Part shown: positions 1-64,000 of the stretch, one piece after another | Layout of the letters: every line of letters begins with the position of its first letter | Numbering within the stretch: the stretch's first letter is position 1 | IMG/VR virus record: IMGVR_UViG_3300014204_000125 | Coordinates: 32,001-96,000 of that record | Reading direction: 5' to 3' (one strand) | DNA: 64,000 bases | Source: a virus | Lineage: Duplodnaviria; Caudoviricetes | The notes under the pieces: generated by a model | Told to the model about the DNA's origin: nothing | The model's input: only the letters and a program-made list of their open reading frames with translations | The model's database searches: none | Made by a program: the position numbers and the translations under genes

Positions 1-684
1 CTCATAAGAAAACTTGAGGACCCCCATATTATACGAGTCCCTGACTTGCTTTACGAGAGGGCGAACGAATGGGCGCGCCTCCCAAAAGCGGGTATTGCAT
101 AATACAATTCCGGTGCGGGAGTCGAGGGTTGCATCCAGGATTGTTCCTATATATTTTGTCTGATCATGCTGCCATGTCGAAACCTGACCCACGAGGGATT
201 CACAGAAATAGTCAGCGAGTTCAAAGGGAATGACATCTCCATTCACATTTTTCGCCCCGATCTGCGCCAGGGAATGCCCCACAGTGAATGTGCCAAGAAC
301 AGGGCGAAAGCGATACAGGAGAATATCGGATAACCTCTGGACTTCAGAAGGTTCAAGGGATGCCTGAACCTCGGCACCCTGTTTCCCCATCTCGGGTTCC
401 GGATCGCTTTCCTCATCGAGATCGTCCCAGCATTTCTGAATTTCACACATAACCTTGTCCATGTCTTCGTTCGAAATATCCTGGGATACAAGATTTTTAT
501 CTTTGCAGCCCGCTTTGATCTTATCGCATTGTGCCGAAGTTACTTTGTCCTTGGCGCCACAGCCTGAAGCCACCATATGCGATTTGATTTTGCAATAAGT
601 CGCGTGTGCGGAAGGAAAAAGGAGAGAAGAGATCCCGCCTTTCACGGCTTCGCCTTTCGAGAAATCGAGGTCTTTAATTCGCAT
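1..684 (-). CDS. Putative prohead protease/scaffold, 5' part (runs off the left edge)
   Basis: Not in the ORF track because it has no stop in the window. ATG at 684 overlaps the portal 3' end and the frame is open to position 1 (MRIKDLDFSK...KNVNGDVIP...SLVGQVSTWQHDQTKYIGTI...GVLKFSYE). The NxNGD, H-D-x4-IG and FSxE motifs and the position after portal fit phage prohead proteases. Confidence 0.65.
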   Translation of the reverse strand, partial: MRIKDLDFSKGEAVKGGISSLLFPSAHATYCKIKSHMVASGCGAKDKVTSAQCDKIKAGCKDKNLVSQDISNEDMDKVMCEIQKCWDDLDEESDPEPEMGKQGAEVQASLEPSEVQRLSDILLYRFRPVLGTFTVGHSLAQIGAKNVNGDVIPFELADYFCESLVGQVSTWQHDQTKYIGTILDATLDSRTGIVLCNTRFWEARPFVRPLVKQVRDSYNMGVLKFSYE

Positions 685-2530
685 TTTCTAACTCCTTCCG
701 ATATCTATCCAGTAATGAATAAACTCGGATTGTAAGATTTTCTTTTAAAGTATTTGTTTTGTTCATTATTTCAGTCTGTTCAACTTCACCGGCCACAATT
801 AAATGTTGAACATCGAGACTGAATTTATTGGCTTCCTCGAGCATGGCTTCCCTTAATACAGTTTCCGGAATAATATCATTCTCGACGCTCTGCTTCACGG
901 CTTCAGCGATATGGCACGCCGTGGTCAAGGGGATATAAATCTTGTCTTCCATTCCCACATAATCAAGGCTCAAATCCGCGAAAAGACTGGAGGCATAGAT
1001 TTCAACGATATCTTCGATACTTGCTTTGACTTTATTCTTTTCTTTAGTTTTATTCGCAAGTCTTTTCTGTGCAGTCGATTTAAGAACCGAAGCGGGATCC
1101 GCCTTGGCTGGGCGTCCGTTCTGCTTTGCTCCGCCCGGGCCGGATTGCTCTGCGCCGGCTACCCCCTGAAAGGGAACCGCAGCGGGGCGCCCAAAGCGAT
1201 AATTCTCATCTTCCATTTGTTTCATGTACTCTTCAGTTTCCTGATATTCCTGCATCCCAACGCTGTAATCGTAGATGTCGGCAACGGTTTCGCTCGAGAT
1301 AATTCCGGAATCCCTCTGGGCTTTTATCTTCGCAAAGAATGTTGCGTTATCGTTAAGATCAGAAAGAGACATGTAAACCTGAAGATCATCCACTTCGTCT
1401 CCATTTATCTCCATCATCTTTTCTATGCGCGAACTGTACCAGGCGCAAATGTTTTGACGTATATTCTGAATCAGAGAGCGCAAGTTTGTTAATGCAGTCT
1501 CGGCCGCGCTGGAGCCGCCTTCAAATTTTCCCGAGATAAGGAAGCGAGGGTATCCCAGAGAATCATAGGTATCATCGTCGATCTGGGTATATCTTTCCTG
1601 GTATTTCAGGATCTCGCCATTGGGGCCAGTCCTCAATATTTTTATAGGGCCACCCCAGAATATATTTTTATTAGAGACTCCGTTTGTGCTATCCATGAGT
1701 TGTTTGAATTTAGCCACAGTGGGCTGTTTTGCATTTTGCCCCACCTTATCGTCATAGAAACAAAATACAGTTATATCGTCTTTGATTCCCTGTGAAATAA
1801 CATCATCAAGGTTTCTAACCCTGTCCTTCCTTGCGATATCGGCGAACGCCCGGGCTCCATACGGGATACCCCAGAGCATATAGTCAGTCCCGCCGAGCGC
1901 CATCCTCTGCATGTTTGAAGTCCGGATTGTTACCGTATCGGCTCTCCCCGGATTTAATTGCCCGCTGCCTTCATTGTAGGGCATACTTGTAAACACGATG
2001 TTTTCGAAAAACCCGTTGGCAAGGCTCATATTTATAGCGATCGGATTGAGCATTAAAACATTCATGGGCAGAAACACATCCGGGCCCGCCTTGGGTTCCG
2101 TCTCCCATTTCTCGTAAGGGAAAAAGTTTCCACTCACTATATAATCTTTAATAAGGCGTTGGGTCAGGGTGAACTGACCGCGGATTGTTCTCGGGTTAGC
2201 CCGGTTGACATGTCTTAGCCAGTATTTCGTATATTTATTTACTTTTTTGTTTTTGGTTTTTACAAATACGGTTCCGCACGCGAGACCTATTATAGAATCC
2301 ATAACAGTTCTATAGACTCCGCCAAGGAACCAAAGTTTGTTCGATAAAATAATTGCCTGTTTCGCGATGGTTTCGACAACGGCGCCCTGGGAGATCATGG
2401 AATTGTACTCGGGGATGCTCTGCAAATAAGGGATCGACGGGGTGAACGAAATCGTAGAAGCCTCTGCGAAAACCTCTTCCATCTCGCCACTCGGCGTTAA
2501 TGTTTTGAGTTTTTGCGATAACTTAGACAT
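674..2530 (-). CDS. Portal protein
   Basis: 618 aa downstream of TerL/HNH. Portal-like segments (KDYIVSGNFFPYE, WGIPY, YDSLGYPRFLI, GIISSET) and a C-terminal G-rich GRP linker. Confidence 0.75.
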   Translation of the reverse strand: MSKLSQKLKTLTPSGEMEEVFAEASTISFTPSIPYLQSIPEYNSMISQGAVVETIAKQAIILSNKLWFLGGVYRTVMDSIIGLACGTVFVKTKNKKVNKYTKYWLRHVNRANPRTIRGQFTLTQRLIKDYIVSGNFFPYEKWETEPKAGPDVFLPMNVLMLNPIAINMSLANGFFENIVFTSMPYNEGSGQLNPGRADTVTIRTSNMQRMALGGTDYMLWGIPYGARAFADIARKDRVRNLDDVISQGIKDDITVFCFYDDKVGQNAKQPTVAKFKQLMDSTNGVSNKNIFWGGPIKILRTGPNGEILKYQERYTQIDDDTYDSLGYPRFLISGKFEGGSSAAETALTNLRSLIQNIRQNICAWYSSRIEKMMEINGDEVDDLQVYMSLSDLNDNATFFAKIKAQRDSGIISSETVADIYDYSVGMQEYQETEEYMKQMEDENYRFGRPAAVPFQGVAGAEQSGPGGAKQNGRPAKADPASVLKSTAQKRLANKTKEKNKVKASIEDIVEIYASSLFADLSLDYVGMEDKIYIPLTTACHIAEAVKQSVENDIIPETVLREAMLEEANKFSLDVQHLIVAGEVEQTEIMNKTNTLKENLTIRVYSLLDRYRKELENAN

Positions 2531-3191
2531 TCTTCGTAGCCTCCAATGATTTTATAATTTGTTTTAATCCCGTCTTTGCATTTATCCAATTCGGTTCCAT
2601 CTCTTCCCGGCAATATCGACACAGGGTGATCCCGTTATCCACATCGAGCCGGCGTTCCGGAAAATAAAGAAACTCGTCAATATGATAAATCGTAGTTTTT
2701 ATTTTCCCGGAAATATGAGAATGCCCGCACATTCGGCAGGTAGAATTATCTCTCTTTTGGATTAAGTGTTCCCATTCAACATATCTGGGGTTACTTTTGA
2801 GCACATCTATTTCCATCTCAGATATGGAATATTTCAGAAAAGCATCGCAGTTCCGGGCGAAATCTCGTTTTTTCTTTATAATGGATTCCATTTCGCTCCC
2901 AAAACGAGAGTCAAGAAGATTGATCACATCACTCCGTCTTTTCCTAAAACGGAATTGTAAATGGGTATGATTCGCATCTGTATTCTTGAAAATGGAATAA
3001 AGTTCTTCCGGATCAAATTTATCTTCGCTTTTTTCGAGTTCATAACTTTTCTTCGCATTTGCAATAATTGAATTCACCAAATCCAAATCGATCTGGAATT
3101 TATTTGACAAAATAACAGGGCTATACCCGAACATAAAAAACAAACGCGATATTTGAACTTTAATGTATTTGTAAATAATGGGTTGCCTCAT
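2523..3191 (-). CDS. HNH endonuclease-like protein (degenerate motif)
   Basis: C-terminal KRDNSTCRMCG...IYHI...RRLDVDNGITLCRYC. The likely start is the ATG at 3191, coupled to the TerL stop (TAATG). Confidence 0.7.
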   Translation of the reverse strand: MRQPIIYKYIKVQISRLFFMFGYSPVILSNKFQIDLDLVNSIIANAKKSYELEKSEDKFDPEELYSIFKNTDANHTHLQFRFRKRRSDVINLLDSRFGSEMESIIKKKRDFARNCDAFLKYSISEMEIDVLKSNPRYVEWEHLIQKRDNSTCRMCGHSHISGKIKTTIYHIDEFLYFPERRLDVDNGITLCRYCREEMEPNWINAKTGLKQIIKSLEATKNV

Positions 3192-4966
3192 TAGCCGGTA
3201 CACCCACCAACATCATCTGCATCGTCTTGGATTCCCATCTGCCGGATCATCTGCACCCCGGCGCTTGCATACACCATAGCGGAATATCTATCCTTTTGAC
3301 CCTTGGCTATGAAATATTTAAAATAGTTTCCCGCGCGCTCGAGTTGCACCTTCGTAAGCTGAATCTTCAGCATGTGAATCCCAAGATATTCATCCTTTAT
3401 CTCCTCCATCCGAGCCAGGTATTCCTTGGGGAGATTATCCGTATCAAAGATTTCCGCCTGATTTATATAGGTGCGAGGCATGAGTTGAGTGTGGGACTCC
3501 AGAGAAGACTTCAAGAAATTATTCCAGATGGTATTCTTTTCCGCAGATGGCGCCAGCATCCTAAGGATCGAAACGTAGGGGGAAGTACCATCCATGATTA
3601 AAGGCGCATTCATTATATCGTCGGGATCTATGATCAAAGGGATATCGGGATACCCAAGCATATCGAGGGTTGCCCTGTTCCTTAAATTATCTTTGATCTC
3701 CGAGCCGGCGCCGCCCTGATCGATGCAAATCAGTCTTACCCCCGGGAACTTCCGGAAATATTTACATATCGTAGCCGTCATTTGGAGATGCGACATTCCC
3801 TGTTTTCCGAAACATGACACAACCCGGAATCGATCCTCGTCTACCATATTCACAACAAGACTAAACTCTGCGTTCTTATATGACATCGAGGACTTGGAAG
3901 GGTCTATTCCGAACACACAAGGGCGATCCGAGGATAGCAACGGGATAATCCGGCTATCCATGCCATCCCGGGACTTATACGAATTAAAAACCATCTCGGG
4001 CCCGTACTCGCGCCCCGAGGAAACCATGACTCTATTTTTGTTCTGGGAATTCCAAATATCTTTGTCAGTGAGAGGGTCCGCAAAAGAGTTGAGAATATTA
4101 TTAAGATCCATTTTGAAATAACGCCGTTTCACGTTCGGGTGATCAAAAGTGGAGTCTCCAATATATGTATCCTGAAAATCAAGAATGACAATCCCGTGTT
4201 CCTTACTCCCATTTTTTACATAATCGAGATACTGATTTATCGTATTCCAATACGCTGTGTAATCGTAGGAAAGGGTGCCAGAAAGAAGGATTGAGTTCTT
4301 ATTTTTTATCGGATTGCGAAACGCATAATAATAAAAGTCGCTATCGCTTTCCTTCTTATCCAAATCACTCATTGGATCGTACTGGACATTCATGAAGGGT
4401 TCGATTACGAGGGTCAAAGTCTCCCGGGGAACATCATCCATTTCACCCACATTAACCCTGAACCCACGGAATCCAAGAATATCGCCGGCGATCGAAACGC
4501 CTTTCATCGAACTCTTCGCGATCTTAATCGTGTATTCGTTCGTTTTTTTACTCACGGGTTTCCGGGGTTCTTCTAGTATTTTAGATATATATTGTTTCGG
4601 AGTCTGGCCGGCGATCTCATTCTTGAGAATCGACTCTGCGTAATCGAACGACTGCGCCGTCTGTTTGAACGAGCCCCCCGCTGTGGACATAATCTTATAT
4701 GCTTTATAAAGGATAGCCAGAATCAGATTGTATTCGCCTTCCTGAAAGGTCTTGGAGACACCACGAGACAGGAGCCAAACGCATTTACTTTTGCGAAAAA
4801 ACATGCGCGCGCATATCCGCTGGTGCGGGGCATTCTTTATCCCAAGAATCGCCCTCGCGAACCAGAGCGGGTGGGTCCGGAAGCCGTACACCATTTTCAA
4901 GTACCGCTTCCGGGTCGCCCAATCCGATTTGACATTTTTATTAGAGAATAGACTTAAAAGTCCCAT
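3191..4966 (-). CDS. terL: Terminase large subunit
   Basis: Walker A-like SRGVSKT, coupling motif LSGT, nuclease motifs FGIDPS, IDQGGAG and KDRYSA; lies upstream of portal. Confidence 0.85.
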   Translation of the reverse strand: MGLLSLFSNKNVKSDWATRKRYLKMVYGFRTHPLWFARAILGIKNAPHQRICARMFFRKSKCVWLLSRGVSKTFQEGEYNLILAILYKAYKIMSTAGGSFKQTAQSFDYAESILKNEIAGQTPKQYISKILEEPRKPVSKKTNEYTIKIAKSSMKGVSIAGDILGFRGFRVNVGEMDDVPRETLTLVIEPFMNVQYDPMSDLDKKESDSDFYYYAFRNPIKNKNSILLSGTLSYDYTAYWNTINQYLDYVKNGSKEHGIVILDFQDTYIGDSTFDHPNVKRRYFKMDLNNILNSFADPLTDKDIWNSQNKNRVMVSSGREYGPEMVFNSYKSRDGMDSRIIPLLSSDRPCVFGIDPSKSSMSYKNAEFSLVVNMVDEDRFRVVSCFGKQGMSHLQMTATICKYFRKFPGVRLICIDQGGAGSEIKDNLRNRATLDMLGYPDIPLIIDPDDIMNAPLIMDGTSPYVSILRMLAPSAEKNTIWNNFLKSSLESHTQLMPRTYINQAEIFDTDNLPKEYLARMEEIKDEYLGIHMLKIQLTKVQLERAGNYFKYFIAKGQKDRYSAMVYASAGVQMIRQMGIQDDADDVGGCTG

Positions 4967-6123
4967 TAATAACTGAGTCCTATCATTCTAATGTTTGTTT
5001 CCAGAATTATCTTCGACCCGTCCGTCGGATTCGCGAAGAACTGTCTGATAACGCATTTATTCGTGTCGGGGTCTACGGTGAAATGCAGCGCGCCGCACAT
5101 TGTTGCGAGGCTGTCGCAGAAAAGCTGGGCGGAGATATTGAACTCGATATCGCGAGAGAGTTCGATTATGCCTTGGGTGATCACGCTGTGCGCGGTGTTG
5201 AGATCGCTACCACATGAAAGCCTGAATATCTTATCTTTGGAGAGTTTGCAGTTCACGACAAGATAAGACTTGTTTTGGATAAGGCTTGTGATTTTGCTCA
5301 ACTCATGGGCCAGGGTTTCCGAATCGATTTCGAAAGATACAGCCGTATCGCTTGTCATCATAAGTTTCTCGGAAGCGATCCGGTTCACCGGCATTATTCG
5401 ACTCATTATCTGATAAAGCCCCTCGCCGGCCGAGATCATTACCATCGAATTTGAGGCGCTGACTTCGACCTCGCCGGTGGCTAAAACACCTGCGGAATAC
5501 TCGAGGAATGCGGGCGGGATTGCAACCGTAAATTCAGTCTCGGGCGGCTCTACGAGTTCAAGGGTGGTATGGGAAAGCACTTTGCCGTTCGTGGCTTCGA
5601 ATATGACTTCATTCTCCTTACTGAAAGCGTGGATAGCGCACAGTCTTTTGTCGGCGCATTCCTTGGGACCACATGCGAATTTTACTTTCTCAAATGCGTC
5701 GGCGAGATATGGCGCATGGACAAGGAAATTCCAGATTTCTTCCCCAAAACTGGGGGCGAAGAGGGATGTCAGACCGATACAACTCAGGTCTGTTTCGAAA
5801 GATCCCTGCAAAACCTTGATGCGACCCGAGCCTGGGTCCACATCGAGACTCACTTCGATTTTCTTATCGCAGTTCTCTACGATATCTTTGATAAGAGATC
5901 CCTGAATACCGAGGAGCATCGGGGAAACCTCGCCCTGAAACTGCCCGGGCGTTTGAATCGACGCGAAGGTCATACCATCGTTGGCATGCCATGTCACATA
6001 GTTCTGTCCCGGAATCACTTGCATAACCACGATATTCGGCAGTAATAACTTGTTTGCCTTGGCAAGTTTCACTGTCGCGTCGAGAGCCTTGAAAAGGCGT
6101 TCCCTGTTGATTGAAATGAGCAT
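4966..6123 (-). CDS. DNA polymerase III beta sliding clamp-like protein (divergent, copy 1)
   Basis: 385 aa, the size of DnaN. N-terminal MLISINRERLFKAL, plus KVKFA, EATNGKVL (cf. ATDGHRL), VAIP and IEFNIS match the three-domain clamp pattern. Confidence 0.7.
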   Translation of the reverse strand: MLISINRERLFKALDATVKLAKANKLLLPNIVVMQVIPGQNYVTWHANDGMTFASIQTPGQFQGEVSPMLLGIQGSLIKDIVENCDKKIEVSLDVDPGSGRIKVLQGSFETDLSCIGLTSLFAPSFGEEIWNFLVHAPYLADAFEKVKFACGPKECADKRLCAIHAFSKENEVIFEATNGKVLSHTTLELVEPPETEFTVAIPPAFLEYSAGVLATGEVEVSASNSMVMISAGEGLYQIMSRIMPVNRIASEKLMMTSDTAVSFEIDSETLAHELSKITSLIQNKSYLVVNCKLSKDKIFRLSCGSDLNTAHSVITQGIIELSRDIEFNISAQLFCDSLATMCGALHFTVDPDTNKCVIRQFFANPTDGSKIILETNIRMIGLSY

Positions 6124-6138
6124 TCCTTTCGCCTCCGA

Positions 6139-6663
6139 TTAAAATTTGCAAAGATTCTTTGCGCGTACCCTATTGTATTCACTTTTGAAGATTTGATAGT
6201 ATTCGAAAAAAGGAGATCCCACTGTATTACCAAGCCCTTCGATTATTACGAGACAACACGCCGGCGATATATTCTCAAAAACCTCATCGAGTATTTCGTT
6301 TTTATCAAATGCGTCCGAGAGATCATCCCAGTGCTGAATTGGTGCCGTGTTATCGTCCAAGGGTACGGTATGGACATCCCTCTTTTTATTAAGGATATGA
6401 TAGTAAATATTCCTGGAATTAACTCCGCGGATTATCCGATAAATCTCGGATTTCATCGTCTCAAAAGCAACAACCCCATTCTGACAATCCGCAATAACAA
6501 AACGAAGCGCCTTGCGATACACCGTGTAACGAATGCAGTTCATCAATTCATCCCGGCGCTCATAGTCGAGCCGCATCGCGGTATCCCGGACGGTGTCCTC
6601 GTAGATCCCCAGGATCGTATTTATCTGAGATTTAATCTCATCTATATTTTGACGCTTTTGCAT
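6139..6663 (-). CDS. Degenerate sigma-70/ECF-like protein (inferred)
   Basis: Region-2-like pattern YEDTVRDTAMRL..ERRDELM..YRKALRF..FETM..IYRIIR..NKKRD..VPLDD, then a region-4.1-like LDEVFENISPACCLVI. No clear 4.2 helix-turn-helix. Confidence 0.4.
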   Translation of the reverse strand: MQKRQNIDEIKSQINTILGIYEDTVRDTAMRLDYERRDELMNCIRYTVYRKALRFVIADCQNGVVAFETMKSEIYRIIRGVNSRNIYYHILNKKRDVHTVPLDDNTAPIQHWDDLSDAFDKNEILDEVFENISPACCLVIIEGLGNTVGSPFFEYYQIFKSEYNRVRAKNLCKF

Positions 6664-7607
6664 TTCTCTGTCAACACCGCGATTTCGGGTTCATGGCTTA
6701 AAAAGAAAGGGATTATTTGTTTATCTACAAAATCTTTGCAGGCATCGTGTACCGTCATTCCAAGGTTTTGAATACATGCCGTCGGGATTTCTCCTATATA
6801 ACTCACGAATAACCAAGCCTCAATCTCGCCCCGGTTATATCGCTGAATCAAGATATCGAGTTCTTCCAGAAATTCGAGTCGATCCAAATCAACAAACTGC
6901 GCCATATACTCATAAGTCTCAACAGCCGAAGCGATCGTATCGGTTAAATCGTCACTGCCCTCGGTTCTTTTTATTCGGGAAACCCCGAGGGTGTTCTGGG
7001 CTTTCTGGAGTCGGGTGAAAATAAGATCTCTTTCCTCCCCGATAAAAGTCCGGGGATTTCTTTGTTCGTAAAGGGTGAATCTGGCGAGCGCCATTTCACA
7101 AGATAAGACTTCGGCGAGAATCGGGACATCACTCGAATTATTTAGGTTGAAATCGTCTTTATACGCTTTCTCCCGAGTCCGTTTTGTGACTTCCTCTTCC
7201 TCGGAAAGCGCGTTCATATTGAGAATTCGATCCAAATCCGCGGAAGGGATAGGTTTTAAATCATTCTTTTGCGAATCGATTGATTTACGCTGTTCGTCAG
7301 GGGTCGTAATACTCGCCTTGATTTTACGCGGGCTCTCGTACCCGGTCACATCTTTAAGTCTTAAAAGGAAAGCGGATTCGCTGTGTCCATATGAATCAAA
7401 TATATCAAGGAAAGTTTTCTTTATATCGTTCCAAAGAATTATATCGGGATCCTGGCACATCTGGACATCCCGCATATAGCGTTCGGTTTCTTTAAAGATC
7501 CCGAAGAGATCAAACTTGGGATTCGCAGGGAAATCTTCGTTTAAAAGGAACTCATCGATGTTCCGATACGCTTTTATTTCTTTGCTTGTCTTGGGCGCTC
7601 TAGCCAT
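6642..7607 (-). CDS. Hypothetical protein, terminase small subunit candidate
   Basis: Likely start MARAPK at 7607. The motif YKDDFNLNNSSD..L..E....R..LQKAQNTLGVSRIKR and the position three genes upstream of TerL support this. Confidence 0.4.
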   Translation of the reverse strand: MARAPKTSKEIKAYRNIDEFLLNEDFPANPKFDLFGIFKETERYMRDVQMCQDPDIILWNDIKKTFLDIFDSYGHSESAFLLRLKDVTGYESPRKIKASITTPDEQRKSIDSQKNDLKPIPSADLDRILNMNALSEEEEVTKRTREKAYKDDFNLNNSSDVPILAEVLSCEMALARFTLYEQRNPRTFIGEERDLIFTRLQKAQNTLGVSRIKRTEGSDDLTDTIASAVETYEYMAQFVDLDRLEFLEELDILIQRYNRGEIEAWLFVSYIGEIPTACIQNLGMTVHDACKDFVDKQIIPFFLSHEPEIAVLTEKCKSVKI

Positions 7608-7770
7608 GCAAGACTTCCCCTTTGGTTTCACTCACATCGATCGCGTATTGCTCCATACACGAATTCAGAAGATACTTGATATCGTCTTCTGACAAATTCT
7701 TTAAAACTTTTTCCATTTTCTCGGGCGGAAAATTAAACGTGTTACAATAATTAAGGCCGAACGGTGTCAT
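7600..7770 (-). CDS. Small hypothetical protein (56 aa)
   Basis: RBS GAGAGGTGG, ATG at 7770, MTPFGLNYC...GEVLHG*; the stop overlaps the next start. Confidence 0.6.
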   Translation of the reverse strand: MTPFGLNYCNTFNFPPEKMEKVLKNLSEDDIKYLLNSCMEQYAIDVSETKGEVLHG

Positions 7771-7789
7771 GTTACCACCTCTCGGCCTT

Positions 7790-7818
7790 ATTATACCAGA
7801 TATGTTTCATTTCCGCAA
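7790..7818 (-). promoter_or_regulatory. Sigma70-type promoter for the packaging/head operon
   Basis: TTGCGG (7818-7813), 17 bp, TG-extended TATAAT (7795-7790), immediately after the rfbH stop. Confidence 0.6.
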
Positions 7819-7821
7819 CAT

Positions 7822-9231
7822 CTAATCGAACTGTTTCAGGAATATCTTAAAATGTTTTTCCACATGAACAAAATGTTCTTTCTCATATCCCGGATAAACC
7901 CCAATCCAGAAAGCTCTGTCCATTGCAATATCGCAAACAGGGAAGGAAACATTATTTATTGCCGCGATACCCGGCATCGTCTTCATAAGGGGTTGCCGCA
8001 TTATGTTGCCGGCGAAGATCATTCGGGTCTGAATGTTCTGTGATTCAAGATATCGAACCAAAGAACTTCGAGAAAATTTAGCGTCCGGCTTCAGAGTCAT
8101 TACAAAACCGAACCATGAAGGCTCTCGCAACTTGCCCAAAACCGTAGTGAACTGGGAATCATCAGGCATATCTATATTTTCGTTGAAGCCCTTAATCTGG
8201 GACAGGGTCATTTTCCACCAATCCCAGTTCTCGTTGCGCGTTTCAATAAACCCGGGCAATTTTTCGAGTTGGGTGCATCCCACCGCGGCTTGAAACTCTG
8301 TCGCCTTTAAATTAAACCCAAATGTTGAGTAAATGTATTTATGGTCATAGCCTTCCGGAATACCTTCGAATTGCTGGTCGAACCTGCTACCACAGCAATT
8401 ATCCTTTCCCGTCGGACACATGCAATCCCGGCCCCAATCCCGAAGGCTCCGAAGCACTTTTGCTATGTCGGGATCGTCGGTGCATACCATACCGCCCTCG
8501 AAGGTAAATAAGTGGTGCGCGGGATAGAATGAAAATGTTGCTATATCCGAGAAATGAGATATATTCCATGTAATCCCATCCTTGGCGCCGAGGGCGTCAC
8601 AGCAATCCGCAATCATCCAGAGGTTATTTTTTTTACACCAATCCTGAACCTTCGAGGCTTCGAATGGGGATCCGAGAACATGCGCCGCAATCACCACTTT
8701 GGCGTCGGGATGCCTTTTGAACGCCTCTTCCAAATTCTTGACTGTAATATTATAGTTTTCCTCTTGGGTCACATCGCAAAAAATAGGGATAAGTCCAAAC
8801 TGGACAAGGGGAGAAACTGTGGTAGGGAAACATAGCGCCGGCGTAATTACCTTGTCTCCCGGTTTCAGAACGGGATACTCGGTTTTATCGGGATCATTCG
8901 CCCAATTCATTAAAGCCGCGACAGCGAGAAGATTCGCGGATGAACCCGAGTTCACGAATATGGCGTGCTTTGACCCCACAAATTTAGCGAATGCGGTTTC
9001 AAATCGATTCGATATTTCACCGTCGGTTCCCCAGAAGTCGCATACGGCTTCGAGTAAAGCAAGCCTTTCTTTCTCGTCGAATACGCGGCCGGCATAAGGC
9101 ACCCGGAAAGGGCGTTGTTTCGCGCAGAGTTCGTCGTACTGTTTTCTCGCCTGATAGAATTGAGACATAAAACCTTGCAGTTTCGAATACAACGAACTGC
9201 ACCAGTGTTCGTTTTTCCACGGCATTCCCAT
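7822..9231 (-). CDS. rfbH: CDP-4-keto-6-deoxy-D-glucose 3-dehydrase (E1, RfbH/AscC/DdhC)
   Basis: VPYAGRVFD, VNSGSSANL, DCCDALG, SFYPAHH (His in place of the PLP Lys), Cys cluster RDWGRDCMCPTGKDNCC, GYDHKY, FWIGVYPG. Confidence 0.93.
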   Translation of the reverse strand: MGMPWKNEHWCSSLYSKLQGFMSQFYQARKQYDELCAKQRPFRVPYAGRVFDEKERLALLEAVCDFWGTDGEISNRFETAFAKFVGSKHAIFVNSGSSANLLAVAALMNWANDPDKTEYPVLKPGDKVITPALCFPTTVSPLVQFGLIPIFCDVTQEENYNITVKNLEEAFKRHPDAKVVIAAHVLGSPFEASKVQDWCKKNNLWMIADCCDALGAKDGITWNISHFSDIATFSFYPAHHLFTFEGGMVCTDDPDIAKVLRSLRDWGRDCMCPTGKDNCCGSRFDQQFEGIPEGYDHKYIYSTFGFNLKATEFQAAVGCTQLEKLPGFIETRNENWDWWKMTLSQIKGFNENIDMPDDSQFTTVLGKLREPSWFGFVMTLKPDAKFSRSSLVRYLESQNIQTRMIFAGNIMRQPLMKTMPGIAAINNVSFPVCDIAMDRAFWIGVYPGYEKEHFVHVEKHFKIFLKQFD

Positions 9232-10014
9232 TTACTCCCACACCTTCCAAGGCGCATTGCCTTCCCGCCACATTTTCTCGAGATCATTTTTATCTTTTAA
9301 AGTATCCATGCTATGCCAGAACCCGTCGTGTTTATACGCAGATACCTTATTGAGCATCGACAATTTCGCAAGCACAACTTCTTCGAAAGAAAAATTTTCG
9401 TAAGGCATATAATCGAAAACCTCGGGATTACATACCATGTATCCCCCGTTAATCCAGTCCTTTTCAGCTTTCGGCTTCTCAACGAAAGACTCGACTTTAC
9501 CAGAGTCGATTCCGAAATGGAGGCACCCGAATCTACCATGCGGCCGAACCGAAGTGAGTGTTACTAATGAGTTTTGATGTTCGTGGTGTCCGATCACTTT
9601 ATTCAAATCAACATCACAAACCCCGTCTCCGTATGTCAAGAAAAAACAATTCGCACCTATTGACTCTATCGCCTTCTTGATTCGAGTTCCAGTAAGAGAG
9701 TTTTCCCCAGTATCGATTAATTCAACAGAGGAAAAAGGAGGAGGCGATTTATATCCGCCATATAAATTACTTCCTCCCGAAGAATATATCGTTACATCCG
9801 AATTATTCCGTTTATAGTTCACGAAATAGTCCCGGATCATTTCGCCCTTGTAGCCCAATAATATCACGAACTCATTGAATCCGAAATGGCTAAAATGCTT
9901 CATGATATGCCAGAGGATAGGTTTGCCGCCTATCTCCACCATCGGCTTCGGGCGAATACTCGTTTCTTCCCCGAGCCGTGTCCCATACCCGCCCGCGAGG
10001 ATTACAACCTTCAT
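9232..10014 (-). CDS. rfbF: Glucose-1-phosphate cytidylyltransferase
   Basis: MKVVILAGGYGTRLGEET..PKPMVEIGGKPILWHIMK, LTYGDG, WINGG, GFWHSMDT..DK..LE.MW....APWKVW. Confidence 0.95.
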   Translation of the reverse strand: MKVVILAGGYGTRLGEETSIRPKPMVEIGGKPILWHIMKHFSHFGFNEFVILLGYKGEMIRDYFVNYKRNNSDVTIYSSGGSNLYGGYKSPPPFSSVELIDTGENSLTGTRIKKAIESIGANCFFLTYGDGVCDVDLNKVIGHHEHQNSLVTLTSVRPHGRFGCLHFGIDSGKVESFVEKPKAEKDWINGGYMVCNPEVFDYMPYENFSFEEVVLAKLSMLNKVSAYKHDGFWHSMDTLKDKNDLEKMWREGNAPWKVWE

Positions 10015-10226
10015 TTGATTACCTCGCCCTGGGCGTTCAGTTTTATTTTTGAACAAGCCTTGCGAATAGAAGCCGGCATTTTCTTATAGTTCTCTTCGTT
10101 GAACCTGACTTTAAGAACATAAGTCAGGGCTGTCGCGATATCTTTTACCGTCTTCAATTTGCCAAAATTGAGTTCATATCTGATTTCGGGTCCAATTTTA
10201 ATGTTACCTATTTCTTTCTTTTTCAT
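10011..10226 (-). CDS. Small hypothetical phage protein
   Basis: 71 aa, overlaps both neighbours, preceded by an AAGGA RBS. Confidence 0.6.
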   Translation of the reverse strand: MKKKEIGNIKIGPEIRYELNFGKLKTVKDIATALTYVLKVRFNEENYKKMPASIRKACSKIKLNAQGEVIK

Positions 10227-11238
10227 AATTTATCGTCCTTTCAAATCCTTCGAGATACCCCACCTGGGGCTCCCAGCCGAGTTCGCGTTGTATCTTCGAA
10301 CAATCCGGCACGAAATACAAACGAGAATTCGACATTGTTTTTATTTTTTTATTCACTACATTTAATTCGTACTTTGTTGCGATCGATGTAGCAAGCCTCT
10401 GCATCGTAACAGCCGCGCTCGAGTTCCCCACGTTATAGACTGCGGGCTCCCCGGGGGCTGCGAGCAATCTTAAAAATGCAATCGTAGCGTCTCTTAAATA
10501 AAGAAAGGCCCGGGTAGAACATCCGTCGCTATTGAGAACTATATCTCTTTTATTTACCGCCGCCCAGACGAGTTCAGAAAATATTCTGTGATCTTTTTCG
10601 GAAACCCCGGGACCGTAGGTGTGAAATAGCCGAGCAATCTTACAGGGGAATCCAGAGGAAAAGATCATCTGCTCCGCCATTCTTTTGCTTTCGGGATACG
10701 CCGATCTCGCCGCGGCGCAATCGAGCCCGCCGAAATCAGTCTCGTTTGTAAGACAATCCCCTTGTGGCCCTGCCCCATATATTTCCCCAGCGCTTAGAAA
10801 TAAGATGTTCTTTACATTGGGTGTCGCATATTTCAATATTTTGAGAGTGCCTTCAATATTCGGGCGCCATACATTCGCCGCTTTTTTAAAATCAGTCGGC
10901 TTCGCCGGCGATGCGCCATGAATAATATAATCGCAACCAGAAGCGACAATGTCGGACTCGTCTATGTTTTCAACTTTCTTGAAAACGGGTCTAAGTTTCA
11001 TTCCCGGCTGTGGTCTGAACTCATCCACATATTTTATTCTGTCTCGAACCGTCAGAGTCAATAAAGTCTGTAAATCCGGGGTCAAGGTTTCATTCCTATA
11101 AAGAATAAATTTAACGAGATAGGACAAGACAAGCCCGGTCCCGCCCGTTATAAAGACCGACTTCCTATTAAGGAAATTCAACCGCTCGCCTTCCTGTTTT
11201 ATAATTAAATCAAAGTCTTCTTTTAAAATGCTATTCAT
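10204..11238 (-). CDS. NAD-dependent epimerase/dehydratase (SDR; YerF-like reductase or decarboxylase)
   Basis: ITGGTGLV Rossmann motif, IIHGAS, YPESK (YxxxK), RLFHTYGPG, RAFLY. Confidence 0.88.
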   Translation of the reverse strand: MNSILKEDFDLIIKQEGERLNFLNRKSVFITGGTGLVLSYLVKFILYRNETLTPDLQTLLTLTVRDRIKYVDEFRPQPGMKLRPVFKKVENIDESDIVASGCDYIIHGASPAKPTDFKKAANVWRPNIEGTLKILKYATPNVKNILFLSAGEIYGAGPQGDCLTNETDFGGLDCAAARSAYPESKRMAEQMIFSSGFPCKIARLFHTYGPGVSEKDHRIFSELVWAAVNKRDIVLNSDGCSTRAFLYLRDATIAFLRLLAAPGEPAVYNVGNSSAAVTMQRLATSIATKYELNVVNKKIKTMSNSRLYFVPDCSKIQRELGWEPQVGYLEGFERTINYEKERNR

Positions 11239-12154
11239 TTATAAGTCCTTTAACCCTTTCAAGTCCGAGATGTTTTTCTTTATGAAGAAAAATGAAATTG
11301 GTGTTTTCAGTTTGCTCGGTTATCCAATCTATCTGAACCAGTTTCCCGGCTTCTATTATATAACAATTATACCCCAAATCAAAGAAAAAAGATAAAATAC
11401 CGTTATAATGATATCCGAACTTGGCCGTCCACTTACGGAGGATTTCAGTAAACACCATCGGGAGATCGCGCGCAATAGTTTTTTCTCCACCCTTGAATAC
11501 ATTGAGTTCGGCGCCCTCGACATCGCACTTAATAAAATCAACTCTGTACTTATGCGTTTTTACGAACTCGTCCATTTTTCTTACTTTACAGTGTTCAATT
11601 TTCTTGGGAATATCAACTCCAAGATCTTGACTCGAAGCGTTACCCGACCATTCCGGCGAATAATAAAAAGGGATACTTTTATTTTGATCCGATAACCCGC
11701 AATTAAATACCTTGGCGCAACTCCCGTTTAATTTAACATTATAATTGAGCTGAGTGAACGTATTGCAAATAGGTTCAAACGCAACGATCTTCCATTTCTC
11801 TTTTGCCTTATCAACATTAAGGCTGTACCAGCCGATGTTGGCCCCGATGTCAAAGAATGTACCCGAATCCCCAATAAGCGCAAGGATCATGTCAAGTTCG
11901 GCTTCCTCGTAGGTTCCGAAATTAAATATCTCGAGAGGTATTATTCTTTTATCCTCGATATTTACTACCATCCTAACTCTGTTTTTTCTCGAAGTAAAAA
12001 CGACCTCGCCGGCGCTGATATCAATATGAGATATCCCGACATGCCCGAGTTCCTCTGCATATCTGAAAAGAATCCGATGATATTCTTGCATCCTATTAAT
12101 AAACTCGCGTTTATCTATCTGCCCCAGATAGTGTTGATTCTTTATATCTTGCAT
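11231..12154 (-). CDS. FkbM-family SAM methyltransferase
   Basis: FFDIGANIGWYS, AFEP, IKCDVEGAE. Likely start MQDIK at 12154. Confidence 0.9.
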   Translation of the reverse strand: MQDIKNQHYLGQIDKREFINRMQEYHRILFRYAEELGHVGISHIDISAGEVVFTSRKNRVRMVVNIEDKRIIPLEIFNFGTYEEAELDMILALIGDSGTFFDIGANIGWYSLNVDKAKEKWKIVAFEPICNTFTQLNYNVKLNGSCAKVFNCGLSDQNKSIPFYYSPEWSGNASSQDLGVDIPKKIEHCKVRKMDEFVKTHKYRVDFIKCDVEGAELNVFKGGEKTIARDLPMVFTEILRKWTAKFGYHYNGILSFFFDLGYNCYIIEAGKLVQIDWITEQTENTNFIFLHKEKHLGLERVKGLINE

Positions 12155-13020
12155 CAAAATCCCTTTATCTTTGAAATAAGAACCAAATATTGATCTTGGC
12201 ATATTATATCATGTTTTAACAACAATGAAAAGCACATCAAGGCTTGCGTAGGCGCGATATTTATTTTCCACTCATTCGAAGCATCCGCAGCACTGCCGGC
12301 CCACCAACCCGTCATGAGTTCTCTAAAGAGTTCTGGCTTCAAATTTCGGCACGCGCAGACGAATCCGTATAAGGAATACACATACCCGTTGGGGGTAAAG
12401 ATCGGGGCCGCCTGTTTCTGAATAAAGTAATCCAAATTTTCGAGACAATATGTCTGAACACATTTATCTTTCGCTGATTCAAATATCATTGAGAGTTGGG
12501 CGAAGCGAGTAAAAAGGTTATCGAAAAAAACAGGAGCATGTTTTAAATAGTGTCTTGAATATATGACATTACTTATTTTACCTAAACCAAAATTTAAAAA
12601 CCTAACGAATTCATCCTGAGTCCAGCCTTGTTTTTCCGAATGCTGTGGTAACAAAGTCACTGGGAAATAAATCAAATTTTCCTGAAGATGTATAGGGAGA
12701 TCCTTGAGATAGGCAAGAACTTTTTTAACCGCTCCGGGTTTCAGTGTATCATCATCGCTCAAAAGCCAAAAATAAATCCCAATATCTTGAGCGAAAGCAC
12801 CCGAGTAATTACCTTCCGCGCCGATGTTCTCGGAATGATCAATATACTTAATCGGATATAATCCTCTTGCGAAGTCTTTGGGAGAGCCGTTATTGGAAAC
12901 GATAACTTCCAAGAGATCCCTTTCGGTTTCATCGAGCCCCCAAAAGATAGACTCGATCTGTTTCCACAAAAGATCTCCCCTGTTATATGTTGGGATATAA
13001 ATCGTGAGAAGTTTATTCAT
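12154..13020 (-). CDS. Glycosyltransferase family 2 (RfbV/abequosyltransferase-like)
   Basis: LLTIYIPTYNR, SNNGS, NIGAEGN, YFWLLSDDD. Confidence 0.88.
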   Translation of the reverse strand: MNKLLTIYIPTYNRGDLLWKQIESIFWGLDETERDLLEVIVSNNGSPKDFARGLYPIKYIDHSENIGAEGNYSGAFAQDIGIYFWLLSDDDTLKPGAVKKVLAYLKDLPIHLQENLIYFPVTLLPQHSEKQGWTQDEFVRFLNFGLGKISNVIYSRHYLKHAPVFFDNLFTRFAQLSMIFESAKDKCVQTYCLENLDYFIQKQAAPIFTPNGYVYSLYGFVCACRNLKPELFRELMTGWWAGSAADASNEWKINIAPTQALMCFSLLLKHDIICQDQYLVLISKIKGF

Positions 13021-14832
13021 AATTCCAATCCTTTATGTACATCTCACGCTTAATATCTATCTTGGGGGTCATGTCTTCGAGGGGCGGGGATACCATTGTC
13101 CCGTCCGGACGTTTACTCGAAACCGTCTTGGGCCAGAATTTCTGTTCCGGATTCATTTTGATTTCGATAAGCATCGGCCCCGGCGCCGCGAATATTCTCG
13201 GGAAAGCCTTTATCAAATCGCCTTCGTTATCGAAACAATCGTACTGCATATCGAACGCCATAGAGACCCAATCCAGACGAGGCAGAGTGAGCCCACTCTT
13301 CTTATCGCACCCCACCCTATGTCCGTTGAAATAAAGATCCTGGGTATGCTTTATACTGAGATAACCCTGATTATTGAAAACGAAAAGTTTTAAAGGAATT
13401 TTGTGGAACTTGACGGTTTGGAGTTCCTGCAAATTCAACATAAGCCCGCCGTCCCCGTGTACGCACACGAGATTTTTTCTCGAACCGTTTCTTCCGAAAT
13501 GTGCCCCGATCGCCGCGGGGAGCCCATAGCCCATTGGCGAGAACCCGCCGTTGGTAAATATATGCTGATCCTTTTTTACTTGGAAAGTGACGTTGTATCC
13601 ATAGAAAGCGGCGCCCTGATCCGTTACCATTATGTCCCCGGGAGCCATTGCCTGAGAAAGCGAATGGTAAAACGAATACGAATTAATAAACCCGTCTTCG
13701 TGATGAACGTAGGGGTCATACTCTTTGAGAGGAGCGAATTTTAATGAGCCCCGCCAGTCTTGAATTTTCTTTAGCCATGATTTTCTCTCGCGAGCGCAAA
13801 TAGGAAACACCAAGTCTTTAACCCTGTCGAAAAACATATTGAGATCGGACAGAATAATGTATTCAGGTTTGAATTTCTTGAAATTTTCATTCAAGACATG
13901 GGGATCCGCATCTACGATCGCGATCTTCGCGTTTCTTCCGAACGCTTTAAAATTATATCCCGTTGTGGGCTGGGACAGGCGCGCGCCCAAGACAAGGATA
14001 AAGTCTGCATTCTGCACCGCGATATTCCCGCAACGCTGTCCGTTTACCCCAATCCGGCCGGCAAGGAGAGGGTTATATTCTGTAATCAAATCAAATCCAA
14101 GCTTTGTTGTAACTATAGGAATCTGAAAGAGTTCAGCGTAATGCAGTGCTTTCACTTGAGTTCCTGAAAGTTTAACTCCATGACCTAAAACTATAATCGG
14201 GCGTTTCGCCTCCGCAAGCCCTTTTGTAATAAGTTTCGGATTATCCAACTGGGCTTTCATTTCGGAAACCGACATCAACCAATCCCGTTTTAATTCAACC
14301 CCGGACAAGGATATATCTTTGCTCTGAATATCAATCGGGATATCACAACCCATACCGGGCCGGGGCGTCCCGTAGTCGCCTTGTCATACGCGATCTGCAT
14401 TATGGTTTCAATTTCATTTGCATCCCGGACTGTAATTGCATATTTCGTTATTGGCGCCACCAGACTCGTAATATTGACTTCATGCACCCCGCGCTGTCGC
14501 AGTCCCGTCTGATCAATAAGCCATTGCGAATTCGACTGCCCGGAAATAATTATCATCGGGATTGAGTCGTTCCATGCACACGCAACCCCAGTGATCGCGT
14601 TTGTAGCTGCGGGGCCCGTGGTTACGAGCGCGCACCCGAGTCGATTGGAAATACGCTGATACCCTTCCGCGGCCATTACCGCGGCTTGTTCGTGGTGGCA
14701 GCATATATGTTCGAGTTGAGGATGATTGCCCAAGGAATCGATTAAGTGCATCCCGCCGCCGCCGGCTACCATGAATACTTTTTCGCATCCCCGTTTCGCG
14801 ATGAAGTCAATTACATAATCTGAAAGTTTCAA
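13013..14832 (-). pseudogene. Thiamine-pyrophosphate-dependent enzyme (acetolactate synthase/YerE-like), split by a frameshift near 14345
   Basis: The N-terminal ORF 14290-14832 has HHEQAA.MAAEGY, TTGP..TN and GRPGPVW. The C-terminal ORF 13013-14353 continues DIPIDIQ and has MGYGLPAAIG, GDGG and NNQGY. Removing 2 nt restores PGPVWVDIPIDIQ. Confidence 0.85.
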
Positions 14833-15551
14833 ATGCCCATCTCCTTAATCCGATTCTCCTGCATCCCCAGAAGCATATCTGAATCCACCCCAATACAAAA
14901 CACATTAACCCCGCACTCGAAAAGAATTACCTTCTCTCGGAGCGATGTAGCCATAGCAATTAAAGGTATTTTCAAACCCCGACATAACAACCCGATTTCG
15001 TATAAGAACTTGAGAGACTGTGCAGAATAAAGTTCTTTTTCTCCCAGATCGATCATCATATCGTAGGCCCCATAGTAAATAAAATCGCTATCTTCGACTA
15101 TGCCTTGAAAATTAGCAAAACCCAAGGCGCTTTCGATAATTGAACCCACAAGGTTCGGAGAGTTACCTTCTGATTTCACATAAGAATTGCCCGGACAATA
15201 CGGCGAATAACTCCGAGTCCCGTTCGGGGGATAATTCGCATAGTTTCTTATTTTTTGAATCGTTTTCCTCGACTCAACACCTGAAACGAGAAGTCCGGAC
15301 GCACCAGAGTCAAAAATATTACAAACAAGGCTCCCCGAAACATCCGCGGGAACCCGAACAAAAGCATTCGTCTTTTCGTCTATCTCTGAAACCAAATGTC
15401 CTATCTCGTTATACGAAATCCTGCCGTGTTCCCCGTCTATCAGAAGAAAATCCATTTGGTTCCGCGGAGTCTTCGAAAGAATACGGCCGGATTCGGCGTG
15501 GGTGATCCACATTGTTTTTCCAGGATTCTTTTGATTAAACACGCGGTACAT
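14829..15551 (-). CDS. HpcH/HpaI aldolase family protein
   Basis: DFLLIDGEHG, FVRVP, DSGASG, YPPNGTR, IIES..G, YYGAYD. Confidence 0.82.
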   Translation of the reverse strand: MYRVFNQKNPGKTMWITHAESGRILSKTPRNQMDFLLIDGEHGRISYNEIGHLVSEIDEKTNAFVRVPADVSGSLVCNIFDSGASGLLVSGVESRKTIQKIRNYANYPPNGTRSYSPYCPGNSYVKSEGNSPNLVGSIIESALGFANFQGIVEDSDFIYYGAYDMMIDLGEKELYSAQSLKFLYEIGLLCRGLKIPLIAMATSLREKVILFECGVNVFCIGVDSDMLLGMQENRIKEMGI

Positions 15552-16521
15552 CCTTTATCAACTCGCTTATTTTATCCTCGTCATAATTTACAGGGAGTTC
15601 TTTCTGAACCCGGAAAAGAATCTCTTCCCGCCAGATTTCGTCCACATTATTATCGTCTAAGTAGTCCGCATAATAAGGATGGACCCCGGCGATCCCGGCT
15701 TCTAAAGTGTTTGTATTGTATCCCCAATAAAAATCTTCTTTCATCCTATAAAAATGAGAATTGATAAGTTTAAGATAAGGAACATCCCAATATTTATTAA
15801 TGCCTTCCCTGCGAAGATGTCGTATTAAAAGTTCTATAGGAAGATTGCCTCCCCCACGACCCATCCCATAAACAGAGGCATCTATGCCATAGGGGGATTC
15901 AGTTTTCAATAACTTGAGGACATTCGCGAATGCAAGTTGGGTATTATTGTGAGCGTGGAAATTAACCCTTGAAAACCCGAGATCCCGGAGTTTCAAATAA
16001 CAATACAGAACTTCTTCGGGAAGCATTGATCCAAAACTGTCCGCGAAAGTAATCGCTTCTATGCTATCTTTGAAATCCTGAGTGAGCCGGCTGAGATATT
16101 TGAGATCGGAGTTCTGGAAACGGCAGAAACCCATAAGACTTAAAAAGACCTTGTAGCCTCTCAGAATAAGTCCTGGGATAAGGTTCAAAGCGATATCGAT
16201 ATTATGAGAATACGTCGCGAGCCTAATATATTTAAACTGGCTGTTTTCAGCCTTTGTCCAGTCTATTTCCGTATTGCGATCGCAGTCTATCATTCCGATT
16301 ATTTTACACTTTTGAGTCTCAATATCTTCGAGTCCGTGATTTCCATTTAACTTCATTTTACCATAAAAACCACGATCCAGTTTGTTCGAAATATATCCGA
16401 GTTCAAAAAAATCTACCCCAGCCTGAGTCGCGGCGTGGTATGTTTTACGGACGAGTTCATCAGAGAATTCCCAATTATTCGTGTGACCCCCATCTCGAAT
16501 TGTGCAATCGGTGATTATCAT
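15535..16521 (-). CDS. DRE-TIM metallolyase (4-hydroxy-2-oxovalerate aldolase/HMGL-like)
   Basis: DCTIRDGG, ADSFGS, FHAHNN.QLAFAN, IDASVYGMGRGGGN, VHPYY. Confidence 0.85.
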   Translation of the reverse strand: MIITDCTIRDGGHTNNWEFSDELVRKTYHAATQAGVDFFELGYISNKLDRGFYGKMKLNGNHGLEDIETQKCKIIGMIDCDRNTEIDWTKAENSQFKYIRLATYSHNIDIALNLIPGLILRGYKVFLSLMGFCRFQNSDLKYLSRLTQDFKDSIEAITFADSFGSMLPEEVLYCYLKLRDLGFSRVNFHAHNNTQLAFANVLKLLKTESPYGIDASVYGMGRGGGNLPIELLIRHLRREGINKYWDVPYLKLINSHFYRMKEDFYWGYNTNTLEAGIAGVHPYYADYLDDNNVDEIWREEILFRVQKELPVNYDEDKISELIKDVPRV

Positions 16522-17297
16522 TTCGAAACCTCAATCTTTAACTCGGAAAGACTTGAAACGATCCCGTGACAGTACGGGACAAGATGGCTTGCCGGAGTGT
16601 TGCCTGTGGTAACTCCAAGGCATTTACCCCGAAAACTCATTCCTATTTTCATATCGCCGCAAGTATCCCCAATAAAGAGGCAGTTTTCTGGTTTAATATT
16701 TTCTTTTGTAAGAAAATTCAAAGATAAGATTTGTTTGGATATTTTCTCTGGGCCTACTCCGTAAGAGACAGAATAGTGCTCTCCGAAATCGAAAATATGC
16801 CGGCACGCTTCCGTATTTCTGACATCATCCATAGATATTATTGCAATAGGAATCAGCGCATCTTTCGAAATCTTTTTCAGTCTATTCGCAAATAACCTGG
16901 CGCCAGGAACGGGCTGAATTATTTTCTTAAAATCAGCCGAAGATAAAGAAGAATGGACATATTTGAAAATCCTGTCTATTTCGTAATATGAAGCGCTATA
17001 TCCGCGTTTACAAAGACTAAGAATAACGCTCGCAATAACTGCTTCCCTACTATATCTTCCCACCGGGCCGTCTTCGAATAAAACGTCACGAACCGTATTA
17101 AGTCCCATCGAGGTGCAGGTGATTTTTTTTTCGATATTGGCCTTTAATCCGATATCATATATTTTATGAATCTCTTCCGCGCGGCGCCGGATAATTGCGC
17201 CCCAATAAATGTCGGAGTCGATAAGAGTTCCGTCTTTATCGAATATAATGGCTTCAATATTTTTGAAAACATATTTCCCGGCTTTTATATCGATCAT
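16518..17297 (-). CDS. HAD-superfamily hydrolase
   Basis: Motif I IFDKDGTL, motif IV FIGDTCGD, GVTTG. Confidence 0.85.
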   Translation of the reverse strand: MIDIKAGKYVFKNIEAIIFDKDGTLIDSDIYWGAIIRRRAEEIHKIYDIGLKANIEKKITCTSMGLNTVRDVLFEDGPVGRYSREAVIASVILSLCKRGYSASYYEIDRIFKYVHSSLSSADFKKIIQPVPGARLFANRLKKISKDALIPIAIISMDDVRNTEACRHIFDFGEHYSVSYGVGPEKISKQILSLNFLTKENIKPENCLFIGDTCGDMKIGMSFRGKCLGVTTGNTPASHLVPYCHGIVSSLSELKIEVSK

Positions 17298-17305
17298 TTC
17301 ATCTC

Positions 17306-18325
17306 CTATATACTCGCCACGAGTGGGCGAACTTTATTTACGACTTCATCGAATATTTCTCTCTGATTATACAGGTCTTCGTATCTTAAATCAAGATGTT
17401 CTTTAAAATACTTTTGCACGAGATGGCGCGCATAAGATCCGACCGAGACCCCGTGATAATTTATACCCATCATCCGCGCAAGCCAGCCCGTTCTTGCGTT
17501 GGTGCCGCCCGAAAGGAGTAAATACGCCTTGGCGTTCATGCGATCGAATAATTGCGCGCTCGCGAGAGCCTGAAGAGTTGTAGATTCATCATTGTCGCAA
17601 CCACTCATAGGATTCCCGTCAGCCTGAATTATTGTTGACCAATCCTCCCGGCCTTTCAATGCTTTCGAAATACGATCGACAAAATCGAGATCTCCGGAGT
17701 GCTTCCGGTCTATGCAATAACTCAACATGCCTCCCGGGAATAAACTTTGAAGTTCATTCCAACCCTGTATTACTTCGTCTGTCTTGGGCGATACGGCATG
17801 ATACTCGATCGAATCGATCCCCATCTCAACAAGCGGCGGGATTATCTCGGAAAACTTTCGGGTGGAGTAATGCGCGATCAGAGCGTTACTTTTACAGACT
17901 TCATGACATTTTCCACAGCCGATACACTTATGGTCTGAGACATCGAGAGGGCAGTTAAATAAATTATTAAATCGATACCCTATTGCTTCCTGAGGGCATA
18001 CTTTTACGCACTCTTTACAGTCCGAACACAGGGTATGGTCAATCGCGAACTTGCGAACATGGGGATCCCCTTTGATCCCGACGCTGACATTTATGAAACT
18101 CATATAGTCTGAAATATTCGCAAAACGTAATCCCGCCTTAGTCGCCTCAACGACTTCCGGATATGCAGCAACATCGAAATATCGTACCCCTGCAATAGCG
18201 TATATTGCAGTCATAACCTTGACTTCTTCCAAATTAGAATTACCCGCACCACATACAAGTTTAAAAACCTTACCCTGCTTAAAATGTTTCTGGAGTTCCA
18301 CCTTAGAGCGCGAAGCGTTAAACAT
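17306..18325 (-). CDS. LdpA-like 2x[4Fe-4S] protein
   Basis: FKLVCGAG, DVAA, DPHVRK, CxxCxxCxxxCP and CxGCGxCxxxC ferredoxin motifs, IEYH, DGNPMSG and SGGTN all match the LdpA family. Confidence 0.8.
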   Translation of the reverse strand: MFNASRSKVELQKHFKQGKVFKLVCGAGNSNLEEVKVMTAIYAIAGVRYFDVAAYPEVVEATKAGLRFANISDYMSFINVSVGIKGDPHVRKFAIDHTLCSDCKECVKVCPQEAIGYRFNNLFNCPLDVSDHKCIGCGKCHEVCKSNALIAHYSTRKFSEIIPPLVEMGIDSIEYHAVSPKTDEVIQGWNELQSLFPGGMLSYCIDRKHSGDLDFVDRISKALKGREDWSTIIQADGNPMSGCDNDESTTLQALASAQLFDRMNAKAYLLLSGGTNARTGWLARMMGINYHGVSVGSYARHLVQKYFKEHLDLRYEDLYNQREIFDEVVNKVRPLVASI

Positions 18326-19475
18326 CTATAAACTCCTTTATCTGTTTCTGGGTTAATTTCAAAGCGGCGTCCGGGCTTTTCTTGTACGCTTTTACCCATG
18401 TCACGAACATCTCAAGAGCCATATCAAGTTTTATTCTGGGGCGCCAACCAAGAACTCTCTTGGCCTTTGTACTGTCGATATCTAAGAAAGAAGTGTCGCT
18501 GGTCGGATGCGATTCATAATGAGAATAATGAAACCACTTCTTGTTCTTCAAAATAACGCTTAATTTATCCGCTATTTCTCCGATAGTCGTGCAATCTTCA
18601 GTGTCGGGGCCGAAGTTAAATTCTTTCCACCATCCCAAGGGGTCTCCATATTGAGAAAAACTGTCCATACAATGTTTTAAATGCTCAGAAAAATTTTCGT
18701 TATAGAGTTCTTCAGCAACAAAAAGATATCCTTCAAGCGCGGATAAAACGTGTTGCCACGGACGCACGGAAAAAAGCGATTTGAACTCTACTACTTTGTT
18801 CGATATCAAACCTTTCATCATATCCGCGAAAAGTCTGTTCTGCGCCCAGTCTCCGCCGCCGAATACATTGCCAGCGCGCACGGAACTCAAGTGATTATTT
18901 AACCCGGTCATTGTGCCATAACTTTTATTCAAAATTTCACAACACGCCTTGCTCGCGTCGTAGGGTTTATAAGGCACCATTGAATCCCTTTCACGCCGAC
19001 GCTCCCAAGGTCTTGAATCAAAGTTATCGTACACTTTATCTGTCGTAATCATTACGGCCGCAAAATGAGAACATTCGCCGGGGCCTTTGCGATACTGGGC
19101 CAGAGCATCGAGTAAATTCAAATTTGCCATGATATTATTTTCAAAAGTAAAATGCGGATTCTCCCAAGCCGCGGATACAATGGGCTGTGCCGCGAGATGA
19201 ATCACCACATCGGGCTTCCATCTATTTAATAGTCCCAAGATATCTTTCGGGCAACTTTGGCTTAAATTATATCCGTAAAAATGTTCCTGAATACAATTTA
19301 CTATGTCAAGGGATTGAAACATATTAGGAGCAGAAGGGAATTCATTCGACATCCCATATATCTTCGCGCCCAACTCGTGAAGCATCAGGCACAGCCAGGA
19401 GCCCTTGAATCCGGTATGCCCCGTTACCAATATCCGTTTGCCCTTCCAAAACTTTCTGTCTAATTGCCTCCCCAT
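18318..19475 (-). CDS. rfbG: CDP-glucose 4,6-dehydratase
   Basis: FWKGKRILVTGHTGFKGSWL, HLAAQPIV, ITTDKVY, PYDASK, RAGNVFGGGDW, RPWQHV. Confidence 0.93.
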   Translation of the reverse strand: MGRQLDRKFWKGKRILVTGHTGFKGSWLCLMLHELGAKIYGMSNEFPSAPNMFQSLDIVNCIQEHFYGYNLSQSCPKDILGLLNRWKPDVVIHLAAQPIVSAAWENPHFTFENNIMANLNLLDALAQYRKGPGECSHFAAVMITTDKVYDNFDSRPWERRRERDSMVPYKPYDASKACCEILNKSYGTMTGLNNHLSSVRAGNVFGGGDWAQNRLFADMMKGLISNKVVEFKSLFSVRPWQHVLSALEGYLFVAEELYNENFSEHLKHCMDSFSQYGDPLGWWKEFNFGPDTEDCTTIGEIADKLSVILKNKKWFHYSHYESHPTSDTSFLDIDSTKAKRVLGWRPRIKLDMALEMFVTWVKAYKKSPDAALKLTQKQIKEFIDV

Positions 19476-20416
19476 AACTCACACTCCCTCGCTATTGTAT
19501 TCACCCAATTCTCCGCCGAGAATATTTTACCCCGCCCCGCGACCCATTCGAATATCGCATCTATTTTCCTGTTGTATTCGTCATTACTCATAAACGCTAA
19601 ATCGGAAACCACATCGTCTACACTGAATTTATTTAAGTCGATAAAACATTCTTTCGGAATATAATCTAACACATCCGGGGCGCCTTTGTAAAGCGGAATT
19701 GTAAGGGACAAAAGACAGTCGATTATCTTCTCGGAAATATAGCCGGGACAAATGCAATTTTCATAAGCGAGCGCAAATCTGTATTTTGAAAGGACATCAA
19801 TTTTTCTTTCCACGGGGCCTTGGTAAAAAGGAAAGTTTTCCTTTTCCCATCCCTGTCCGTATAAATGAAATTTATTGTAATTATTGCCAAGCCAAAATAT
19901 ATCCTGCATCCTCTTGGTGTAAAGAGTTGGGAATAAAGACGAATCGTTTTGTTTATTCCCGAAAATAGCGCACATAAAACGAGTCTTACGGATCGCGTTA
20001 AATTTCTCCGTTATTCTCCATTTATTAGGCAAAAAGACTTGAACCCCATTGGGAATTTTCTTTAAAATATCAGTGCGATATGTAAATACTTTTTCGAACC
20101 ACTCGTGATGAAGTTCTCCAATATTATGCGTATAACCATTCCATATCGGGGATTCAAATGTAAGAAGAAACTTGCGAGCCCTCATAGGATATCTGATTGC
20201 GCTATCCCCGGACCTGGCATCACTTAAAAATAAAACGTCAACTTCGTCGGGATGTGAATAGCGATCTAAAGTGTCGCATCTATGACCCATTGAATTTGCC
20301 ATTTCTTTAAATAATATTAGAGGATATAAAAGAGAATCTCCTATGGAAACATTTTCGTTTTCAAACATTCTATTGTTGTTGAAATAAGCATCCGCACAGT
20401 GAAATGCAATATTCAT
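19460..20416 (-). CDS. Glycosyltransferase family 10 (fucosyltransferase-like)
   Basis: LYGQGW...K.DVLSKYRFALAYEN...GYISEKIIDC...IPLYKGA. Confidence 0.88.
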   Translation of the reverse strand: MNIAFHCADAYFNNNRMFENENVSIGDSLLYPLILFKEMANSMGHRCDTLDRYSHPDEVDVLFLSDARSGDSAIRYPMRARKFLLTFESPIWNGYTHNIGELHHEWFEKVFTYRTDILKKIPNGVQVFLPNKWRITEKFNAIRKTRFMCAIFGNKQNDSSLFPTLYTKRMQDIFWLGNNYNKFHLYGQGWEKENFPFYQGPVERKIDVLSKYRFALAYENCICPGYISEKIIDCLLSLTIPLYKGAPDVLDYIPKECFIDLNKFSVDDVVSDLAFMSNDEYNRKIDAIFEWVAGRGKIFSAENWVNTIARECELWGGN

Positions 20417-21208
20417 TTATATATCCCCCGAATAGCCAGTGCGCCATTTATCCGCGTACGCATCGAGTCCAGGGCATAGCGTGATCCCGGCGATAAAAGT
20501 TAATAAGTCGGCTTGAATATTCAAAAGTTCTGGCATTGTAATCGGAACTGCAAAGGTAGGACGATTCGGCTGACAGTCAACTAATCGGATCTGTCCGTTT
20601 GTCCATACTTGTTCGTATTCAGAAGCCGAAGCGAGCCCAACCGCAAGCGTGTAGCCTATCATATATCTTAAATGCGACTGGCTCTCTGCAAAGCCGATAT
20701 TAAAAAGAGATCTTTTAAATATTAATCCAGAAATCCAAGTGCAATGCGTGACAAGGTATTTAGGGCAACTCAAAGATTTTAGTTTAATAAACTCCTGATA
20801 ATTCGCGTATCTTTTTTCTTCCATATCGTGATGAGGCAGAATCATCAGCCCATAAACCCCATCCCTTAAATGTTGATATAAGTTTTGAATTAAACTTCCA
20901 ACAATGATATCGTCATCGCCGAGAAGCCAAACATAATCTCCCTTGGCCCATTTGACGCACTCGATATAGTTCTTTTCCGCACCAATGTTTTCCCCGTTAT
21001 ATTTATAGACAATCCCATACTGGAGTGCCGTTTTTATATTGGCCTCCCGAACTTCAAGTTTATCCGAATTATCCGAAATTAATATTTCGTTACCCTCGAG
21101 TTGCCAGCCCGGGAGCGCGCGCATGAGAGATTCCACGCACACCCTTAAATTAGCCGGCCGGTTATATGTCGGAATACAAATACTTAAAAGCATCCCAGCT
21201 CCCTCCAT
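20417..21208 (-). CDS. Glycosyltransferase family 2 (RfbV-like)
   Basis: LLSICIPTYNR, ISDNS, NIGAEKN, AKGDYVWLLGDDD. Confidence 0.88.
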   Translation of the reverse strand: MEGAGMLLSICIPTYNRPANLRVCVESLMRALPGWQLEGNEILISDNSDKLEVREANIKTALQYGIVYKYNGENIGAEKNYIECVKWAKGDYVWLLGDDDIIVGSLIQNLYQHLRDGVYGLMILPHHDMEEKRYANYQEFIKLKSLSCPKYLVTHCTWISGLIFKRSLFNIGFAESQSHLRYMIGYTLAVGLASASEYEQVWTNGQIRLVDCQPNRPTFAVPITMPELLNIQADLLTFIAGITLCPGLDAYADKWRTGYSGDI

Positions 21209-21924
21209 TCAGCAATGTTTATCTGGAGTTTTTGAAGAAGCGGATTCAGCCGCGGGAGTTCGGAACCGTAGAGGTGGGCTTCTTTTCTATGCGACTGTTT
21301 GGGGTGGTATCGGTACTGGACAAGGCATTCCGGGACATTTGACATTACTACATCTTTCTCGATGGCGAGCCGCAGCCAGAGTTCGAGATCAAGCGCGACC
21401 CGATAGGATCCATTAAAAATGAAACCACGATCCACGAGCCGTTTGTTTAACATCATGGAGGGACACCCAAACGGGCACTGGCCCTGGGATAATAAGGTTT
21501 TTATCATTGAGTTTTCTTGTGGGTATTTCCATTCACCCTCAAGCCCCTGGAACAATTTCAAGAATGTACCGCAAACATCGATCTTCATTTCTTCCATGTA
21601 AAAATATTGCTTCGAAAGTCTATCCGGTGCCGAGATATCGTCCCCGTGCGCCATCGCGATATACTTCCCCTGCGCGTCGTGCATCATGATATTCGTGCGA
21701 TCCGCGACATTAATGGAATCCTCGGGGGTGTCCATTGGTATCACGCGGTTATCCCGCATCGCCCACTCAAGAATCGTCTTCTGCGAACCATCCTCGGATC
21801 CTCCGTCAAAGATCAATAATTCGATATTATTAAGAGACTGGTTCAGAATCGATTCGATCGCAGGACTCAGGTATTCCCCTGAATTCAATACGGGCATAAC
21901 GACGGATACCAATGGATTATTCAT
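21184..21924 (-). CDS. Glycosyltransferase family 2
   Basis: PLVSVVMPV.N, DGGSEDGS, GKYIA..HGDD, DLELWLR, YRYH. Confidence 0.9.
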   Translation of the reverse strand: MNNPLVSVVMPVLNSGEYLSPAIESILNQSLNNIELLIFDGGSEDGSQKTILEWAMRDNRVIPMDTPEDSINVADRTNIMMHDAQGKYIAMAHGDDISAPDRLSKQYFYMEEMKIDVCGTFLKLFQGLEGEWKYPQENSMIKTLLSQGQCPFGCPSMMLNKRLVDRGFIFNGSYRVALDLELWLRLAIEKDVVMSNVPECLVQYRYHPKQSHRKEAHLYGSELPRLNPLLQKLQINIAEWRELGCF

Positions 21925-22232
21925 TATTTTACCTCTTCATCTTTTCTTGCTTTTTCTTCGAGATCTCGAATTTCCTCTTCCATGAATTTCCGGAAGTATT
22001 TCCCGACATTGCTTTTCTGCAAGAACTGATCTTCGAAGCCGGCCTTAACGAGCATTACAGTCTGATATCCCGTCTGGCGCTCGTAAAGGAATTTAAGAAA
22101 GTCTTTAACCGCTTCGATCGAATCTACCCGATCCCACTCCAATTTGAGAGGGAACGCGGCCTGGGGCTGAGGTTTGGAAAGGTCTATCGCTTTACTTGTA
22201 TCGATCCCGGGAAGACTTGGTGTTTTATTCAT
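21924..22232 (-). CDS. Hypothetical phage protein
   Basis: 102 aa, coupled to both neighbours, GGAG RBS. Confidence 0.6.
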   Translation of the reverse strand: MNKTPSLPGIDTSKAIDLSKPQPQAAFPLKLEWDRVDSIEAVKDFLKFLYERQTGYQTVMLVKAGFEDQFLQKSNVGKYFRKFMEEEIRDLEEKARKDEEVK

Positions 22233-22761
22233 TCGCTTCTCCTATAATATTTTTTACGCCCTTTAAGTTATAGTATATTCGAATAAATGTTTTGGCCGGC
22301 TCGTTCGGCCGGAGCAATCGGATCGGGGGAAGATATGACACTATATTCTTATCGTCCTCTATAATCCCAACGCATTGGGTGCGCTTCCCTTTTGGCTCCT
22401 GAAGGAAATCATTTGGCGCCTCTACGAGATTACTCAAATCGCCCAGACTTTTCATATTCGGGACTTGGAATATATAAGCCAGAATAATTGGGCCGCGGAT
22501 AGGGAAGATATTCCCGAGTTTCGCCTTGAGCCCGTATTTCTGGATCATTAGAGAGTCCATATAATACTTCTTGAACTCTTCGTACTGTGCATTCTTGCCA
22601 ACGAACACCCCGCCAGTTTTACGATTAATTCCGATATTGGCCCTGTTCTTTTTTACGATCGCCGGGGCTTCGAGGCAGAGGTCAATGTAAGGGATGTCTT
22701 GATTAAAATCAACCCCCAACATTTTGAGCCGGGTATAACAATCATCAAGGATTTGACTCAT
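22225..22761 (-). CDS. RusA-like Holliday junction resolvase
   Basis: VKKN, DLSNLVEAPNDFL and IIEDD acidic catalytic pattern. Confidence 0.7.
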   Translation of the reverse strand: MSQILDDCYTRLKMLGVDFNQDIPYIDLCLEAPAIVKKNRANIGINRKTGGVFVGKNAQYEEFKKYYMDSLMIQKYGLKAKLGNIFPIRGPIILAYIFQVPNMKSLGDLSNLVEAPNDFLQEPKGKRTQCVGIIEDDKNIVSYLPPIRLLRPNEPAKTFIRIYYNLKGVKNIIGEANE

Positions 22762-22952
22762 CCGCGAATCACATCTTTGGGATAATCGTTTTTATGAAAT
22801 CCCGGGCCTTTCAGGATCGACGCATTCGAATAGGCTTCGACCCGCTGCATTAATACAGAGCACTCGGAGCACACGACTTTAATGTTTTTGTTCTTGACAA
22901 GAAACTCTTTTGATTTCTCACACTTAGGGCAATTATATTCAAACAGTGGCAT
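22758..22952 (-). CDS. FmdB-family zinc ribbon protein
   Basis: MPLFEYNCPKC...CSEC...KGPGFHKNDY. Confidence 0.85.
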   Translation of the reverse strand: MPLFEYNCPKCEKSKEFLVKNKNIKVVCSECSVLMQRVEAYSNASILKGPGFHKNDYPKDVIRG

Positions 22953-23373
22953 CTTTGTCTTCCTTTCGGAGTATAGCGGAAATTATTTTTGCATTTTGCC
23001 TTAGCAGTTGCTCTGGGTTGGGAATAGAAGTTTCGACGCCTTCGAAGACGTAGTCCACAAAATCAAATCTATCTAAATTAACTCTTTCTGGGTCAACTAA
23101 AATAGATACAGGAATATGGAACCAATAAAACTTTTCTTTGTCAAAATAATCTTTGAATAAAACGCACAACGACTCGCCCCAACTCTCAGCCGACCTATTG
23201 GCTCTGAGAGAAGGTTCAAGATCATCGGCCCTACAATATCCTATTGCAGAATCGAGTGCGCCTTCAATGGCCTTCGCGCACCCGAGTCCTTCGACCAAAA
23301 AAGAATAAGAGTCATCATATCTTTCTAAGGAAAACTCTCCTATATCCATTCTCGGAATTGTTTTTTTATCCAT
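22939..23373 (-). CDS. Hypothetical protein
   Basis: 144 aa in a tightly overlapping operon, GAGG RBS. Confidence 0.6.
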   Translation of the reverse strand: MDKKTIPRMDIGEFSLERYDDSYSFLVEGLGCAKAIEGALDSAIGYCRADDLEPSLRANRSAESWGESLCVLFKDYFDKEKFYWFHIPVSILVDPERVNLDRFDFVDYVFEGVETSIPNPEQLLRQNAKIISAILRKEDKDATV

Positions 23374-24010
23374 AAGTTTTAACCTCTTTCAGATAGAGCC
23401 CGCCGGCCTTTATCTCTATTGTCTTGATTACCCCGCGATTCAGTATGTCTTGGAGATTTCCGCGCGCGCTTGAGTGGTTCGCATAGTGATGCGGGATATG
23501 TCTTAACGCCTCACTCAAAGTGACTCCAGGGTTATTGCCGACATACGTCTCGAGGAGTTGGCAGGTTTCCCGGAACGGGGACCAGTATTGCCGATTCGCG
23601 CTGCCGGAGGGGCTAAATGTTTTCTGTTTCTCGTATAGGGTAAGTTTCAAAACTTTGCGGGTAAATACGGGTTCCACGGCTTTTCGGATCTCCTGGGTTG
23701 AGATACAGAAATAAAAGACTCCGATCCCAAGTTTCCGCGCTATGTGTTCGACCGTGTGCCTGATACTATAAGAAGCGGGGTACGGGACACATATAGAGAC
23801 CTTATGGCAATACTGTTGCGCCGTAATAGCCTGATCCAGAACACTCAGGCAAGCCGTAACCTTAACCTCAATCCCCCAACGCATGACCCCACACACCGAC
23901 ACGACATCGATTACATTCCCTTGCCGGCCCGTTGTGACTTCCATGTAATTCGTGAAGCCGTGGGTCTCCATGTATTTAAGCATGTGTTGGGCTAATTCGG
24001 TTTCCTTCAA
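23366..24010 (-). CDS. PD-(D/E)XK nuclease-fold protein (MmcB-like)
   Basis: MKETEL..EV..IDVV..GIEVK..LDQA pattern. Confidence 0.6.
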   Translation of the reverse strand: MKETELAQHMLKYMETHGFTNYMEVTTGRQGNVIDVVSVCGVMRWGIEVKVTACLSVLDQAITAQQYCHKVSICVPYPASYSIRHTVEHIARKLGIGVFYFCISTQEIRKAVEPVFTRKVLKLTLYEKQKTFSPSGSANRQYWSPFRETCQLLETYVGNNPGVTLSEALRHIPHHYANHSSARGNLQDILNRGVIKTIEIKAGGLYLKEVKTYG

Positions 24011-24246
24011 ACTTCGGCTTCCTTTTCTTTCTTAAAAGTATCTTCCGCCATATCATTAGCGATCTGGGACATTGCCTTATCTTCCTTGGAGATCTTGGGG
24101 CCTTCCCGAGCAATCACAGACGCGCGATACCGGGTGAGCATTGTGTCCACGATTTGAGACATGATGACCCTGCGCTCCCGGCAGAACTCAATGTTGTCCT
24201 TGGACAGATAAACCGATATACTTAACATGTTTTTACGCTTTGCCAT
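24007..24246 (-). CDS. Small ribbon-helix-helix-like DNA-binding protein
   Basis: Alternating strand SISVYL followed by two helices (KDNIEFCRE, MSQIVDTML); first gene after a promoter. Confidence 0.5.
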   Translation of the reverse strand: MAKRKNMLSISVYLSKDNIEFCRERRVIMSQIVDTMLTRYRASVIAREGPKISKEDKAMSQIANDMAEDTFKKEKEAEV

Positions 24247-24269
24247 AAATCTTCCTTTCTAACAGTTCT

Positions 24270-24298
24270 ATCATAACACAGATATGGACTTGGGTCAA
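24270..24298 (-). promoter_or_regulatory. Sigma70-type promoter (leftward)
   Basis: TTGACC, 17 bp, TATGAT with extended TG. It could drive the operon containing the sugar cluster. Confidence 0.7.
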
Positions 24299-24311
24299 TA
24301 TATTTCTGGGC

Positions 24312-24340
24312 TTGACACTGTTTTATTTTTGTGTTAATAT
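24312..24340 (+). promoter_or_regulatory. Sigma70-type promoter (rightward, against the local gene direction)
   Basis: TTGACA, 17 bp, TAATAT with extended TG. Confidence 0.6.
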
Positions 24341-24346
24341 GAGAGC

Positions 24347-24438
24347 ATTGATTCGACACATTCCTCGCCTATCCCGTTACGTCGGTAGTAACGCATATCC
24401 TCACCCAACAGCCGCCTCCCCGGGCGGTTGTTCTATTT
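24347..24438 (+). ncRNA. Candidate ~90-nt small RNA
   Basis: Has its own promoter and no ORF. Internal hairpin CGTTAC/GTAACG; ends in AACAGCCGCC/GGCGGTTGTT hairpin plus a T-rich tail. Confidence 0.5.
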
Positions 24439-24528
24439 ATGGTGCTTAAATTTTCCGATGATCCCGGCGCCGGCGAAAGTGATAATCAAAGTAATCACCC
24501 AACCCCAAAAATCCTGCACAGCGATCAT
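24433..24528 (-). CDS. 31-aa hydrophobic membrane peptide
   Basis: ATGA-coupled to the upstream gene; MIAVQDFWGWVITLIITFAGAGIIGKFKHHK*. Confidence 0.55.
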   Translation of the reverse strand: MIAVQDFWGWVITLIITFAGAGIIGKFKHHK

Positions 24529-24929
24529 CCAAGTTCCTTTATATCAAACACGAGTCCGCGGCAGAATTTCTCTCCGTCTTCCATGATCACGAACGGGCTC
24601 GCTGGGAAGTCGCAGGACATCAGCCAGGAGAATCCGCCCGGATTATTCCAGAATTTGGCTTTGATTTTCTTCATGCCAGCCTCGTGTGCCTTATTCAACT
24701 TGCAATCATCGCAGTCCTCGCAGATCCTCTGGTATATCCCGTCCTTGGAAACAAGAATGGAGTCCCCATAGGCTTCATCTTCTATGGCGCCACGGAACTC
24801 CACGCAATCGTCGCTGTGTCCAAAGACTACAACGAGCCCGTCTTTCTTCGCCAGTTTCGCTTCGATCTCCGTGATCTCGGCGCCGTATTCCCGATCATTA
24901 AGGATTGCTGCCAATTCCTCTTTAGTCAT
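24525..24929 (-). CDS. Conserved phage hypothetical protein
   Basis: VVVFGHSDDCVEFRGAIEDE...FVIMEDGEKFCRGLVF pattern; GGAGG RBS. Confidence 0.7.
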   Translation of the reverse strand: MTKEELAAILNDREYGAEITEIEAKLAKKDGLVVVFGHSDDCVEFRGAIEDEAYGDSILVSKDGIYQRICEDCDDCKLNKAHEAGMKKIKAKFWNNPGGFSWLMSCDFPASPFVIMEDGEKFCRGLVFDIKELG

Positions 24930-25257
24930 TATCTTCCTCCCGTTTTATTTTCTTTGAGGTCTGTTTGATTATCTTTTTAAGCCAAGCGATTTCCTTGAGT
25001 TTCGTTTCCTCGTTCTTCCCGTAGCGCTCTATCAACCCCATCTTCGCCAGTTTCTCTGCGACATAGACCTCGAGTATGCCAGCGCATCGTTTACAAATAC
25101 AGCACGAGGGCCAATATTCGAAAGAAGTCTCTTGATTTAAACCCGAGGTTAAAGAGAATCGGCCGTCATCCTTTTCCTTTTCGCAGACATCGCAGATATC
25201 GATTTCTTTATCCACACGTTTATAAACTTTGACGGAGGTTTTGACTATTTTCTTCAT
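24922..25257 (-). CDS. Hypothetical protein with two CxxC pairs
   Basis: CDVC and CKRC; ATGA coupling. Confidence 0.6.
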   Translation of the reverse strand: MKKIVKTSVKVYKRVDKEIDICDVCEKEKDDGRFSLTSGLNQETSFEYWPSCCICKRCAGILEVYVAEKLAKMGLIERYGKNEETKLKEIAWLKKIIKQTSKKIKREEDND

Positions 25258-25748
25258 TCGTAAACCTCCACGTAATATTTATATTTACTCGCGAAATCGA
25301 GGAGTAAAGGTTTGACTTCATTTTCCCAATTAAGCCCGCCTAATCCGCACCCAATTTTTGGGAAAGCAATCGATGTTACTCCAGTGCAACCCAATTTCTT
25401 ACCTTCAGGACTTACGTGGTGCAGTATTTTTGCAAGCCCTCTTTTTATAAGTTCAATATCGGATTTCTCACGCCAATCCCATTTTGTAGGGAACAAACAA
25501 ACCGAATAATCCTTGTCTTGTTTATAAATATTATAATGGACCTTGGTGTAATCTTTTACCCCCTTTTCCAACTTCATAGTCACCAAACAAGACTTATAAA
25601 AATCGTTCAATCTTTTACCGAAAAGATCTTTGAAAGTTTTAGCCAATCCCGCACCCATAACCCCGACAAGATTCGTGGGGCATACCAACATATCGCATTT
25701 CGATTTAAAAATATCCCCGCCCTTTATTATTTCAAGATTATCCATCAT
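25254..25748 (-). CDS. Macrodomain ADP-ribosylhydrolase (DarG/TARG1-like)
   Basis: GDIF, N.VGVMGAGLA..FK, FPTKWDWR, SIAFPKIGCGLGGLNW. Confidence 0.88.
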   Translation of the reverse strand: MMDNLEIIKGGDIFKSKCDMLVCPTNLVGVMGAGLAKTFKDLFGKRLNDFYKSCLVTMKLEKGVKDYTKVHYNIYKQDKDYSVCLFPTKWDWREKSDIELIKRGLAKILHHVSPEGKKLGCTGVTSIAFPKIGCGLGGLNWENEVKPLLLDFASKYKYYVEVYE

Positions 25749-25999
25749 TTTCCTCCCAATATTGCATCAGATTCTTCCCCGTACCTCCGGACCACGCACT
25801 CCCGATTCAGTTTGCCTTCCTTGCCGATTATCTTGAGTTTGGCAATCGGAAGCGCTTCTAAAACGCCTTTGCAAAACCCTTCGCAATATATGGCAAGTCT
25901 ATTCTCACAGGACTCAACCCGGCGCCATTCCGAATCAAATTCGTTATAAACTTCCACCCGATATGACCGGCTATTTTTTGTCATTAAACCTTTCCTCAA
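25745..25999 (-). CDS. Hypothetical protein
   Basis: In the operon; probable start at MTKNS. Confidence 0.5.
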   Translation of the reverse strand: MRKGLMTKNSRSYRVEVYNEFDSEWRRVESCENRLAIYCEGFCKGVLEALPIAKLKIIGKEGKLNRECVVRRYGEESDAILGGK

Positions 26000-26240
26000 G
26001 AAGTGAAATTAAAACGTCCCCATGACACGAAAAGGGTCTACAAAAACAACCCAATACTTTATCCTTTAACTCGGTCAAATCCTTTAACAAACCAGGACTT
26101 CTTAAAAGATAAAGCCGATATTTTTCAAGAACCGTTTTCCGATTTCCATCCCTGCCGAGTTCGTATGGGTTTCCCCATTTACTCGGCCGGCCGATGTAGA
26201 TGTCATATTTTTCTTTTTTCAGATTAACTACTCGGGTCAT
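25971..26240 (-). CDS. DUF4326-family protein
   Basis: YIGRPSKWGNPY...ELKDKVLGCFCRP..CHGDVL. Confidence 0.85.
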   Translation of the reverse strand: MTRVVNLKKEKYDIYIGRPSKWGNPYELGRDGNRKTVLEKYRLYLLRSPGLLKDLTELKDKVLGCFCRPFSCHGDVLISLLEERFNDKK

Positions 26241-26412
26241 TTTTTCTCCTGAACACTTTCTTGCAGTCGGGACAGAATGCGTGGAACACCTGATTCCCGA
26301 AGTCTTTAATGTACTCTTTGGTACGGCGCTGTTTCCTGTTGATTAGGGTCATTTTGGGATGTTGGCACTCTGTCGGGATATGGGTCATTTCTTTTAAATC
26401 TTTCGGATCCAT
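26224..26412 (-). CDS. Small zinc-finger protein
   Basis: CQH...CPDC; AGGAG RBS. Confidence 0.55.
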   Translation of the reverse strand: MDPKDLKEMTHIPTECQHPKMTLINRKQRRTKEYIKDFGNQVFHAFCPDCKKVFRRKNDPSS

Positions 26413-26611
26413 TTTAACTCCTTTATATTTCCAATTTTGCTTTGCAGTTCACGCACTCGATTTGGTTTGTGACTCCGTTGGGGTTCTCGTGTTGCAGAAT
26501 AAAGATATGGAAATCCCGGCACCCGCATACGCATACGAACTCGGCGTAACGGTACGGGGATTCCCCGGAATGGGGTAGATTTGTTAATTTAATTCTCTTC
26601 ATTTTATCCCC

Positions 26612-27238
26612 TTATACAACAGTCTTCCAATCCGCGGCGATGGCGCCCGTGGATCTATAACTCGACACGGCACAGCAATACCCGGAGAAAGCATCGCCCA
26701 TTCCTTTGGAATCCCCGGAAAACGACATGCAAGCCGACTTAGATATCCCGATCGATGAACCCGCAATCATCGCGTCCTGATTCGCAGCGAGAAAAACGAA
26801 CTGCCATTTGTAAACATCCGTCTGGTGAGATATCATTTCGAAGACCTGTTCGCGTGTGAATTTTCTGGAAGCGTTTTCTTCCCCGTCGGTGAGGATTGTC
26901 ACGATGACTTTCTCGGGGCGCTCGTCTTCCTTCATAGCCGCAATCCTGGCCCCGATTCGGGTTACGGTTTCCCCGATCGCATCGTAAAGCGCGGTGCCGC
27001 CGTTGGGGACATAGGTTTCGGTGTCAAGCCTCTTGACTTCACCTACGAGAGCGTTCTCGCATACAATTTTGAGATCCCCATCAAAGGAAAAAAGAACGAG
27101 GTCCATCCTGGCTTCCCCGGGTTCTTTCTGCTGGGCTTCGAGAAAAGTATTGAATCCGCCGATCGCGTCGTTGCGGATGGATTCCATTGATCCTGATTTG
27201 TCGATGATAGAAACAATTAAGGTGAGATCTTTTTTCAT
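26612..27238 (-). CDS. von Willebrand factor A domain protein
   Basis: MIDAS motif IIDKSGSM, GGTALYDAIG, ILTDGEENAS, FLAAN. Confidence 0.9.
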   Translation of the reverse strand: MKKDLTLIVSIIDKSGSMESIRNDAIGGFNTFLEAQQKEPGEARMDLVLFSFDGDLKIVCENALVGEVKRLDTETYVPNGGTALYDAIGETVTRIGARIAAMKEDERPEKVIVTILTDGEENASRKFTREQVFEMISHQTDVYKWQFVFLAANQDAMIAGSSIGISKSACMSFSGDSKGMGDAFSGYCCAVSSYRSTGAIAADWKTVV

Positions 27239-27255
27239 AGCGACTCCTTTTAAAT

Positions 27256-27537
27256 TTAAAACGGCATTACGGGTACATCGGGTTCCTGATTGAATTTGAA
27301 TATCTTCTGTATCCCGGCTTCAGCATCACTCCCGGCCCGCATAAGGCTTTCTTGGACCATCATTGCATTGGCGAGGCTGACATAGGCACCCAGGGCAAGT
27401 ATTGAGTTATCCAAAAGACATTTCACTTCGATATAGAAGTATTGTTTAATTCGGATAATTTCGTAGGAAAAGAATTTGTTTTGTTTTTTCATACCTATAC
27501 TTTCTTGTTTGTTTTTATTTCCATTTCGTCTACCCAA
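27256..27537 (-). CDS. Hypothetical protein
   Basis: ORF in the operon; probable start at MKKQN. Confidence 0.5.
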   Translation of the reverse strand: MGRRNGNKNKQESIGMKKQNKFFSYEIIRIKQYFYIEVKCLLDNSILALGAYVSLANAMMVQESLMRAGSDAEAGIQKIFKFNQEPDVPVMPF

Positions 27538-27812
27538 GAAAAAACGATTTCGTGCATCCCTAGCTTTGAATCTTTGAAGACAACGACATGAAAACCTTGT
27601 TCTACAAAATCCGATAGAAAAGACTGGAATATTTCGGATTCGTAACTCTTAATTTTGATACAGCAACAATGTGTCTTTTTGTTTTCTTTTGCCGTATCCA
27701 GCATAGCCTTGCGAACCTCTTCAATAAACTCAGAAGTTCTCCCGTTGGATTGGCGATCCGTCTCGTTAATAAGTGTTTGTTTAAAAAGCCCTTTATTCAT
27801 TTTGCACCCCAC
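27495..27812 (-). CDS. Hypothetical protein of a four-member paralog family (G[FY]...SW)
   Basis: First gene after a promoter; shares a motif with three genes at 30860-31968. Confidence 0.6.
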   Translation of the reverse strand: MGCKMNKGLFKQTLINETDRQSNGRTSEFIEEVRKAMLDTAKENKKTHCCCIKIKSYESEIFQSFLSDFVEQGFHVVVFKDSKLGMHEIVFSWVDEMEIKTNKKV

Positions 27813-27828
27813 ATTTATTTAATACCTA

Positions 27829-27857
27829 ACTCTAACACAAAAAATATAAAATGTCAA
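27829..27857 (-). promoter_or_regulatory. Sigma70-type promoter
   Basis: TTGACA, 17 bp, TAGAGT with extended TG. Confidence 0.65.
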
Positions 27858-28082
27858 TCCAATATAAACAAAAATCACCTTCTCCTATCTCGCGGCGTAT
27901 CCTCGGGCAACACACCCAAAACAATGCGATAAAGAGAAAGCGATCCCAAAGTTCCATCGGGTCCGAAGGAAACCAACACCGGGTTGATATCCGGCATAAC
28001 CCTTCGCCTCTTGCAAAACCCCGGGCGAATTTCTTTCATAGCTTACGAATAAAGTGTACCAGAAATCAATCCAGAAGTAAAC

Positions 28083-28111
28083 AAAAAAAAGTCCTGAATT
28101 TCTTCAAGACT
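28083..28111 (-). terminator. Rho-independent terminator ending the RNA cluster
   Basis: AGTCTTGAA-GAAA-TTCAGGACT followed by a T run. Confidence 0.8.
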
Positions 28112-28119
28112 TCTTTTGC

Positions 28120-28420
28120 CGGGTGTACGCCCGAGGTAGTCGCAGAACCACCTTAAAATATAAGGAGGAGCTAGTCCGGGATGAAGATTTGCGCCTATCC
28201 ACACTTTGCGCTGTCTCCGTTTTACAAGGGTGGACCAAGTTCCCGGATCAAGCCCCTACTCTTTGATATTAAAGACCCCAAGGGAGGGTTCGCGCCTCAT
28301 CTTCCCGGTGCGGTGGTTATCCCACAATACGAACTTAATCGGACGCACTTTTTACACCACGCGTGGCGGGTTTGCTCTTTCTTTCAGCCTTGCAAGACCT
28401 TTCATTGAGCTACCTCAGAG
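28120..28420 (-). ncRNA. Candidate ~300-nt structured RNA of unknown class
   Basis: No minus-strand ORF of track length; lies between the tmRNA 3' end and the terminator. Long-range helices CTGAGGTAG/CTACCTCGG and CCGGGA-GAAGAT/ATCTTC-TCCCGG. Confidence 0.5.
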
Positions 28421-28425
28421 AGATT

Positions 28426-28835
28426 TGGTGGAGGTGTGGGAAATTGCATCCCAGTCCGAAGATCTTTCCCTGTCTTGATTTTTACACGCTTATCCCTTTT
28501 ACCCGCGGGAAGGGTGTCGGTTTTGAGGCGTTACCCTGTGTCATGGTAGAACAACCGATGCCCCATGATCCACTTGCGTTAGATTCTTTACGCGGATAAC
28601 TCCGTTGGCAAGTTCGCAGAGTTTTTACGCGGGCGTCCCCTTTCGGTTCGGCCGTGGGTTCACAATTAAGCGGCTAACATAACAGGAGCGAGTTCTTTTA
28701 CGAACAAACCTCTGACAATATTGTCCACCTGATCGAGAACTGAATTAGTTTTGGCAATTAGTGTTTGTGCATTAAGGAAGCACGCCTTTGCGTGACAAGA
28801 TAGTTCGTTATCTCCGTCGAAACTAGTTCACCCCC
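28426..28835 (-). ncRNA. ssrA: tmRNA (transfer-messenger RNA)
   Basis: 5' GGGGGTGAACTAGTTTCGAC pairs with 3' CACCTCC-A-CCA, including the G3:U alanine wobble. T-arm TGGGA-TGCAATT-TCCCA. Resume context TAATT|GCC. Tag frame 28755-28666 reads AKTNSVLDQVDNIVRGLFVKELAPVMLAA*. Confidence 0.95.
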
Positions 28836-29129
28836 GAAATATTTGTTGCGGCGCTTCAAGTCTTGGGTGATCATGCCAGACGAGCTTCGGGAGATCCAGA
28901 GAAAAGAGGGCCCTCTAATATCCCTTTGGGATTCCCATACCGCAATTAAATTTTATAGGGGAGCCAAATCGAGTTGAATAATTTCTCTGGCGGTACTAAG
29001 GTCAAAGGTCATATTCGGTTGGACATGGATCCCCATTTTCAAAAAACATATGGATAACCGGCCGGGAACTCAAGTGGATAAATCCCTGGGGCGGGACATT
29101 TCTTCTGAGCCCCGAACGATTACATTCCA

Positions 29130-29158
29130 AGTATAGCATTAATGTTAGATGGTGTCAA
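29130..29158 (-). promoter_or_regulatory. Strong sigma70-type promoter for the tmRNA/ncRNA cluster
   Basis: TTGACA (29158-29153), 17 bp, TG-extended TATACT (29135-29130). Confidence 0.8.
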
Positions 29159-29475
29159 GCCTTTTTCTTTTTCATGAACTCAAAGGGCGTCTTCAGCCTT
29201 TTCCAGTATTTACTCGTATCCGCGAGTTTGATCTGGGATTCGTTTTCGAGCCGCATGCCGCCCCAAGTGATCAGGTGCGCCTCGAACATCGCGTTGACTT
29301 TATCCTCTATGGTTTTGATCATCGAGAGATCCAGCATGTAATACACGGGTTCTTTGCGTGGGTCTTTAGGATTTTCCGGTTTGATCTTAGGAACCTTAAC
29401 TTTTTTATTGAGAAGTTTATTAAGTCTCGCTGCTTCCGCCGCATTTTCTTTTTGGGTTCCCATTCTTGCTTTCAT
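29155..29475 (-). CDS. Basic hypothetical protein
   Basis: 106 aa, AAGGAG RBS. Confidence 0.65.
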   Translation of the reverse strand: MKARMGTQKENAAEAARLNKLLNKKVKVPKIKPENPKDPRKEPVYYMLDLSMIKTIEDKVNAMFEAHLITWGGMRLENESQIKLADTSKYWKRLKTPFEFMKKKKA

Positions 29476-29487
29476 AAAGGCTCCTTT

Positions 29488-30881
29488 TTATTGTTTGGTT
29501 TCATCGGATTTGGGGACAGAAAGCTGTCTCTTTTTTAAGATTTCTTTTACGACTTCCCAGCTCTTAGAGTAATCGTATGGATCTCTCGATTTTGGAACAA
29601 TCCCCGACATAAATATCGGCGTAAAGAACTGTTTGCCATAGGGTTCTCCCCACTCCGGTATCGGGTCTTCTTTCTCCGTTGTGAAGTTCTTTATATCCTG
29701 AACTTCAGGGTCCGGTTTAATTTCAAGAGCAACAGGTTTATTATAAACCAGTGGCGCCTGCCTCTTGATCTCGGGTTTGAATAGGTCCAATATTTTTCTA
29801 AAAAGTGACATTTGGCTTGCAACCCCCTCTGTCCTTCCACTCAATACAGCATGCCTGATACTTATTACAGCCCATACAGTTCGTCCTACGCACTGAACTC
29901 GGCCCCTTTTTCACAAACTTGTTACACCCTACCCGATTCGGCCATGCCGGGGTGTGAGAGATACGACCCTCGATCATGCCAGAGCCTTCCTTAATCTTCC
30001 GGCCTTCGATTTCACAGGAATAGGGATCCTTGAGGCAGTAGTCGCATATGTGGAAATTGGCTTCGTAGAAATCGATTTTCTTTTGCATTCGGGTTGCGGC
30101 AAGATATATTTGCTTTGTTTCGAACAGGGTTAATTTGGACCGGTTCCCTCCCGAACATTCCGCGATATCAAACCATTTTTTGTCAGCATTAATGTACTTT
30201 TCCACAACGTCTATTTCGGTGTAAGGTATTGTTTCTAAAGATTCCATGATTTCACCCTTTCCTCAACGGCTTTCTTAGCAGACTCATAGTCAGCAAAAAC
30301 TCCCATGTTAATACATCCTCCGGATACCGCTTTCTGAAACACGGAATACTGAACGGGTTCAGAATAACCCGCTTCAAACCTTACAGGATCAATGGTAAAA
30401 TGCCAATGCGAGCCTTTCCATTCAACATAGGTCTCTATCATTTTTCTTTCGTTAAAAACAAGTTCACTCATTGTTCCTCCTACGCCATATAGGTTATTTC
30501 TCCGTTTGGGTCTATGACTTGTGGGGTCCAGTCCTTTTCATTGCAAAGGGTATCTGTGAAAAGAGGGCCCCCATTGAAATGTCCTTTAAAACATCGAAAA
30601 TTAAGATAACCCACAAATCTATAATTATCACAGTTAGAACAGCCCTTTTGAAACTCTTTGTCGTTCATATTGGGTTTCATTTCGGGTAGGATTGCTTCAA
30701 TTTCTGTTTTGAGTTCTTGCAGGCATGTATCGCAGAACCAAGTCTCTTTGAGGGCAGCGAATCCGACTACACTGACAACCCTCTTAAAGTCTTTGTGACA
30801 TTGTCCACACTGCCGCATATCCTCATCATGCCACTTTATAGGGGTTAAGAACTTTTGGTTCATATCTGCTGGTTCCCCCAT
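29488..30881 (-). other. Run of four small hypothetical genes (29488-29844, 29798-30247, 30235-30471, 30480-30881), several Cys-rich
   Basis: Tightly packed same-strand ORFs with purine-rich RBSs. Confidence 0.6.
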
Positions 30882-31267
30882 GTCACTTCGAAAGTAGAAT
30901 TGTTATGGTCGTGTTTGAACTTTGCTTTGAATCCCACACTTTTCAGGAACTCGATATAATCGTTTACGATAGCATTCCCGTATTCGATATGAGAACCCGC
31001 GTCTACATGGGCCCAATCGTAACCCTTGAGTGCCTGAGCTTCTATCTGGGGATGGAATTCTATGATGAACTGGCATCCCATGATCTCGTTTCGAACTTTA
31101 TCAATCTCTTTATTCCGCTTCCAGAGATCTACACACGTATCCGCGGAGAGTTCGTATGTGGAAGCGTCGGATTGCATTTGGGTCTCAAGGGCATGGGCTT
31201 TCTGTCTGAGGAGCCCCATTTGAGTTTTTACTTTGGCGATGAAGGTGTCGATCATATTGCCTCCCAA
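30860..31267 (-). CDS. Hypothetical protein, paralog family member
   Basis: C-terminal IEAQALKGY...FLKSVGFK...FEVTW. Confidence 0.65.
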   Translation of the reverse strand: MGGNMIDTFIAKVKTQMGLLRQKAHALETQMQSDASTYELSADTCVDLWKRNKEIDKVRNEIMGCQFIIEFHPQIEAQALKGYDWAHVDAGSHIEYGNAIVNDYIEFLKSVGFKAKFKHDHNNSTFEVTWGNQQI

Positions 31268-31494
31268 CTTATTTCAATTTCTTTTTCATCGAATCCGCGT
31301 GGATTTGGAGTTATTTTGTATCCCAGCCTTTCCAGTGCCTTAATAACCATATCTTTCAGGGAATAAAAATGAGGAAATTTATAAATCGTTTTCATTTCGT
31401 TCCGAAGTGCGGCTTTAAGAATTTCTTGGATTGCCCACCAGTATTCCCTACTTTGTTCCCCGATAGCGAGTTCCTTCATGTACTTGGCTTTCAT
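31252..31494 (-). CDS. Hypothetical protein, paralog family member
   Basis: ILKAALRNE...ALERLGYKI...IEISW; GGAGG RBS. Confidence 0.65.
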   Translation of the reverse strand: MKAKYMKELAIGEQSREYWWAIQEILKAALRNEMKTIYKFPHFYSLKDMVIKALERLGYKITPNPRGFDEKEIEISWEAI

Positions 31495-31496
31495 TT

Positions 31497-31700
31497 TTAC
31501 CTCCGGTTTCTCAGATCGTCTATTTTGTTTTCTATAATTACGAGCTGGGATAGGATCGCAAGAGCCAAAGCGAAGCCAGCGGCTATGGGTTCCCTTGAAT
31601 TTAAGTAGAAAGCCAGAACGATCAATACGAGTAAGCCGAATCTAAGTCTAAAATTGAATTTCATTTTATTTTCCACTCCAATCGATATCGATAACGACAT
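31497..31700 (-). CDS. Small two-helix membrane protein
   Basis: Two hydrophobic stretches; probable start at MKFNF. Confidence 0.55.
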   Translation of the reverse strand: MSLSISIGVENKMKFNFRLRFGLLVLIVLAFYLNSREPIAAGFALALAILSQLVIIENKIDDLRNRR

Positions 31701-31968
31701 CGGAATCTCCGGTTTCGTCTACGGAGTAAGAGAAACCTCTTTTGAGAAGGCTTTGGATTTTAGAAACAATGTCTGATCCGAAACTTTCTTTGTCGATTAA
31801 GATACGGCAGTTGGTCTTTCCGAGCCGGGTGTACATTGCAATCCTGTTTTCGATACGATTACAAACGGCCCTGGCTAAATCACGCTCTATCAATGCCGAG
31901 GTCTCCATAGCAATTTGTTTATATTCCTCGGCCGTGGGTTGTCTCCAGAACTTCCACCACATATCCAT
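31666..31968 (-). CDS. Hypothetical protein, paralog family member; first gene of the left arm
   Basis: IAMYTRLGK...LLKRGFSY...IDIDW. Confidence 0.65.
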   Translation of the reverse strand: MDMWWKFWRQPTAEEYKQIAMETSALIERDLARAVCNRIENRIAMYTRLGKTNCRILIDKESFGSDIVSKIQSLLKRGFSYSVDETGDSDVVIDIDWSGK

Positions 31969-31998
31969 CGCCTTCCCTTCGGATAAGATCTCACTCCA

Positions 31999-32026
31999 AT
32001 TCTAACATAAAAAACAGAAATGTCAA
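31999..32026 (-). promoter_or_regulatory. Sigma70-type promoter heading the left arm
   Basis: TTGACA, 16 bp, TAGAAT with extended TG. Confidence 0.65.
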
Positions 32027-33784
32027 TTCTTTTCTTTGGAAAGTAAAAAAAAAAAATATTTCAGTAACCCTATTCCAAAACTCGGAGCAATAAGGATTGT
32101 ATTCTCTATAGTCAGAGATAAGATAGTCTATAGTCTTATACTGTACTCTGATATTGGATCACTATGATTGACAGGATAAGAGATATCTTGAACTAGTATG
32201 TATTAGAGTTCAGTAGTTATAAACAGCAAGTTTGATTACTTATAACGCTCGCGTATGGTGATCTGTATAGCGATATACGTTGTATTACTATGTACAGTAT
32301 TAGAGTAGTGCAAGTGTATACTCGCAATAACATAAGACAGAGTTATATACACTGGGATACTGAGTATATAACCCCGTCTTGCACACACGCGGTCTATATC
32401 AGTATAAGCGATGGGTGTGGGGGCGACCAAATTATTGCTTCGAGGCCCCCTCATTCCAACCGCCCCTACCGGGCGGCGGGGGGCAGCCCGCAGGGCGTTG
32501 CCCCAATAGCCGCACAGGAGAATACCTGTATTCTATTTTATATTTATTCTATACAAAATAAGATAATATTATATCTATTCTACTCTGTATAAATATAATG
32601 CTATGTTATTTCTATGTTATGCAAGTATGGTATATACGAGTTATGAGTAACACATAGAATAACGAGTTACACTTTTACTACTAGCCACGCGCATATATGG
32701 GCACGCATGCGCGACTGTTGATTTTAAGTCATATATCTAATTTATTCAGAGATAGAATAAGAAATTCTTGCTGCTTTCTTGGAATTAAAGAACTGGGGTT
32801 CCCGGGGTTACGAGGAACCCCTGGATCTCAAAGGTACCATAGAAATTTTGAATAGAAACCTCATACCCGGTATTAGGATACCCCGGATTCAAAAAAACTG
32901 GGTTTCCTTGAAGATTTGAGGTATTTCTGGTTATGCTGGGGTTACTGGGTGGTTACGCTTTGGTTATAAACAGAAAATGTGTAGGGAAATCCAACACATT
33001 TACAATAATTAGTTTACATAACTGGGATAAAAAGTGTGGGATAACCCAACACTATACTGATAACGCGCATAAATAGCCTATTAGCGCGTATATAAAAAAT
33101 GGCATGTTTCCATGCTATGCAAATTCTGCATGGTACCACGCAATTTTTTCGCTGTAGTTAAAAAGTTACACCCTGCTATCGAGCAGGATACGAAATTTAT
33201 GCATACCTGATTTATTTTTAATCTGCTTTTATTCGATTTCAGAATGAGCCAGATTGGGTTGATATCTTTTCCCTTTTTACTCTTTTATTTGATTTTGGAT
33301 TGAGCCAGATTACGCGAGTACGATAGCGATAAATTCTCCCCCCATTCTCTTTCCTGAATCATCTGACCAGAAAAAACAATGAGCCAGAGGATTTAGGTAT
33401 GATAGCGATAAAAATCTGCCACACCACATCTGATTCAATACAAACCCCCCTCGCGCAGCGCGAGATATAATATGGCGCTGCCGATGATAGCATCGTAACA
33501 TCAAGTGTAACACGTTACAAGTAAATCGTAACATTATCACATTCTGGTAACACGTATACACAATCTGTTCTACTGCGTATTACTCTAAGCCAGTATATTG
33601 ATATATTATTCAAGTGTAACATTACCTTCATTAAAAATTGCAAGCGCCCCGGAAAACATCATACCATAACATCAGGTATCAAGTATCAATTCTATCAAGC
33701 GCCTCTGTCAATTAGTGGTGTATAACATCATGTTATAACGCGCCGGGTTAATAACGCTTATATAACATGATATTTCCGAAAACC

Positions 33785-33967
33785 TGAACGCTTGTTCAGA
33801 AGAAAATCGAAAACACTTGTTTTCATTAGTGTTATAAGAACATTTTTGAACACGTGTTCAAATTATAATGAACGCTTGTTCATTTTACTGGTATGTAATA
33901 TGCTATTTACCAGTGTTATCACGTTTTATAATGAACGCTTGTTCAGTAAATTATGAACGCTTGTTCA
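33785..33967. repeat. Five copies of the palindrome TGAAC-N4-GTTCA
   Basis: Starts at 33785, 33847, 33869, 33932 and 33954 (four TGAACGCTTGTTCA, one TGAACACGTGTTCA). Confidence 0.95.
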
Positions 33968-34010
33968 TTTTAGAATGTTAGCGCGTGATAACCTGATAAA
34001 AAATGCATTA

Positions 34011-34045
34011 TGCACTATAATAGTGCAATGCACTAAACAAGTGCA
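34011..34045. repeat. Tandem palindromes TGCACT-N5-AGTGCA
   Basis: TGCACTATAATAGTGCA (34011) and TGCACTAAACAAGTGCA (34029). Confidence 0.9.
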
Positions 34046-34524
34046 TATCAAAAAAAACATCATATCGAAAAAAATCAATTCAATATTTCAAAGTATCAAA
34101 CTAAAAAAAACTTATCAAGTATCAAGTTAAAAACATAAAACCGCTTAAAACTCGTTTTAAAGTATCAAATTGGAAAACTCTAACATAACTAACACATAAG
34201 TATCAAACTTTAAAACCTCGTGTAAATCGTATATTCGATATATTTAATATTGCACTAAAACATCAATAAAATTAATACTTTTACTTATCCGCGACAATTT
34301 CCATACCAACATATCATATATACAGTATAGTATAGTAATACTAACATTAAAAACTTGCAATAAAACCGCTTGCAATATAGCATTGTATCATAATGGTATT
34401 ATCCATTGAATTTTAATGTTATCCGTTATAGTGTCAAGTATTATCTTGATATTTTTTATATCCTGAAAACTATAATAAACAATGCTATTATCACAATATT
34501 CTTAAAACTATTTTTCTAACACGC

Positions 34525-34553
34525 TTGTTATTACTTAAAAACTATGTTATAAT
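34525..34553 (+). promoter_or_regulatory. Sigma70-type promoter heading the right arm
   Basis: TTGTTA, 17 bp, TG-extended TATAAT. Confidence 0.55.
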
Positions 34554-34742
34554 AAGAGTATAAAACAAATTTGAAATGAATTGTAAATCGCTTTTTAAAA
34601 ACTTATCACATATTCAAGAGCACTTGAATATATCTTATCAAGTATCAAGTGGTATCTTAAATCACGTTTGATACTTCAAAGTAAAATTCTATTTTTGCCG
34701 TTTTCAGGAAAAACGAGTATAATTTTAAAGGAATGATTTAAA

Positions 34743-35453
34743 ATGAATAATGCTAAAATCGAAAAAATGGAAAACCAGAAAATTGTTAACGCTTCCGCGA
34801 AAAACCTTGAAAACATGATACAAGGAAAACCGGTAGTTTTCCCTGTATCAATTCAGAACAAAAAACCGGAAAACGTTGAAACGAAAACCGAAAACATTAC
34901 CGAAAACGTGAAAAACAATTCCATTGTTATCGGACAGAAAACCTTGAACGTAAAAGTAAATATCGGCCCTATAACCCAAAAGTTTTTCGATCACGTTTTC
35001 GCCGAAAAACTCGAAAACTGGGAAAACAGCAAAAAAACCGCTTTAAAAAATAACGATTTGGACAAGCTCGAAAAACTCGAAGAAAACCCGCCTAAACGCG
35101 AAAATATCGAAAACGCTTGCTATTTTCAGGTCATAAACGCCCTGACCCTTACTCAAATTGCCATTGAAAGCAAATCAGTCCAGTCCGGCGTTCTCTCTCT
35201 CTCTAAGTCAAAATTGACCGGCAAAAATGTTAAAAACGCCGAGTTTTTCGCCGAGGACGTTGAAAACGTTTTGAAAACCGGATTATACAATTCTGAAATG
35301 GTAATAACGTTTCATTACGGTATCACGGATAAGGCGGGAGTATATTTCACCACGTTTTCAAATTTTGCACATACTTGCAAGGTCAATGGCGTCAATCCGG
35401 CAGAACGTAAGGCAAAAAGCCCGGTTTTTATCGGGACATTCAAGATAAGATAA
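34743..35453 (+). CDS. Hypothetical protein, first gene of the right arm
   Basis: 236 aa, AAAGGA RBS, very A-rich codon use, isolated by non-coding DNA on both sides. Confidence 0.8.
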   Translation: MNNAKIEKMENQKIVNASAKNLENMIQGKPVVFPVSIQNKKPENVETKTENITENVKNNSIVIGQKTLNVKVNIGPITQKFFDHVFAEKLENWENSKKTALKNNDLDKLEKLEENPPKRENIENACYFQVINALTLTQIAIESKSVQSGVLSLSKSKLTGKNVKNAEFFAEDVENVLKTGLYNSEMVITFHYGITDKAGVYFTTFSNFAHTCKVNGVNPAERKAKSPVFIGTFKIR

Positions 35454-36039
35454 TTTAAAATAGTTTTCCGGCCGGGTTAATACGGTTTGAAAAAACCGGC
35501 CCGGTCTTATATAGTTTATATTTTTATTCTTAAAAACGCTCTTTAACATATCCGAAAAACTATGAGAAAACAATGGTATAATCGTTTTCTTGATACCATG
35601 TATCAAGACCCGGATAAGATCCGATAAAACGATTAACACGTTAAAACGGCCCTTTATAAGACCTATTAAGACCGTTTTAAAACTTGATATCATGTATCAA
35701 GACAATGCTAACAAGCATTACCCGGAGTAAGTATTATAGTTTTGTATATTGTCTTTATACGCCCTTATCCGGCGTATTATCCGAAAAAAAACGGATAGAA
35801 TTTTAGCGCGATTAATCCGAAAAATTTTAACAAGTTTTGAAAATCATGTAAACCTTGACAGAAAACGGATTGACACGAAAAATTGATATCTTGTAAAAAG
35901 TTTTGAAACGTCTGAAAAATTTACGAAAAAAACTTTTTGCGATAAGATAGAATAAAATTTTTTAAGATAATACGGATATTAGAACGAAAAATCGACGCTT
36001 TATGACCGTCGATAGTTTTCGCGTTGCTCACGAAACGAG

Positions 36040-36472
36040 CCACGGCCAGTAGTAGTGTTACTTTGATAACATAGGCCGCGTGTTCTCCTGCATGACCCAA
36101 AGCGATATTGGTTTAGTGATAGACCATACCTCGCGGGAACAAAAACATAAGCATTGCAGGCGAGTTGATTCCCCTATGGAGTGCGCTTAATTCAGGCTGG
36201 AATCGGGAAGTCCTCTTTAAGACGGAGGCAAAGACGGGTAAAAACGATAGGCCGCGCTCACTATGTCCAAATGGGACGGCGCTCTTGAGTGTAAACATTC
36301 AAGACCTATCACTATATAGATCCGAAGATCGGGAGGAAATTGTATCCCTTGGATCGAGTATAGCCCTGAACACTACATGACAATAGGTCGGGGGCGCTGC
36401 GGTTTAGCGAACGGGCGTCCCTGGCTGCCTAAACACGAGACGGTCTATCAGAAATGGTAGGCCGTCTTTTTT
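36040..36472 (+). ncRNA. Candidate large multi-domain structured RNA
   Basis: Many nested helices closed by CGTGTT (36079) / AACACG (36432), ending at a strong terminator. No ORF with an RBS. Confidence 0.6.
36438..36472 (+). terminator. Rho-independent terminator
   Basis: AGACGGTCTATCA-GAAA-TGGTAGGCCGTCT (13 bp) followed by a T run. Confidence 0.85.
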
Positions 36473-36504
36473 ACATTCAAGACAAAATTTGGGAGGCGAT
36501 TATT

Positions 36505-39500
36505 ATGAACGGACAAATGTGGTATCTCAAGTATCACCCGGCAGACGGCCGCAAATTAATGTCACCTGAAACCAAGGCCAAAATCAAAACTATTCTCGAG
36601 GGTCTTGTTAAGGCCGGCAAAATTCATTCATTTTTCATCGGGTTCCTCGAAAAGAATAACCCCAAGACCGAAGTATTCAAGATCTCCAGGACAAACGATC
36701 ACAGGTGCGGCGCCGTCTACGATTCGATCGCTACGCTCGAAGGCGTTGAAAGGTTCATCGCCTACAGGGACGCAGACCACTATAACGCTTATGATATGTA
36801 GGATGTGATTATTATGGCGTCACAATTAAATAATCTGGAGGCTGAGGTCGAACTTCTCAAAGCTCTCAATGCCGCCTATCTCAAGCACAACATCAGCAGA
36901 GCGGATTATAAAAGGATCCGCGATGCTATAACCTCATTAAATTGGAGGGAGGAATAATTATGAAAAACGAATCCTGCGACATCTTCAATCTGGTTTACAA
37001 CGATTTTTCTAAAGGCCGCAACCTTGCTGACTCCACAGGCCAGATCTTAAACAGCTTGCCTCCCGTGTATAGGATGGCTATTTTGTCCAGAGTGTTAGAC
37101 TTCATGAACTGGGGGAAATAAACAATGGACGACGCAATATTTATGGGATCCCTGTTTACCCTGCTTTTCGTAATCACCGGGACGGTGGCATTATTCTTAT
37201 AATAAGACCCGCCGTCTCCGTACAAGACAGGCCGGCGAGACCCTTTATGCCTGTCCCTGTCAAACCTAAACCCCAAGACAATAGTTTCGCGGCTATCTTA
37301 GAGAGATACATGAGGTGATATTATGCAGTTATCAAGTTTTGTTGGACCCGTCCCGGCGACATCCAAGGAAAGGCGCACCCGGTTAAGGCTGTGCGTCAGA
37401 CTGATCAATCATTTTTTCTCTCCGATATATTGGGGCAAGACCAATTTCAATGATACCGAGTTCAACGCAATGGGCGAGGTTGAGACCATGCACTTAGGGG
37501 CACAATACAAAATTATGCCCTGCACTTTCGGTGGCGTATTCCAATTTCAAGGTTATCTTGTTTCCGGCCCCGGGTTCAAACAGGCGGTGCTCTATGAGTG
37601 AAATAACCCGGCGCATCCAGGCCGAGATCGACACGTGCAATCTAATTCTGTACTGGTCAATTCTGGTCTGCAAGGTTTCGTTCTGTGTTTTGATCACGGC
37701 CGTCATATTGACACGGGCCGGTATTTTAAAGTGAGGTGCATTATGTTCCCTATCGAAAATCGAATCCATGTTTTCAATCTGTCCTCGACTCGCAAGACCA
37801 ACGATAACATATACAAAGCGTATCGAGATTTCGTTCGCGCCAACCCCAATTTCAAGGCGTGCATTGTGTCGGAGAATTGTGGTCTTATCTGCGTTCAAAG
37901 CGACTATCACAACCTGACGGCGATGGAGGTCTATGGGGTCGAATTCATCAATAACGTAAAGAAGATGGAGGTGTAGCTATGCTATGTCACGCCAATGAGA
38001 GATATCAGTTGGTTCTCTCGATTTACAACGACATGCTCAAAGATGAGGTGTCGAGACTCGGACTCAATTCAATTCTGGATCTCAGTCAGGAATGCCGGCA
38101 GACCAAATGGATGACTGCCAAGGCCATGATTACACTGCCAATGCGTAATCTGGCGTATAAAAACAACGATGCGGCTTATATTTTACAGTAGGAGGCATTT
38201 ATGGACGCTATTTATCTTACCAAGACCGACACAATGGCGAAGATCGCCGCGACTATCGGGTATGGCGGAACAAAATTTAGGGTGCGCATTGAGAAAGGCC
38301 CGTTTGATCTTCGGAGTTATTGGGACGGAGGTTCCCGGGATCAGTATTATTTACTCGATATCAAGACCGGGCTTCCTCTTCCCCTGCGAACCCAGACCGC
38401 GCCGGCCGAGTTCGGTGGACATGCAAGTTCTTTCATGCTTGAACCCGGGCAGATTCTTGTTCGGCACTCAACATTCTGTGGCAAAGACATGGGACTCGAA
38501 CTCTCTGTTTCTCCCGACAATCCCGAGATTATTAAGGCGCTCATGCCGCCAGACTCGGGTATCGAACTGTCAGAGAATGAACTGTTCGTTCTCTACACCA
38601 TCGGACACTTGAAGTCATGCGCCAGACCTGACGAGTATCGCAAGGCTGGCTTCAAGACGGCAGAGATCGACAGAATAAAAGTGAAGCTCCTCCAGATGGG
38701 GCTTTTAACGAAGATTGGCGCCATCACCGTCGAGGGGCGCAACTTCGTCAATCAGGCCGCGAGCAAGCGTAATGTATCATCGCATTCGCTTTTCCCGTGG
38801 CAATGGCAGAAGACCCCTGAAGCCATTGAGGCAAAGGCGGTGTAATATGGTAGACTTCTTCGGACTCGGGCCGTCACCCGTTGAGGCCGGGTGTGTTCAG
38901 GTATTGTCAGGACAGCCTGAAACTTATATTGAAAGCTGTCGTGAGGTTCATAATTATGTAAACCTATTGCGGAAACTATTCGTCAATATAATAGACGCCG
39001 ATCGCATTTATTCCAAGAAATTCGATCACGACTTCGGCCCGTATAATGAGGCCGTTGTTAGTTTTGAGACTGACAACGAGGACCAAGTCAAGCGGGCTCT
39101 ATTTATCGAGTCCCACACCCCGGCGCATTGGATCCACGACGAAGACATTGTGCCGTACACCGAAAATCAATTCAATGAATGGGTAAAAGCCAAGTATGAG
39201 CCATTTAAGGAGGCGACATTATGAATTACAAAAACATATCTACCGATACCCTCGTAAGTATGATCCCTGGATTGTGCAGGACTTACCGATTCGCACACCA
39301 GGACGAAACGCTTCACAAACTGGTAAGTATTATCGCCGCGTTAGACGAACGTGGTTTCTACAAGGGGGCGATAATATGAAACGGTGGATTCACCCAGAAT
39401 TGGTTCAATACATCCGGGCCTTCGTCTGGAACCATCATAAACTCAAACGTGAAGACAATAAACCCAAGGTGTTCTGGCTGCACTATATCGTGGAGGAGTG

Positions 39501-40144
39501 TGGCCTCGCAATGGCAACCGTCAACCCGAAATTCAGACCACCCATATTCGGGACAATTCCTGTGAATCAGAAAGGCGAGATCAAAGAACGGGACATATAC
39601 GTTGCGTTCGAGGCACTTCAACCATATCATAAATGGTGTTTCAAAGCCCTGAACGAAAAGACAAGGAGGCGCTATAATGGTTGAGATTATATGCCCACAG
39701 TTCTACAAGGCCAAAGACCCCAAAGACAGACAGAAGGCGCTGAATTATCTCAACGCCTCGTGCTTCCTGAAACGCCAGGGAACCTTACAGCACTTCAATC
39801 ACAGATACGAGATGCTGCTGGCCGTGGCTAAACTTAACGAGGCCAAAGGGGTTGAGCATAAGCCTGACGCCAAGATAAAGTATCAGTTAATCTCGAAGGA
39901 CGGTTGTTACGTCAAGATCACAAAGATCGAATATGATTTTTTTCTTGCAATGGGGTTCGATTTCACGGAGCATTGCAGGAAGCCTGAGCCTCTTACGATC
40001 GAAGAGGCTATACAATTCACCCCCGAGAAGATGATAACCTATCACCACGATATCGATATGTTAATCGCAGACCAGAGGATCCCATTCAGAGATCGGGTAG
40101 ATCTCAACATCAAATTTCAAAATGCAAAGAAAGGCGTGAGTTAA
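36505..40144 (+). other. Early-region run of small hypothetical genes (e.g. 36505-36801, 37323-37601, 37979-38191, 38201-38845, 38847-39224, 39677-40144)
   Basis: Dense same-strand ORFs with GGAGG/GAGG RBSs; no recognisable functional motifs. Confidence 0.65.
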
Positions 40145-40293
40145 AATGATAGACGAGACAAGCGTAGAATCTATAACTAAACTCGGCCGGACAGAGATCC
40201 GGTATCGTAAAGACGGCAAGGTTGTCCGTGAAACATACAACGACTTCTCGGTGGCTATGAACCGCCAGAGAACGCTTGAAAGGGGTGAATAGT

Positions 40294-40878
40294 ATGAGTT
40301 TAAATCAAAAACAATCAGTTAATATCACACCGAGTTTCATCAAAAAATGGGATCCCTGCAAGCCCGGGCTTGACTGGTATCTCGAAAAGTTCCCAAAGAA
40401 ATTCAATAACTCGATCGGGGTATTGGACGCCTTAATAAAGGCGAATCAACTACCCTATGCAAACTGGCTGATTGTCCGAGTAATGTCAAGGCCGCAGTAT
40501 CTCAAATATGCGATATATGCTGCGGAGCAAGTTATCGGGATATACGAGAAAAAATACCCGAATAATCCGGCTCCAAGAAATGCAATCAAGGCGGCTAAAG
40601 CCGTATTGAAAAACGATACCATCGAAAACCGCAAGGCTGCTGCTGCTGCTGCTTATGCTGCTTATGCTGCTGCTGCTGCTTATGCTGCTTATGCTGCTGC
40701 TGCTGCTTATGCTGCTTATGCTGCTGCTGCTGATGCTGCTTATGCTGCTTATGCTGCTGATGCTGCTTATGCTGCTTATGCTGCTTATGCTGCTGCTGCT
40801 GCTTATGCTGATGCAAGAAAAGAAATGAGACTCAAGATCCTCAGATATGGGATTAAATTATTAAAGGCAGGTGAGTAA
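40294..40878 (+). CDS. Phage protein with an Ala/Tyr low-complexity tract (Imm-5-like helical domain)
   Basis: WDPC..GLDW, YAIYAAEQVI.IYEKKYPNN.APRNAI.AAK followed by AAY-type repeats. Confidence 0.7.
   Translation: MSLNQKQSVNITPSFIKKWDPCKPGLDWYLEKFPKKFNNSIGVLDALIKANQLPYANWLIVRVMSRPQYLKYAIYAAEQVIGIYEKKYPNNPAPRNAIKAAKAVLKNDTIENRKAAAAAAYAAYAAAAAYAAYAAAAAYAAYAAAADAAYAAYAADAAYAAYAAYAAAAAYADARKEMRLKILRYGIKLLKAGE
40636..40815 (+). repeat. Trinucleotide-based tandem tract of GCT/TAT/GAT codons
   Basis: About 180 nt built from (GCT)n interrupted by TAT or GAT. Confidence 0.95.
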
Positions 40879-41469
40879 TATGAGATACGGCAACACGAAT
40901 TATCGCACAGAGGCCCGCGTCAAGGTTGCGCCCAAACCGAAATTGTGATACAATAATTCCCAATCGTGACCACGAGATCGCGAAATAATAAATAGGAGGC
41001 GATAGTATGCAGCTACGCCTAAATACATTCACCTGAGGCATGGATTACCGAAATCAGAAGGCGACCCTGATGGACAAAGCGCTGTTCGAAACGGGGCTTG
41101 TATATGGTTACTCCAACCCGGAGAAAAACAAGATCAAACATGTCAACACGCATTATGCCGGCTGTCCCCGAGCATAAGACGGAGATCGTACCAAGGCAAA
41201 ATAAATCCTTGTTATATAATTGAAAGGTAAAGTGATAAAGATGGCCCTTACGGGATTTATTTGAACACCCGAATTGAAAATTTATATATAATATGAGATG
41301 GACATCGCCGCCCCTTTCCGGGGCCAAATCGAGAAGTAAAGCATCGCTGAAAAATAAAGATGCGGAAAGGACTGATTAAAATTAAAGTCTAATTTTTTTT
41401 TATATAATTGATATTTATGGACGCTGTTCAAGGCGTCAAGCGATTTATATAATACACAATGTTTCTCTT

Positions 41470-41508
41470 ACACATCCGGGGGCTGAAAAGACCTCGGGTG
41501 TGTTTTTA
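41470..41508 (+). terminator. Rho-independent terminator
   Basis: ACACATCCGGGG / CCTCGGGTGTGT stem followed by a T run. Confidence 0.75.
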
Positions 41509-41510
41509 AT

Positions 41511-44500
41511 TTGGGAGGTGCAGTTATGAACTGGGATAAAGAAACTGTTGGAGATTCAGATGTAAAAGAGGTGTTTCAAGAATTTTTCAAAAGATCAAAC
41601 TATATGTCAACCCAGATAATTGAATATTATAGACAGAAAAAACTTTTGTGCGAATTCAGTTTTGGTAAATTTTTAGATACCAAGATATACGGTTGCACTT
41701 TTCTCGAGATGGTTAAAGAAAATGGCTCGTGGAAGGCCCAAAGAAGGCAAGACCTCGATAGGGCGCTTAATGATAACACGGAAGCTCTGATATATATCAA
41801 GGAAACGCTAAACAAGGAGGCGTTATGATACAAGAAATAGATTTGGGTGTTCGATCCCGAGGCCCTTTATCCGAGCCTCATATTGCAATATCGGATTTTA
41901 GAAACAATCATCGAATAAACACAATGAAGGTTATTGAATGGCGCGCACAAATAGCAATGGATGCAGCCATGTTAGTATATAAACTAACAAAGACCGTAAG
42001 AATAAATATAAAAATAGAACCCACTCATTTCGGTACGGCTCCGAAAGTTGTAATCCAATACGACGATCAATACCCGAGAGACAAAAGCGTCGCTCTTTAT
42101 ATCAGATTCCATTTGCCCAAGAACTACCAGACAAGGAAACCCTTGTCTCGCAAGGCGTATTACAAACACATAAGATCTCTTCTGAAAATTATTGAATATG
42201 CAAAAGCAAGGGAGTGGGAAATATGAAGAAAATGGTAATGGTCGTGTATCCCACATATCTCGTCAGGCTCGGGTTGAAGCCTGAATACGAGATGATAAGT
42301 CAGGCCGAGGCCAAAAGGCGCGGCATCAAGAAAGAGGATATAAAGTAATTTTAAGGCGGGGTGTACGTTTATGAATGTTCCTTTAGATCTGTTTATCTTT
42401 TGCCTCGGTATATGTGCCGGGGTAGTATATTCTCAATTCATAAAATAGGAGGCGATTTTAATGAAATGTAATTGCAAAGAGTGCGGGGACAAGTTCTTTT
42501 CGAACCACGCCGGGATCAAGACGGCAACAGATTTCTGTTCGTTGTTGTGCGAGGCGGTTCACAAATTTAAGACGGGGGTGAGCGCATGAACCAATGCGAC
42601 GAAGTGCGTAAATGCGCGATATGTAACTATCCCTTTTGGATCAGCGATCTGGCCGCGTTAGATACTCCGTTCGGGGTATTCAATGTCTGCGATGATTGCT
42701 CAACAAAACATAACGCAAAATCCGACAAAGATGAGAATAAAGACGAACTTTCCAAGACCGGCGCAAGAGCCATCATAACTAATTATCAGGTTCAAATCAA
42801 ACACATGCAGGCTTATGTTGGTGATTTAATTACATATATCAAGGAGGCGTAACATGAGCGTGGTTTCAAATGGACTCAGATACTTCGTATTCCAGCATGG
42901 ACGCAAGATACGAGAGTTCGTGTTCTGGTGGCAAGTCCAACATTTCTTTCAGGAAAACGGAATAAATTTATAGGAGGGGATGCCCATGTTAAATATCGAT
43001 CAGAGACCGCCCCGGATTTACCTGAACATCAACGGCGAACCTATCAGATCAGACTTTCGTAATTTCTCCAGCGCAAAGGCTGCGTTAGACGCCATTCTTT
43101 TGCAGACCGACGTAACGGGTCAGAAGCGGCTCAGGAAACACAATGACATAATCGAGTTGTCCTTATGTTAGGCGAACAATCAAACGACACCTTCAAGATC
43201 GACTGGCCATTGCTCCTCGGGGGCCGGCCATGCAAAGACGATACAGATTGGAAAGAGAAACAGAGAAGCGCAGAGATCCTTCGCAACTGGAAGAGAGAAC
43301 AGGAGGAAGAAAGGCGATGAGTATAAAATTCAAACCCGGGCAGTGCGTACAGACCATCGGGATCTCATCCCAGTTCGATGACAACGCGACAAGGCCGCTT
43401 ATGATGCGGCACCTCGCCGGGGACTTCGGAGATGTCTCGGAAGACTCCAAGGAACAAAACGCACAGGCAATTAAGGATGAAGACGGCATGATTATGTCGG
43501 TGTATAAAGCAATCGCAACCAAGAAAGGCGATCTCCAAGATATATGGATCATCTCGTATGTGGCGCAGAACACAACTGTGCTGCTGCCCGAGGAGTATTG
43601 ATATGCAGAACTCAATAATCGGCAATATCGACATGGGTCCGTGGACAACCGTAATGGGATGCTGTTTCGTCATAAGCAATAAAGAGGTGTCCAATGTTTA
43701 TTGTTTAACAGAAGGCGTTCAACTCTGCGATTTTGTAATGCACCACCTAAAAGCGAATCACAAAGTAATGGTTGAGGGTGTATATTTTGATCCTCTAAAA
43801 CAATCCGATCTCAACAAGTTTATCGTGAAGGCGGTGACACTTATAAAATGAAATACATCGTACTCCACAAACATACCAAGCAATGCGGGCAGGACATGGT
43901 GGATTATATTAACGTGAATGGTAGTCACGGCGGAATCTTACATTTAATCCACGAGTTCGGGAAGACCCCCGAGAATCCCGTCATACTCGACACTGAGACC
44001 GATCCAATTATGAAACAGGGACTCAGGCTCGTAGCCTACGGCCCGTACAGAATGATCTGGGATATCTGGCCCGCCGAGGTAATATTAATAAAGGAAGTGG
44101 TGTAGTAATGGTAAATAAAAAAGACGAGGCTTTATTCCACATGGCGGTTGATATGATGGGCGGCGGCAACGTATCCTCAGAGACCCACAGGAAACTTGAG
44201 AAGTTAGGCGATACCGATTTTTCTTCCGTGGTATTCGATACGATCGATCTCGTAATGGGAGGCCGCTTGTGAGAACATTCAAGGAGATAATGGACGGTGA
44301 GTGCGCCAACGAGGCGTGTCATAACCCCGACCTTGACTCAATGCAGGGGCCGATAGCGTCCGGCGACACAATAGATCTGACCGTCGAGTGTTGCCGATGC
44401 GGCGCCATCTGGACGGTAACATACAAAGCCATCGAAACGATAACGATGAGCAATCCGGGGAGGAAAGAATGAAAACTAAATTACAATTTCTATTCAACGA

Positions 44501-46281
44501 TTTATACGAATACACGATGGGCTGCATAGGCGGCGAAGGCGAACAACTCGAAGCGATAAAAGAGAAGTATCTGAAACTAATCGCAGAAGAAAACTCGGGA
44601 CCGGACTTAGCAGACGCGCTCCAACACATTAAAGATATGGTAAGCGTAGGCGATAGCGCCAAGGCCATAGGCAATTATGCAAACGAAGTTCTGGCTCAAG
44701 ACATCCTGTCGAAAAGGGGCGGATGCGATGATCCCGCGACTTACGATAATGTGTTCGAAAAGTTGCACTCGAACGGGTTCTCGATAGTGCCGTCAGATGA
44801 AAATTCGGGGGTATTCGAAATGTGGAGGAAGAAAGACGGGGGAGAATATTCCGAAACCGTTGAAGTCGATAAAGACAACGAGACGGTGTTTTGCTCCGTT
44901 TATGGAATATTCTTTCATTACGAAGACGAACAAGGTATAGACTACGAAGAGTTTATCACAAGGGGGTAAATATGCTACAATCCGAATTCGAAAAACTGAT
45001 CGGGAAGCGCATTAGCGTCGAACTCTATTCTCAGGTAATCGAGCCCGTTTACACTTTCCACCCCAGTATTAACAATAAAGACGGCAAGTCCCAAATATGC
45101 GCCCTCTGGAATATAGGCGGCGAGATATTGTTGAGGGATATGCTGGGGACTGCCGAGAAGGCGAAAGAGATCGAGATCAATATTCGAGCATACGAAAATC
45201 TTATTAAAATTGAAAAGGCGGCAATAGACAAAGAAGCAGATGAATACAAGAAATTGAAACAGACGCGATACGATAACATTAACCTGTCAAACTTACGGAT
45301 TGCTGCACTCTGCACAGATTTAAAAGACATGGGGCGCTGCCCTATAAATCTGCCGGGGAGGGATGTTAAATGAAATGTAAGACATGCCAGCAAGATATCC
45401 CGATCGATATCAACTGCAATATCTGGGATCTCAAAAAAGACGATGTTATGGAGTATTTCGGCAGGGCCGGAGACTGCATGTTAATCATGAAAGACAAAAG
45501 GATCATCTGCGAATGCGATTGCAGTTTATCCACGATCGACGGCAATAAATTGATAGAAGACGGCGGCGAGTTCGTAAGTCGCAATATCAACGACGAATAC
45601 TCGAACTTGGGCGAGCAATACGATTTCGAAGCCTACTCGGAATATCTGGGGCGCTGGATGTACCGAAGGGTCAGCGAGGACACGAACGAGATCGAGATGG
45701 GAATCCACCCTGCAAAATATAAAGGTGGGCTTAACCCTTATAATCCCAATACTTATTTTGCAACAGGGAAGATCATTTCCCTGGGAAGCATAAGACCAGA
45801 CTGCAACAGCAGATTCTCCTATTATATGGGGGTAGACCTCGAAGGTCTTATAATCAAAATAGGAGGAAAAGAAAATCAGCTCAAGATCTCTCTGGCGCAA
45901 TATAATAACTTAAAAGAAATGCCGTGGAGCTCTCTATATTTCAAATTCGAAATAGTAGAAGACACTTTAATCAACGCTGTCGAAATAAACAAAGAGGAAA
46001 AGAACGATTATGTTCGCACCTTCGTCGGTACGGTCAATAAGGTGAGCCAACACGGAGGCCAACACACAGCCGGCAGTGAATACACGGCCGAAATTGAGTT
46101 AGCACAACTCAACCTCGGGAATCAGATAACCCAACACGGAGGCCGAAAGGACATAATAATTGACGAAAATTTCTTTCGTTACTTCGACGAACCCAATTCA
46201 TTCCATTCCACCTACCAGTTCAATATCGATGTATCGAATAACAAATTAGTCTCATACGGCAAATATAAAGGAGATGAGTAG
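41511..46281 (+). other. Run of hypothetical early genes (41511-41828, 41825-42226, 42586-42852, 42980-43171, 43848-44105, 44269-44472, ends at 44969 and 45373, 45370-46281 and others)
   Basis: Packed same-strand ORFs with strong RBSs. Confidence 0.65.
43317..43601 (+). CDS. Conserved plasmid/phage leading-region small protein
   Basis: F..GQ.VQT.G...RH..GDFGDV.ED...N..A...SVY...IWII...TTVLLPEEY motif. Confidence 0.7.
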   Translation: MSIKFKPGQCVQTIGISSQFDDNATRPLMMRHLAGDFGDVSEDSKEQNAQAIKDEDGMIMSVYKAIATKKGDLQDIWIISYVAQNTTVLLPEEY

Positions 46282-47161
46282 AATGAACACAAGCGAACGC
46301 ATTTACAACGAGGTAACGGACAACATCATCAAAATCCTGGAATCCGGAAACATCCCGTGGAAAAAGCCCTGGATCGGGGGTAATGCGCCGAGTAATCTTG
46401 TGAGTAAGAAGGCGTACCGAGGAATCAATTCGATCGTACTCGGATTCAGTCCATTCGCCAAGACGCCCTACTGGCTCACCCTCAATCAGTGCAAACAACT
46501 CGGGGGCTGGGTGCAGGACTTGAAACACCCGACATTAATCGTATTCTATGCCTTCAGGGATTACGAGAAGACCGATAAAAAAGGGGTTGTAAAAACGGAG
46601 AAGGTGCCGATGCTGAAGCACTACTACGTTTACAATTCGAGCCAATGCACAGGGCTTAAACTCCCTGAGACAAAGACGTTCGAGCACGCCCCGATCCCTG
46701 CGGCTTACAGCGTAGTCGAAAAATACCTGACGAAAGAAAAGATTCAGGTATCAGACGGAGGGCGCTGCTCATACTCGCCTTCATCGGATTCGATTACGAT
46801 GGTTCCCGTCACGCAGTTCCCAAAGATCGAGGAGTTCTACTCCACAATGTTTCACGAGATGGCCCACAGCACGGGGCATCAGACACGCTTAAAAAGGGCC
46901 GGGATTATCGAGTCCAACGGGTTCGGCAGCGAATTGTACTCAAAGGAAGAGCTCGTAGCGGAAATGACCGCGAGTTTCATCAGCAATGCAGTCGGGTTCG
47001 GTGAGGTCGCAATCGAAAACGCGGCCGCGTATATCCAGAACTGGCTCAAGGTTCTGAAAGATGACAAGAAGATGGTTGTGAGCGCGGCTGGCGCGGCACA
47101 GAAGGCGGCGGATTATATTATCGATGCGCCGAAGGAGGTTGTAATTGATCCGACTGCATGA
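46274..47161 (+). CDS. ardC: ArdC-family antirestriction protein (ssDNA-binding plus zincin domain)
   Basis: PWKKPW, N.VSKKAYRGIN, WLT.NQ...LGG, FHEMAHSTGH..RL.R, YSKEELVAE, AAYIQNWL. Confidence 0.9.
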   Translation: MSRMNTSERIYNEVTDNIIKILESGNIPWKKPWIGGNAPSNLVSKKAYRGINSIVLGFSPFAKTPYWLTLNQCKQLGGWVQDLKHPTLIVFYAFRDYEKTDKKGVVKTEKVPMLKHYYVYNSSQCTGLKLPETKTFEHAPIPAAYSVVEKYLTKEKIQVSDGGRCSYSPSSDSITMVPVTQFPKIEEFYSTMFHEMAHSTGHQTRLKRAGIIESNGFGSELYSKEELVAEMTASFISNAVGFGEVAIENAAAYIQNWLKVLKDDKKMVVSAAGAAQKAADYIIDAPKEVVIDPTA

Positions 47162-48000
47162 TTTAAAAAGGGCCGGGTTCGAAACAATGCAAAGGTGGGT
47201 GTGTGATTGCGGGTGTCCCCATTTCGTTGTTTCCACTTTAGGCGGAACAATCACCATAATCTGCGATAACTGCAAGGACTATCTTCATATTGTGGAGGCC
47301 AATAAATGACATGTTTCATAAGCGAAGACCACGGCGAAGCGACCCGCTGGTATCGCCACATCGGCATCTGCGAGAACTGCTATAATTTTTATTCGGGAAC
47401 AGAGTTAGACGAAATCATTAAGGGGAGGCGATAAAAATGGCAAAAAGATATACAATCAAACAACTTGAAGGCCCTTCAAATATTGCAACAATAAACAAAC
47501 AATACCTGAGCGACGATCAAATTCTTTTAGACCTGGCGAGAGATAGATACGAAAAAACTACAAATCCTTACTCGCCTCTGTCAAAGAGACTAAATAAAAT
47601 AATAGACAAACTTCGTGAAAAGATAAACAAAGACATCAGAAGAAAAAGCGGGAGGCACTAAATTGCTAAGACTTTTGGATGGTGGGAATTGAAATTAACA
47701 AACGATCTTCGATCCGATGATCTGTCGGACGCTGATAGAGAACATATCGCCAAGTGCATAAAGGAAGGATATTCAAGCAGGGAAATCGTTGCAGACGAGC
47801 CAAATGAGGTTCCCAATGAAACTTAAAGAGACATCTGAATTCATCGCTTGGGAACTCCTGAGCGATTTACAAGACAGGGCGGATGATCACACGGTCTGCC
47901 CCAAATGCAAGTCACAACTCTATTTCTGTGATTGCCCTCAGAACATGGCATGTGACATTTTCGTAAAGTATCTGGATAAAATAAAGGAGTTGGATGCGTA

Positions 48001-49665
48001 ATGGAAGTAAAAGAGACAAACATAAATTCGTACTTGAAAGAACTCAAGACGGCGAGTAATCTGACGGGGCCGAGTGAAGTGGATAAGCTGCCGGAGCCTG
48101 TTATTATACCCTACGATTCGACAAAAACAGATAATTCGAATCCTGTTGATCCAGCTCCGATTGCTCTGGTTAAATCAATCGCTGATGAATATCTTAAAAT
48201 GAAGGTAGCCGAGATCCCCGTTAAGATGAGCGAAGAGCAAAAGAACAACGTCGTTACTGCGATTCAGGATGCGTATGAAGACGTATCGAAGGACGAACTT
48301 CTTCCCGACCTTGTAACTGTCGTTGAGGGAAACCAAACCGATGTGGATCCTCATATAGTTAAACATATCGAGGAAAATTCCGAGATCCAGAGCGCAATCG
48401 TGAACACCAAGGACTTCCTGAATATTCTGAATGCGGCCGCGAAGGTGCTGCCGGTGATGAAAAGTTCCCCCATTTACACCATAAGGCTGGAGACGTTCGG
48501 AGGGCGGCAGGACAAGTCCAAAAACAAACTCAAGATCCAGACAACCAATCTCGAAGTCTATTTCATAAGCAGCCTTGATATCGACGAAGACGATGCGACG
48601 TTCGATATCATGCTGGATCCCAAAAAGATCGTTGACATCGTAAAGTCAATGACAACCCCGGAGATATGTCTCAAGACTCAGTCTTCCCGTAGTATGCTCA
48701 CGGTGGTGGGCCAGTTCTCGATGGAGATGCCATACATGGATACCCTAGATAATTACCCGAATCTGCCTTTCGAAGAAAAAAAGGAAGACAAGAAAACTGT
48801 CAGCGAACTCAATAACGCAAATATTAAGACGGTCGATTTTCTCAAGGCCGTCGAACAGATCGAGTATGCCAGGTCTGGGGACGCAGTGAAGCAGACATAC
48901 CAGAAACTTTACATCGAATCCGAACACGGGGAGGCGAGGCTTGCCTGCACCGACGGGAAGCGGCTCGGGGTGGCTAAGGTTGCCTGTGAAATCAACTCAA
49001 TGCCGAATAGCGAGCCATTCCTGAAGCGTTTCAAAAACCTTCTGGTCCCCGAATGCGTTACCGATTCCATAAAGGCGCTCAAGACGAAGGCGGAATTCGT
49101 TGCCTTTTCTTTTATCAAAAGATACAGTCTGCCCGTCACAGAGAAGCCCGAGTCACACTACGAGATCGCTAAATATGTAACCCTGATGCTCGGTAACAAA
49201 CTGACCGGGGATACCCGATACATATTCGCCAATGAAGGCGTATTCCCGAACATAGATGCAGTTATCCCTAAAGAAGACGCCGCCAAGGTCAAGTTCTATG
49301 CAAACAAGGAGATTTTTACAAAAGCGATCGCGGGACTCAAGCCGATATGGAAAGACACTGACTCCGTAACCCTGACATGCCGGACGGATTCGATTAGTTT
49401 GAGCGCCAGGAATGCGACAACCGCGGAAGCCGCAATAATCATCACTGAGAAGCTGAACGACATAGCGACAACCCAAAGTGATTACGCTTTCCTCGTCACC
49501 CTAAACCCGAGGTATCTCTCGGAACTCGTGTCAAGGTTCGACAAGAAAGATGCGATCCTGTTTGAAATCGGCGGGGCGTCGAGTCCGATCGTTGTCAGCC
49601 TCAAGGATTGCAAAGGGACAGTTCATATTCTGATGCCGATAAGGCTGGGATACACGGGAAAATAA
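48001..49665 (+). CDS. DNA polymerase III beta sliding clamp-like protein (copy 2) with N-terminal extension
   Basis: TTNLE, NYPNLP, ACTDGKRL, GVFPNIDAVIP, LNPRYL, SPIV and C-terminal ILMPIR are DnaN hallmarks. Confidence 0.85.
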   Translation: MEVKETNINSYLKELKTASNLTGPSEVDKLPEPVIIPYDSTKTDNSNPVDPAPIALVKSIADEYLKMKVAEIPVKMSEEQKNNVVTAIQDAYEDVSKDELLPDLVTVVEGNQTDVDPHIVKHIEENSEIQSAIVNTKDFLNILNAAAKVLPVMKSSPIYTIRLETFGGRQDKSKNKLKIQTTNLEVYFISSLDIDEDDATFDIMLDPKKIVDIVKSMTTPEICLKTQSSRSMLTVVGQFSMEMPYMDTLDNYPNLPFEEKKEDKKTVSELNNANIKTVDFLKAVEQIEYARSGDAVKQTYQKLYIESEHGEARLACTDGKRLGVAKVACEINSMPNSEPFLKRFKNLLVPECVTDSIKALKTKAEFVAFSFIKRYSLPVTEKPESHYEIAKYVTLMLGNKLTGDTRYIFANEGVFPNIDAVIPKEDAAKVKFYANKEIFTKAIAGLKPIWKDTDSVTLTCRTDSISLSARNATTAEAAIIITEKLNDIATTQSDYAFLVTLNPRYLSELVSRFDKKDAILFEIGGASSPIVVSLKDCKGTVHILMPIRLGYTGK

Positions 49666-49675
49666 AGGGGGTAAT

Positions 49676-52600
49676 ATGAGTGACGCGATATTCAGGATGA
49701 CAGCGAATGGCGACGCAGAGCTTGTCTGTTTCAAGTGCAAGACGAGGGTTGCGAAGACGATGATAGTGACTAACCGCAAGGCAAAAACGGAAGAGGAGGT
49801 TTGCGATGAATGTTTCCGGGACATAATGAATGAACGGCGCCAAGAGAAAGCGAAAAGGTTCCTTGACTGGCAGAAAAGACACCAATTCGATTCAGATTAT
49901 CTCGGACAGCTCGCAGTCAGGGTAATAATGAAGGCGGAGGATTAAATTAAAGCAAGCGGGGCGACAACTTCAAACCGCGAGGAGGCAAAATGAAGGGGTC
50001 AATCATTACCAAGAACGTAAGCGTCTACAACAAACTCACGGTTGACGAGCAAGTAAAAGCGAATCTAATAATAAGTGTAAACGTGAAAGGGGATCGCATT
50101 CGAATTATCAAAAACAGATTCGGGAAAGACGAATTGCTCGCTAAGATCAGCAAGGCGTGTCAGGGCAATATCGATAAACTCGCCGTTATCATATTTCAGG
50201 AGGTTGAGGGGTAATGGACGAACTGCTTTGCCCCAACTGCGGAAGTATTCTCGAACACTGTGACAGCGAGGACTCATGGACGGATTACTGGTGCGACAAC
50301 TGTGAAACCGGGTATAATTCGGGAGCGTTTGAATTGGAGGAAATAGAATGATTACATGGTGACAGTATAAACAGGACAGGGAACACGAGATCTGGTTGAG
50401 ATGGCGCAGGGAATCCTCTCCGGGGGAACGGGATCAGATGTGGCGGGATTACTATGAAATGAAGAACGGGAGGTAACACCCATGAATTTAAAAAAATACG
50501 GCTATATCCTATCAGTCGAAGACCATAGCAAAGAACGATGGGAAAAGCCAATGCGAGAAAACGGGATGATTGTAGGGCATGAAGTGGTCCACCATACCAA
50601 ATCTAAAAAACTCTACACCTTGGGATACGATTCTATTGCTTGGGGCTTTTTACCTGAAACAATTACATTAAATCTCTCGGTTGTTGAAAAGATATTAAGG
50701 GAGGACGCAAAGCGATGTGGGTAATATACGACCCTAAATCCTATGATGGAGTTGGATATTTTCAAATAGCCGCTTTCCATAATGAAAAGGATGCAAGATT
50801 GTGTCTGTCTCTCTATAATTACTTAAATGGTGCCGGTTTCTGGGAATTAAGGTTCGAGGCTAAGGCAAGAATACTTTATGTGTGAGGTGTAGAATGATAG
50901 TAATGACTGAAGAGCGGTATCTGTCGATTAACGATGCGAGCCGGCAGGACTACGGGGATTGCGCTATGCACAAAAACATCAAACAGGATCGTAATAAAGA
51001 GATCATGATTAAAAGAATGGTCGAAAAAGGCCATGCCCTCACAGAGAAGAGAGCAAGACTTCGCGAAGAATACAGAAAGAAATGCGAAGCCGGAGAAATG
51101 AGACCTCCAACCCGGATTGAGCAGTTAATCGAAAACGCAAATGCACACGAAGACCACGAGGCCACGTTAGCCGCAAGACGGTTGCTGGAAAAGAAAGGAA
51201 TAGATTGGAGGAACTACATTCTATGAGCCTACAAAATTATGTCAAGATCAGTGACGGCAACATCAAATTGGGTAAGGGGATTATTTACAGCGTAAGCCTT
51301 ACCCCCGGGGAATCATGCAAGCCCGGAGTCCCATGTTTCAAGCCCGCCAAGCAAGGCGGTGGGTGCTACTGCGCCAAGGCCATGAGGTTGTATCCGACGG
51401 TCAGGGCGGCATGGGGATTCAACCTGGATATGGCGAAGAACATGCCGGATAAATATTTCGGGGGCATTGAAGAATACATAAAGGAGAAGTCGGTTAAATT
51501 CTTCAGGTTCCATGTCTCGGGGGATATACCCTCTCAGGATTATTTCAGAAGTATGCTTATAACCGCGTTCGACTGCCCTGATACGAAATTTTTGTGCTTC
51601 ACAAAGCGAGATGATATACTAACTAAAAGTTTAAAAGCCAAAGCCCATCTGCCCCGTAATATGAAACTAATATATTCGGTCTGGCCCGGAGTCGAGCTAC
51701 CCGACAGATCGAAAATGTATTACAATGGCGAGCCGATTCCGTTTGCGTGGGTGTTAGACCACAAGAATCCAGACCCTCGTATCCCAGAGGACGCATTGAT
51801 ATGCCCCGGCAAGTGCGACCTGTGCTTTATGTGCTGGGATGCAAGGCATGACATTGTGTTTCCAAAACATTAGGAGGTTAGAATGACTAAATATCAACCC
51901 AGATGGGTCGCGTTCTGTCGGGTTCACAGAATACCAGAAGATGTCCACGACAACCCGCCTAAAGAAAATATAAATCACACAATGGTGAATATAATGTTTA
52001 CCCAGTGGATCGACACAATGATACATCAATTATTCCCCGTCAAAGAATGGGGCGATCATTGCTCGGATAAACAACTCAAAGACATGGACAAATACATTAA
52101 CTCGATGCCGGCTAACACAACGCCAAGTGAATTGCCAATGTATTCAGAACAGAAACATTAGGAGGCGAAGATGAAATGGACCGTGCGAAAGTTTTGTTTT
52201 AGTTGCAAAAACCAAGATATTAAGCCTAAATGCAAAAAATGCTTGCGGTTTTCTTTATGGGAGGCGCAAGACTCCATTTTGGAAGCAGTAAAAGAAATGA
52301 ACCTAAAAGACGAAAACACAAGAAGAATTGGATATCCTTTCTTGTCAGGGTTTCTTAGACCGGATCCAAGATTATTTTTAGAGTAGGAGGCCAGTATGGG
52401 TCATAACCAAGAAGTAATTCAAGGCTTACTACAACTCGATTACTGCGATCGCCAGACGCTTCAAAGCATTGATTGCAGCCTGAGCAATCTGGTTGAAGAA
52501 GTCAGGAAAGCGAATAAACTGAAGGCGATCGAAATCTTGACAGCCCAAGGCGCAATAGGGGCAAATGAGGCAATTGTAAGAGTAGAGGAGATGGGATTGC

Positions 52601-54317
52601 GTGAATGAAACATGGCAGCAATTTAGCGAACGGATCTGGAGTTTAAAAGCAGACTTCAACCCGTTTCTGGTTCAAGATGGCTGGATAAGTCAAGTCGCGG
52701 ATGCTTTAAAGCGAGGTGAAAATATTCCCGAAAACATTTTAACATCCCATTCCGAAATCGAATTTAAAGATGGGATTCCATACTGGAGGCGAACTTATGA
52801 ATGAGCCCTGCGAATTCTTTCTCGCAATCGCAAATTATACGGACGGAACCGTATGCGATTGGACGATAACGGCAACCCAAGAACTCGCTCTTGAATTCCT
52901 TGACAAGACAGGCAAGCGGGTGCTCACAGAACAAGCGAGAAAGGGCATGGAATTGTTTCATGCAAGTGATTTGAAATGTTTCGTACTAACGGGGGTATTG
53001 GAAGTGAGGGAGCAATGAACGAAATAAAAGATATTACAGTGTTCAATAAATTTATAAAACAAATCGAAAAAAAATATCCCGATATTGTGGCGGGGTTTCA
53101 AAGCGCAGAGGACACATTTATTCCCGATACAATCGGCTTCGTAGCGCACCCTGCGAATATCAACGATAAAAAGCGGGTATCGGTTTTGGTTGGGATTCGA
53201 CCTCCCGATGACATAAAGCCTTGTGAGCATTTTTGGTCATGGAGGAACCTTGGTGACATAAAAGACCTGAAGAAACGCATTCTGACTCTTGTAGAAAAGA
53301 TGGTGAATGAATGAAGAAGCTATGGGCGGTGTTCAAAAAGAACTCCAAAACATTTGGAAAATATGTTTTTGCAGATGCCTATGTCAATAAACTAAACGCT
53401 CAAGCTTGCGAAAGATTAATAAAACAATACGAGGGCGGCTGGACGAAAATTGAAAAGTATTTCACGAGTCAAAAGGAGCCATTAATGTATCTCGCAATCT
53501 TGACTTTACTCAACGGGGACCTCTATAAAGTGAAAGTCTTCACCCGATACAAACAAGCAATGGCATGGGCCAAGTGGGTCACTAAAATCGACGAGAAGTC
53601 GAGGGTCGGGAATATCAAAGTGAATATAATTAAGGCGGAGGTGGAGGATGAGGCTTAAAGAAATATCCTATGATAACTACAATCGCCGGCTTCAGCGACT
53701 TGAGCGTAAGAACCTCGAAACATGTGGATCCTCGACTTCATGGGTATCCATTGGGAACCATGCTTCGAATTTCAGGGGGATTAAAGAATGCAAAATGGAC
53801 TCTGAGACCCTGATAATTGACGAGGACGCATTTAAACAATTAAGGGATAAATTCAAAAGATATTGAGGTGGAAAATGAATCTGGTGTTTACAAAAAAAGA
53901 CGCTAATAAAATACTTGGAAGGTGTTCAGGGTGCGGCAGGGAGATTTTAGTGGAACATCTTCCCGGAATGTCCCATCTATCTCAGATCGATCTCGATTTA
54001 GTAACTTATTTCACATGTCCGAACCCCAACTGTGTATGTAGCAGCGGAGGAACTTCAGAGGCAGAGGGAAAGGACTTAGTTAAAAATCTTATTAAAATTT
54101 AAGGAGGCAAACTATGTCAAAACTACCCTGGGGTGCTGGTAAAATAGTGAAGCAATTCAAATCGGTGGATCCCCATCTCATCATCGAGTTCGAGAAATAC
54201 CACAGGAAAGTTATGCGACAACATTTGGCAAACGCGGCTGAGGAGAAGAAAATGATCCTTGTCTTGAAGGCGATTAGAAAGGGCAAGGAAAAGAAACGGG
54301 TGAATCGTGAAAAATAA
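49676..54317 (+). other. Run of small hypothetical genes (about 15 ORFs of 60-115 aa)
   Basis: Packed same-strand ORFs with GGAGG RBSs and ATGA overlaps. Confidence 0.6.
51223..51873 (+). CDS. Phage gp88-like Cys-rich (radical-SAM-related) protein
   Basis: GN.KLG, SL.PG.SC, CYC, FRFHVSGD, FTKR, CP..C..C..CW...FPKH. Confidence 0.7.
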   Translation: MSLQNYVKISDGNIKLGKGIIYSVSLTPGESCKPGVPCFKPAKQGGGCYCAKAMRLYPTVRAAWGFNLDMAKNMPDKYFGGIEEYIKEKSVKFFRFHVSGDIPSQDYFRSMLITAFDCPDTKFLCFTKRDDILTKSLKAKAHLPRNMKLIYSVWPGVELPDRSKMYYNGEPIPFAWVLDHKNPDPRIPEDALICPGKCDLCFMCWDARHDIVFPKH

Positions 54318-55209
54318 CTGGGAGCCGCCGCTTCGCAATGTCGAGTTAATGCCTGTTTCCGGCGGGAACTTAAAGGCATTACTGAACTCTGGGGCGGATG
54401 CCATTTACATTTATGACATCGGCCCGCATTTCGAGTATTACTGTAACACCGAGGAGATCTTGGAGTCCCCGGGGCTACAGGGAAGGATCGTGGAATGGAT
54501 CGATCATCACACTTACGCTTGGAAATCCGAGACCCTTGAGAAACACAAGTTTCTACACATTCGAGAATCGCTTGCGTGTTCGAGCCTCGTGAGCCAAATC
54601 CAAATCAGACCGAGGCAAAGCGTAACGATCGCGTATTCGAATGATGTAGATGGGTTCATATCGACCCTGATAGCGTTATGCGAAAACAAAATGAGCCTGG
54701 ACGGACTCTTTACTATCTGTGGGGTTGCCCAAGCCTGCGACACAGCCGACTTCATTCGGAACCCCGAGGCTTTGAAATGGCACAAGGCGGTATCCGCGAA
54801 CAGGCATTACAGGCTCATCTGGGATCTCTATGAAAGCGTGAGCAAAAAGGAAACCTGGTGGAATCAATGCTCTAATTTCAAGAAGTCTATCGAGAAGTAC
54901 GATAAGACGATTCTACCGGCGAACCAGAGAATGATAAAGGAAAGGAGGTGCTATAAGGGGGTGCCGATCGTAAACTCGGCATTCGTCGATATCTGTGATA
55001 TATCGTATATCGCGGATTATTTGAGGAAGCAATCTCGTTTCTTGGTAATAGAAAGCAACGGGGCAATCAAAGTTACATGCAACGACCCCGGGATCAATTT
55101 ATCCGCGATATTCGGCAGCATTGGCGCGCCTTTTAAGGTGTCAATAAAAAGAAAAGGAAATGTCTTGACACCCGAGGCGATTGTAGATATAATATTATCG
55201 AGGGTATAA
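54307..55209 (+). CDS. DHH-like phosphoesterase with atypical motif order
   Basis: IYIYD, then WIDHH, then NDVDG. Confidence 0.45.
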   Translation: MKNNWEPPLRNVELMPVSGGNLKALLNSGADAIYIYDIGPHFEYYCNTEEILESPGLQGRIVEWIDHHTYAWKSETLEKHKFLHIRESLACSSLVSQIQIRPRQSVTIAYSNDVDGFISTLIALCENKMSLDGLFTICGVAQACDTADFIRNPEALKWHKAVSANRHYRLIWDLYESVSKKETWWNQCSNFKKSIEKYDKTILPANQRMIKERRCYKGVPIVNSAFVDICDISYIADYLRKQSRFLVIESNGAIKVTCNDPGINLSAIFGSIGAPFKVSIKRKGNVLTPEAIVDIILSRV

Positions 55210-55309
55210 GGGAGGGGAACATGCAACTCATTGAATTTGCGATTATTTTCGCATTGTCATTCGCTTGTAACTTAGCCAAATCATTTTCAGGGGAAAGGAA
55301 ATAGTCAAG

Positions 55310-55729
55310 ATGAAACATAGTCTTGTCCAGCGCGAGCTTTCTCCCGGGGTCTATATAAACAACCCACTCCGTAGCGTTAAACTACAGTGTCATAACTGCT
55401 TGCAAAGCCGCAATGTTAACGATTACGATCTCGAGTATCGCAAAGACCAGCCTTATCTTATATGCCGTAAGTGCTACATGAAATACAGCACGGCCGGCTA
55501 CATAGACGAGTCGGATGTGCATGTCGAGATCATAACAAATCAAGCCATCGAGACCGAACGGTTTTACATCGAGGGCGCGACGAAAGCTTTCTGTTATGAA
55601 GGCACGGGTTTAATCATAACCCCCGAGAACTACTATACTCTCAGGACGGGCTATGTAATCTCGATTGCGAAGGGGCCGATCATCCTAAAGAAAAGCCCCG
55701 GGGAAATACTTAAAGTACACATTTACTGA
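55310..55729 (+). CDS. Hypothetical zinc-finger protein
   Basis: CHNC...CRKC. Confidence 0.55.
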   Translation: MKHSLVQRELSPGVYINNPLRSVKLQCHNCLQSRNVNDYDLEYRKDQPYLICRKCYMKYSTAGYIDESDVHVEIITNQAIETERFYIEGATKAFCYEGTGLIITPENYYTLRTGYVISIAKGPIILKKSPGEILKVHIY

Positions 55730-55738
55730 GGAGGAAAT

Positions 55739-56944
55739 ATGATAGGAGTCGATACGGGCCATAAAACTCCCATAAAGATATGGGTGTCGAATATTGAAGA
55801 GGGCGCATTGAATCAGGCATATAATCTAGCAGATCTTCCTTTTGTTTTTAAACATATCGCCCTTATGCCTGATTCCCATCAGGGTTATGGGATGCCCATA
55901 GGTGGCGTGCTTGCAACCAAAGGTATAATAATCCCAAACGCTGTCGGAGTAGATATTTCTTGTGGCGTAGCCTGTATCAAAACAAGCCTTAAAACAGAAA
56001 CAACTTCGATTGAGCAAATTAAGGAACTCATGGGCTTTATCCGAAAAGCTATCCCTCTCGGACATAACCATCACAGCGAAGCAAAAATATCCGAAATGGA
56101 ATTTTATTGCGGGCCAAAGGATTCAATAAATAAAGATAAATATCCTATTTTCTATCAGGAATACAATTCGGCAACTCACCAGATAGGCACGCTCGGCGGA
56201 GGAAATCACTTTATAGAAATCCAAAAAGACCCGGAAGGGTTTATATGGGTCATGATTCACTCCGGTTCCCGCAATATTGGAAAAAAGGTAGCAGACCATT
56301 ACAATGAAAGAGCAAAAAACGAAAACTGGAGATGGTTCTCTTCGGTCCCTAAAGAGGTAGATCTTGCATTTCTTCCTCTCGAATCGGAGATTGGACTTCA
56401 GTATTTTAAAGAACAACAAATGTGCGGCACGTTCGCGAAAGCAAACAGGGAAGTAATGTTATCTTCCATTATGGCAATAATAAAAAATATGTTCCCTGAA
56501 TGCGAATTTCTTCCTATCGTATATGAAAATCCGATATTTGACATCGCTCATAACTATGCCGACATCGAGAACCACTTCGGCGTCAATGTAATTGTACATC
56601 GCAAGGGAGCCACGAGAGCATATGAAGGCCAACTTGGGATAATCCCGGGAAGCCAAGGCACAAAATCATATATAGTGAGAGGGCTCGGCAACCCCGACTC
56701 ATTCAAGTCGTGTTCTCACGGCGCCGGCCGTAAGATGGGCCGCAAGGTAGCGCAGCAAAGCCTTAATCTTCAGGATGAAATAGATCGAATGAATTCGCAA
56801 GGAATCGTTCACAGTATTCGTTCGGCAAAAGATCTTGACGAGGCCGCGGGGGCTTACAAGGACATAGACGAAGTAATGGAAAACCAGAAAGACCTCGTTG
56901 AAATCGTAACCGAACTTAAACCAATCGCAGTTATAAAAGCATAG
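55739..56944 (+). CDS. rtcB: RtcB RNA ligase
   Basis: MPDSHQGYGMPIGG, VGVDISCG, GTLGGGNHF, HSGSR, HNY, HRKGAT, IPGSQG, SCSHGAGR, DEAAGAYKDI. Confidence 0.95.
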   Translation: MIGVDTGHKTPIKIWVSNIEEGALNQAYNLADLPFVFKHIALMPDSHQGYGMPIGGVLATKGIIIPNAVGVDISCGVACIKTSLKTETTSIEQIKELMGFIRKAIPLGHNHHSEAKISEMEFYCGPKDSINKDKYPIFYQEYNSATHQIGTLGGGNHFIEIQKDPEGFIWVMIHSGSRNIGKKVADHYNERAKNENWRWFSSVPKEVDLAFLPLESEIGLQYFKEQQMCGTFAKANREVMLSSIMAIIKNMFPECEFLPIVYENPIFDIAHNYADIENHFGVNVIVHRKGATRAYEGQLGIIPGSQGTKSYIVRGLGNPDSFKSCSHGAGRKMGRKVAQQSLNLQDEIDRMNSQGIVHSIRSAKDLDEAAGAYKDIDEVMENQKDLVEIVTELKPIAVIKA

Positions 56945-57278
56945 GAGGCAATATGGATCTTTTGGTGTGCGCCGTTAAAGTTAAAAACGTCGAGATCGGA
57001 ATGGACGTAATTAACGGCAAGGAAACATACTATACGACAACATCGGTTGAAGTTGGACCGCGTCCCGACAGTTTGTCAAATTTGAACATCAAACCTGGGA
57101 AGCTGCCAAAACCGCCCTTACGGAAATAATTTCCAAAATAAACAGTTTCATTTGGGCGGTCTGCGAAGTAACGGGGGATTCGAAGATCTTCGTCAAAAAC
57201 CTCAAATTTAACGTGAACGCGGATTTCTCGAAAAAAATAGAAGAAATATTACAGAAATATTAAAATATGGGAGGAAAT

Positions 57279-58487
57279 ATGTCAGAAAAAAGGGAAAACA
57301 AACAACTCACGATCGTTAATATGGCATACGAGAGCGCTGTCAAGGCGTGGTCAATGCCGGAGCAGGAACTCAAGACAATCTTCGGTCCCGATCTCACCGT
57401 AAACGAATTCACAGTGTTCCTTGGGATGGGAAGAGCGTTAGGCGCTAATCCATTCCTGAGAGAGATATGGGCGGTAAAATACAATAAATCCAAACCGGCT
57501 TCGATATTTCTCGGCCGCGATTTCTATCGCAGGAAACTTCAGGAACAGCCCAATTACATTGATCACATCGTGAAGCCCATATTCACGAATGATGATCTCG
57601 AAATAGGCCCCGACCAGAAGATCCTAAAACATAACCATAATTTCAAGGAACGCGGCGGGCTTATCGGTGCGTACTGCTGCCTTATATGCACTGATTCACA
57701 GGGCAAGGAAAGGCACCGCACCCATATCGTTTATATGGAAGAATACGCACAGACAAAGGAAGTCTGGGCGAATGGACAGCCCACGGGCCAGAGAGTTCTC
57801 ACCGAAACATGGGCCGGCAAACCCATAACAATGATATGCAAAGTCGCGGAAGCCCAGTGCATTCGTATGTACTATCAGAGTCTCTTCGCTGGGACTTACG
57901 ACGAGTCCGAGGCATGGTATGAGGCCAATAAAGCCAAGGAACTCGCGGAAGAAAAATTCAGAGACCTCCCCGCAATGCAAAATCAGCAACAGATAACCGG
58001 CGCGGAGCAACAGGCACAGTATCCCGGATATGAACCCGTCGATACCGTACAGTCAGGACAGACCCAGATGGAGATCCCTGCGGAAACAGTGCAGGCTCCC
58101 GTTAATCCCTACATTACCCCGGCACAGACGGCCCCGGCGCCGACAGTACAGCCACAGGCCCAGACGCCCCCGTCGGCTTCCCAGACGGGAGACCCCACAA
58201 GGGATTACCTCATGGGCAAGATCGTTGAAATAAAAGAAAGATTTTTCCCATCTTCTCCGGTAAACGATGAAAAAGTAAACTCATCTGCGGCTATGGCATT
58301 CCGCAATAAATGCCTCGAAGTCACGGGTAATCCGAACCTTTCGATTAAGGCAAGCACGAACGCGGAAGTCGAAACTCTTCTCGTCAGACTCGAAATGGCG
58401 CTATCGAATACAGCGAAGCCGGCACCCGTTGCCAATGGAATCCCCGGTGCGGGAATGCCCAATGATCCCTACGCCAAGAAATTCTAA
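57279..58487 (+). CDS. RecT/Redbeta-family single-strand annealing protein
   Basis: ANPFLREIWAVKY...IFLGRDFYRR, GAYC, W...P.TMICKVAEAQCIR, G.YDESE; Q/P-rich linker and a C-terminal domain. Confidence 0.85.
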   Translation: MSEKRENKQLTIVNMAYESAVKAWSMPEQELKTIFGPDLTVNEFTVFLGMGRALGANPFLREIWAVKYNKSKPASIFLGRDFYRRKLQEQPNYIDHIVKPIFTNDDLEIGPDQKILKHNHNFKERGGLIGAYCCLICTDSQGKERHRTHIVYMEEYAQTKEVWANGQPTGQRVLTETWAGKPITMICKVAEAQCIRMYYQSLFAGTYDESEAWYEANKAKELAEEKFRDLPAMQNQQQITGAEQQAQYPGYEPVDTVQSGQTQMEIPAETVQAPVNPYITPAQTAPAPTVQPQAQTPPSASQTGDPTRDYLMGKIVEIKERFFPSSPVNDEKVNSSAAMAFRNKCLEVTGNPNLSIKASTNAEVETLLVRLEMALSNTAKPAPVANGIPGAGMPNDPYAKKF

Positions 58488-58498
58488 GGAGCGAACTT

Positions 58499-59818
58499 AT
58501 GAGCCTCAATCAGAATGCTGCCAGCAATAGCTTCGGGATTCTGGAGGCTGATCCCATATTACAGAACGAGGTGGATCTCCTGTTAATGCTCGCGGAACAT
58601 CCCGATATGTCGGAGGTGGTCCGTGAGCAAATAACAGAAGAACTTATTTCGAGTTCATGTGTGGGCCGGCTCCTGAAAAGTTTCGTGATGGAGAACCGCC
58701 CGATAACCCTGGCAACAATCCAAGACACGATAGCAGACCCGACCCTATGTATGTCGTTACAGACCCGGTACAGTTCAAAGGAAGACATCTTCAAGATTAT
58801 GGACAATCTCACGGTGTCATATAAACTGAGATATACCCGTGAGATACTTCCAAGGCTTCTCTCTAAATCGAAAACGCTTCTCGAAAGCGAAGACATAATA
58901 AACAAAGCGAACCAAATAACACAAATCGGACGGGTTAATCAGAAACTCATGAATAAGCAAAGGTATATCAAGGAATTCGAACTCTATCAAGCCGATAAGA
59001 CTCCGGGCTGGGGAACAGGGCTACCCCTTCTGGATCGCCAAATGACAGGCGGGATAAAGCCGAGTCAGTTGATGGTTATCGCCGCGGAAACGAGTGTTGG
59101 AAAGACAATGCTTGCGTATCAAATCATCATGAATATGGTGATTGCGAATGGTGCCTCGGCCGCAATGTTCTGCCTTGAAATGCCTTTGATGGATACCCTG
59201 AATCGATTGATCCCGCCCTTCACCCAGACGGTTCGAAGCGTCGATCTCGTCGAGAAAACATTGTCCCCGGCCCAGATGGCGGAGGCAAGGATCGCCCTCA
59301 ACTACATAGAATCCCAGAGGGTGATTATAATCGATGACGAGTTCGATATCCGCTCGATCACACATAAGATCCGGCTCATGGCGAAGCAGGGAGTAAACCT
59401 ATTCCTTATCGACTATCTCCAACTCGCAATGAAAGACCCGGCGAGTGTTAAGGAAGTTGAGGAAATAACCCGAGACCTGAAACGGCTCGCGATGTCTTTG
59501 AATGTTTTGATAATTCTGGTAGCGCAGTTCCACAGGAAAGACGATATCAAAATGTATAAAGATGTCGTGGTTAAACGTAAACCTTTACTCTCGGACTTGA
59601 AGGGAGGCTCCGCGATCGAGTGTAATAGTGACAAGGTAATGTTCCTTCACTATGACCCGGAATGGAGCGGGAACTACCTTGCGAGTTCATACGTCGAGTT
59701 TATGATGGCAAAAAACAGACAGGGCCCGGGAGCGTTTTCCGGAATATACTTAATGCTGGATAAGATGAAATGTTTCTTCCAACAAACCGAATGGCGTCCG
59801 CCACAGAAGGAGCGATAA
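58499..59818 (+). CDS. dnaB: Replicative DNA helicase DnaB
   Basis: TG...LD...GG, IAAETSVGKT, FCLEM, IDYLQL, SDLKGGSAIE..SD, KNRQG. Confidence 0.92.
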   Translation: MSLNQNAASNSFGILEADPILQNEVDLLLMLAEHPDMSEVVREQITEELISSSCVGRLLKSFVMENRPITLATIQDTIADPTLCMSLQTRYSSKEDIFKIMDNLTVSYKLRYTREILPRLLSKSKTLLESEDIINKANQITQIGRVNQKLMNKQRYIKEFELYQADKTPGWGTGLPLLDRQMTGGIKPSQLMVIAAETSVGKTMLAYQIIMNMVIANGASAAMFCLEMPLMDTLNRLIPPFTQTVRSVDLVEKTLSPAQMAEARIALNYIESQRVIIIDDEFDIRSITHKIRLMAKQGVNLFLIDYLQLAMKDPASVKEVEEITRDLKRLAMSLNVLIILVAQFHRKDDIKMYKDVVVKRKPLLSDLKGGSAIECNSDKVMFLHYDPEWSGNYLASSYVEFMMAKNRQGPGAFSGIYLMLDKMKCFFQQTEWRPPQKER

Positions 59819-60007
59819 CATCGAATTAATTAAAATAAGAACCCAATTTCTATCCAAACAAAATCTCGATACGTTTGACCTTTCGCTTAAAGCCGCGTAT
59901 GCAGAGGCTCCACCGATTCAATGTTATTCCAGCGAAAAAACCACATCAATATGCGATCTCAATGTAACCTACATATCCCCGGATTATAATAAATACAGGA
60001 GGCTACC

Positions 60008-60754
60008 ATGAATATCTCAGCAGTAGTATGGAGGATCCACAGGAACCAGAACACAGGCAAGGCTACCAACTTTTTCACCCTCGAACTCGATGACGCCGTG
60101 GGATTCGAGTGTATGCTCGCCCAGAGACAGTCGGGAGACATGAGTTTCTATATTAATTGGCCGTCGGACAAATTCCAGTCGAGAGACAACCCGCCCAGAA
60201 CAATGTATAAGACACAGGCATCCGTCTTCAACAAACAGCTCGCGGCGCACATCACCCAGGGCGTAGTCGCAATCTTCAACCAGAAAGACGCACAGGGGAA
60301 TCCCACCAATTACATCGCCCCGGGAAGCACTTACTACCAGCGTCAGGAAGAGAAAAAACAGAAAGCACAGCAGTACCAGAACGCACAGACCCAGGGCGGA
60401 CCTCCGCAGTACCAGCAACAGGGCGGGTATCCCCAGCAGCCTCCGAACCCCTACAATCAGCAGACATACACCCCGGCCCCGCCCGTGTATCAGCCCCAGC
60501 AATATCAACCGGCAGCTCCCCAGCAGTTCCCTCCTCAGCAGGCGCCGCCTCAGATGGCACCTCAGGGGACGTATCCGCCACAGCAGCAGCCCGCGGCTCA
60601 AATCCCTCCGGCTCAGGCGACATATCCTCCGCAACAGTATGTCCCACCGGCACAGCCCCCGGTTAATCCGAATCAGGTTCCTACTCAAGCGGCTCCCCCG
60701 CAGACCCCGGGAGTCCAGTATCCCAATAACGGAACCCCCGATTACATGAAATAA
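60008..60754 (+). CDS. SpoVG-fold nucleic-acid-binding protein with long Q/P tail (probable SSB)
   Basis: The N-terminal ~90 aa follow the SpoVG pattern (TLELDD, FYINWPS, Y...A...N...I...V). It lies between dnaB and dnaE and has a disordered tail. Confidence 0.55.
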   Translation: MNISAVVWRIHRNQNTGKATNFFTLELDDAVGFECMLAQRQSGDMSFYINWPSDKFQSRDNPPRTMYKTQASVFNKQLAAHITQGVVAIFNQKDAQGNPTNYIAPGSTYYQRQEEKKQKAQQYQNAQTQGGPPQYQQQGGYPQQPPNPYNQQTYTPAPPVYQPQQYQPAAPQQFPPQQAPPQMAPQGTYPPQQQPAAQIPPAQATYPPQQYVPPAQPPVNPNQVPTQAAPPQTPGVQYPNNGTPDYMK

Positions 60755-60768
60755 GAAAGGAAGGCGCC

Positions 60769-63700
60769 ATGCAAGAACCCGTAAGCCTATTACACCATAT
60801 TCACTCGGACTTCTCGAAACTGGATGGACTTATAAAGATTTCGGAACTCGTAGCCACCGCCAAGAAATACGGCTACACCGCTATATCCCTGACGGATCAC
60901 GGCACGATGTCTGGGACTCTGGAGTTCTACCGGGCCTGCAAGAAAGCCGGGGTTAAAGGTGTTCTGGGCTGCGAATTTTACATGGCGTCCCCTTTAGCCA
61001 ATGAAGACAGAGTTGTGGAGCGCTGCCATCTCGTGTTGCTCGCCAAGAACATCACGGGCTGGCAGAACCTCCTCAAACTCTCGGAGTTGAGCTGGCAAGC
61101 CCCGAACTTCTATAAGACCCCGAATGTCACCCTCGATCTCCTCTCGAAATACCACGAAGGCTTAATCTGCACCTCGGCATGTATCGCCGGCCCGATTGCG
61201 AAGTACCTGAACACGGATATCTCGATATCGACATACAACGCGATATCGTTGAAGAATATCTTCGGTGCCGACTTTTATATAGAAGTGCAACCCAATAGCC
61301 TTAGCGAACAAATCTCCGCGAATGTGCAACTCCTTAATATGTCCCGGAGGCATGACATCCCGATAATGCTCGGGCTGGATGCTCATTACCTGAATAAAGA
61401 ACACGCCATGAGCCATGAGACCCTACTTGGGATCAATACAAGAGCCAAGATATCATGGCCCACAAAGAGCGAACAGGTTGAAAATGGAGTCCTCGAAGTC
61501 GCGGAAGCCAATGACGCTGAAGACACCAAAGAAGACACAGGCGATGATGACATGTTCGAACCCTCCCCGTTTAAATTGACAGAACCTTCCGAAGAAACCC
61601 CTAAAGACAACGCTGTGAATCGTGCCAAGAAAAAACATGAGATTGCGAAGTCAAAGTATCGCATGAGTTTTGGACGCCCCGAGTTTTATGTAATGACCCA
61701 AGCCGAAGTCTATGCGGCCTGGGACACGCATCATAAAAACTTCAGGCTCCCCGAGGACGAATGCGATACCTCCCATATGATCCATCTCGAAGAGGCCATA
61801 TCGAATAACGAGAAAATAGTTTCACAAATCGAGGAATTCAGTATCGAACCTGACTCGAAACGGCTCAATAAAATATTCGACATAAATAAACAAGACCAAA
61901 TGTTCCTGAAATTCCTCGCCGGTCAGACACAATACGATGTAAAACGAGCTATGGACGATCCTGAATGGGGATTCCATTACCTTCGCTATCTCGTGTATCA
62001 AGGCTATTATAAACACGAAATACACCTCAAGTCAAACGAAGCTGAATATATCGAGAGAATCAACAAGGAGTTATGCGAAATCCGAGAGGCTGGCATTGTG
62101 GACTATTTCCTTGTGGTTTACGATGTAATTAAGTATTGTGAGAACAACGGCATATCAGTTGGACCAGGCAGAGGTAGTGCGGCGGGGTCGATCGTAACAT
62201 ACTTACTCGGAATCCATCAAGTCGATTCTCTCGAGTTCGGGCTTCTCTGGGAAAGGTTCTATAATGCGGGTCGCAAGGGTCAGATGCCTGATATAGATCT
62301 CGACATCAACACTTCGAAACGCCATCTCGTATGCGAATACCTTTCAAAAAAATACGGAGACGAACACGTTGCCCATATCGTCAACTTCAATTACTTCAAA
62401 CCAAAATCAACCCTGCGTAGTGTTCTCTCATATTACGAATATCCCTACGATATGGTCAATGAAATCGTGGGTGAGTTCAAATTCGTGGAAGACGATGACG
62501 ATGAAGACGATGCCGAATTATCCCAACTCCTCGCAAAGATCAAGGACAGGGTTGAAATGGCGCCCCTGTATGCAAACATAGAACGGGACTGCTACGCTCT
62601 CATCGACGGGGTTAAATGCCTCGGCACCCATGCTTCCGGGATGGTTATAACAAACGATCCCTTGGCCTCCCTGTGTCCCGTAATTACAATCACAGACAAG
62701 GCGAGCAAGACGAGGGTGCCGGCGGCGGCATGGGATAAGACAATGCTCGAAGATCTCGGGTTCCTGAAACTCGATATCCTCGGGGTTAAGGTGCTCGATA
62801 TCATCGACGAAACGGTAAAACTGATCAAAAAGTTTCATGGGATCAGCATCGATGTATCGAAAATCCCTCTCGATGATCCCGGGACTTATGAACTCATATC
62901 ACGAGGTTTAACTGCTGGAATCTTCCAGTTCAATGTCGGGACCGAATTGCAAGGCTACGCCAAGACATACGGGGTAAACAATTTCAACGATGTCTGCGCC
63001 CTGACCGCATTGGGACGCCCCGGCGCCAAGAACTTCCTCGGGGACTATATGCAGAACAGAAATAAGAACAGAGAGCAGATCGAACTTCCTGACATGAGGC
63101 TCTACGATATCCTAAAAGATACGAGCTGTGTTCTCGTGTATCAGGAACAGCAGTTAAATATCTGCAAGATCTTGGCGGGCTTCGATCTCAAGCAAGCCGA
63201 TAATCTCCGGAAAATTGTGTCCAAGAAGAAACTCGATAAACTCCCTGAGATGAAGGAAAAGTTTATAAATGGATACGTTGCGAATACTACGGCAGAACAC
63301 ATCCATCCCGCATTCCGGACCAGTACAAGCGGCGCGGATGCAGCCCAGATGCAAGAGATAGCACATAAGATCTGGGGGATGTATTTCTCGGAATGCTCGT
63401 ATCTTTTCAATAAGTCTCACGCCGTAGGGTATAGTGTCCAGACGATGCGCACGGCATGGCTCAAGACACACTATATAACCGAGTTCATGACGGCGGCGTT
63501 ACAACAGGAAGACAAGAAGGTGCCCGATTATATCTGGGAATGTCTTTATCTCGGACTCAAAGTATTCTCTCCTCATTTCTCGCACAGCAAGGGCGATTTC
63601 GCAATGCTCAGGAATCGACAAATAAGTTTTGGAATATTCAATATTAAATATGTATCCAAAGTTTTTCTGACGAAATTTGAAATAGACCCAGTCAAGGCGC

Positions 63701-64000
63701 TTCTCGAAACTGCGAATAAGAAAATGCTGACTTCACTCATTCACGCCGGGGTTTACGACGGATGGAATAACTTGAATCGTAAACAAGTTTATGATACAAT
63801 ATCCCTATATAAGACGATGAAAAAGAAATGGGACGATTACAAAATCAAAGCATCCGAATACGCCGAGAAGGTTGCAAAGGCTGCGGAGTCCGGCAAGAAC
63901 CCGAGGGGCAAGGCCCCGGAAGCCCCGGAGATAACACTTCAACAGATTCTTGCGAACCCAATCCGGGTCGAGGATTACACAATCGAGGACAAGATCGCAC
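60769..64000 (+). CDS. dnaE: DNA polymerase III alpha subunit (runs off the right edge)
   Basis: Not in the ORF track because it has no stop in the window. ATG at 60769 follows an AAAGGAAGG RBS. PHP motifs HIHSDFS.LDG, TDHG, LGCEFY, HLVLLAKN..G..NL; also VGPGRGSAAGS, MPDIDLD, HASG, KLDILG, GIFQF, VYQEQ and FNKSHA. Confidence 0.95.
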   Translation, partial: MQEPVSLLHHIHSDFSKLDGLIKISELVATAKKYGYTAISLTDHGTMSGTLEFYRACKKAGVKGVLGCEFYMASPLANEDRVVERCHLVLLAKNITGWQNLLKLSELSWQAPNFYKTPNVTLDLLSKYHEGLICTSACIAGPIAKYLNTDISISTYNAISLKNIFGADFYIEVQPNSLSEQISANVQLLNMSRRHDIPIMLGLDAHYLNKEHAMSHETLLGINTRAKISWPTKSEQVENGVLEVAEANDAEDTKEDTGDDDMFEPSPFKLTEPSEETPKDNAVNRAKKKHEIAKSKYRMSFGRPEFYVMTQAEVYAAWDTHHKNFRLPEDECDTSHMIHLEEAISNNEKIVSQIEEFSIEPDSKRLNKIFDINKQDQMFLKFLAGQTQYDVKRAMDDPEWGFHYLRYLVYQGYYKHEIHLKSNEAEYIERINKELCEIREAGIVDYFLVVYDVIKYCENNGISVGPGRGSAAGSIVTYLLGIHQVDSLEFGLLWERFYNAGRKGQMPDIDLDINTSKRHLVCEYLSKKYGDEHVAHIVNFNYFKPKSTLRSVLSYYEYPYDMVNEIVGEFKFVEDDDDEDDAELSQLLAKIKDRVEMAPLYANIERDCYALIDGVKCLGTHASGMVITNDPLASLCPVITITDKASKTRVPAAAWDKTMLEDLGFLKLDILGVKVLDIIDETVKLIKKFHGISIDVSKIPLDDPGTYELISRGLTAGIFQFNVGTELQGYAKTYGVNNFNDVCALTALGRPGAKNFLGDYMQNRNKNREQIELPDMRLYDILKDTSCVLVYQEQQLNICKILAGFDLKQADNLRKIVSKKKLDKLPEMKEKFINGYVANTTAEHIHPAFRTSTSGADAAQMQEIAHKIWGMYFSECSYLFNKSHAVGYSVQTMRTAWLKTHYITEFMTAALQQEDKKVPDYIWECLYLGLKVFSPHFSHSKGDFAMLRNRQISFGIFNIKYVSKVFLTKFEIDPVKALLETANKKMLTSLIHAGVYDGWNNLNRKQVYDTISLYKTMKKKWDDYKIKASEYAEKVAKAAESGKNPRGKAPEAPEITLQQILANPIRVEDYTIEDKIA

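Follow-up and report, generated by a model that had tools for sequence, protein, structure and literature searches.

A cytoplasmic rare-sugar operon in an uncultured phage and its possible role in virion glycosylation

What use does a phage have for an entire nucleotide-sugar pathway, and on which acceptor would the sugar be placed? The question is raised by positions 7822–21924 of a 64,000-nucleotide stretch of viral DNA (the window), in which fifteen co-oriented genes on the minus strand overlap or nearly abut to form a tightly packed operon of about 14 kb (Table 1). A first-pass annotation had described a co-oriented, overlapping sugar operon here, and this is borne out by gene calls and by gene assignments from Pfam and NCBIfam profile searches; most of its gene list stands as well, but an LdpA-like Fe-S gene had been overlooked. 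We consider it about an even bet (probability roughly 0.5) that the operon serves the phage as a wholly cytoplasmic module for glycosylation with a branched rare sugar, and that virion proteins are its most likely acceptor.

Genomic context of the operon

The record is a complete uncultured phage genome of 115,335 bp, closed by direct repeats of 123 bp at its ends, and the same proteins are found in a second assembly of almost identical length (115,353 bp). The operon had been placed directly upstream of the large terminase gene, however, TerL is not adjacent: RfbH is followed by a 190-nt gap, in which a stable hairpin precedes an A/U-rich tract, and by three genes encoding proteins of 329 aa, 174 aa and 385 aa, the last of them clamp-like. 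The 329-aa gene lies directly upstream of TerL in 14 of the 14 relatives long enough to show the site, and is otherwise an orphan. TerL itself is weakly supported (Terminase_6C, E 3e-4; 23% identity to annotated terminases, E 6e-6), and has homologues at 36–41% identity in 15 viral loci. Synteny of the operon with terL and portal is not conserved in true relatives; related phages of ~115 kb have packaging and head genes in common, including a trio of GT4 glycosyltransferase genes, and one complete relative lacks every gene of the sugar operon. The same cassette does adjoin TerL/portal or DNA polymerase in other phage contigs, and in one of these (L089) it runs straight into TerL and portal.

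The first-pass annotation had noted a lack of export and membrane machinery in the operon, and this extends to the complete genome, where no ORF has six or more predicted TM segments and no initiating transferase or phosphoglycosyltransferase, flippase, polymerase, exporter or Gtr-type (GtrA/GtrB/GtrC) protein was found. Polytopic proteins are likewise absent from 431 kb of 23 viral loci, whereas in bacteria one to six of them occur in four of the five cassette loci, with Wzy, Wza and Wzc among them. No integrase, tyrosine recombinase or serine recombinase was found in the complete genome. The phage thus differs both from Wzx/Wzy- or ABC-dependent polysaccharide loci, with their polytopic membrane proteins, and from Gtr-type seroconversion, which combines the membrane proteins GtrA, GtrB and GtrC with a temperate lifestyle.

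Table 1 Features of the sugar operon and the adjoining packaging genes (window coordinates)
Feature	Position	Strand	Evidence
GT2c, GT2 glycosyltransferase, first operon gene	21184..21924	-	PF00535, 6.7e-22
GT2b, GT2 glycosyltransferase	20417..21208	-	PF00535, 2.7e-17; DDD motif residues 98-100
GT10-like glycosyltransferase	19460..20416	-	PF00852, 2e-14; RFALAYEN...GYISEK stretch
RfbG/DdhB, CDP-glucose 4,6-dehydratase	18318..19475	-	TIGR02622, 313 bits vs cut-off 278
LdpA-like TIM-barrel protein with inserted 2x[4Fe-4S] domain, first gene of conserved 6-gene cassette	17306..18325	-	PF12617, Fer4, DUF561
HAD-family phosphatase	16518..17297	-	PF00702, 1.8e-12; FDKDGT motif
BphI/DmpG/ErwI-type class II pyruvate aldolase (HMGL-like, 4-hydroxy-2-oxovalerate-aldolase-like)	15535..16521	-	NF006049, 6e-28, full length
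HpcH/HpaI-family aldolase	14829..15551	-	PF03328, 2.7e-14
YerE/ErwE-like ThDP carboligase, N (PYR) domain ORF, 21-aa out-of-frame tail	14290..14832	-	PF02776, 1e-34
YerE/ErwE-like ThDP carboligase, M + PP domain ORF	13013..14353	-	PF00205, PF02775
GT2a, GT2 glycosyltransferase	12154..13020	-	PF00535, 6e-12; DDD motif residues 89-91
FkbM-family SAM methyltransferase	11231..12202	-	TIGR01444, 2e-28
SDR, candidate ketoreductase in YerF/ErwF position	10204..11238	-	PF01370, 3e-28
71-aa ORF, good ribosome-binding site	10011..10226	-	ORF call, start-site comparison
RfbF/DdhA, glucose-1-phosphate cytidylyltransferase	9232..10056	-	TIGR02623, 319 bits vs cut-off 300
RfbH/DdhC/E1, CDP-4-keto-6-deoxyglucose 3-dehydrase, last operon gene	7822..9231	-	NF011936, 492 bits vs cut-off 423
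Hairpin, terminator-like	7754..7789	-	-24.9 kcal/mol, z -3.75
329-aa gene, packaging block, outside sugar operon	6642..7631	-	29-32% identity in relatives
Large terminase TerL	3191..4966	-	Terminase_6C and annotated terminases
Portal protein	674..2530	-	atlas features 0.97; structure TM 0.56-0.57 to portal clusters

A predicted route to a branched 3,6-dideoxy sugar

The earlier identification of RfbF, RfbG and RfbH is confirmed, all three scoring above the NCBIfam equivalog cut-offs. RfbH matches Yersinia E1 (3BCX) at 7e-100, and the alignment conserves SFYPAHH, DCCDALG and RDCxC...C; the hallmark His and Cys residues of E1 are thereby retained, which we take to be the His replacing the catalytic Lys of this PMP-dependent enzyme and the ligands of its [2Fe-2S] cluster. 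The true start of RfbF is likely the ATG at 10014. At the family level, the three enzymes would turn glucose-1-phosphate and CTP into CDP-4-keto-3,6-dideoxy-D-glucose. A canonical E3 reductase (an FNR-type flavoprotein with a plant-type ferredoxin domain) is missing: PF00175 was found neither in this genome nor in four further viral records with the cassette. Its place may be taken by a reductase of the host or by the LdpA-like Fe-S protein.

The gene order LdpA-HAD-aldolase-HpcH-TPP-SDR is repeated in loci of Actinomycetota, Elusimicrobiota and Melainabacteria, and also in viral contigs L087, L088 and L089. The HAD gene occupies the same slot in bacterial and viral cassettes, and in both the SDR (31–35% identity) is placed after the gene for the ThDP (TPP) enzyme. 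About 20 IMG/VR loci link the LdpA-like gene with RfbH and the TPP enzyme, and bacterial loci link it with the aldolase; its AF2 model (pLDDT 86.5) matched generic TIM barrels only in a fold search. The BphI-type aldolase matches 4-hydroxy-2-oxovalerate aldolases in the PDB at 1e-11 to 3e-15, and homologues of the FkbM methyltransferase adjoin the cassette in viral loci L089, L096, L100 and L107. From their sequences, the pyruvate aldolases are predicted to be able to supply a 4-hydroxy-2-oxo acid donor.

The first-pass annotation had cited the YerE/YerF route to yersiniose. The two aldolases of the conserved cassette match instead the unifying scheme proposed for erwiniose, caryophyllose and gastriose (PMC9306805), which draws on ErwE-ErwF-ErwI-ErwJ of Pectobacterium atrosepticum and MMAR_2331/2332 of Mycobacterium marinum, and in which MMAR_2331 of the caryophyllose cluster is assigned to the HpcH/HpaI aldolase family. 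Because two genes of pyruvate-aldolase type fit this scheme, plain yersiniose is unlikely and the predicted product is nearer erwiniose or caryophyllose. The phage operon resembles those systems in its CDP-4-keto-3,6-dideoxyglucose genes, a YerE-like ThDP carboligase with an adjacent SDR, BphI-type (ErwI) and HpcH-type (MMAR_2331) aldolases, and a SAM methyltransferase, which the cluster proposed for R. palustris also has. It differs in being carried by a phage, without export genes and with a split ThDP gene, and in holding both aldolase types together. Moreover, no acylating acetaldehyde dehydrogenase (ErwJ/BphJ) domain was found among the operon proteins with Pfam and NCBIfam, and the LdpA-like Fe-S protein and the HAD stand in its place. 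With the yersiniose A pathway of Yersinia pseudotuberculosis (DdhA-D, YerE, YerF) the phage has in common equivalents of DdhA, DdhB and DdhC, a YerE-like enzyme and a candidate reductase, however, DdhD/E3 is lacking and the additional aldolases point to a donor with a longer chain than that of pyruvate.

By analogy with the erwiniose/caryophyllose scheme, the cassette is expected to furnish CDP-4-keto-3,6-dideoxyglucose with a hydroxy-acyl branch that the aldolases make. The two aldolases would form a hydroxylated 2-oxo acid, which the YerE-like ThDP enzyme would decarboxylate and attach to the keto sugar at C4. Reduction of the side-chain ketone would fall to the SDR, and methylation to FkbM. 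The LdpA-like protein and the HAD phosphatase may feed the aldolases, but the roles of these two are guesses.

The ThDP enzyme is YerE-like, as first annotated, with a match of 8e-77 to JanthE (8RPH) against 1e-37 to ALS, but it is not encoded by a single intact gene. A 2-nt TG duplication at ~14344–14347 falls inside the conserved motif GRPGPVWV|DIP and splits the gene into two overlapping ORFs, so that the N-domain ORF (60% identity to intact orthologues) leaves its frame after GRPGPVWV. The M + PP ORF starts at an ATG without a Shine-Dalgarno sequence, which its neighbours have when upstream sequences are compared. In ThDP enzymes each active site is shared by the PYR domain of one chain and the PP domain of another, and a two-chain enzyme is therefore feasible. 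With the gene split, branching may be hampered or may be left to such a two-chain enzyme.

Glycosyltransferases and the acceptor

GT2c has no TM segment and shows weak similarity to EpsE and TuaG, transferases of lipid-linked polymers. In the GT10-like protein, the stretch given in Table 1 is presumably the conserved GT10 fucosyltransferase motif, and four viral loci (L096, L100, L104 and L107) have GT10 homologues next to the cassette. The GT4 trio lies directly after the capsid gene (MCP) in the head module and keeps this position in relatives, with 48–53% identity for GT4b versus 28–37% for MCP; one group of relatives has an epimerase between the GT4 genes, and GT4 homologues are found alongside the cassette in L088, L089, L094, L099 and L105. 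Because the complete relative lacks the operon and the GT4 trio is conserved, the operon appears to be an accessory on a core glycosylation set of the head module, which favors glycosylation of the virion. The earlier suggestion of a virion acceptor thus gains support from the position of the trio, the acceptor itself being what we infer. No Ser/Thr-rich tails were seen on virion proteins.

Precedent comes from the mycobacteriophages Che8, Corndog and Myrna (Freeman et al. 2023), for which PMC12363180 and PMC12619734 summarize virion glycosylation, with phage transferases proposed to act on capsid and tail proteins in the cytoplasm without export genes. The present phage differs in encoding the entire nucleotide-sugar pathway; GT2c and GT4b gave no mycobacteriophage match in tblastn against 50,697 deposited phage records, and hence none to Che8 gp110 or Corndog gp38 by sequence. 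The same records contain no YerE-like or LdpA-like gene and no similar cassette. Cyanomyovirus sugar clusters (e.g., S-H68, S-SCSM2R) are alike in being large soluble gene sets of lytic phages with RfbH-like dehydrases, but these deposited genomes lack the YerE-like and LdpA-like genes.

The operon might instead remodel the host surface, the rare sugar being added to undecaprenyl-linked or wall-polymer intermediates and exported by a host flippase, polymerase or ligase, with receptors altered and superinfection or re-adsorption blocked as a result. The bacterial homes of the cassette are surface-polysaccharide loci, GT2c is most like EpsE and TuaG, and similar gene sets have been taken as cell-surface modification in cyanophage papers. 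We find this possible but doubtful: the machinery listed above is missing from the genome and from the 23 viral loci, no integrase or recombinase was found, hence no lysogeny during which seroconversion would be of advantage, and this reading does not account for the GT4 trio that is conserved within the head module. Transfer to modified bases of the phage DNA, as a means of restriction evasion, is improbable. All enzymes are soluble and cytoplasmic, phage glycosyltransferases are known to hypermodify DNA (cited in PMC12619734), and an anti-restriction-like gene lies at 46274–47161; however, T-even-type DNA glycosylation needs an enzyme for the acceptor base, and neither a ThyA-family hydroxymethylase (PF00303) nor TGT/DpdA was found in the genome. 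The presence of ThyX implies that thymidylate is made in the ordinary way, a Tet/JBP search whose control was uninformative gave no match, and the GT4 genes are in the head module rather than the replication module. The DNA acceptor that the first-pass annotation had left as an alternative is thus disfavored.

The lesion in the ThDP gene raises a further possibility, that the operon is decaying or truncated cargo in the course of being lost, whose product would be an unbranched 3,6-dideoxyhexose or nothing useful. The broken motif, the downstream ORF without a Shine-Dalgarno sequence, a long terminal branch in the TPP tree and the operon-free relative are in line with this. We nevertheless regard such decay as unlikely, as every other operon gene is intact and tightly coupled, both ThDP halves are 45–60% identical to orthologues without further lesions, the split recurs in the second assembly and a two-chain enzyme would be workable. 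That the locus is an assembly chimera, a phage joined to a host polysaccharide locus, is barely credible: the genes are bacterial in origin and 40–60% identical to bacterial cassettes, but the genome is closed, a second assembly contains the same proteins, GC content and codon use agree with the remainder of the phage, the genes overlap one another between phage genes on both flanks, and the cassette neighbors phage genes in other contigs.

Virion glycosylation is thus the reading we prefer, against which stand the absence of Ser/Thr-rich tails from virion proteins, the lack of mycobacteriophage matches for GT2c and GT4b, the EpsE/TuaG likeness of GT2c, the frameshifted ThDP gene, the missing E3, the guessed roles of the LdpA-like protein and the HAD, and the operon-free relative. 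The view of a self-contained viral system, as opposed to O-antigen seroconversion, is upheld in that export, lipid-carrier and integration genes are absent genome-wide, and stays conditional as to the acceptor. The module would have been acquired, as an accessory, from a bacterial locus for surface polysaccharides, whose export genes were left behind. Its four soluble transferases would cooperate with the three GT4 enzymes in glycosylating an acceptor in the cytoplasm, which is most likely to be the virion proteins as the particle is assembled.

Layout of the sugar operon and its genome

The sugar operon is a real and well-defined phage module for virus-encoded glycosylation, and its chemistry fits a recently described bacterial scheme. 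Fifteen genes fill window positions 7822-21924 on the minus strand, all in one orientation and for the most part overlapping, and every gene family named in the first-pass annotation was recovered with Pfam and NCBIfam. The 115,335-bp virus record carries 123-bp direct terminal repeats and is rated complete. Its long minus-strand arm begins with small genes, followed by the sugar operon and then by the packaging, head and tail genes, and the plus-strand replication arm encodes a DnaE-type polymerase, DnaB, primase, RecT, RtcB and ThyX. The operon had been described as directly adjoining terL, however, three genes intervene, and a 190-nt gap at the operon end holds a stable hairpin. No operon boundary is defined by the promoter scan (34 sites against 37.0 ± 7.4 in shuffles) or by terminator-like sites, the number of which is near expectation (30 against 20.6 ± 4.9). 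Deposited phages gave no Megablast match to the operon.

The major capsid protein (MCP) is assigned to the 324-aa gene; the identities of TerL, portal and MCP are based on weak or structure-based evidence only, and PDB sequence searches with TerL and portal returned nothing useful. Another MCP candidate, a 393-aa ORF after the capsid region, was rejected as TnpB/IS605-OrfB-like in a search of 1.8 billion representatives. This gene has 1,715 database homologues and a GC content of 34.6%, compared with about 46% in its surroundings. A 72%-identical copy lies at another site, between the 329-aa gene and TerL, in a phage relative (L126), and the TnpB-like gene therefore resembles a mobile element hopping among this phage family. 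The window also contains two DnaN-like sliding-clamp genes, and ARAGORN found no tRNA or tmRNA in it, despite the Rfam match to a tmRNA.

Coordinates of features. L002 and L003 are loci of the same phage genome outside the window; L119 and G010 denote a phage relative; L022, L042 and L075 are bacterial loci.
Feature	Position	Strand	Remark
HNH endonuclease	window 2523-3203	-	between TerL and portal
DnaN-like clamp	window 4966-6123	-	immediately upstream of TerL; absent from complete relative
Macro-domain protein	window 25254-25748	-	
tmRNA, full-length	window 28426-28835	-	Rfam, 92 bits vs gathering score 47
Anti-restriction-like protein	window 46274-47161	+	phrog_7245
DnaN-like clamp, 554 aa	window 48001-49665	+	replication arm
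RtcB RNA ligase	window 55739-56944	+	
1492-aa tail protein with NSG repeats	L002, genome 2778-7256	-	outside window
TnpB/IS605-OrfB-like, 393 aa	L003:10733-11914, genome 27733-28914	-	outside window; between capsid region and GT4 trio
Epimerase/dehydratase in head module	L119 about 19839-20564 = G010:25525-26250		Pfam Epimerase, 4e-72
Bacterial cassette aldolases, 572-577 aa	L075:3037-4770; L042:11729-13462; L022:5814-7532		

Predicted sugar and the six-gene cassette

RfbF, RfbG and RfbH exceed the NCBIfam equivalog cut-offs, and RfbH aligns to the structure of the Yersinia E1 dehydrase at 7e-100, with its YPAHH histidine and its cysteine cluster retained. Two features had been overlooked in the first reading, i.e., a 339-aa LdpA-like protein with two 4Fe-4S motifs, encoded between the RfbG and HAD genes, and the division of the thiamine diphosphate (ThDP) enzyme into two overlapping ORFs. 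Intact orthologues, when aligned, place the break exactly after GRPGPVWV and before DIPIDIQ, and its cause is an extra TG at about 14344-14347. The ATG of the second ORF has no Shine-Dalgarno sequence, which most neighbouring genes possess. The ThDP enzyme matches the YerE-like carboligase JanthE (PDB code 8RPH) at 8e-77, compared with only 1e-37 for acetolactate synthases.

The longer acyl-branched sugars erwiniose, caryophyllose and gastriose are formed in three steps, in which a pyruvate aldolase provides a 4-hydroxy-2-oxo acid, a YerE-like enzyme joins this acid to CDP-4-keto-3,6-dideoxyglucose, and a reductase completes the side chain (PMC9306805). The aldolases of that scheme are of two types, the BphI-like ErwI and MMAR_2331 of the aldolase/citrate-lyase family (PMC9306805). 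In likeness to it, the phage encodes both aldolase types together with an SDR and a methyltransferase, and the operon product is therefore read from sequence as a sugar of the erwiniose/caryophyllose class, an assignment that applies to the class and not to the exact side chain. The yersiniose pathway suggested earlier thus stands as far as RfbF, RfbG, RfbH and the YerE-like enzyme are concerned, but a plain yersiniose product is unlikely, given the two aldolase types.

Across 185,579 species genomes, an LdpA-like alignment detected 80 loci. The phage gene order, LdpA-like, HAD, HMGL-like aldolase, HpcH-like aldolase, ThDP enzyme and SDR, is the same in Ca. Aquicultor, an Elusimicrobiales MAG and a Gastranaerophilales MAG, all three with the ThDP enzyme as a single ORF, and part of the cassette is present in two further bacterial loci. 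Gut Melainabacteria/Gastranaerophilales MAGs account for the great majority of the best bacterial matches to the LdpA-like protein (40-45% identity). An HMGL-like aldolase match adjoins the LdpA-like gene in about 20 of the 80 loci, mostly directly downstream and without the remaining cassette. The viral aldolases comprise 316-342 aa, and the C-terminal half (about 250 aa) of the bacterial cassette aldolases has no Pfam match.

Among viruses, single-protein IMG/VR scans with TerL and the LdpA-like protein gave no matches, and the homologues of both were found by alignment-based scans. The full cassette occurs in three IMG/VR contigs with GC contents of 26, 35 and 46%, and LdpA-like, YerE-like and RfbH genes are linked in about 20, often with FkbM, GT10 or GT4. 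In one contig the cassette is followed by a GT4 gene and then directly by TerL and portal, another has DnaB, a helicase and DNA polymerase as flanks, and one cassette-bearing record is a 296-kb T4-like jumbo phage with a Gp23 match; the other cassette contigs, including aquatic ones, are candidate viral. Neither Terminase_6C nor an NCLDV capsid was found in five large cassette-bearing records, and deposited phage genomes contain no YerE-like or LdpA-like gene.

The canonical E3 reductase, partner of RfbH/E1 in 3-deoxygenation, is absent in the phage and in four other cassette-bearing viral records. The LdpA-like protein is modelled as a TIM barrel into which a ferredoxin domain is inserted (model pLDDT 86.5), and a fold search with the model returned generic TIM barrels only, with no specific structural match and no function. 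The protein could replace E3, or it could take the place of the partner that supplies the aldolase with aldehyde.

The GT4 trio in the head module

TerL homologues with 36-41% identity are present in 15 IMG/VR loci, and the relatives have in common a collinear block of a 329-aa gene, TerL, portal, a 323-aa protein, MCP, a 170-aa protein and a trio of GT4 genes, beyond which lie tail genes. GT4b, a member of this trio, is 48-53% identical across the family and more conserved than MCP (28-37%) or portal (27-34%); GT4a and GT4b both keep the E-x7-E motif. A complete relative of 115,414 bp with terminal repeats has 33 proteins in common with the phage, including the whole virion module and replication genes, and it contains no homologue of the sugar operon and no sugar epimerase or dehydratase, so that synteny of the operon with terL and portal, considered earlier, does not extend to it. 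In one relative group, an NAD-dependent epimerase/dehydratase is inserted between GT4b and GT4a. Since the trio is kept in relatives that differ in sugar genes, comparison of the sequences identifies it as a core feature of the head module with a variable sugar supply, to which the 14-kb operon is the largest addition.

Acceptor and implications

All operon enzymes are soluble, the genome contains no lipid-carrier, export or integration genes, searches of it for tyrosine and serine recombinases were negative, and its sole other transferases lie, conserved, between the capsid and tail genes. The soluble enzymes, the missing export genes and the conserved GT4s of the head module together make virion proteins the most likely acceptor, as in mycobacteriophages Che8, Corndog and Myrna, for which two reports describe virion glycosylation (PMC12363180; PMC12619734). 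In contrast to this parallel, neither GT2c, the transferase encoded by the first operon gene, nor GT4b matched any mycobacteriophage record in searches of deposited phages. No acceptor motif was found. The 1492-aa tail protein contains 12 NSG tripeptides, compared with 0.65 expected from shuffles. This enrichment is genuine, but NSG was dropped as a sequon, since its flanking contexts vary from site to site, and the enrichment is no evidence of glycosylation. Some contexts (e.g., DDNSGVAGYEI) resemble a widespread motif of β-sandwich/FN3-type domains.

Wzy-like, Wza-like and Wzc-like genes surround the Elusimicrobiales cassette, which therefore belongs to surface-polysaccharide loci, and the phage genes might likewise remodel the host surface by way of host machinery. 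We regard this as less likely; proteins with six or more predicted membrane spans occur in four of five bacterial cassette loci, and there are none in 23 viral loci (431 kb) or in this genome, which bears out genome-wide the earlier impression that export and membrane machinery is missing. Glycosylation of the phage DNA is unlikely because a search of the rest of the genome for base-modifying enzymes found no hydroxymethylase or TGT, and ThyX is present. That the operon was joined to the phage by chimeric assembly is very unlikely; a second assembly, 115,353 bp long, contains the same proteins, and operon codon use has converged on that of the phage.

Taken together, we tentatively propose, with a probability of about 0.35, that these ~115-kb phages keep a core three-enzyme glycosylation set in the head module, that one member has added four further transferases and a complete pathway, free of export genes, for an acyl-branched dideoxy sugar of the erwiniose/caryophyllose type, and that its virions carry this sugar, the LdpA-like Fe-S TIM barrel being a new, widely conserved enzyme that substitutes either for the E3 reductase or for the partner that supplies the aldolase with aldehyde.

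To our knowledge, proof of virion glycosylation is limited to a few mycobacteriophages, in which this modification protects the particles against antibodies, and we know of erwiniose/caryophyllose-type sugars so far only in bacterial lipopolysaccharides. If true, the proposal would mean that virion glycosylation also occurs in an unrelated phage family with a rare sugar of its own making, and that acyl-branched sugars have a viral home as well. It would also draw attention to an unstudied six-gene bacterial cassette with an LdpA-like Fe-S enzyme, widespread in gut and environmental bacteria. Core GT4 genes combined with a variable sugar supply would constitute a natural experiment, with relatives that have no sugar genes, one epimerase or the full operon.

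Follow-up and report, generated by a model that had tools for sequence, protein, structure and literature searches.

Most bacterial tmRNA tags are about 10 residues long, and a C-terminal LAA is the ClpX degron. The E. coli ssrA promoter lies just upstream of the gene, and ssrA is used as an integration site by many temperate phages. In one survey, tmRNAs were carried by 2.3% of phage genomes, tag length not being discussed in its passages on tmRNA (PMC9004378). According to the same passages, the tmRNA of phage Melnitz differs in class from that of its host. The mycobacteriophage Bxz1 appears among the phage ssrA genes treated in PMC4131195, a source which also notes that tmRNA can be inhibited by a molecule with a tRNA-like domain only, such as that of mycobacteriophage DS6A.

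Here we analysed a 64,000-nt stretch of phage DNA (the window; positions 32,001 to 96,000 of IMG/VR record IMGVR_UViG_3300014204_000125), in which an initial annotation had proposed a tmRNA gene with an unusually long tag. The gene belongs to a known kind, the phage tmRNAs with long tags, and within it is ordinary apart from its strong divergence. As far as can be judged from sequence, it would specify a working, phage-encoded one-piece tmRNA (SsrA) and be accessory to a virulent phage of 115 kb found in landfill and groundwater, a reading to which we assign a probability of about 0.72.

Identification and anatomy of the tmRNA gene

The Rfam model RF00023 matched the minus strand of the window at 28426–28835 with 92.1 bits (gathering score 47, E = 1.6 × 10−34). 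Model positions 1–374 of 374 were all covered, so that the match was full length, and a search of the whole 115,335-bp genome returned this locus only. The 410-nt tmRNA of the initial annotation, which gave no strand, thus withstood the covariance-model check that had been proposed for it. The molecule is in one piece, and its 3′ terminus is an encoded CCA. Its main features, in window coordinates, were as follows.

28426–28835, minus strand: one-piece tmRNA gene with encoded CCA (Rfam RF00023; same ends from ARAGORN -ps; MFE fold)
28816–28835, minus strand: 5′ half of the tRNA-like domain, with acceptor strand GGGGGUG and D-loop analogue CUAGUUUCGAC (sequence, Rfam alignment)
28437–28453, minus strand: T-arm, with stem UGGGA/UCCCA and loop UGCAAUU, G at the psi55 position (Rfam alignment, pattern match)
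28426–28436, minus strand: acceptor 3′ strand CACCUCC (with U70), discriminator A and CCA (sequence, fold)

The acceptor stem of 7 bp, GGGGGUG/CACCUCC, contains a G3:U70 pair, as alanyl-tRNA synthetase requires, and is followed by the discriminator A and CCA. The D-loop analogue CUAGUUUCGAC has AG where GG is usual. The T-loop UGCAAUU, already reported in the initial annotation, was located at 28448–28442 by both the Rfam alignment and a pattern match. An unconstrained MFE fold of the tmRNA recovered the acceptor stem, the T-arm and helix 2. Pseudoknots PK1 to PK4 were aligned by Rfam at low posterior probability (mean 0.63 over the pseudoknot region), a value obtained from a single sequence.

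Confirmation with ARAGORN, also proposed earlier, was obtained in part. With default settings, no tRNA or tmRNA was called in the window or the genome. With relaxed thresholds (-ps), a tmRNA was called with the same ends as in Rfam, but with a different, downstream tag of 12 codons. The Rfam score of 92 bits is below those of nearly all sampled Omnitrophota (105–189) and of most sampled Patescibacteria (58–189). Given this low score, the tmRNA may have undergone some functional decay.

Phage genome and related phages

The phage genome (115,335 bp) has a 123-bp direct terminal repeat and was rated complete. It has 44.7% G+C, and of the genetic codes the standard one fitted best. Encoded proteins include terminase-like and clamp-like proteins, a DnaB-type helicase, a primase, a RecT-like protein, an RtcB RNA ligase and a Macro-domain protein. 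Neither a tyrosine integrase nor a serine recombinase was found in the whole genome, and ARAGORN found no tRNA gene in it. The initial annotation had noted the absence of smpB from the window; the corresponding domain, PF01668, was absent from the 64,000 nt and from the complete 115,335-bp genome as well. The phage was found in a landfill metagenome, from which the stretch probably derives, and in a groundwater metagenome of another study. Contigs of the groundwater study cover the tmRNA region letter for letter, with no differences, so the sequence of this region is not an accident of assembly.

Relatives of the tmRNA itself were not detected among GenBank phages by blastn, nor in IMG/VR by exact-pattern scans with the tag start and the T-arm. 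Matches in IMG/VR to the 20-mer at the tmRNA 5′ end were rejected, all being unrelated permuted phage tmRNAs of alphaproteobacterial type. The phage as a whole has few relatives: its terminase had only four homologues (37–41% identity) among 5.8 billion proteins. By alignment, 15 related contigs were picked up; none of the six that were searched carried a tmRNA, including a complete genome of 115,414 bp. The latter (G465), the nearest complete related phage, has terminal repeats, 31% G+C and one tRNA-Gln. Structural and replication modules are common to both phages (loci L373–L378), with protein identities of 22–58%, most of them 28–42%. Because this complete relative has no tmRNA, the gene is seen as a lineage-specific accessory gene. 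The 13-point gap in G+C content suggests that the two phages have different hosts.

Among the few accessory genes common to both phages is a Macro-domain protein (PF01661, E = 4 × 10−9) at 25254–25748 on the minus strand. An RtcB-type RNA ligase (PHROG 1075, E = 8 × 10−117) is encoded at 55739–56944 on the plus strand. The presence of RtcB and a tmRNA in a phage free of tRNA genes suggests that the two may serve a common theme, the repair of RNA and the maintenance of translation.

A neighbouring gene of 208 residues (26612–27238, minus strand) belongs to PHROG 7371, a family with no assigned function. Relatives were found at 18 IMG/VR loci and 80 metagenome loci, at identities of at most 58%. 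One of the 18 IMG/VR loci (L019) and none of the 80 metagenome loci had a tmRNA nearby; that in L019, which adjoins the PHROG 7371 gene, is another tmRNA with a long tag. Elsewhere, in other large phages, the PHROG 7371 gene adjoins big tRNA arrays (L017, L022, L024), with 28 tRNAs in L017. Suppressor-type tRNAs with anticodons UUA and CUA occur on the viral contigs L022, L024 and L029, and the phages concerned may use recoded stop codons.

The tag reading frame

The tag region comprised three features.

28753–28755, minus strand: resume codon GCC after UAAUU, at tmRNA position 81 (Rfam consensus resume region, high posterior probability)
28666–28755, minus strand: tag frame P0001, 29 codons and UAA (translation, sequence)
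28658–28740, minus strand: long imperfect hairpin (extended helix 5) covering codons 6–29 and the stop, with apex GUUC-GUAAAA-GAAC (fold)

Translation of 28755–28666 on the minus strand gave exactly P0001, the 29-residue tag and stop quoted in the initial annotation. The LAA ending described there was also recovered, the frame closing with LAA and UAA, and a second in-frame stop, UGA, lies two codons past the UAA. Resume positions in 192 bacterial tmRNAs, called by the same analysis as that of the phage tmRNA, had a median of 93, with 90% of them within 70–115. Position 81 lies inside this range.

The initial annotation had allowed that the true resume codon might lie further downstream, in which case the real tag would be short. 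Two sites come into question: the GUG of the 12-codon frame, and an in-frame GCU that would leave a 7-residue tag, ...VMLAA. The GUG, which sits directly after the stop of the long frame, is likewise preceded by a UAAUU motif and was the choice of relaxed ARAGORN; the program nevertheless labelled its own tag 'Tag not identified'. At position 173, this start would fall among the 6% outliers of the 192 bacterial calls, which are themselves probably miscalls. Its frame runs through G+C-rich sequence that Rfam aligned to pseudoknot 2, and ends in ...TPA, which is not a hydrophobic degron. The GCU would give a tag of ordinary length, but it is at position 147, outside the 70–115 range, and is hidden within the 3′ side of the long hairpin. 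By comparison, Rfam places its consensus resume site with high posterior probability on the GCC of position 81. We consider resumption at either downstream site very unlikely, and retain the 29-codon frame.

The tag-coding hairpin had a folding energy of −28.2 kcal/mol (z = −3.42), and 1 of 200 shuffled sequences was equally stable. The same hairpin, with the usual helix-5 apex, was present in the fold of the whole molecule. As the coding sequence from codon 6 past the stop forms one long hairpin, the long tag accompanies an expanded helix 5. Tag regions of bacterial tmRNAs with long tags were also strongly structured (median z of about −3.7).

Flanking sequences and proposed function

The tmRNA lies mid-way in an ORF-poor stretch of ~1 kb, bracketed by promoter-like and terminator-like elements.

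29130–29158, minus strand: sigma-70-like promoter, TTGACA, 17 nt, TATACT, with TG (consensus scan, 11/12 matches; a consensus match only)
28836–29125, minus strand: ORF-poor leader between promoter and tmRNA (ORF list; fold z = −1.35)
28118–28425, minus strand: ORF-poor trailer of ~310 nt after the CCA (ORF list; fold z = −2.2)
28084–28117, minus strand: strong intrinsic-terminator-like hairpin of 15 pairs, followed by a U run (consensus scan; also in the trailer fold)

The promoter-like element precedes the tmRNA 5′ end by about 290 nt, an unusual distance for ssrA. Structure in the leader and trailer was modest, the trailer being somewhat better than its shuffles, and neither matched any Rfam family at E values up to 5. 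The tmRNA 3′ end was not repeated in the trailer in either direct or inverted orientation (P = 0.3–0.97), and the trailer showed no likeness to 170 downstream flanks of bacterial tmRNAs.

How the tmRNA is expressed and charged, how it draws on host SmpB and how tagged proteins are degraded is inferred as follows. The strong sigma-70-like promoter would drive a non-coding RNA of ~1 kb with the tmRNA as its middle part, which host RNases would trim. Host alanyl-tRNA synthetase would be expected to charge the molecule, which has G3:U70, the discriminator A and CCA. With smpB missing from the phage, host SmpB would have to be used, delivering the tmRNA to stalled ribosomes together with EF-Tu. Translation would resume at the GCC (28755–28753), and 29 encoded residues would follow the charged alanine up to the UAA stop. 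The rescued protein would end in the hydrophobic LAA degron, presumably recognised by ClpXP-type proteases. The predicted outcome is that ribosomes are kept free during infection.

A different function would be that of a decoy, in which the tRNA-like domain titrates host SmpB or disturbs host trans-translation while the tag frame is incidental. The lack of smpB in the phage and the strong divergence of the tmRNA (92 bits) would suit a decoy, for which the tRNA-like-only inhibitor of the DS6A type provides a precedent (PMC4131195). Yet resume site, open frame, perfect LAA-stop and double stop have all been kept, and would be superfluous for a pure decoy; we rate this function as quite unlikely. 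It could also be asked whether the gene is an attachment-site remnant, left by integration at a bacterial ssrA of the host, or host DNA brought in by misassembly. Most of the IMG/VR pattern matches listed were indeed host tmRNAs at prophage borders. Here, however, the gene is full length and not a 3′ fragment, tyrosine and serine recombinases are absent from the genome, and the tmRNA is interior to a terminal-repeat genome, between phage genes. Misassembly is contradicted by the identical sequence in a second, independent study. An origin of either kind is hardly credible. A working tmRNA, acting through the host's own rescue and proteolysis factors, is the reading that we prefer.

Tag length in bacteria and phages

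Tag lengths were compared with those of three sets of tmRNAs, in which tags were called by relaxed ARAGORN, with some miscalls among them. The IMG/VR set derives from matches to one 3′-end pattern, and its counts refer to the matches listed.

Omnitrophota, evenly drawn: 50 tags; median 24; at least 20 residues in 37; at least 25 in 19; maximum 31
Patescibacteria, evenly drawn: 51 tags; median 19; at least 20 residues in 25; at least 25 in 15; maximum 32
IMG/VR contigs, host-type prophage borders removed: 32 distinct tags among the matches listed; median 21; at least 20 residues in 24; at least 25 in 13; maximum 35

The phage tag is far above the textbook length of about 10, as the initial annotation had pointed out. 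Its description as unusual could not be upheld, given the maxima of 31 and 32 residues in Omnitrophota and Patescibacteria and the 24 of 32 distinct phage tags, among the matches listed, with 20–35 residues. That long tags might be normal for the host phylum had been foreseen, and this was found for the only lineages with similar-looking tmRNAs. Phage contigs, too, commonly carry long tags irrespective of the host. Since 29 residues fall within the normal range of phage-borne, Omnitrophota and Patescibacteria tmRNAs, tag length is no special feature of this gene.

Among the IMG/VR matches listed, host-type tags of 10–13 residues came from prophage borders. The tag of Bxz1 had 25 residues by ARAGORN, and that of Bacillus phage G had 13. 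Three long-tag tmRNAs were found deep within viral contigs of 73–158 kb, one of these contigs being a complete genome. Two long-tag families recurred on viral contigs: one with tags of 30–35 residues and the core ...EAD(A/E)IL...FG... (L394, L396, L410, L421, L458, L477, L481, L507), the other with tags of 21 residues and the core ...GLIR.E... (L422, L427, L445, L457, L466, L473, L484). The L394 gene is at 63.7 kb in a complete genome of 158 kb. No motif was shared between the present tag and the IMG/VR phage tag families listed (best score 25, shuffle mean 24.1, P = 0.41).

The T-loop and D-loop variant

The T-loop had been called non-canonical in the initial annotation. The pattern scan of 3′ ends in 185,579 species genomes found UGCAA in at least 120 bacterial one-piece tmRNAs, and it is better described as a recurrent natural variant. 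Matches listed were from Elusimicrobiota, many Patescibacteria, Omnitrophota, Melainabacteria and some Clostridia. Permuted tmRNAs of alphaproteobacterial type on viral contigs had the same T-loop together with the same CUAGUUUCGAC D-loop. In the evenly drawn samples of Omnitrophota and Patescibacteria, about one-fifth of tmRNAs had a UGC T-loop. Within these samples (L163–L275), the UGC T-loop occurred with AG or AA in the D-loop in 22 cases and with GG in none. As these D-loop and T-loop positions touch in tRNA-like folds, the combination fits a coupled change on both sides of a tertiary contact.

This variant also bears on detection. ARAGORN at default settings missed 44% of the UGCAA tmRNAs among the matches listed (L031–L150), and 15–22% of the tmRNAs found by Rfam in the evenly sampled Omnitrophota and Patescibacteria. 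Such tmRNAs are accordingly undercounted wherever a survey relies on ARAGORN, and those of phages and candidate phyla are probably under-annotated.

Origin of the long tag and the host question

For residues 4–17 of the tag, the helical hydrophobic moment was 0.69, a value that 0.3% of shuffled sequences attained (P = 0.003), in agreement with the amphipathic-looking segment noted in the initial annotation. Long tags of Patescibacteria had a median moment of 0.39, with 14 of 24 at P < 0.2, while Omnitrophota tags (median 0.29) showed no amphipathic tendency. ClpP was present in 51 and Lon in 17 of 61 sampled Patescibacteria genomes (G004, G405–G464), in a nearly complementary distribution: 7 of the 10 genomes with no ClpP match had Lon. 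Several of these seven had tags ending in ...YAFA-like sequences. A switch to Lon is known in Mycoplasma. The long amphipathic tags of Patescibacteria were found in ClpP-bearing genomes, so that the Mycoplasma switch is not an obvious model for them.

Two explanations of the long tag were given about equal weight, namely inheritance from the host and a phage-typical extension. Under the former, the phage would have captured its tmRNA from a bacterium with long tags, of the Patescibacteria or Omnitrophota, and would infect an ultra-small bacterium of this kind. The tRNA-like-domain variant and the tag length are both within the range of these phyla. Median tags of 24 and 19 residues, with at least 25 in 19/50 and 15/51, the AG and UGC variant in about one-fifth of the tmRNAs of both phyla, and similar tmRNA lengths of about 390–410 nt all agree with such a capture. 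Long tags of Patescibacteria, like that of the phage, are AK- or AN-initiated and amphipathic, with an AP a few positions short of the C-terminus. The phage comes from landfill and groundwater, both of them typical habitats of the two phyla. Sequence likeness was nevertheless limited: in blastn comparisons of the tmRNA with the 120 pattern matches and 401 Omnitrophota genomes, the tRNA-like ends aligned and nothing else. Profile HMMs of four groups scored 17.8, 18.4, 17.0 and 12.5 bits on the tmRNA, and did not discriminate. The best tag alignments scored 37 (Patescibacteria) and 34 (Omnitrophota) and were not significant, with P of about 0.03–0.07 before correction, P being the share of interior-shuffled tags that reached these scores (3–7%). 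A sugar-pathway enzyme of the phage was equally far from both phyla, at 38–41% identity. The variant also occurs in other phyla and settings, including Elusimicrobiota, some Clostridia, Melainabacteria and the phage tmRNAs of alphaproteobacterial type. The Melnitz tmRNA, being of another class than that of its host (PMC9004378), also argues against reading a host from a phage tmRNA. Host mirroring is possible, though we regard it as doubtful.

Other host leads were no more specific. An Atlas look-up returned generic glycosyltransferases only, and tblastn searches with the helicase and RtcB against GenBank phages gave distant matches only, on phages of many different hosts. The proposal in the initial annotation that the tag might help predict the host is weak. 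Tag length and variant do place the tmRNA in the range of the candidate phyla, but it has no relative at the sequence level, its tag similarity is not significant, and the Melnitz case shows a mismatch. On present sequence evidence, the tmRNA does not identify the host. A stronger version, in which the tmRNA, with its AK-initiated amphipathic tag of Patescibacteria type and its AG/UGCAA tRNA-like domain, is a true host marker, the phage infects Patescibacteria or Omnitrophota, and an amphipathic module common to phage and host engages a partner beyond ClpX alone, seems improbable.

Under the second explanation, the extension is a trait of phages, and its amphipathic part acts beyond marking for ClpXP, through docking to an adaptor or another protease, as suggested initially, or by altering the fate of host proteins. 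Bxz1 carries a tag of 25 residues, and that of its mycobacterial host has about 12. Among the IMG/VR matches listed, 24 of 32 distinct tags away from prophage borders had at least 20 residues and 13 had at least 25, and the three long-tag genes deep in large viral contigs, one of them the complete 158-kb genome, point the same way, as does the high amphipathic moment of the present tag. Against this, the tag is unlike the phage tag families among the matches listed (P = 0.41), no relatives were found that would show the extension to be conserved, and no binding partner is known. The extension is also an RNA hairpin, and part of its pattern may reflect a constraint on RNA instead of peptide. 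A phage-specific role of the extension is offered tentatively. A working phage tmRNA with a long tag, as set out above, is compatible with either origin.

Comparison with known systems

This phage is one more that carries its own ribosome-rescue RNA. Two apparent oddities of its tmRNA have been removed: its T-loop is of a common form, accompanied by a matching change in the D-loop, and 29 codons are within the normal range. What the gene adds is an independent data point for the tendency of phage tmRNA tags to reach two to three times the bacterial norm, seemingly without explanation so far. If the extension is functional, phages would alter the fate of proteins from stalled ribosomes, beyond topping up rescue capacity. 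Judged by similarity searches, the tmRNA is an orphan, with no relative detectable outside the tRNA-like ends.

Compared with E. coli SsrA, the phage tmRNA has the same architecture, the G3:U70 pair, a GCN resume codon with U at −5 and A at −4, and the C-terminal LAA. E. coli differs in its 10-codon tag, against 29 in the phage, in a D-loop with GG, in the T-loop UUCGA, and in the presence of smpB in the genome. The tmRNAs of Patescibacteria and Omnitrophota resemble that of the phage in length (380–420 nt), in the AG and UGCAA variant (about one-fifth of them), in tags that commonly have 20–32 residues, and in a strongly structured tag-coding region; the AK- or AN-initiated, amphipathic tags of Patescibacteria add to the likeness. 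They differ in that the likeness is confined to the tRNA-like domain, in that most of them score higher in Rfam, and in being chromosomal, whereas the present gene is in a phage genome with no smpB.

The long-tag phage tmRNAs of IMG/VR (for example L394, in the complete 158-kb genome, and L445) are likewise in one piece and inside large viral contigs, with tags of 21–35 residues. Unlike the present gene, they have canonical UUCRA T-loops and tags that fall into motif-sharing families, none of those listed fitting the present tag. Bxz1, a mycobacteriophage of cluster C, is similar in being a large virulent phage with a complete one-piece tmRNA (73.9 bits in Rfam), a long tag (25 residues) and no smpB. 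Its tmRNA is within a tRNA array, whereas the present phage has no tRNA, and its tag is acidic, ends in ALV and bears no sequence likeness to the tag described here.

Follow-up and report, generated by a model that had tools for sequence, protein, structure and literature searches.

A repeat-crowded non-coding gap between divergent gene arms of a large phage: a probable cis-acting control hub with a candidate replication origin

Replication origins of the lambda type consist of dyad-symmetric iterons that are bound by a winged-helix initiator and lie next to an AT-rich region. Promoter-primed origins include oriF and oriG of phage T4, the T7 primary origin and the lactococcal c2 ori, and tandem early promoters are exemplified by T7 A1-A3. 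Phages with fixed terminal repeats usually have their ends just ahead of the early genes. Phage T5 carries repeats of unproven function in its Repeat Region 3/injection stop signal region (Davison, bioRxiv 10.1101/866236). Cloned repeat-rich phage origins titrate replication factors, giving the PER phenotype (PMC8965321), and decoy or titration loci have been described as tandem decoys in yeast (PMC3322331) and for DnaA in E. coli (PMC12371093). Here we compare these systems with the central gap of a phage genome represented by IMG/VR record IMGVR_UViG_3300014204_000125. The window, to which all coordinates refer unless indicated otherwise, is the whole analysed stretch of 64,000 nucleotides (positions 32,001 to 96,000 of the record). 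The genome is complete (115,335 bp), and the gap (32455-34742, 2.3 kb) is its largest non-coding stretch, situated between two divergent gene arms, both of which start from it. The gap is probably the phage's own central cis-acting control hub, containing early promoters, operators and a probable origin and bound mainly by phage proteins.

Layout of the central gap

All 26 ORFs of at least 25 aa in the gap are nonsense-like and none resembles a protein, and an ARAGORN scan of the window yielded no tRNA or tmRNA. The original prediction described the gap as a patchwork of operator-like motifs lying mostly far from any gene start. The latter statement is correct, because no gap ORF of at least 25 aa looks protein-like, and the motifs that were named are all present and, with the exception of the DnaA-box-like part, exceed chance. 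There are 38 palindromes with 6-nt arms in the gap versus 11.2±4.2 in dinucleotide shuffles (shuffle maximum 28) and 68 repeated 10-mers versus 9.3±4.1, and the 8-mer cores of the TGAAC box and GTATCAA (p ~3e-9 to 1e-8) and of TGAGCCAGA (p = 2.5e-7) are enriched. The genome median is five such palindromes, and the gap windows rank first genome-wide. The gap holds at least ten motif families, nearly all of which are absent from the remainder of the genome; the palindrome families are all confined to 32455-35700, with none upstream of other genes. The 150-bp windows of lowest duplex stability genome-wide are likewise in the gap, that at 34439 being among the lowest two, and so is the lowest-GC 700 bp (34052-34751, 23.7% GC). 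The features of the gap and of the adjoining right arm are as follows:

32455..32528, no strand: island of GC-rich DNA at the left gap edge, with three short hairpins (palindromes at 32460 and 32519)
32529..32760, no strand: left AT-rich block with five copies of TATTCTA, three on the plus and two on the minus strand (0.26 expected if uniform)
32790..32967, plus strand: G-rich repeat block, an GGGGTTCC/GGAACCCC inverted repeat followed by four copies of GGTTAY
32979..33052, no strand: two 19-bp palindromes GTGTNGG-N5-CCNACAC, 55 bp apart, the sole two in the genome
33102..33191, minus strand: two terminator-like hairpins with T-runs (33115-33102 and 33191-33168; fold of 33055-33215, z = -2.3)
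33226..33412, plus strand: three direct repeat units around TGAGCCAGA, with spacings of 56 and 79 bp
33484..33621, no strand: GTAACA block (5 copies) with the palindrome TGTAAC-AC-GTTACA at 33506, in whose vicinity 6 GTAACA are counted
33677..33699, plus strand: three TATCAAG-type heptads
33721..33774, no strand: 17-bp palindrome TATAACAT-C-ATGTTATA and a partial inverted copy at 33761
33785..33967, no strand: five TGAAC-N4-GTTCA palindromes, four of them identical 14-mers; candidate origin iterons
33993..34045, plus strand: rightward promoter-like CTGATA-17-TATAAT and two TGCAC-N7-GTGCA palindromes with an 18-bp period
34052..34742, plus strand: most AT-rich 700 bp (23.7% GC); candidate early promoter array/unwinding element
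34743..35453, plus strand: first right-arm gene (236 aa, no family), with GTATCAA-type sites on both flanks
35574..35700, plus strand: TGGTATAAT extended -10 promoter with the palindrome TTGATAC-CAT-GTATCAA at about +1 (35590) and a second copy at 35684
38201..38845, plus strand: early protein of 214 aa, its N-terminal part a beta domain and its C-terminal part a winged-helix DNA-binding domain

The GC-rich island immediately precedes the first minus-strand ORF (32236-32454), and the AT-rich block next to the island has the 150-bp window of lowest stability in the whole genome. In the G-rich block, the GGTTAY copies (32929, 32940, 32951 and 32962) keep an exact 11-bp period. This family had been overlooked in the original prediction, as had the five TATTCTA copies, three copies each of ATTGCAAG and GTAAATCG, and the extended -10 elements. 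Both genome copies of GTGT-RGG-N5-CCAACAC are in the gap (32979 and 33034), as are all three of TATCAAGTATCAA and three of the four of TGAGCCAGA (33245, 33301 and 33380); two of the three TGAGCCAGA units are 33 nt long and end in GATAGCGATAAA. The palindromes TGTAAC-AC-GTTACA (33506) and TATAACAT-C-ATGTTATA (33721) each occur once in the genome.

Promoter-like elements and their putative binders

Matches to classical -35/-10 promoters are not enriched in the gap (20 versus 16.3 in shuffles). Extended -10 elements number nine versus 2.2±1.5, and five of them are arranged in tandem on the plus strand (34394, 34447, 34483, 34545 and 34650) just before the first right-arm gene; for 34394-34650, 0.26 are expected, and none of 500 shuffles had five. 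They are followed by a plus-strand promoter-like site, TTGCCG-17-TATAAT, at 34695-34723. A/T tracts in 34052..34742 reach about three times the genome density, and the A-tracts have no 10.5-bp periodicity. The same block carries six GTATCAA/TATCAAG sites on the plus strand and one on the minus strand, and the heptads at 34636-34649 abut the extended -10 element at 34650. Genome-wide, eight of 28 GTATCAA copies are in the gap.

Palindromes overlap the -35, -10 or +1 of promoter-like elements, as in operator-controlled promoters. In the CTGATA-17-TATAAT site, the -10 lies inside the spacer of the first TGCAC-N7-GTGCA palindrome (34011), and the more extended form TGCACT-N5-AGTGCA has both of its genome copies here (34011 and 34029); from its sequence, 33993..34045 is predicted to be a promoter with overlapping operators. 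The TGTAAC-AC-GTTACA palindrome supplies the -35 of a promoter-like site that points leftward and has an extended -10 (33511 to 33484), and the heptads at 33677..33699 overlap the -10/spacer of a leftward TTGACA-18-GATACT promoter-like site. Beyond the first right-arm gene, TTGATAC-CAT-GTATCAA lies at about +1 of the TGGTATAAT promoter, which indicates that GTATCAA serves as an operator half-site. Each motif family would be recognised by its own sequence-specific DNA-binding protein, in most cases a dimer. Chiefly, these binders may be early or middle products of the phage itself that belong to unrecognised families, and they would turn the divergent early promoters on or off. At more than 1 kb from the flanking gene on each side, the blocks at 32790-33650 are rather remote for simple operators.

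The product of the first right-arm gene has a weak Atlas lead only, to Pam3 gp34-like proteins (score 0.88). A candidate binder of one of the gap motif families is the modelled winged-helix protein encoded at 38201..38845. Its predicted structure has a pLDDT of 90, residues 118-193 match RosR, MarR and PadR with Z of 8-9, and HTH_67 or wHTH is found in 26-27 of 80 members of its family. The full length of this protein is conserved in the relative G004 (39-44% identity), and its N-terminal part only in G001.

No DNA similarity was found to 50,697 phage records in near and distant modes. The first right-arm gene, terminase and DnaE, used as single queries, retrieved no close relatives (the best terminase match is 41% identical), and a 200-aa protein at 40276 retrieved unrelated small phages only. 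Relatives were reached only via a terminase alignment and are too distant for a comparison of conservation at the level of motifs. The distant relative G004:C16 (~34% protein identity) has a smaller junction of the same build with different motifs, comprising an AT-rich block, three palindromes, direct repeats and shared divergent promoters. The palindrome of that junction does not recur across the 1.1-Mb bin containing G004:C16. In G001 there is only a weak hotspot. None of the collections searched contains a close relative of this lineage, whose early genes mostly belong to no family. The hub offers a compact mapped set of about ten cis elements for fishing out the regulators and the replication initiator of the lineage, and could also be used to locate its origin and to define its extended -10 type early promoters. 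If this ordinary reading of the gap holds, the value is mainly one of annotation, and the phage joins T5 as another large lytic siphovirus with a long repeat-crowded untranslated region.

Candidate replication origin

Five of the six TGAAC-N4-GTTCA sites of the genome are in the gap (33785, 33847, 33869, 33932 and 33954). They are spaced by 62, 22, 63 and 22 bp, that is, 5.9, 2.1, 6.0 and 2.1 helical turns, and these near-whole numbers of turns would have all boxes face the same side of the helix. The pair of boxes 2-3 is repeated as 4-5 in an 85-bp tandem duplication. Thirteen IMG/VR contigs carry the paired box. It falls inside an ORF in six of these, in five cases one with Phage_rep_O or DUF1376 domains, and in one contig it is beside a DnaB gene. 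Iterons of lambda-type origins are likewise located within the initiator gene. The internal origins of the Phage_rep_O/DUF1376 genes share with the gap the TGAAC-N4-GTTCA core, the 22-bp spacing and, in some contigs, the identical 14-mer.

Like lambda-type origins, the gap has four to five dyad-symmetric repeats about two helical turns apart, adjoining very AT-rich DNA. Unlike in those origins, the array is intergenic and consists of a single box and two pairs rather than an even tandem array. Helically phased iterons and an AT-rich neighbour are thus both present, and a recognisable cognate initiator is missing: an O-like/DUF1376 protein is undetectable in this genome, and the iteron block is neither within nor beside any recognisable initiator gene. 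Searches of the genome for Phage_rep_O, DUF1376, HTH_3, Peptidase_S24, ParB_N, RHH_1, Omega_Repress and Sigma70_r2 gave no credible match, nor was there any match to PF07120. The only hit to PF04492/Phage_rep_O (13.9 bits, below the cut-off; genome positions 99376-99519) is in a Rad50/SbcC-like ATPase and was rejected as an initiator. The replication module of the genome contains no other iteron array. The gap also resembles promoter-primed origins and T7 A1-A3 in that several tandem promoter-like elements, situated where the early genes begin, would direct transcription into the DNA of lowest stability in the genome. Neither a phage RNA polymerase nor a sigma factor was detected in the genome.

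Judged from these sequence features, the gap may include the replication origin, although we put this at slightly less than an even chance. The origin would comprise the in-phase TGAAC repeats, the adjoining repressible rightward promoter and the 700-bp AT-rich block. It could be of the lambda-like type, with iterons and an unwinding element, or promoter-primed like T4 oriF and T7. An origin had been the fallback of the original prediction, whose headline was a decoy for host proteins. The headline is left without positive support, and the fallback fits the evidence, namely the position between divergent arms, the lowest GC content and stability, the five phased dyads and the occurrence of the pairs in initiator genes elsewhere. 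The cumulative GC skew, which had been proposed as a check, does have its minimum at ~35000, but it follows gene orientation and is discounted as independent evidence of an origin; in G004 the skew tracks the strand switch, not the repeat junction.

Other readings of the gap

A comparison with T5 is fair as far as likeness goes. In both cases more than 1 kb of non-coding DNA in a lytic siphovirus of ~120 kb is crowded with palindromes, direct and inverted repeats, and T5 Repeat Region 3 combines such elements in 1.2 kb of untranslated sequence. It is nevertheless unlikely that the gap is a genome terminus, packaging or injection-control region comparable to the T5 untranslated repeats and bound by terminase or injection-control proteins. 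The T5-like size of this virulent-type siphovirus, the position of the gap just ahead of the early genes, as is usual for fixed-terminal-repeat ends, and the GC hairpin island at its left edge would agree with such a role. However, the terminase gene is ~28 kb away and its product is unrelated to that of T5, the only end repeat of the record (123 bp) is ~64 kb away, and the contigs of three complete relatives break at different places, like circular or permuted assemblies. Whereas the T5 region belongs to a terminal repeat of 10 kb and its paired DnaA boxes, set in inverted repeats, are conserved, the gap is central between divergent arms, has no DnaA boxes and contains no long inverted repeat pair like IRC/IRD of T5, so that membership of the T5 type fails. 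It is quite unlikely, too, that the middle of the gap is a source of non-coding RNAs, with some of the repeats acting at the RNA level. An example would be a leftward RNA of ~300-500 nt, running from 33484 or 33682 to terminators at 33165 or 33100 and carrying three copies of UCUGGCUCA. Leftward promoter-like sites and the two minus-strand terminator-like hairpins do bracket 33100-33690, the hairpins being possible ends of leftward non-coding transcripts, and the direct repeats are strand-biased, with 3/3 TGAGCCAGA and 7/8 GTATCAA copies on the plus strand. Yet there is no Rfam match (two are sub-threshold), and the z-scores for folds of both strands of 32770-32975 and of the minus strand of 33055-33215 and 33160-33480 are only -1.3 to -2.3, which leaves no case for a structured RNA in the gap. 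The 4-7-nt palindrome spacers and the helical phasing point instead to recognition of duplex DNA.

The remaining alternative is that the arrays bind host regulators of LexA, NtrC and LacI/Fur types, titrating them or sensing host physiology as the DNA enters and is amplified. We consider this very unlikely, and equally improbable is its broader form, in which the gap is a multi-specificity landing pad whose amplifying DNA soaks up or senses several global regulators of the host (SOS, nitrogen, carbon, metal). The likeness to LexA and NtrC sites that had been noted is real for the cores: GAAC-N4-GTTC (six of seven genome-wide copies in the gap) and TGCAC-N7-GTGCA match common geometries of bacterial regulator sites, and TGCAC-N7-GTGCA pairs are beside sigma-54 promoters in two of three other phage contigs. 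The NtrC-type enhancer core has no sigma-54 promoter within reach, with no match to TGGCAY-N5-TTGC or its relaxed form in the gap and a single relaxed match in the genome, ~64 kb away. The TGAAC boxes share the GAAC-N4-GTTC core with the Gram-positive-type LexA (Cheo) box, a consensus that may or may not be that of the host (for CDP-glucose 4,6-dehydratase, used for host inference, the best bacterial match is at most 39% identical, with mixed taxa). Four of the five are identical including the asymmetric spacer, a pattern closer to iterons than to regulon operators, and the flanks are T/A, not C/G. The DnaA-box-like TTATCC sites of the original prediction are at chance level, with five of 114 genome copies in the gap where 2.2 are expected; there is no DnaA box TTATCCACA with up to one mismatch between 30809 and 45526, and no TTATNCACA in the gap. 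That many sites are distant from genes and all are in one place, not spread over the phage promoters, and that classical phage repressor families were not found in the genome, would suit a decoy. On the other hand, several motifs overlap promoter elements like ordinary operators, the phage encodes its own early winged-helix protein, and G004, with the same architecture, uses unrelated motifs, its palindrome not being regulon-wide. Clusters of binding sites that serve no evident target gene are able to tie up a DNA-binding protein, and in this the gap resembles known decoy arrays and titration loci. Those have a single specificity and demonstrated binding, whereas the gap has ten putative specificities of two to eight copies each; in a quick search of the literature, no earlier case of a non-coding DNA sponge in a phage came up. 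A decoy of this kind would be the non-coding DNA counterpart of protein and RNA sponges, and if even one block bound a host regulator, this would be a rare lytic phage that wires host signalling into its early switch.

Gene arms and motif content of the divergent junction

The non-coding stretch at 32455-34742 is a real and unusually dense hub of cis-elements. It lies exactly where the two gene arms of the 115,335-bp phage record (IMG/VR, end repeat of 123 bp) diverge and, nonsense ORFs set aside, is the longest non-coding stretch genome-wide, with no credible small protein gene in it. The window spans positions 32001-96000 of the record. To the left of the stretch the genes are on the minus strand, among them a sugar pathway, terminase, structural genes and small genes of unknown function. 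The plus strand to the right begins with small early-type genes, after which come replication and recombination genes:

Plus strand, after the small early genes: two sliding-clamp homologues, ArdC, RtcB, RecT, DnaB and a DnaE-type polymerase
Plus strand, further on: exonuclease, Rad50-like ATPase, helicase and primase

Two sliding-clamp (DnaN-like) homologues are located at window 4966-6123 (-) and 48001-49665 (+), of which one is a neighbor of terminase in the late arm. A weak RusA-like PHROG match is also seen for the 554-aa homologue. At genome positions 98476-100143, a 555-aa protein without a Pfam match resembles Rad50/SbcC in its Atlas features (0.98) and in its structure (TM 0.5). Its gene has that of a PD-(D/E)XK exonuclease on one side and that of a helicase on the other, making up a recombination module of the T4 gp46/47 type. 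A coding tandem repeat (window 40636-40814, +; 9/18/27-bp period, ~20 copies of GCTGCTGCT-type units) sits within a 200-aa protein whose Imm5-like/DUF6931 matches are weak. ARAGORN finds no tRNA or tmRNA in window 1-64000.

The original prediction described the gap as a patchwork of operator-like motifs. The patchwork is confirmed, every listed motif being found where it had been placed, except for its DnaA boxes: TTATCC occurs at chance level, and no DnaA box with ≤1 mismatch is present near the gap. Genome-wide copy counts show that the motif families are nearly private to the gap region.

Motif families of the gap (copies in the gap out of those in the genome)
TGAAC-N4-GTTCA: 5/6
TGCAC-N7-GTGCA: 2/2
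GTGTNGG-N5-CCNACAC: 2/2
17-bp palindrome and 14-bp palindrome: each unique in the genome
TGAGCCAGA: 3/4
TATCAAGTATCAA: 3/3
GTATCAA: 8/28, with 4 more in the following 1 kb
GGTTAY: four copies at an exact 11-bp period (family beyond the original list)
TATTCTA: five copies (beyond the original list)
ATTGCAAG: three copies (beyond the original list)
GTAAATCG: three copies (beyond the original list)

Palindromes with 6-nt arms number 38 vs 11.2±4.2 in dinucleotide shuffles (genome median 5), and windows covering the gap rank first to fifth genome-wide for palindromes. Repeated 10-mers are similarly abundant (68 vs 9.3±4.1), and k-mer enrichment of the cores of the TGAAC box, GTATCAA and TGAGCCAGA is significant after correction.

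Promoter elements and the TGAAC array

Classical -35/-10 matches are not enriched in the gap (20 vs 16.3). Extended -10 elements (TGnTATnWT) are, with 9 copies vs 2.2±1.5, a count reached in 0 of 500 shuffles. Five plus-strand copies fall within 34394-34650 (0.26 expected) and, together with TTGCCG-17-TATAAT (34695), stand immediately upstream of the first right-arm gene; they look like a putative tandem early promoter array. Several palindromes occupy operator-like positions on promoter elements. TATAAT forms the spacer of the first TGCAC-N7-GTGCA palindrome, the TGTAAC-N2-GTTACA palindrome contributes the -35 to an extended -10 site pointing left, and TATCAAG heptads directly adjoin the extended -10 at 34650. 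A perfect TGGTATAAT lies past the first right-arm gene and has TTGATAC-CAT-GTATCAA at about +1 and another copy of it 94 bp further on, which identifies GTATCAA as the half-site of a genuine kind of operator.

Whole helical turns separate the five TGAAC boxes. Four of them match exactly, down to the asymmetric GCTT spacer, and the pairs 2-3 and 4-5 represent an 85-bp duplication. Judged by sequence, this identity and duplication are how iterons would look, unlike independently evolved regulon operators. The boxes are followed by a repressible promoter-like site (33993-34021), beyond which come the 700 bp with the lowest GC content genome-wide; both of the genome's least stable 150-bp windows lie within the gap. 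An IMG/VR scan for two TGAAC boxes 22 bp apart yielded 13 contigs (L039-L051), in which TGAAC-N4-GTTCA boxes are arranged as 11- or 22-bp tandem arrays. The boxes lie within an ORF in six of these contigs, five of the six ORFs having Phage_rep_O or DUF1376 domains, an arrangement like that of lambda, whose origin sits within its initiator gene. A DnaB gene adjoins the boxes in one of the 13. The lambda-like arrangement suggests that DUF1376 proteins may be initiators with internal origins. GGTTAW repeats often adjoin the arrays in the same contigs.

Distant relatives and the role of the hub

The hub belongs to an orphan phage lineage. The phage has no DNA similarity to any deposited phage, and its relatives are all distant (best terminase match 41% identical, among 5.8 billion proteins). 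One relative reached via terminase alignment, G001 (115 kb, 30% GC), is syntenic and has a 1.07-kb gap near the junction that is no more than a modest hotspot for palindromes and lacks TGAAC boxes. The other, G004:C16 (116.5 kb, 36% GC), has 36 proteins in common with our phage at ~34% identity. Its 847-bp divergent junction ranks near the top of all windows for palindromes as well as for repeats and has the same build as the gap:

AT-rich block with TTACGTAA palindromes
GGACCT-N5-AGGTC palindrome, three copies
AGGTCACAAGGTCA repeat, three copies
One promoter, with copies facing both ways

GGACCT-N5-AGGTC occurs once elsewhere in the 1.1-Mb bin containing this contig, which is the control level. 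Of the two relatives, one repeats the hub architecture with different motifs throughout, a combination that fits fast co-evolving pairs of phage proteins and sites. Conserved host regulators fit less well, although the hosts are probably different as well. Elsewhere in G004:C16, direct repeats are very numerous at positions 73000-75500 (524 repeated 10-mers in 1.5 kb), which is probably a long tandem repeat.

We favor the view that the gap is an early promoter and operator region with a replication origin; the origin component, taken by itself, is tentative and falls somewhat short of even. Mechanistically, the nearest parallels are origins with lambda-type iterons, promoter-primed origins and clusters of tandem early promoters. 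In favor of an origin here, the phage's own replication module contains no repeat array. The phage genome encodes no initiator from a known family, which counts against an origin, and the GC-skew minimum at ~35000 is inseparable from gene orientation and so gives no independent support. In appearance, the closest system is the untranslated Repeat Region 3 of T5. The gap differs from it in DnaA boxes, location and phage type, and we regard a terminus or injection-control region as unlikely. Roles at the RNA level are rated slightly lower still, as the gap contains no Rfam family and no convincing RNA structure (folding z -1.3 to -2.3).

The original interpretation, a decoy for host proteins or else an origin or terminus, is partly supported, and the decoy is its least probable element, being very improbable in our estimate. 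The operator-like motifs are real. The NtrC-like palindromes cannot serve as a classical enhancer, since there is no sigma-54 promoter across the whole phage genome, and a brief search of the literature turned up no phage non-coding array described as sponging host regulators. Phage origins, when cloned, are known decoys for replication factors of the phage (PER phenotype; PMC8965321), which shows how a plasmid test could tell phage-factor from host-factor titration. Among three other phage contigs with a paired TGCAC-type site, two have sigma-54 promoters alongside. In IMGVR_UViG_3300022178_003821 (2340-2520), two identical NtrC-type sites, TGCACC-N5-AGTGCA, are followed by a perfect sigma-54 promoter (TTGGCAT-N4-CTTGCA) in three tandem copies, an arrangement suggesting that this phage uses sigma-54-dependent transcription. 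A similar case is found in another contig (L082:4060-4200).

An early winged-helix protein

Pfam identifies no regulator of a classical kind, either among 45 small proteins close to the gap or in the genome. One early protein is a candidate:

38201-38845, plus strand: early protein of 214 aa, candidate DNA-binding protein

Its full length is common to G004, and the G001 homologue (131 aa) corresponds to the N-terminal part, without the C-terminal domain. The family is large (731 representatives at E ≤1e-3) and has no Pfam model of its own, with matches to HTH_67 or wHTH models being frequent among its members. The AlphaFold model is based on a deep alignment and has a pLDDT of 90. The N-terminal beta domain, with the conserved SYWDGGSR and FCGKDxGL motifs, has no Foldseek match in PDB. 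In the predicted model, residues 118-193 form a C-terminal winged helix that matches RosR, MarR and PadR at Z 8-9, pointing to a phage DNA-binding protein.

Follow-up and report, generated by a model that had tools for sequence, protein, structure and literature searches.

What kind of element occupies the gene-free stretch of about 430 nt that stands in front of the early genes of this phage, and does it act through its RNA? The stretch (positions 36040–36472) lies in the window, the 64,000 nt of DNA that were analysed, which are bases 32001–96000 of a complete phage genome of 115,335 bp with direct terminal repeats; positions given without a genome or contig name are those of the window. Genes to the left of ~32,000 are on the minus strand and include the structural genes, a sugar pathway and a tmRNA, and those to the right of 34,700 are on the plus strand, with small early ORFs first and replication genes after them (encoding an ArdC-like protein, RecT, a DnaB-like helicase, RtcB and a DnaE-like polymerase). 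The stretch heads this rightward arm, downstream of an orphan gene (236 aa) and of 580 nt rich in AT, and it directly precedes the first early gene, so that the position at the head of the early arm given in the preliminary description is correct. The upstream gene already has a hairpin of its own that resembles a terminator (~35413–35440, read from the sequence). There are nine promoter-like sites in the interval 35300–36900 where 3.4 are expected, and these include TTGACA-17-AAAAAT at 35855–35883; a second TTGACA box was read from the sequence. The features that frame the stretch are as follows.

28426–28835, minus strand: tmRNA, identified by cmscan.
35855–35899, plus strand: candidate early promoters, with two TTGACA boxes (35855 and 35870) and weak −10 elements.
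35986–36037, plus strand: two small hairpins where the GC content starts rising, seen in the sequence and as a generic hairpin match; possibly the 5′ portion of the transcript.
36505–36801, plus strand: first early gene, encoding a 98-aa orphan protein, with a GGGAGG ribosome-binding site at 36491.

Several other features of the surroundings deserve mention. The AT-rich region upstream of the RNA contains two copies of a 21-bp near-palindrome, CTTGATA(C/T)CATGTATCAAGAC (35589–35609 and 35684–35704), which resemble operators bound by a regulator of the early promoters. In the central non-coding gap are the two 360-nt windows that fold best in the entire genome (32261–32620 and 33701–34060; −3.4 to −4.0 sd), and they do so on both strands, a symmetry that suggests DNA-level inverted repeats (an origin or operators) rather than RNA. 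Two genes have likely counter-defence roles, one for an ArdC-like antirestriction protein with an ArdcN and a zincin peptidase domain (46283–47161, plus strand) and one for a Macro-domain protein (25254–25748, minus strand). An HDFGPY motif is invariant in a small early protein (38847–39221, plus strand) that has no Pfam family and is common to very divergent phages (L014:1995–2318, minus strand; L024:2062–2352; L026:10001–10321; L028:10001–10291); the protein is also encoded on a 73-kb contig from the bin of a Candidatus Saccharibacteria MAG, and contigs of Acidobacteria MAGs encode its C-terminal part.

The stretch is non-coding, as first proposed. There are stops in all six frames and no credible ORF on the plus strand of 36040–36474, and the longest ORF present (71 aa) has a TTG start without a Shine-Dalgarno sequence and no real homologue among 1.84 billion representatives; two matches to it were rejected as summed matches to a tandem-repeat protein. 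We therefore reject a protein-coding reading. The description of the stretch as a GC-rich island is correct relative to the upstream flank (0.48–0.49 in the stretch versus 0.27–0.32 across 600 nt upstream), but the downstream coding DNA has the same GC content, and it is thus an island on one side only. It belongs to no catalogued RNA family, which also agrees with the preliminary description. A cmscan search of Rfam gave nothing for the stretch at the gathering threshold in the window and four noise matches at E ≤ 10 on 35700–36700; there was no covariance-model match to GOLLD, ROOL, raiA, OLE or HEARO, nor to any group I or II intron, RNase P, tmRNA, SRP, 6S, T-box or riboswitch model.

A closing helix enclosing several radiating domains had been proposed from the sequence alone, and every one of the helices listed at that time is present at its place in the minimum-free-energy fold of 36079–36437, with pair probabilities of 0.7–0.99. 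The predicted fold has five sub-domains, in agreement with the proposed multi-domain architecture. These and the flanking elements are listed below with folding z-scores for individual domains, of which those for P2, P5, P6 and P7 (−2.6 to −4.7) are inflated because the domain borders were picked after the fold was known.

36043–36078, plus strand: weak upstream stem-loop CGGCC...GGCCG, −9.5 kcal/mol.
36079–36084 with 36432–36437, plus strand: P1, the closing helix CGUGUU/AACACG; CGUGU/ACACG (36079–36083 with 36433–36437) has a pair probability of 0.87.
36085–36164, plus strand: domain P2, nested helices with a GUGA-capped end hairpin; z = −2.6, versus −1.0 on the minus strand.
36165–36206, plus strand: domain P3, the hairpin UUGAUUCC/GGAAUCGG; pair probability 0.5–0.7.
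36207–36245, plus strand: purine-rich linker, predicted to be mostly unpaired; z = 0.0.
36246–36310, plus strand: domain P5, a three-way junction containing the second AUAGGCCGCG copy at 36247–36256; z = −4.7, versus −2.2 on the minus strand.
36312–36363, plus strand: domain P6, a long hairpin; z = −2.6.
36387–36425, plus strand: domain P7, a 12-bp hairpin containing G-U; −22.1 kcal/mol, versus −7.6 on the minus strand.
36437–36474, plus strand: intrinsic terminator with a 14-bp stem, an AGAA loop (stem and loop 36437–36468) and a U6 tail, −21 kcal/mol.

Within P2 and the other domains the pair probabilities are mostly high: 0.94 for CCUGCA/UGCAGG, 0.99 for GCGA/UCGC, 0.98 for UGGUUUA/UAGACCA, 0.97 for GAUAGG/CCUAUC, 0.71 for GUCC/GGAC, 0.98 for UCUUGAGUG/CAUUCAAGA, 0.95 for CUAUAU/GUAUAG, 0.99 for GAUCCGA/UUGGAUC and 0.95 for GUCGGGGGCGCU/GGCGUCCCUGGC. 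The helix UUGAUUCC/GGAAUCGG has a probability of 0.70, and P3 alone is not significant, since its z-score is −0.9. The 3′ strand of P1 (36432–36437) abuts the terminator, for which the preliminary description gave 13 bp and we count 14 pairs. The RNA would be about 430–570 nt long, depending on where its transcription starts.

How unusual this folding is depends on what is compared. The whole of 36040–36472 folds better than shuffles, with z = −3.72, but much of this score comes from the terminator, and for the core (36079–36436) the effect is modest, with z = −2.29 and two of 150 shuffles equally good. Compared with 360-nt windows of its own genome, GC-regressed, the core departs from expectation by only −1.5 sd, and it is absent from the 25 best-folding windows. 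The folding is strand-specific, as had been claimed: the reverse strand of the core has z = −0.38, and P7 shows the same asymmetry. The further argument that many G-U pairs reflect selection on structure does not hold, because these make up 11% of pairs (15 of 139), an unremarkable proportion. We regard the thermodynamic support for the predicted fold as moderate.

The relationship of the terminator to the genes that follow it is informative. Its end at 36474 is only 30 nt from the ATG of the first early gene at 36505, and this gap is taken by the ribosome-binding site at 36491, such that no promoter fits between the two. Promoter-like sites on the plus strand of 36500–55165 are not above chance (40 found, 34.6 expected), and there is no second convincing plus-strand terminator in 19.6 kb, where terminator-like matches are also at chance (24 found, 19.6 expected). 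With no later promoter above chance, transcription of ~18.6 kb of early genes appears to require passage through this one terminator, although the argument from a promoter-poor operon is a soft one because the middle promoters of phages may look unlike sigma-70 sites. A perfect TTGACA-17-TATAAT promoter, the sole 12-of-12 match in 19.6 kb, is present at 55165–55193, inside the 3′ end of the ORF at 54307–55209 and ~120 nt upstream of a 139-aa ORF that precedes the RtcB ligase gene (55739–56944); it may mark a separate transcription unit.

The sequences on either side of P1 suggest a means by which passage of the terminator could be governed. P1 is immediately flanked by the upstream hairpin on its 5′ side and by the terminator on its 3′ side, and the arms of these two hairpins are nearly the same in sequence. 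The 3′ arm of the upstream hairpin, AUAGGCCG (36071–36078), pairs with the 5′ arm of the terminator, CGGUCUAU (36441–36448), over 8 bp, and this zipper directly extends P1 across a 3-nt bulge. The chance of an 8-bp helix that extends P1 is, as a rough estimate, ~0.01. An exact 10-mer, AUAGGCCGCG, occurs twice in the RNA (36071–36080 and 36247–36256), and a near-copy of it, GUAGGCCGUC, makes up the terminator 3′ arm; each of the three copies (36071, 36247 and the terminator 3′ arm) is able to pair with the terminator 5′ arm. The best upstream pairing of the terminator 5′ arm is with the P5 copy at 36247 and not with the zipper copy at 36071, and it is this P5-copy pairing that does better than dinucleotide shuffles in 496 of 500 and in 298 of 300 cases, figures that apply to the P5 copy. 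Upstream pairing of the terminator 3′ arm was considered and discarded, as 338 of 500 shuffles are as good and it is not above chance.

Partition-function folds of nascent transcripts show a defined order of events. In transcripts ending at 36448–36458 the zipper has a probability of 0.8–0.9 and the upstream hairpin 0.03, and from 36462 onward the terminator dominates; the order of zipper and then terminator is identical whichever of three 5′ ends is assumed. In the full-length RNA, the terminator state (−149.4 kcal/mol) is favoured by 10.5 kcal/mol over the zipped state (−138.9 kcal/mol), and the zipper is thus favoured over the terminator only at nascent lengths.

We propose that the early operon has in this stretch a structured 5′ leader that acts in cis as a transcription attenuator, a reading that we put forward tentatively and rate at somewhat below an even chance. 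Transcription would begin in the AT-rich promoter region, and the weak hairpin at 36043–36078 would form first. The multi-branched domain of ~350 nt would follow, with P1 joining its ends. The terminator 5′ arm, as it emerges, could then pair with AUAGGCCG and lengthen P1, and with this antiterminator in place the polymerase would enter the early genes. Alternatively, if the upstream hairpin or the terminator wins, transcription would stop and a discrete RNA of ~430–570 nt would be released. From the modelled folds, such a switch may operate in vivo; the large central domain could act as a sensor or a nucleator, and the signal might be a host factor or else an early protein of the phage, which would give shut-off. 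The attenuator reading is compatible with the terminated product also acting in trans. Several features count against it: the terminator state is the more stable one at full length, a 350-nt centre with five domains far exceeds what an attenuator needs, and in the distant relatives the zipper complementarity was either not found or, in L024, marginal.

Large structured leaders and early RNAs have precedents as a kind in GOLLD, ROOL, the phage K lncRNAs and the leader of plasmid pLS20, and the closest parallel in design is the last of these. The conjugation operon of pLS20 has a 456-nt leader, described in 2026 as the zipper-type attenuator cATT-pLS20, in which a long central stem becomes an antiterminator once it is lengthened by pairing between the 3′ arm of a weak upstream stem-loop and the terminator 5′ arm, the terminator and antiterminator states being nearly isoenergetic (PMC13401043). 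Both elements are long 5′ leaders of long operons on mobile elements of SD-using (probably Gram-positive-like) hosts, and both have an intrinsic terminator at the 3′ base of a central structure, just before the first gene. They also share a weak upstream stem-loop with a 3′ arm complementary to the terminator 5′ arm, a pairing predicted here to exclude both hairpins. There are differences of several types. The centre of the phage element is a 350-nt five-domain structure with a 6-bp closing helix instead of one long imperfect stem, and its terminator state is clearly favoured at full length, by the 10.5 kcal/mol given above. It is present in a virulent-looking phage and not a plasmid, there is no sequence similarity between the two, and we identified no conAn1 or conAn2 downstream of the phage RNA.

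Searches for homologues of the RNA were uniformly negative. Blastn in distant mode against 50,697 cultured phages gave no match, and scans of IMG/VR with the 98-aa protein, the 236-aa protein and the DnaE-like polymerase gave no close relative. A search of 5.8 billion clusters with the 98-aa protein, an orphan, retrieved only the protein itself. Because the nearest polymerases are only 37–39% identical to the DnaE-like polymerase, the phage is alone in its genus-level group. Since the RNA is a singleton the evidence is weaker than usual, and, as no recognisable relatives were found in the collections searched, its fold is a predicted one.

More distant phages can nonetheless be compared at the level of genome position. 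The nearest genome compared, G001 (115,414 bp), is syntenic, with proteins 22–55% identical to those of the window phage. The head of its early arm is a GC-rich, ORF-free region of ~950 nt that closes with a terminator, 45 nt ahead of the first early gene, and the same RNA is present on a metagenome contig, L026. A comparable RNA is on another contig, L024, which is more distant still.

L013:425–1375, minus strand (= G001:9424–10374), and L026:1215–2335, plus strand: RNA of ~950–1090 nt.
L024:1–485 (FRDC01001458.1), plus strand: RNA of at least 445 nt, with the contig starting inside it.

The G001 RNA folds at z = −5.0, versus −2.1 for the other strand, and the RNA of L026 is 87% identical to it, with three hairpin-sized insertions. 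A segment of ~280 nt is 100% identical between the two, compared with 75–90% in the flanking genes. Of 269 consensus pairs 31 vary without a single one being broken, and in 15 of the 31 both partners have changed; a control with slid partners gives 0–2 both-side changes and 28–38 broken pairs. From this comparison of sequences the G001/L026 RNA is real, and it has no match in Rfam and seems to represent a separate, new family of large phage RNAs. The genes after the terminator differ between G001 and L026, and RNA and terminator thus behave as a module. The L024 RNA ends in a 13-bp terminator and folds at z = −7.7 with it and −5.7 without; the first gene is 170 nt later and small early genes follow it. 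A further GC-rich structured stretch is present at L024 540–650, before the first ATG at 657. The layout in the distant relatives is therefore a long structured RNA, a terminator, and a first early gene within 30–170 nt, with RNAs of ~0.45 kb in the window phage, at least 0.45 kb in L024 and ~1 kb in G001/L026. The contigs L020 and L022 end before the RNA position, and in L028, a contig in a Saccharibacteria MAG, there is no clear RNA analogue.

On their sequences, the RNAs of the window phage, G001/L026 and L024 are positional analogues and not demonstrated homologues. Covariance models built from the window phage (G000; model R1), the G001/L026 core (R2) and L024 (R3) found only generic hairpins in the other RNAs (E 0.002–0.4, in stretches of 0.7–1.3 kb with filters off), and nhmmer and blastn comparisons between the early-arm RNAs gave nothing. 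A 17-mer of the conserved G001 core is found in IMG/VR in G001 and otherwise in chance matches alone. Two apparent similarities were rejected. The first is a 21-nt blast match in G001, which is inside a coding gene and attributable to chance; the second is a set of colinear 7–8-mers shared by the window and G001 RNAs (AGACGGG, CCGCGCU and GGACGGCG), for which the three covariance models, nhmmer and blastn give no support for homology. The zipper complementarity was not found in the G001 or L026 RNAs by shuffle-tested pairing, and in L024, whose 5′ end is missing, it is marginal, with 14 of 300 shuffles as good.

The strongest alternative to the attenuator is an autonomous early non-coding RNA that acts in trans, comparable to GOLLD, ROOL or the phage K lncRNAs. 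An early promoter would produce it abundantly, it would serve as a decoy, scaffold or ribozyme directed at a host or phage target, and the early genes would be expressed by leak-through. We consider this doubtful, although several observations fit it well. The size and multi-domain architecture are beyond regulatory need; the strong terminator is the equilibrium state and would set a 3′ end; and related phages hold larger RNAs in the same slot, of which that of G001/L026 has the 15 compensatory pairs and that of L024 folds strongly with or without its terminator. The phage also invests in RNA functions elsewhere, with a tmRNA and RtcB. GOLLD (RF01998) and ROOL (RF03087), ornate RNAs of phages and prophages, are likewise large, multi-domain and non-coding, and have no known function. 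There is further precedent in phage K (Kayvirus), a large virulent phage with abundant early lncRNAs of 635 and 1154 nt (lnc001 and lnc002), which are intergenic, near tRNA genes, and of unknown structure and function (PMC9241854). However, the window RNA has no homology to any of these: it matches neither the GOLLD nor the ROOL model, and it has no blastn similarity to any cultured phage. There are no tRNAs near it, and its position is that of a leader before early genes. A trans-acting RNA would also leave expression of the first early genes unexplained, as there is no promoter after the terminator, and it would make the zipper complementarity a coincidence, at roughly p = 0.01. The terminator 30 nt from the first gene, the zipper-type complementarity and the lack of a later promoter or terminator for ~18.6 kb point more to a cis-acting leader than to the free-standing decoy, scaffold or ribozyme suggested earlier, and on the favoured reading the RNA is a switchable leader that would decide transcription of the early genes.

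It is quite unlikely that the stretch has no dedicated RNA function and is a decayed gene or spacer that folds by chance, closed by an ordinary terminator of the upstream unit. The modest z-score of the core and its small departure from the genome background are what such a spacer would show, as are a GC content the same as that of coding DNA and the lack of any homologue or covariation for the window RNA. But the genome is densely coded and there is no open frame here, the upstream gene has its own terminator-like hairpin at ~35413–35440, the folding is strand-specific, and three related lineages keep a long structured RNA and a terminator in the slot, one with clear covariation.

Processive antitermination is a further mechanism to be considered, in which the fold would stay with the polymerase and allow it to bypass terminators of the early arm, as with the put RNAs of phage HK022, EAR and conAn2. 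The put RNAs are cis-acting elements of ~70 nt with two stem-loops that act processively; they are just downstream of early promoters and govern terminator passage without a phage protein. Although the stretch has a put-like place, just behind the early promoters and with a terminator and a long operon after it, we regard this as very unlikely, because there is one convincing plus-strand terminator in 19.6 kb and no series of terminators to bypass, there is no similarity to an antitermination RNA in Rfam, known elements are several times smaller, and, unlike put, the RNA has a single terminator and an alternative-pairing design.

If the attenuator reading is true, one RNA fold would decide the expression of ~19 kb of early phage genes, and the zipper attenuation described for a plasmid in 2026 would extend to a virulent-looking phage, with a much larger central domain that is possibly ligand- or protein-sensing. 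A broader and unlikely proposal is that the clade keeps a fixed slot behind its early promoters, which its lineages fill with different large sensor RNAs that set read-through, forming a riboswitch-like master checkpoint that has a host or phage factor as the ligand and diversifies as fast as counter-defence loci. The presence of mutually unrelated, strongly structured long RNAs in one slot points to a little-studied form of phage gene control or host takeover, and these RNAs, one of which has clear covariation, are concrete candidates for structure probing and cryo-EM.
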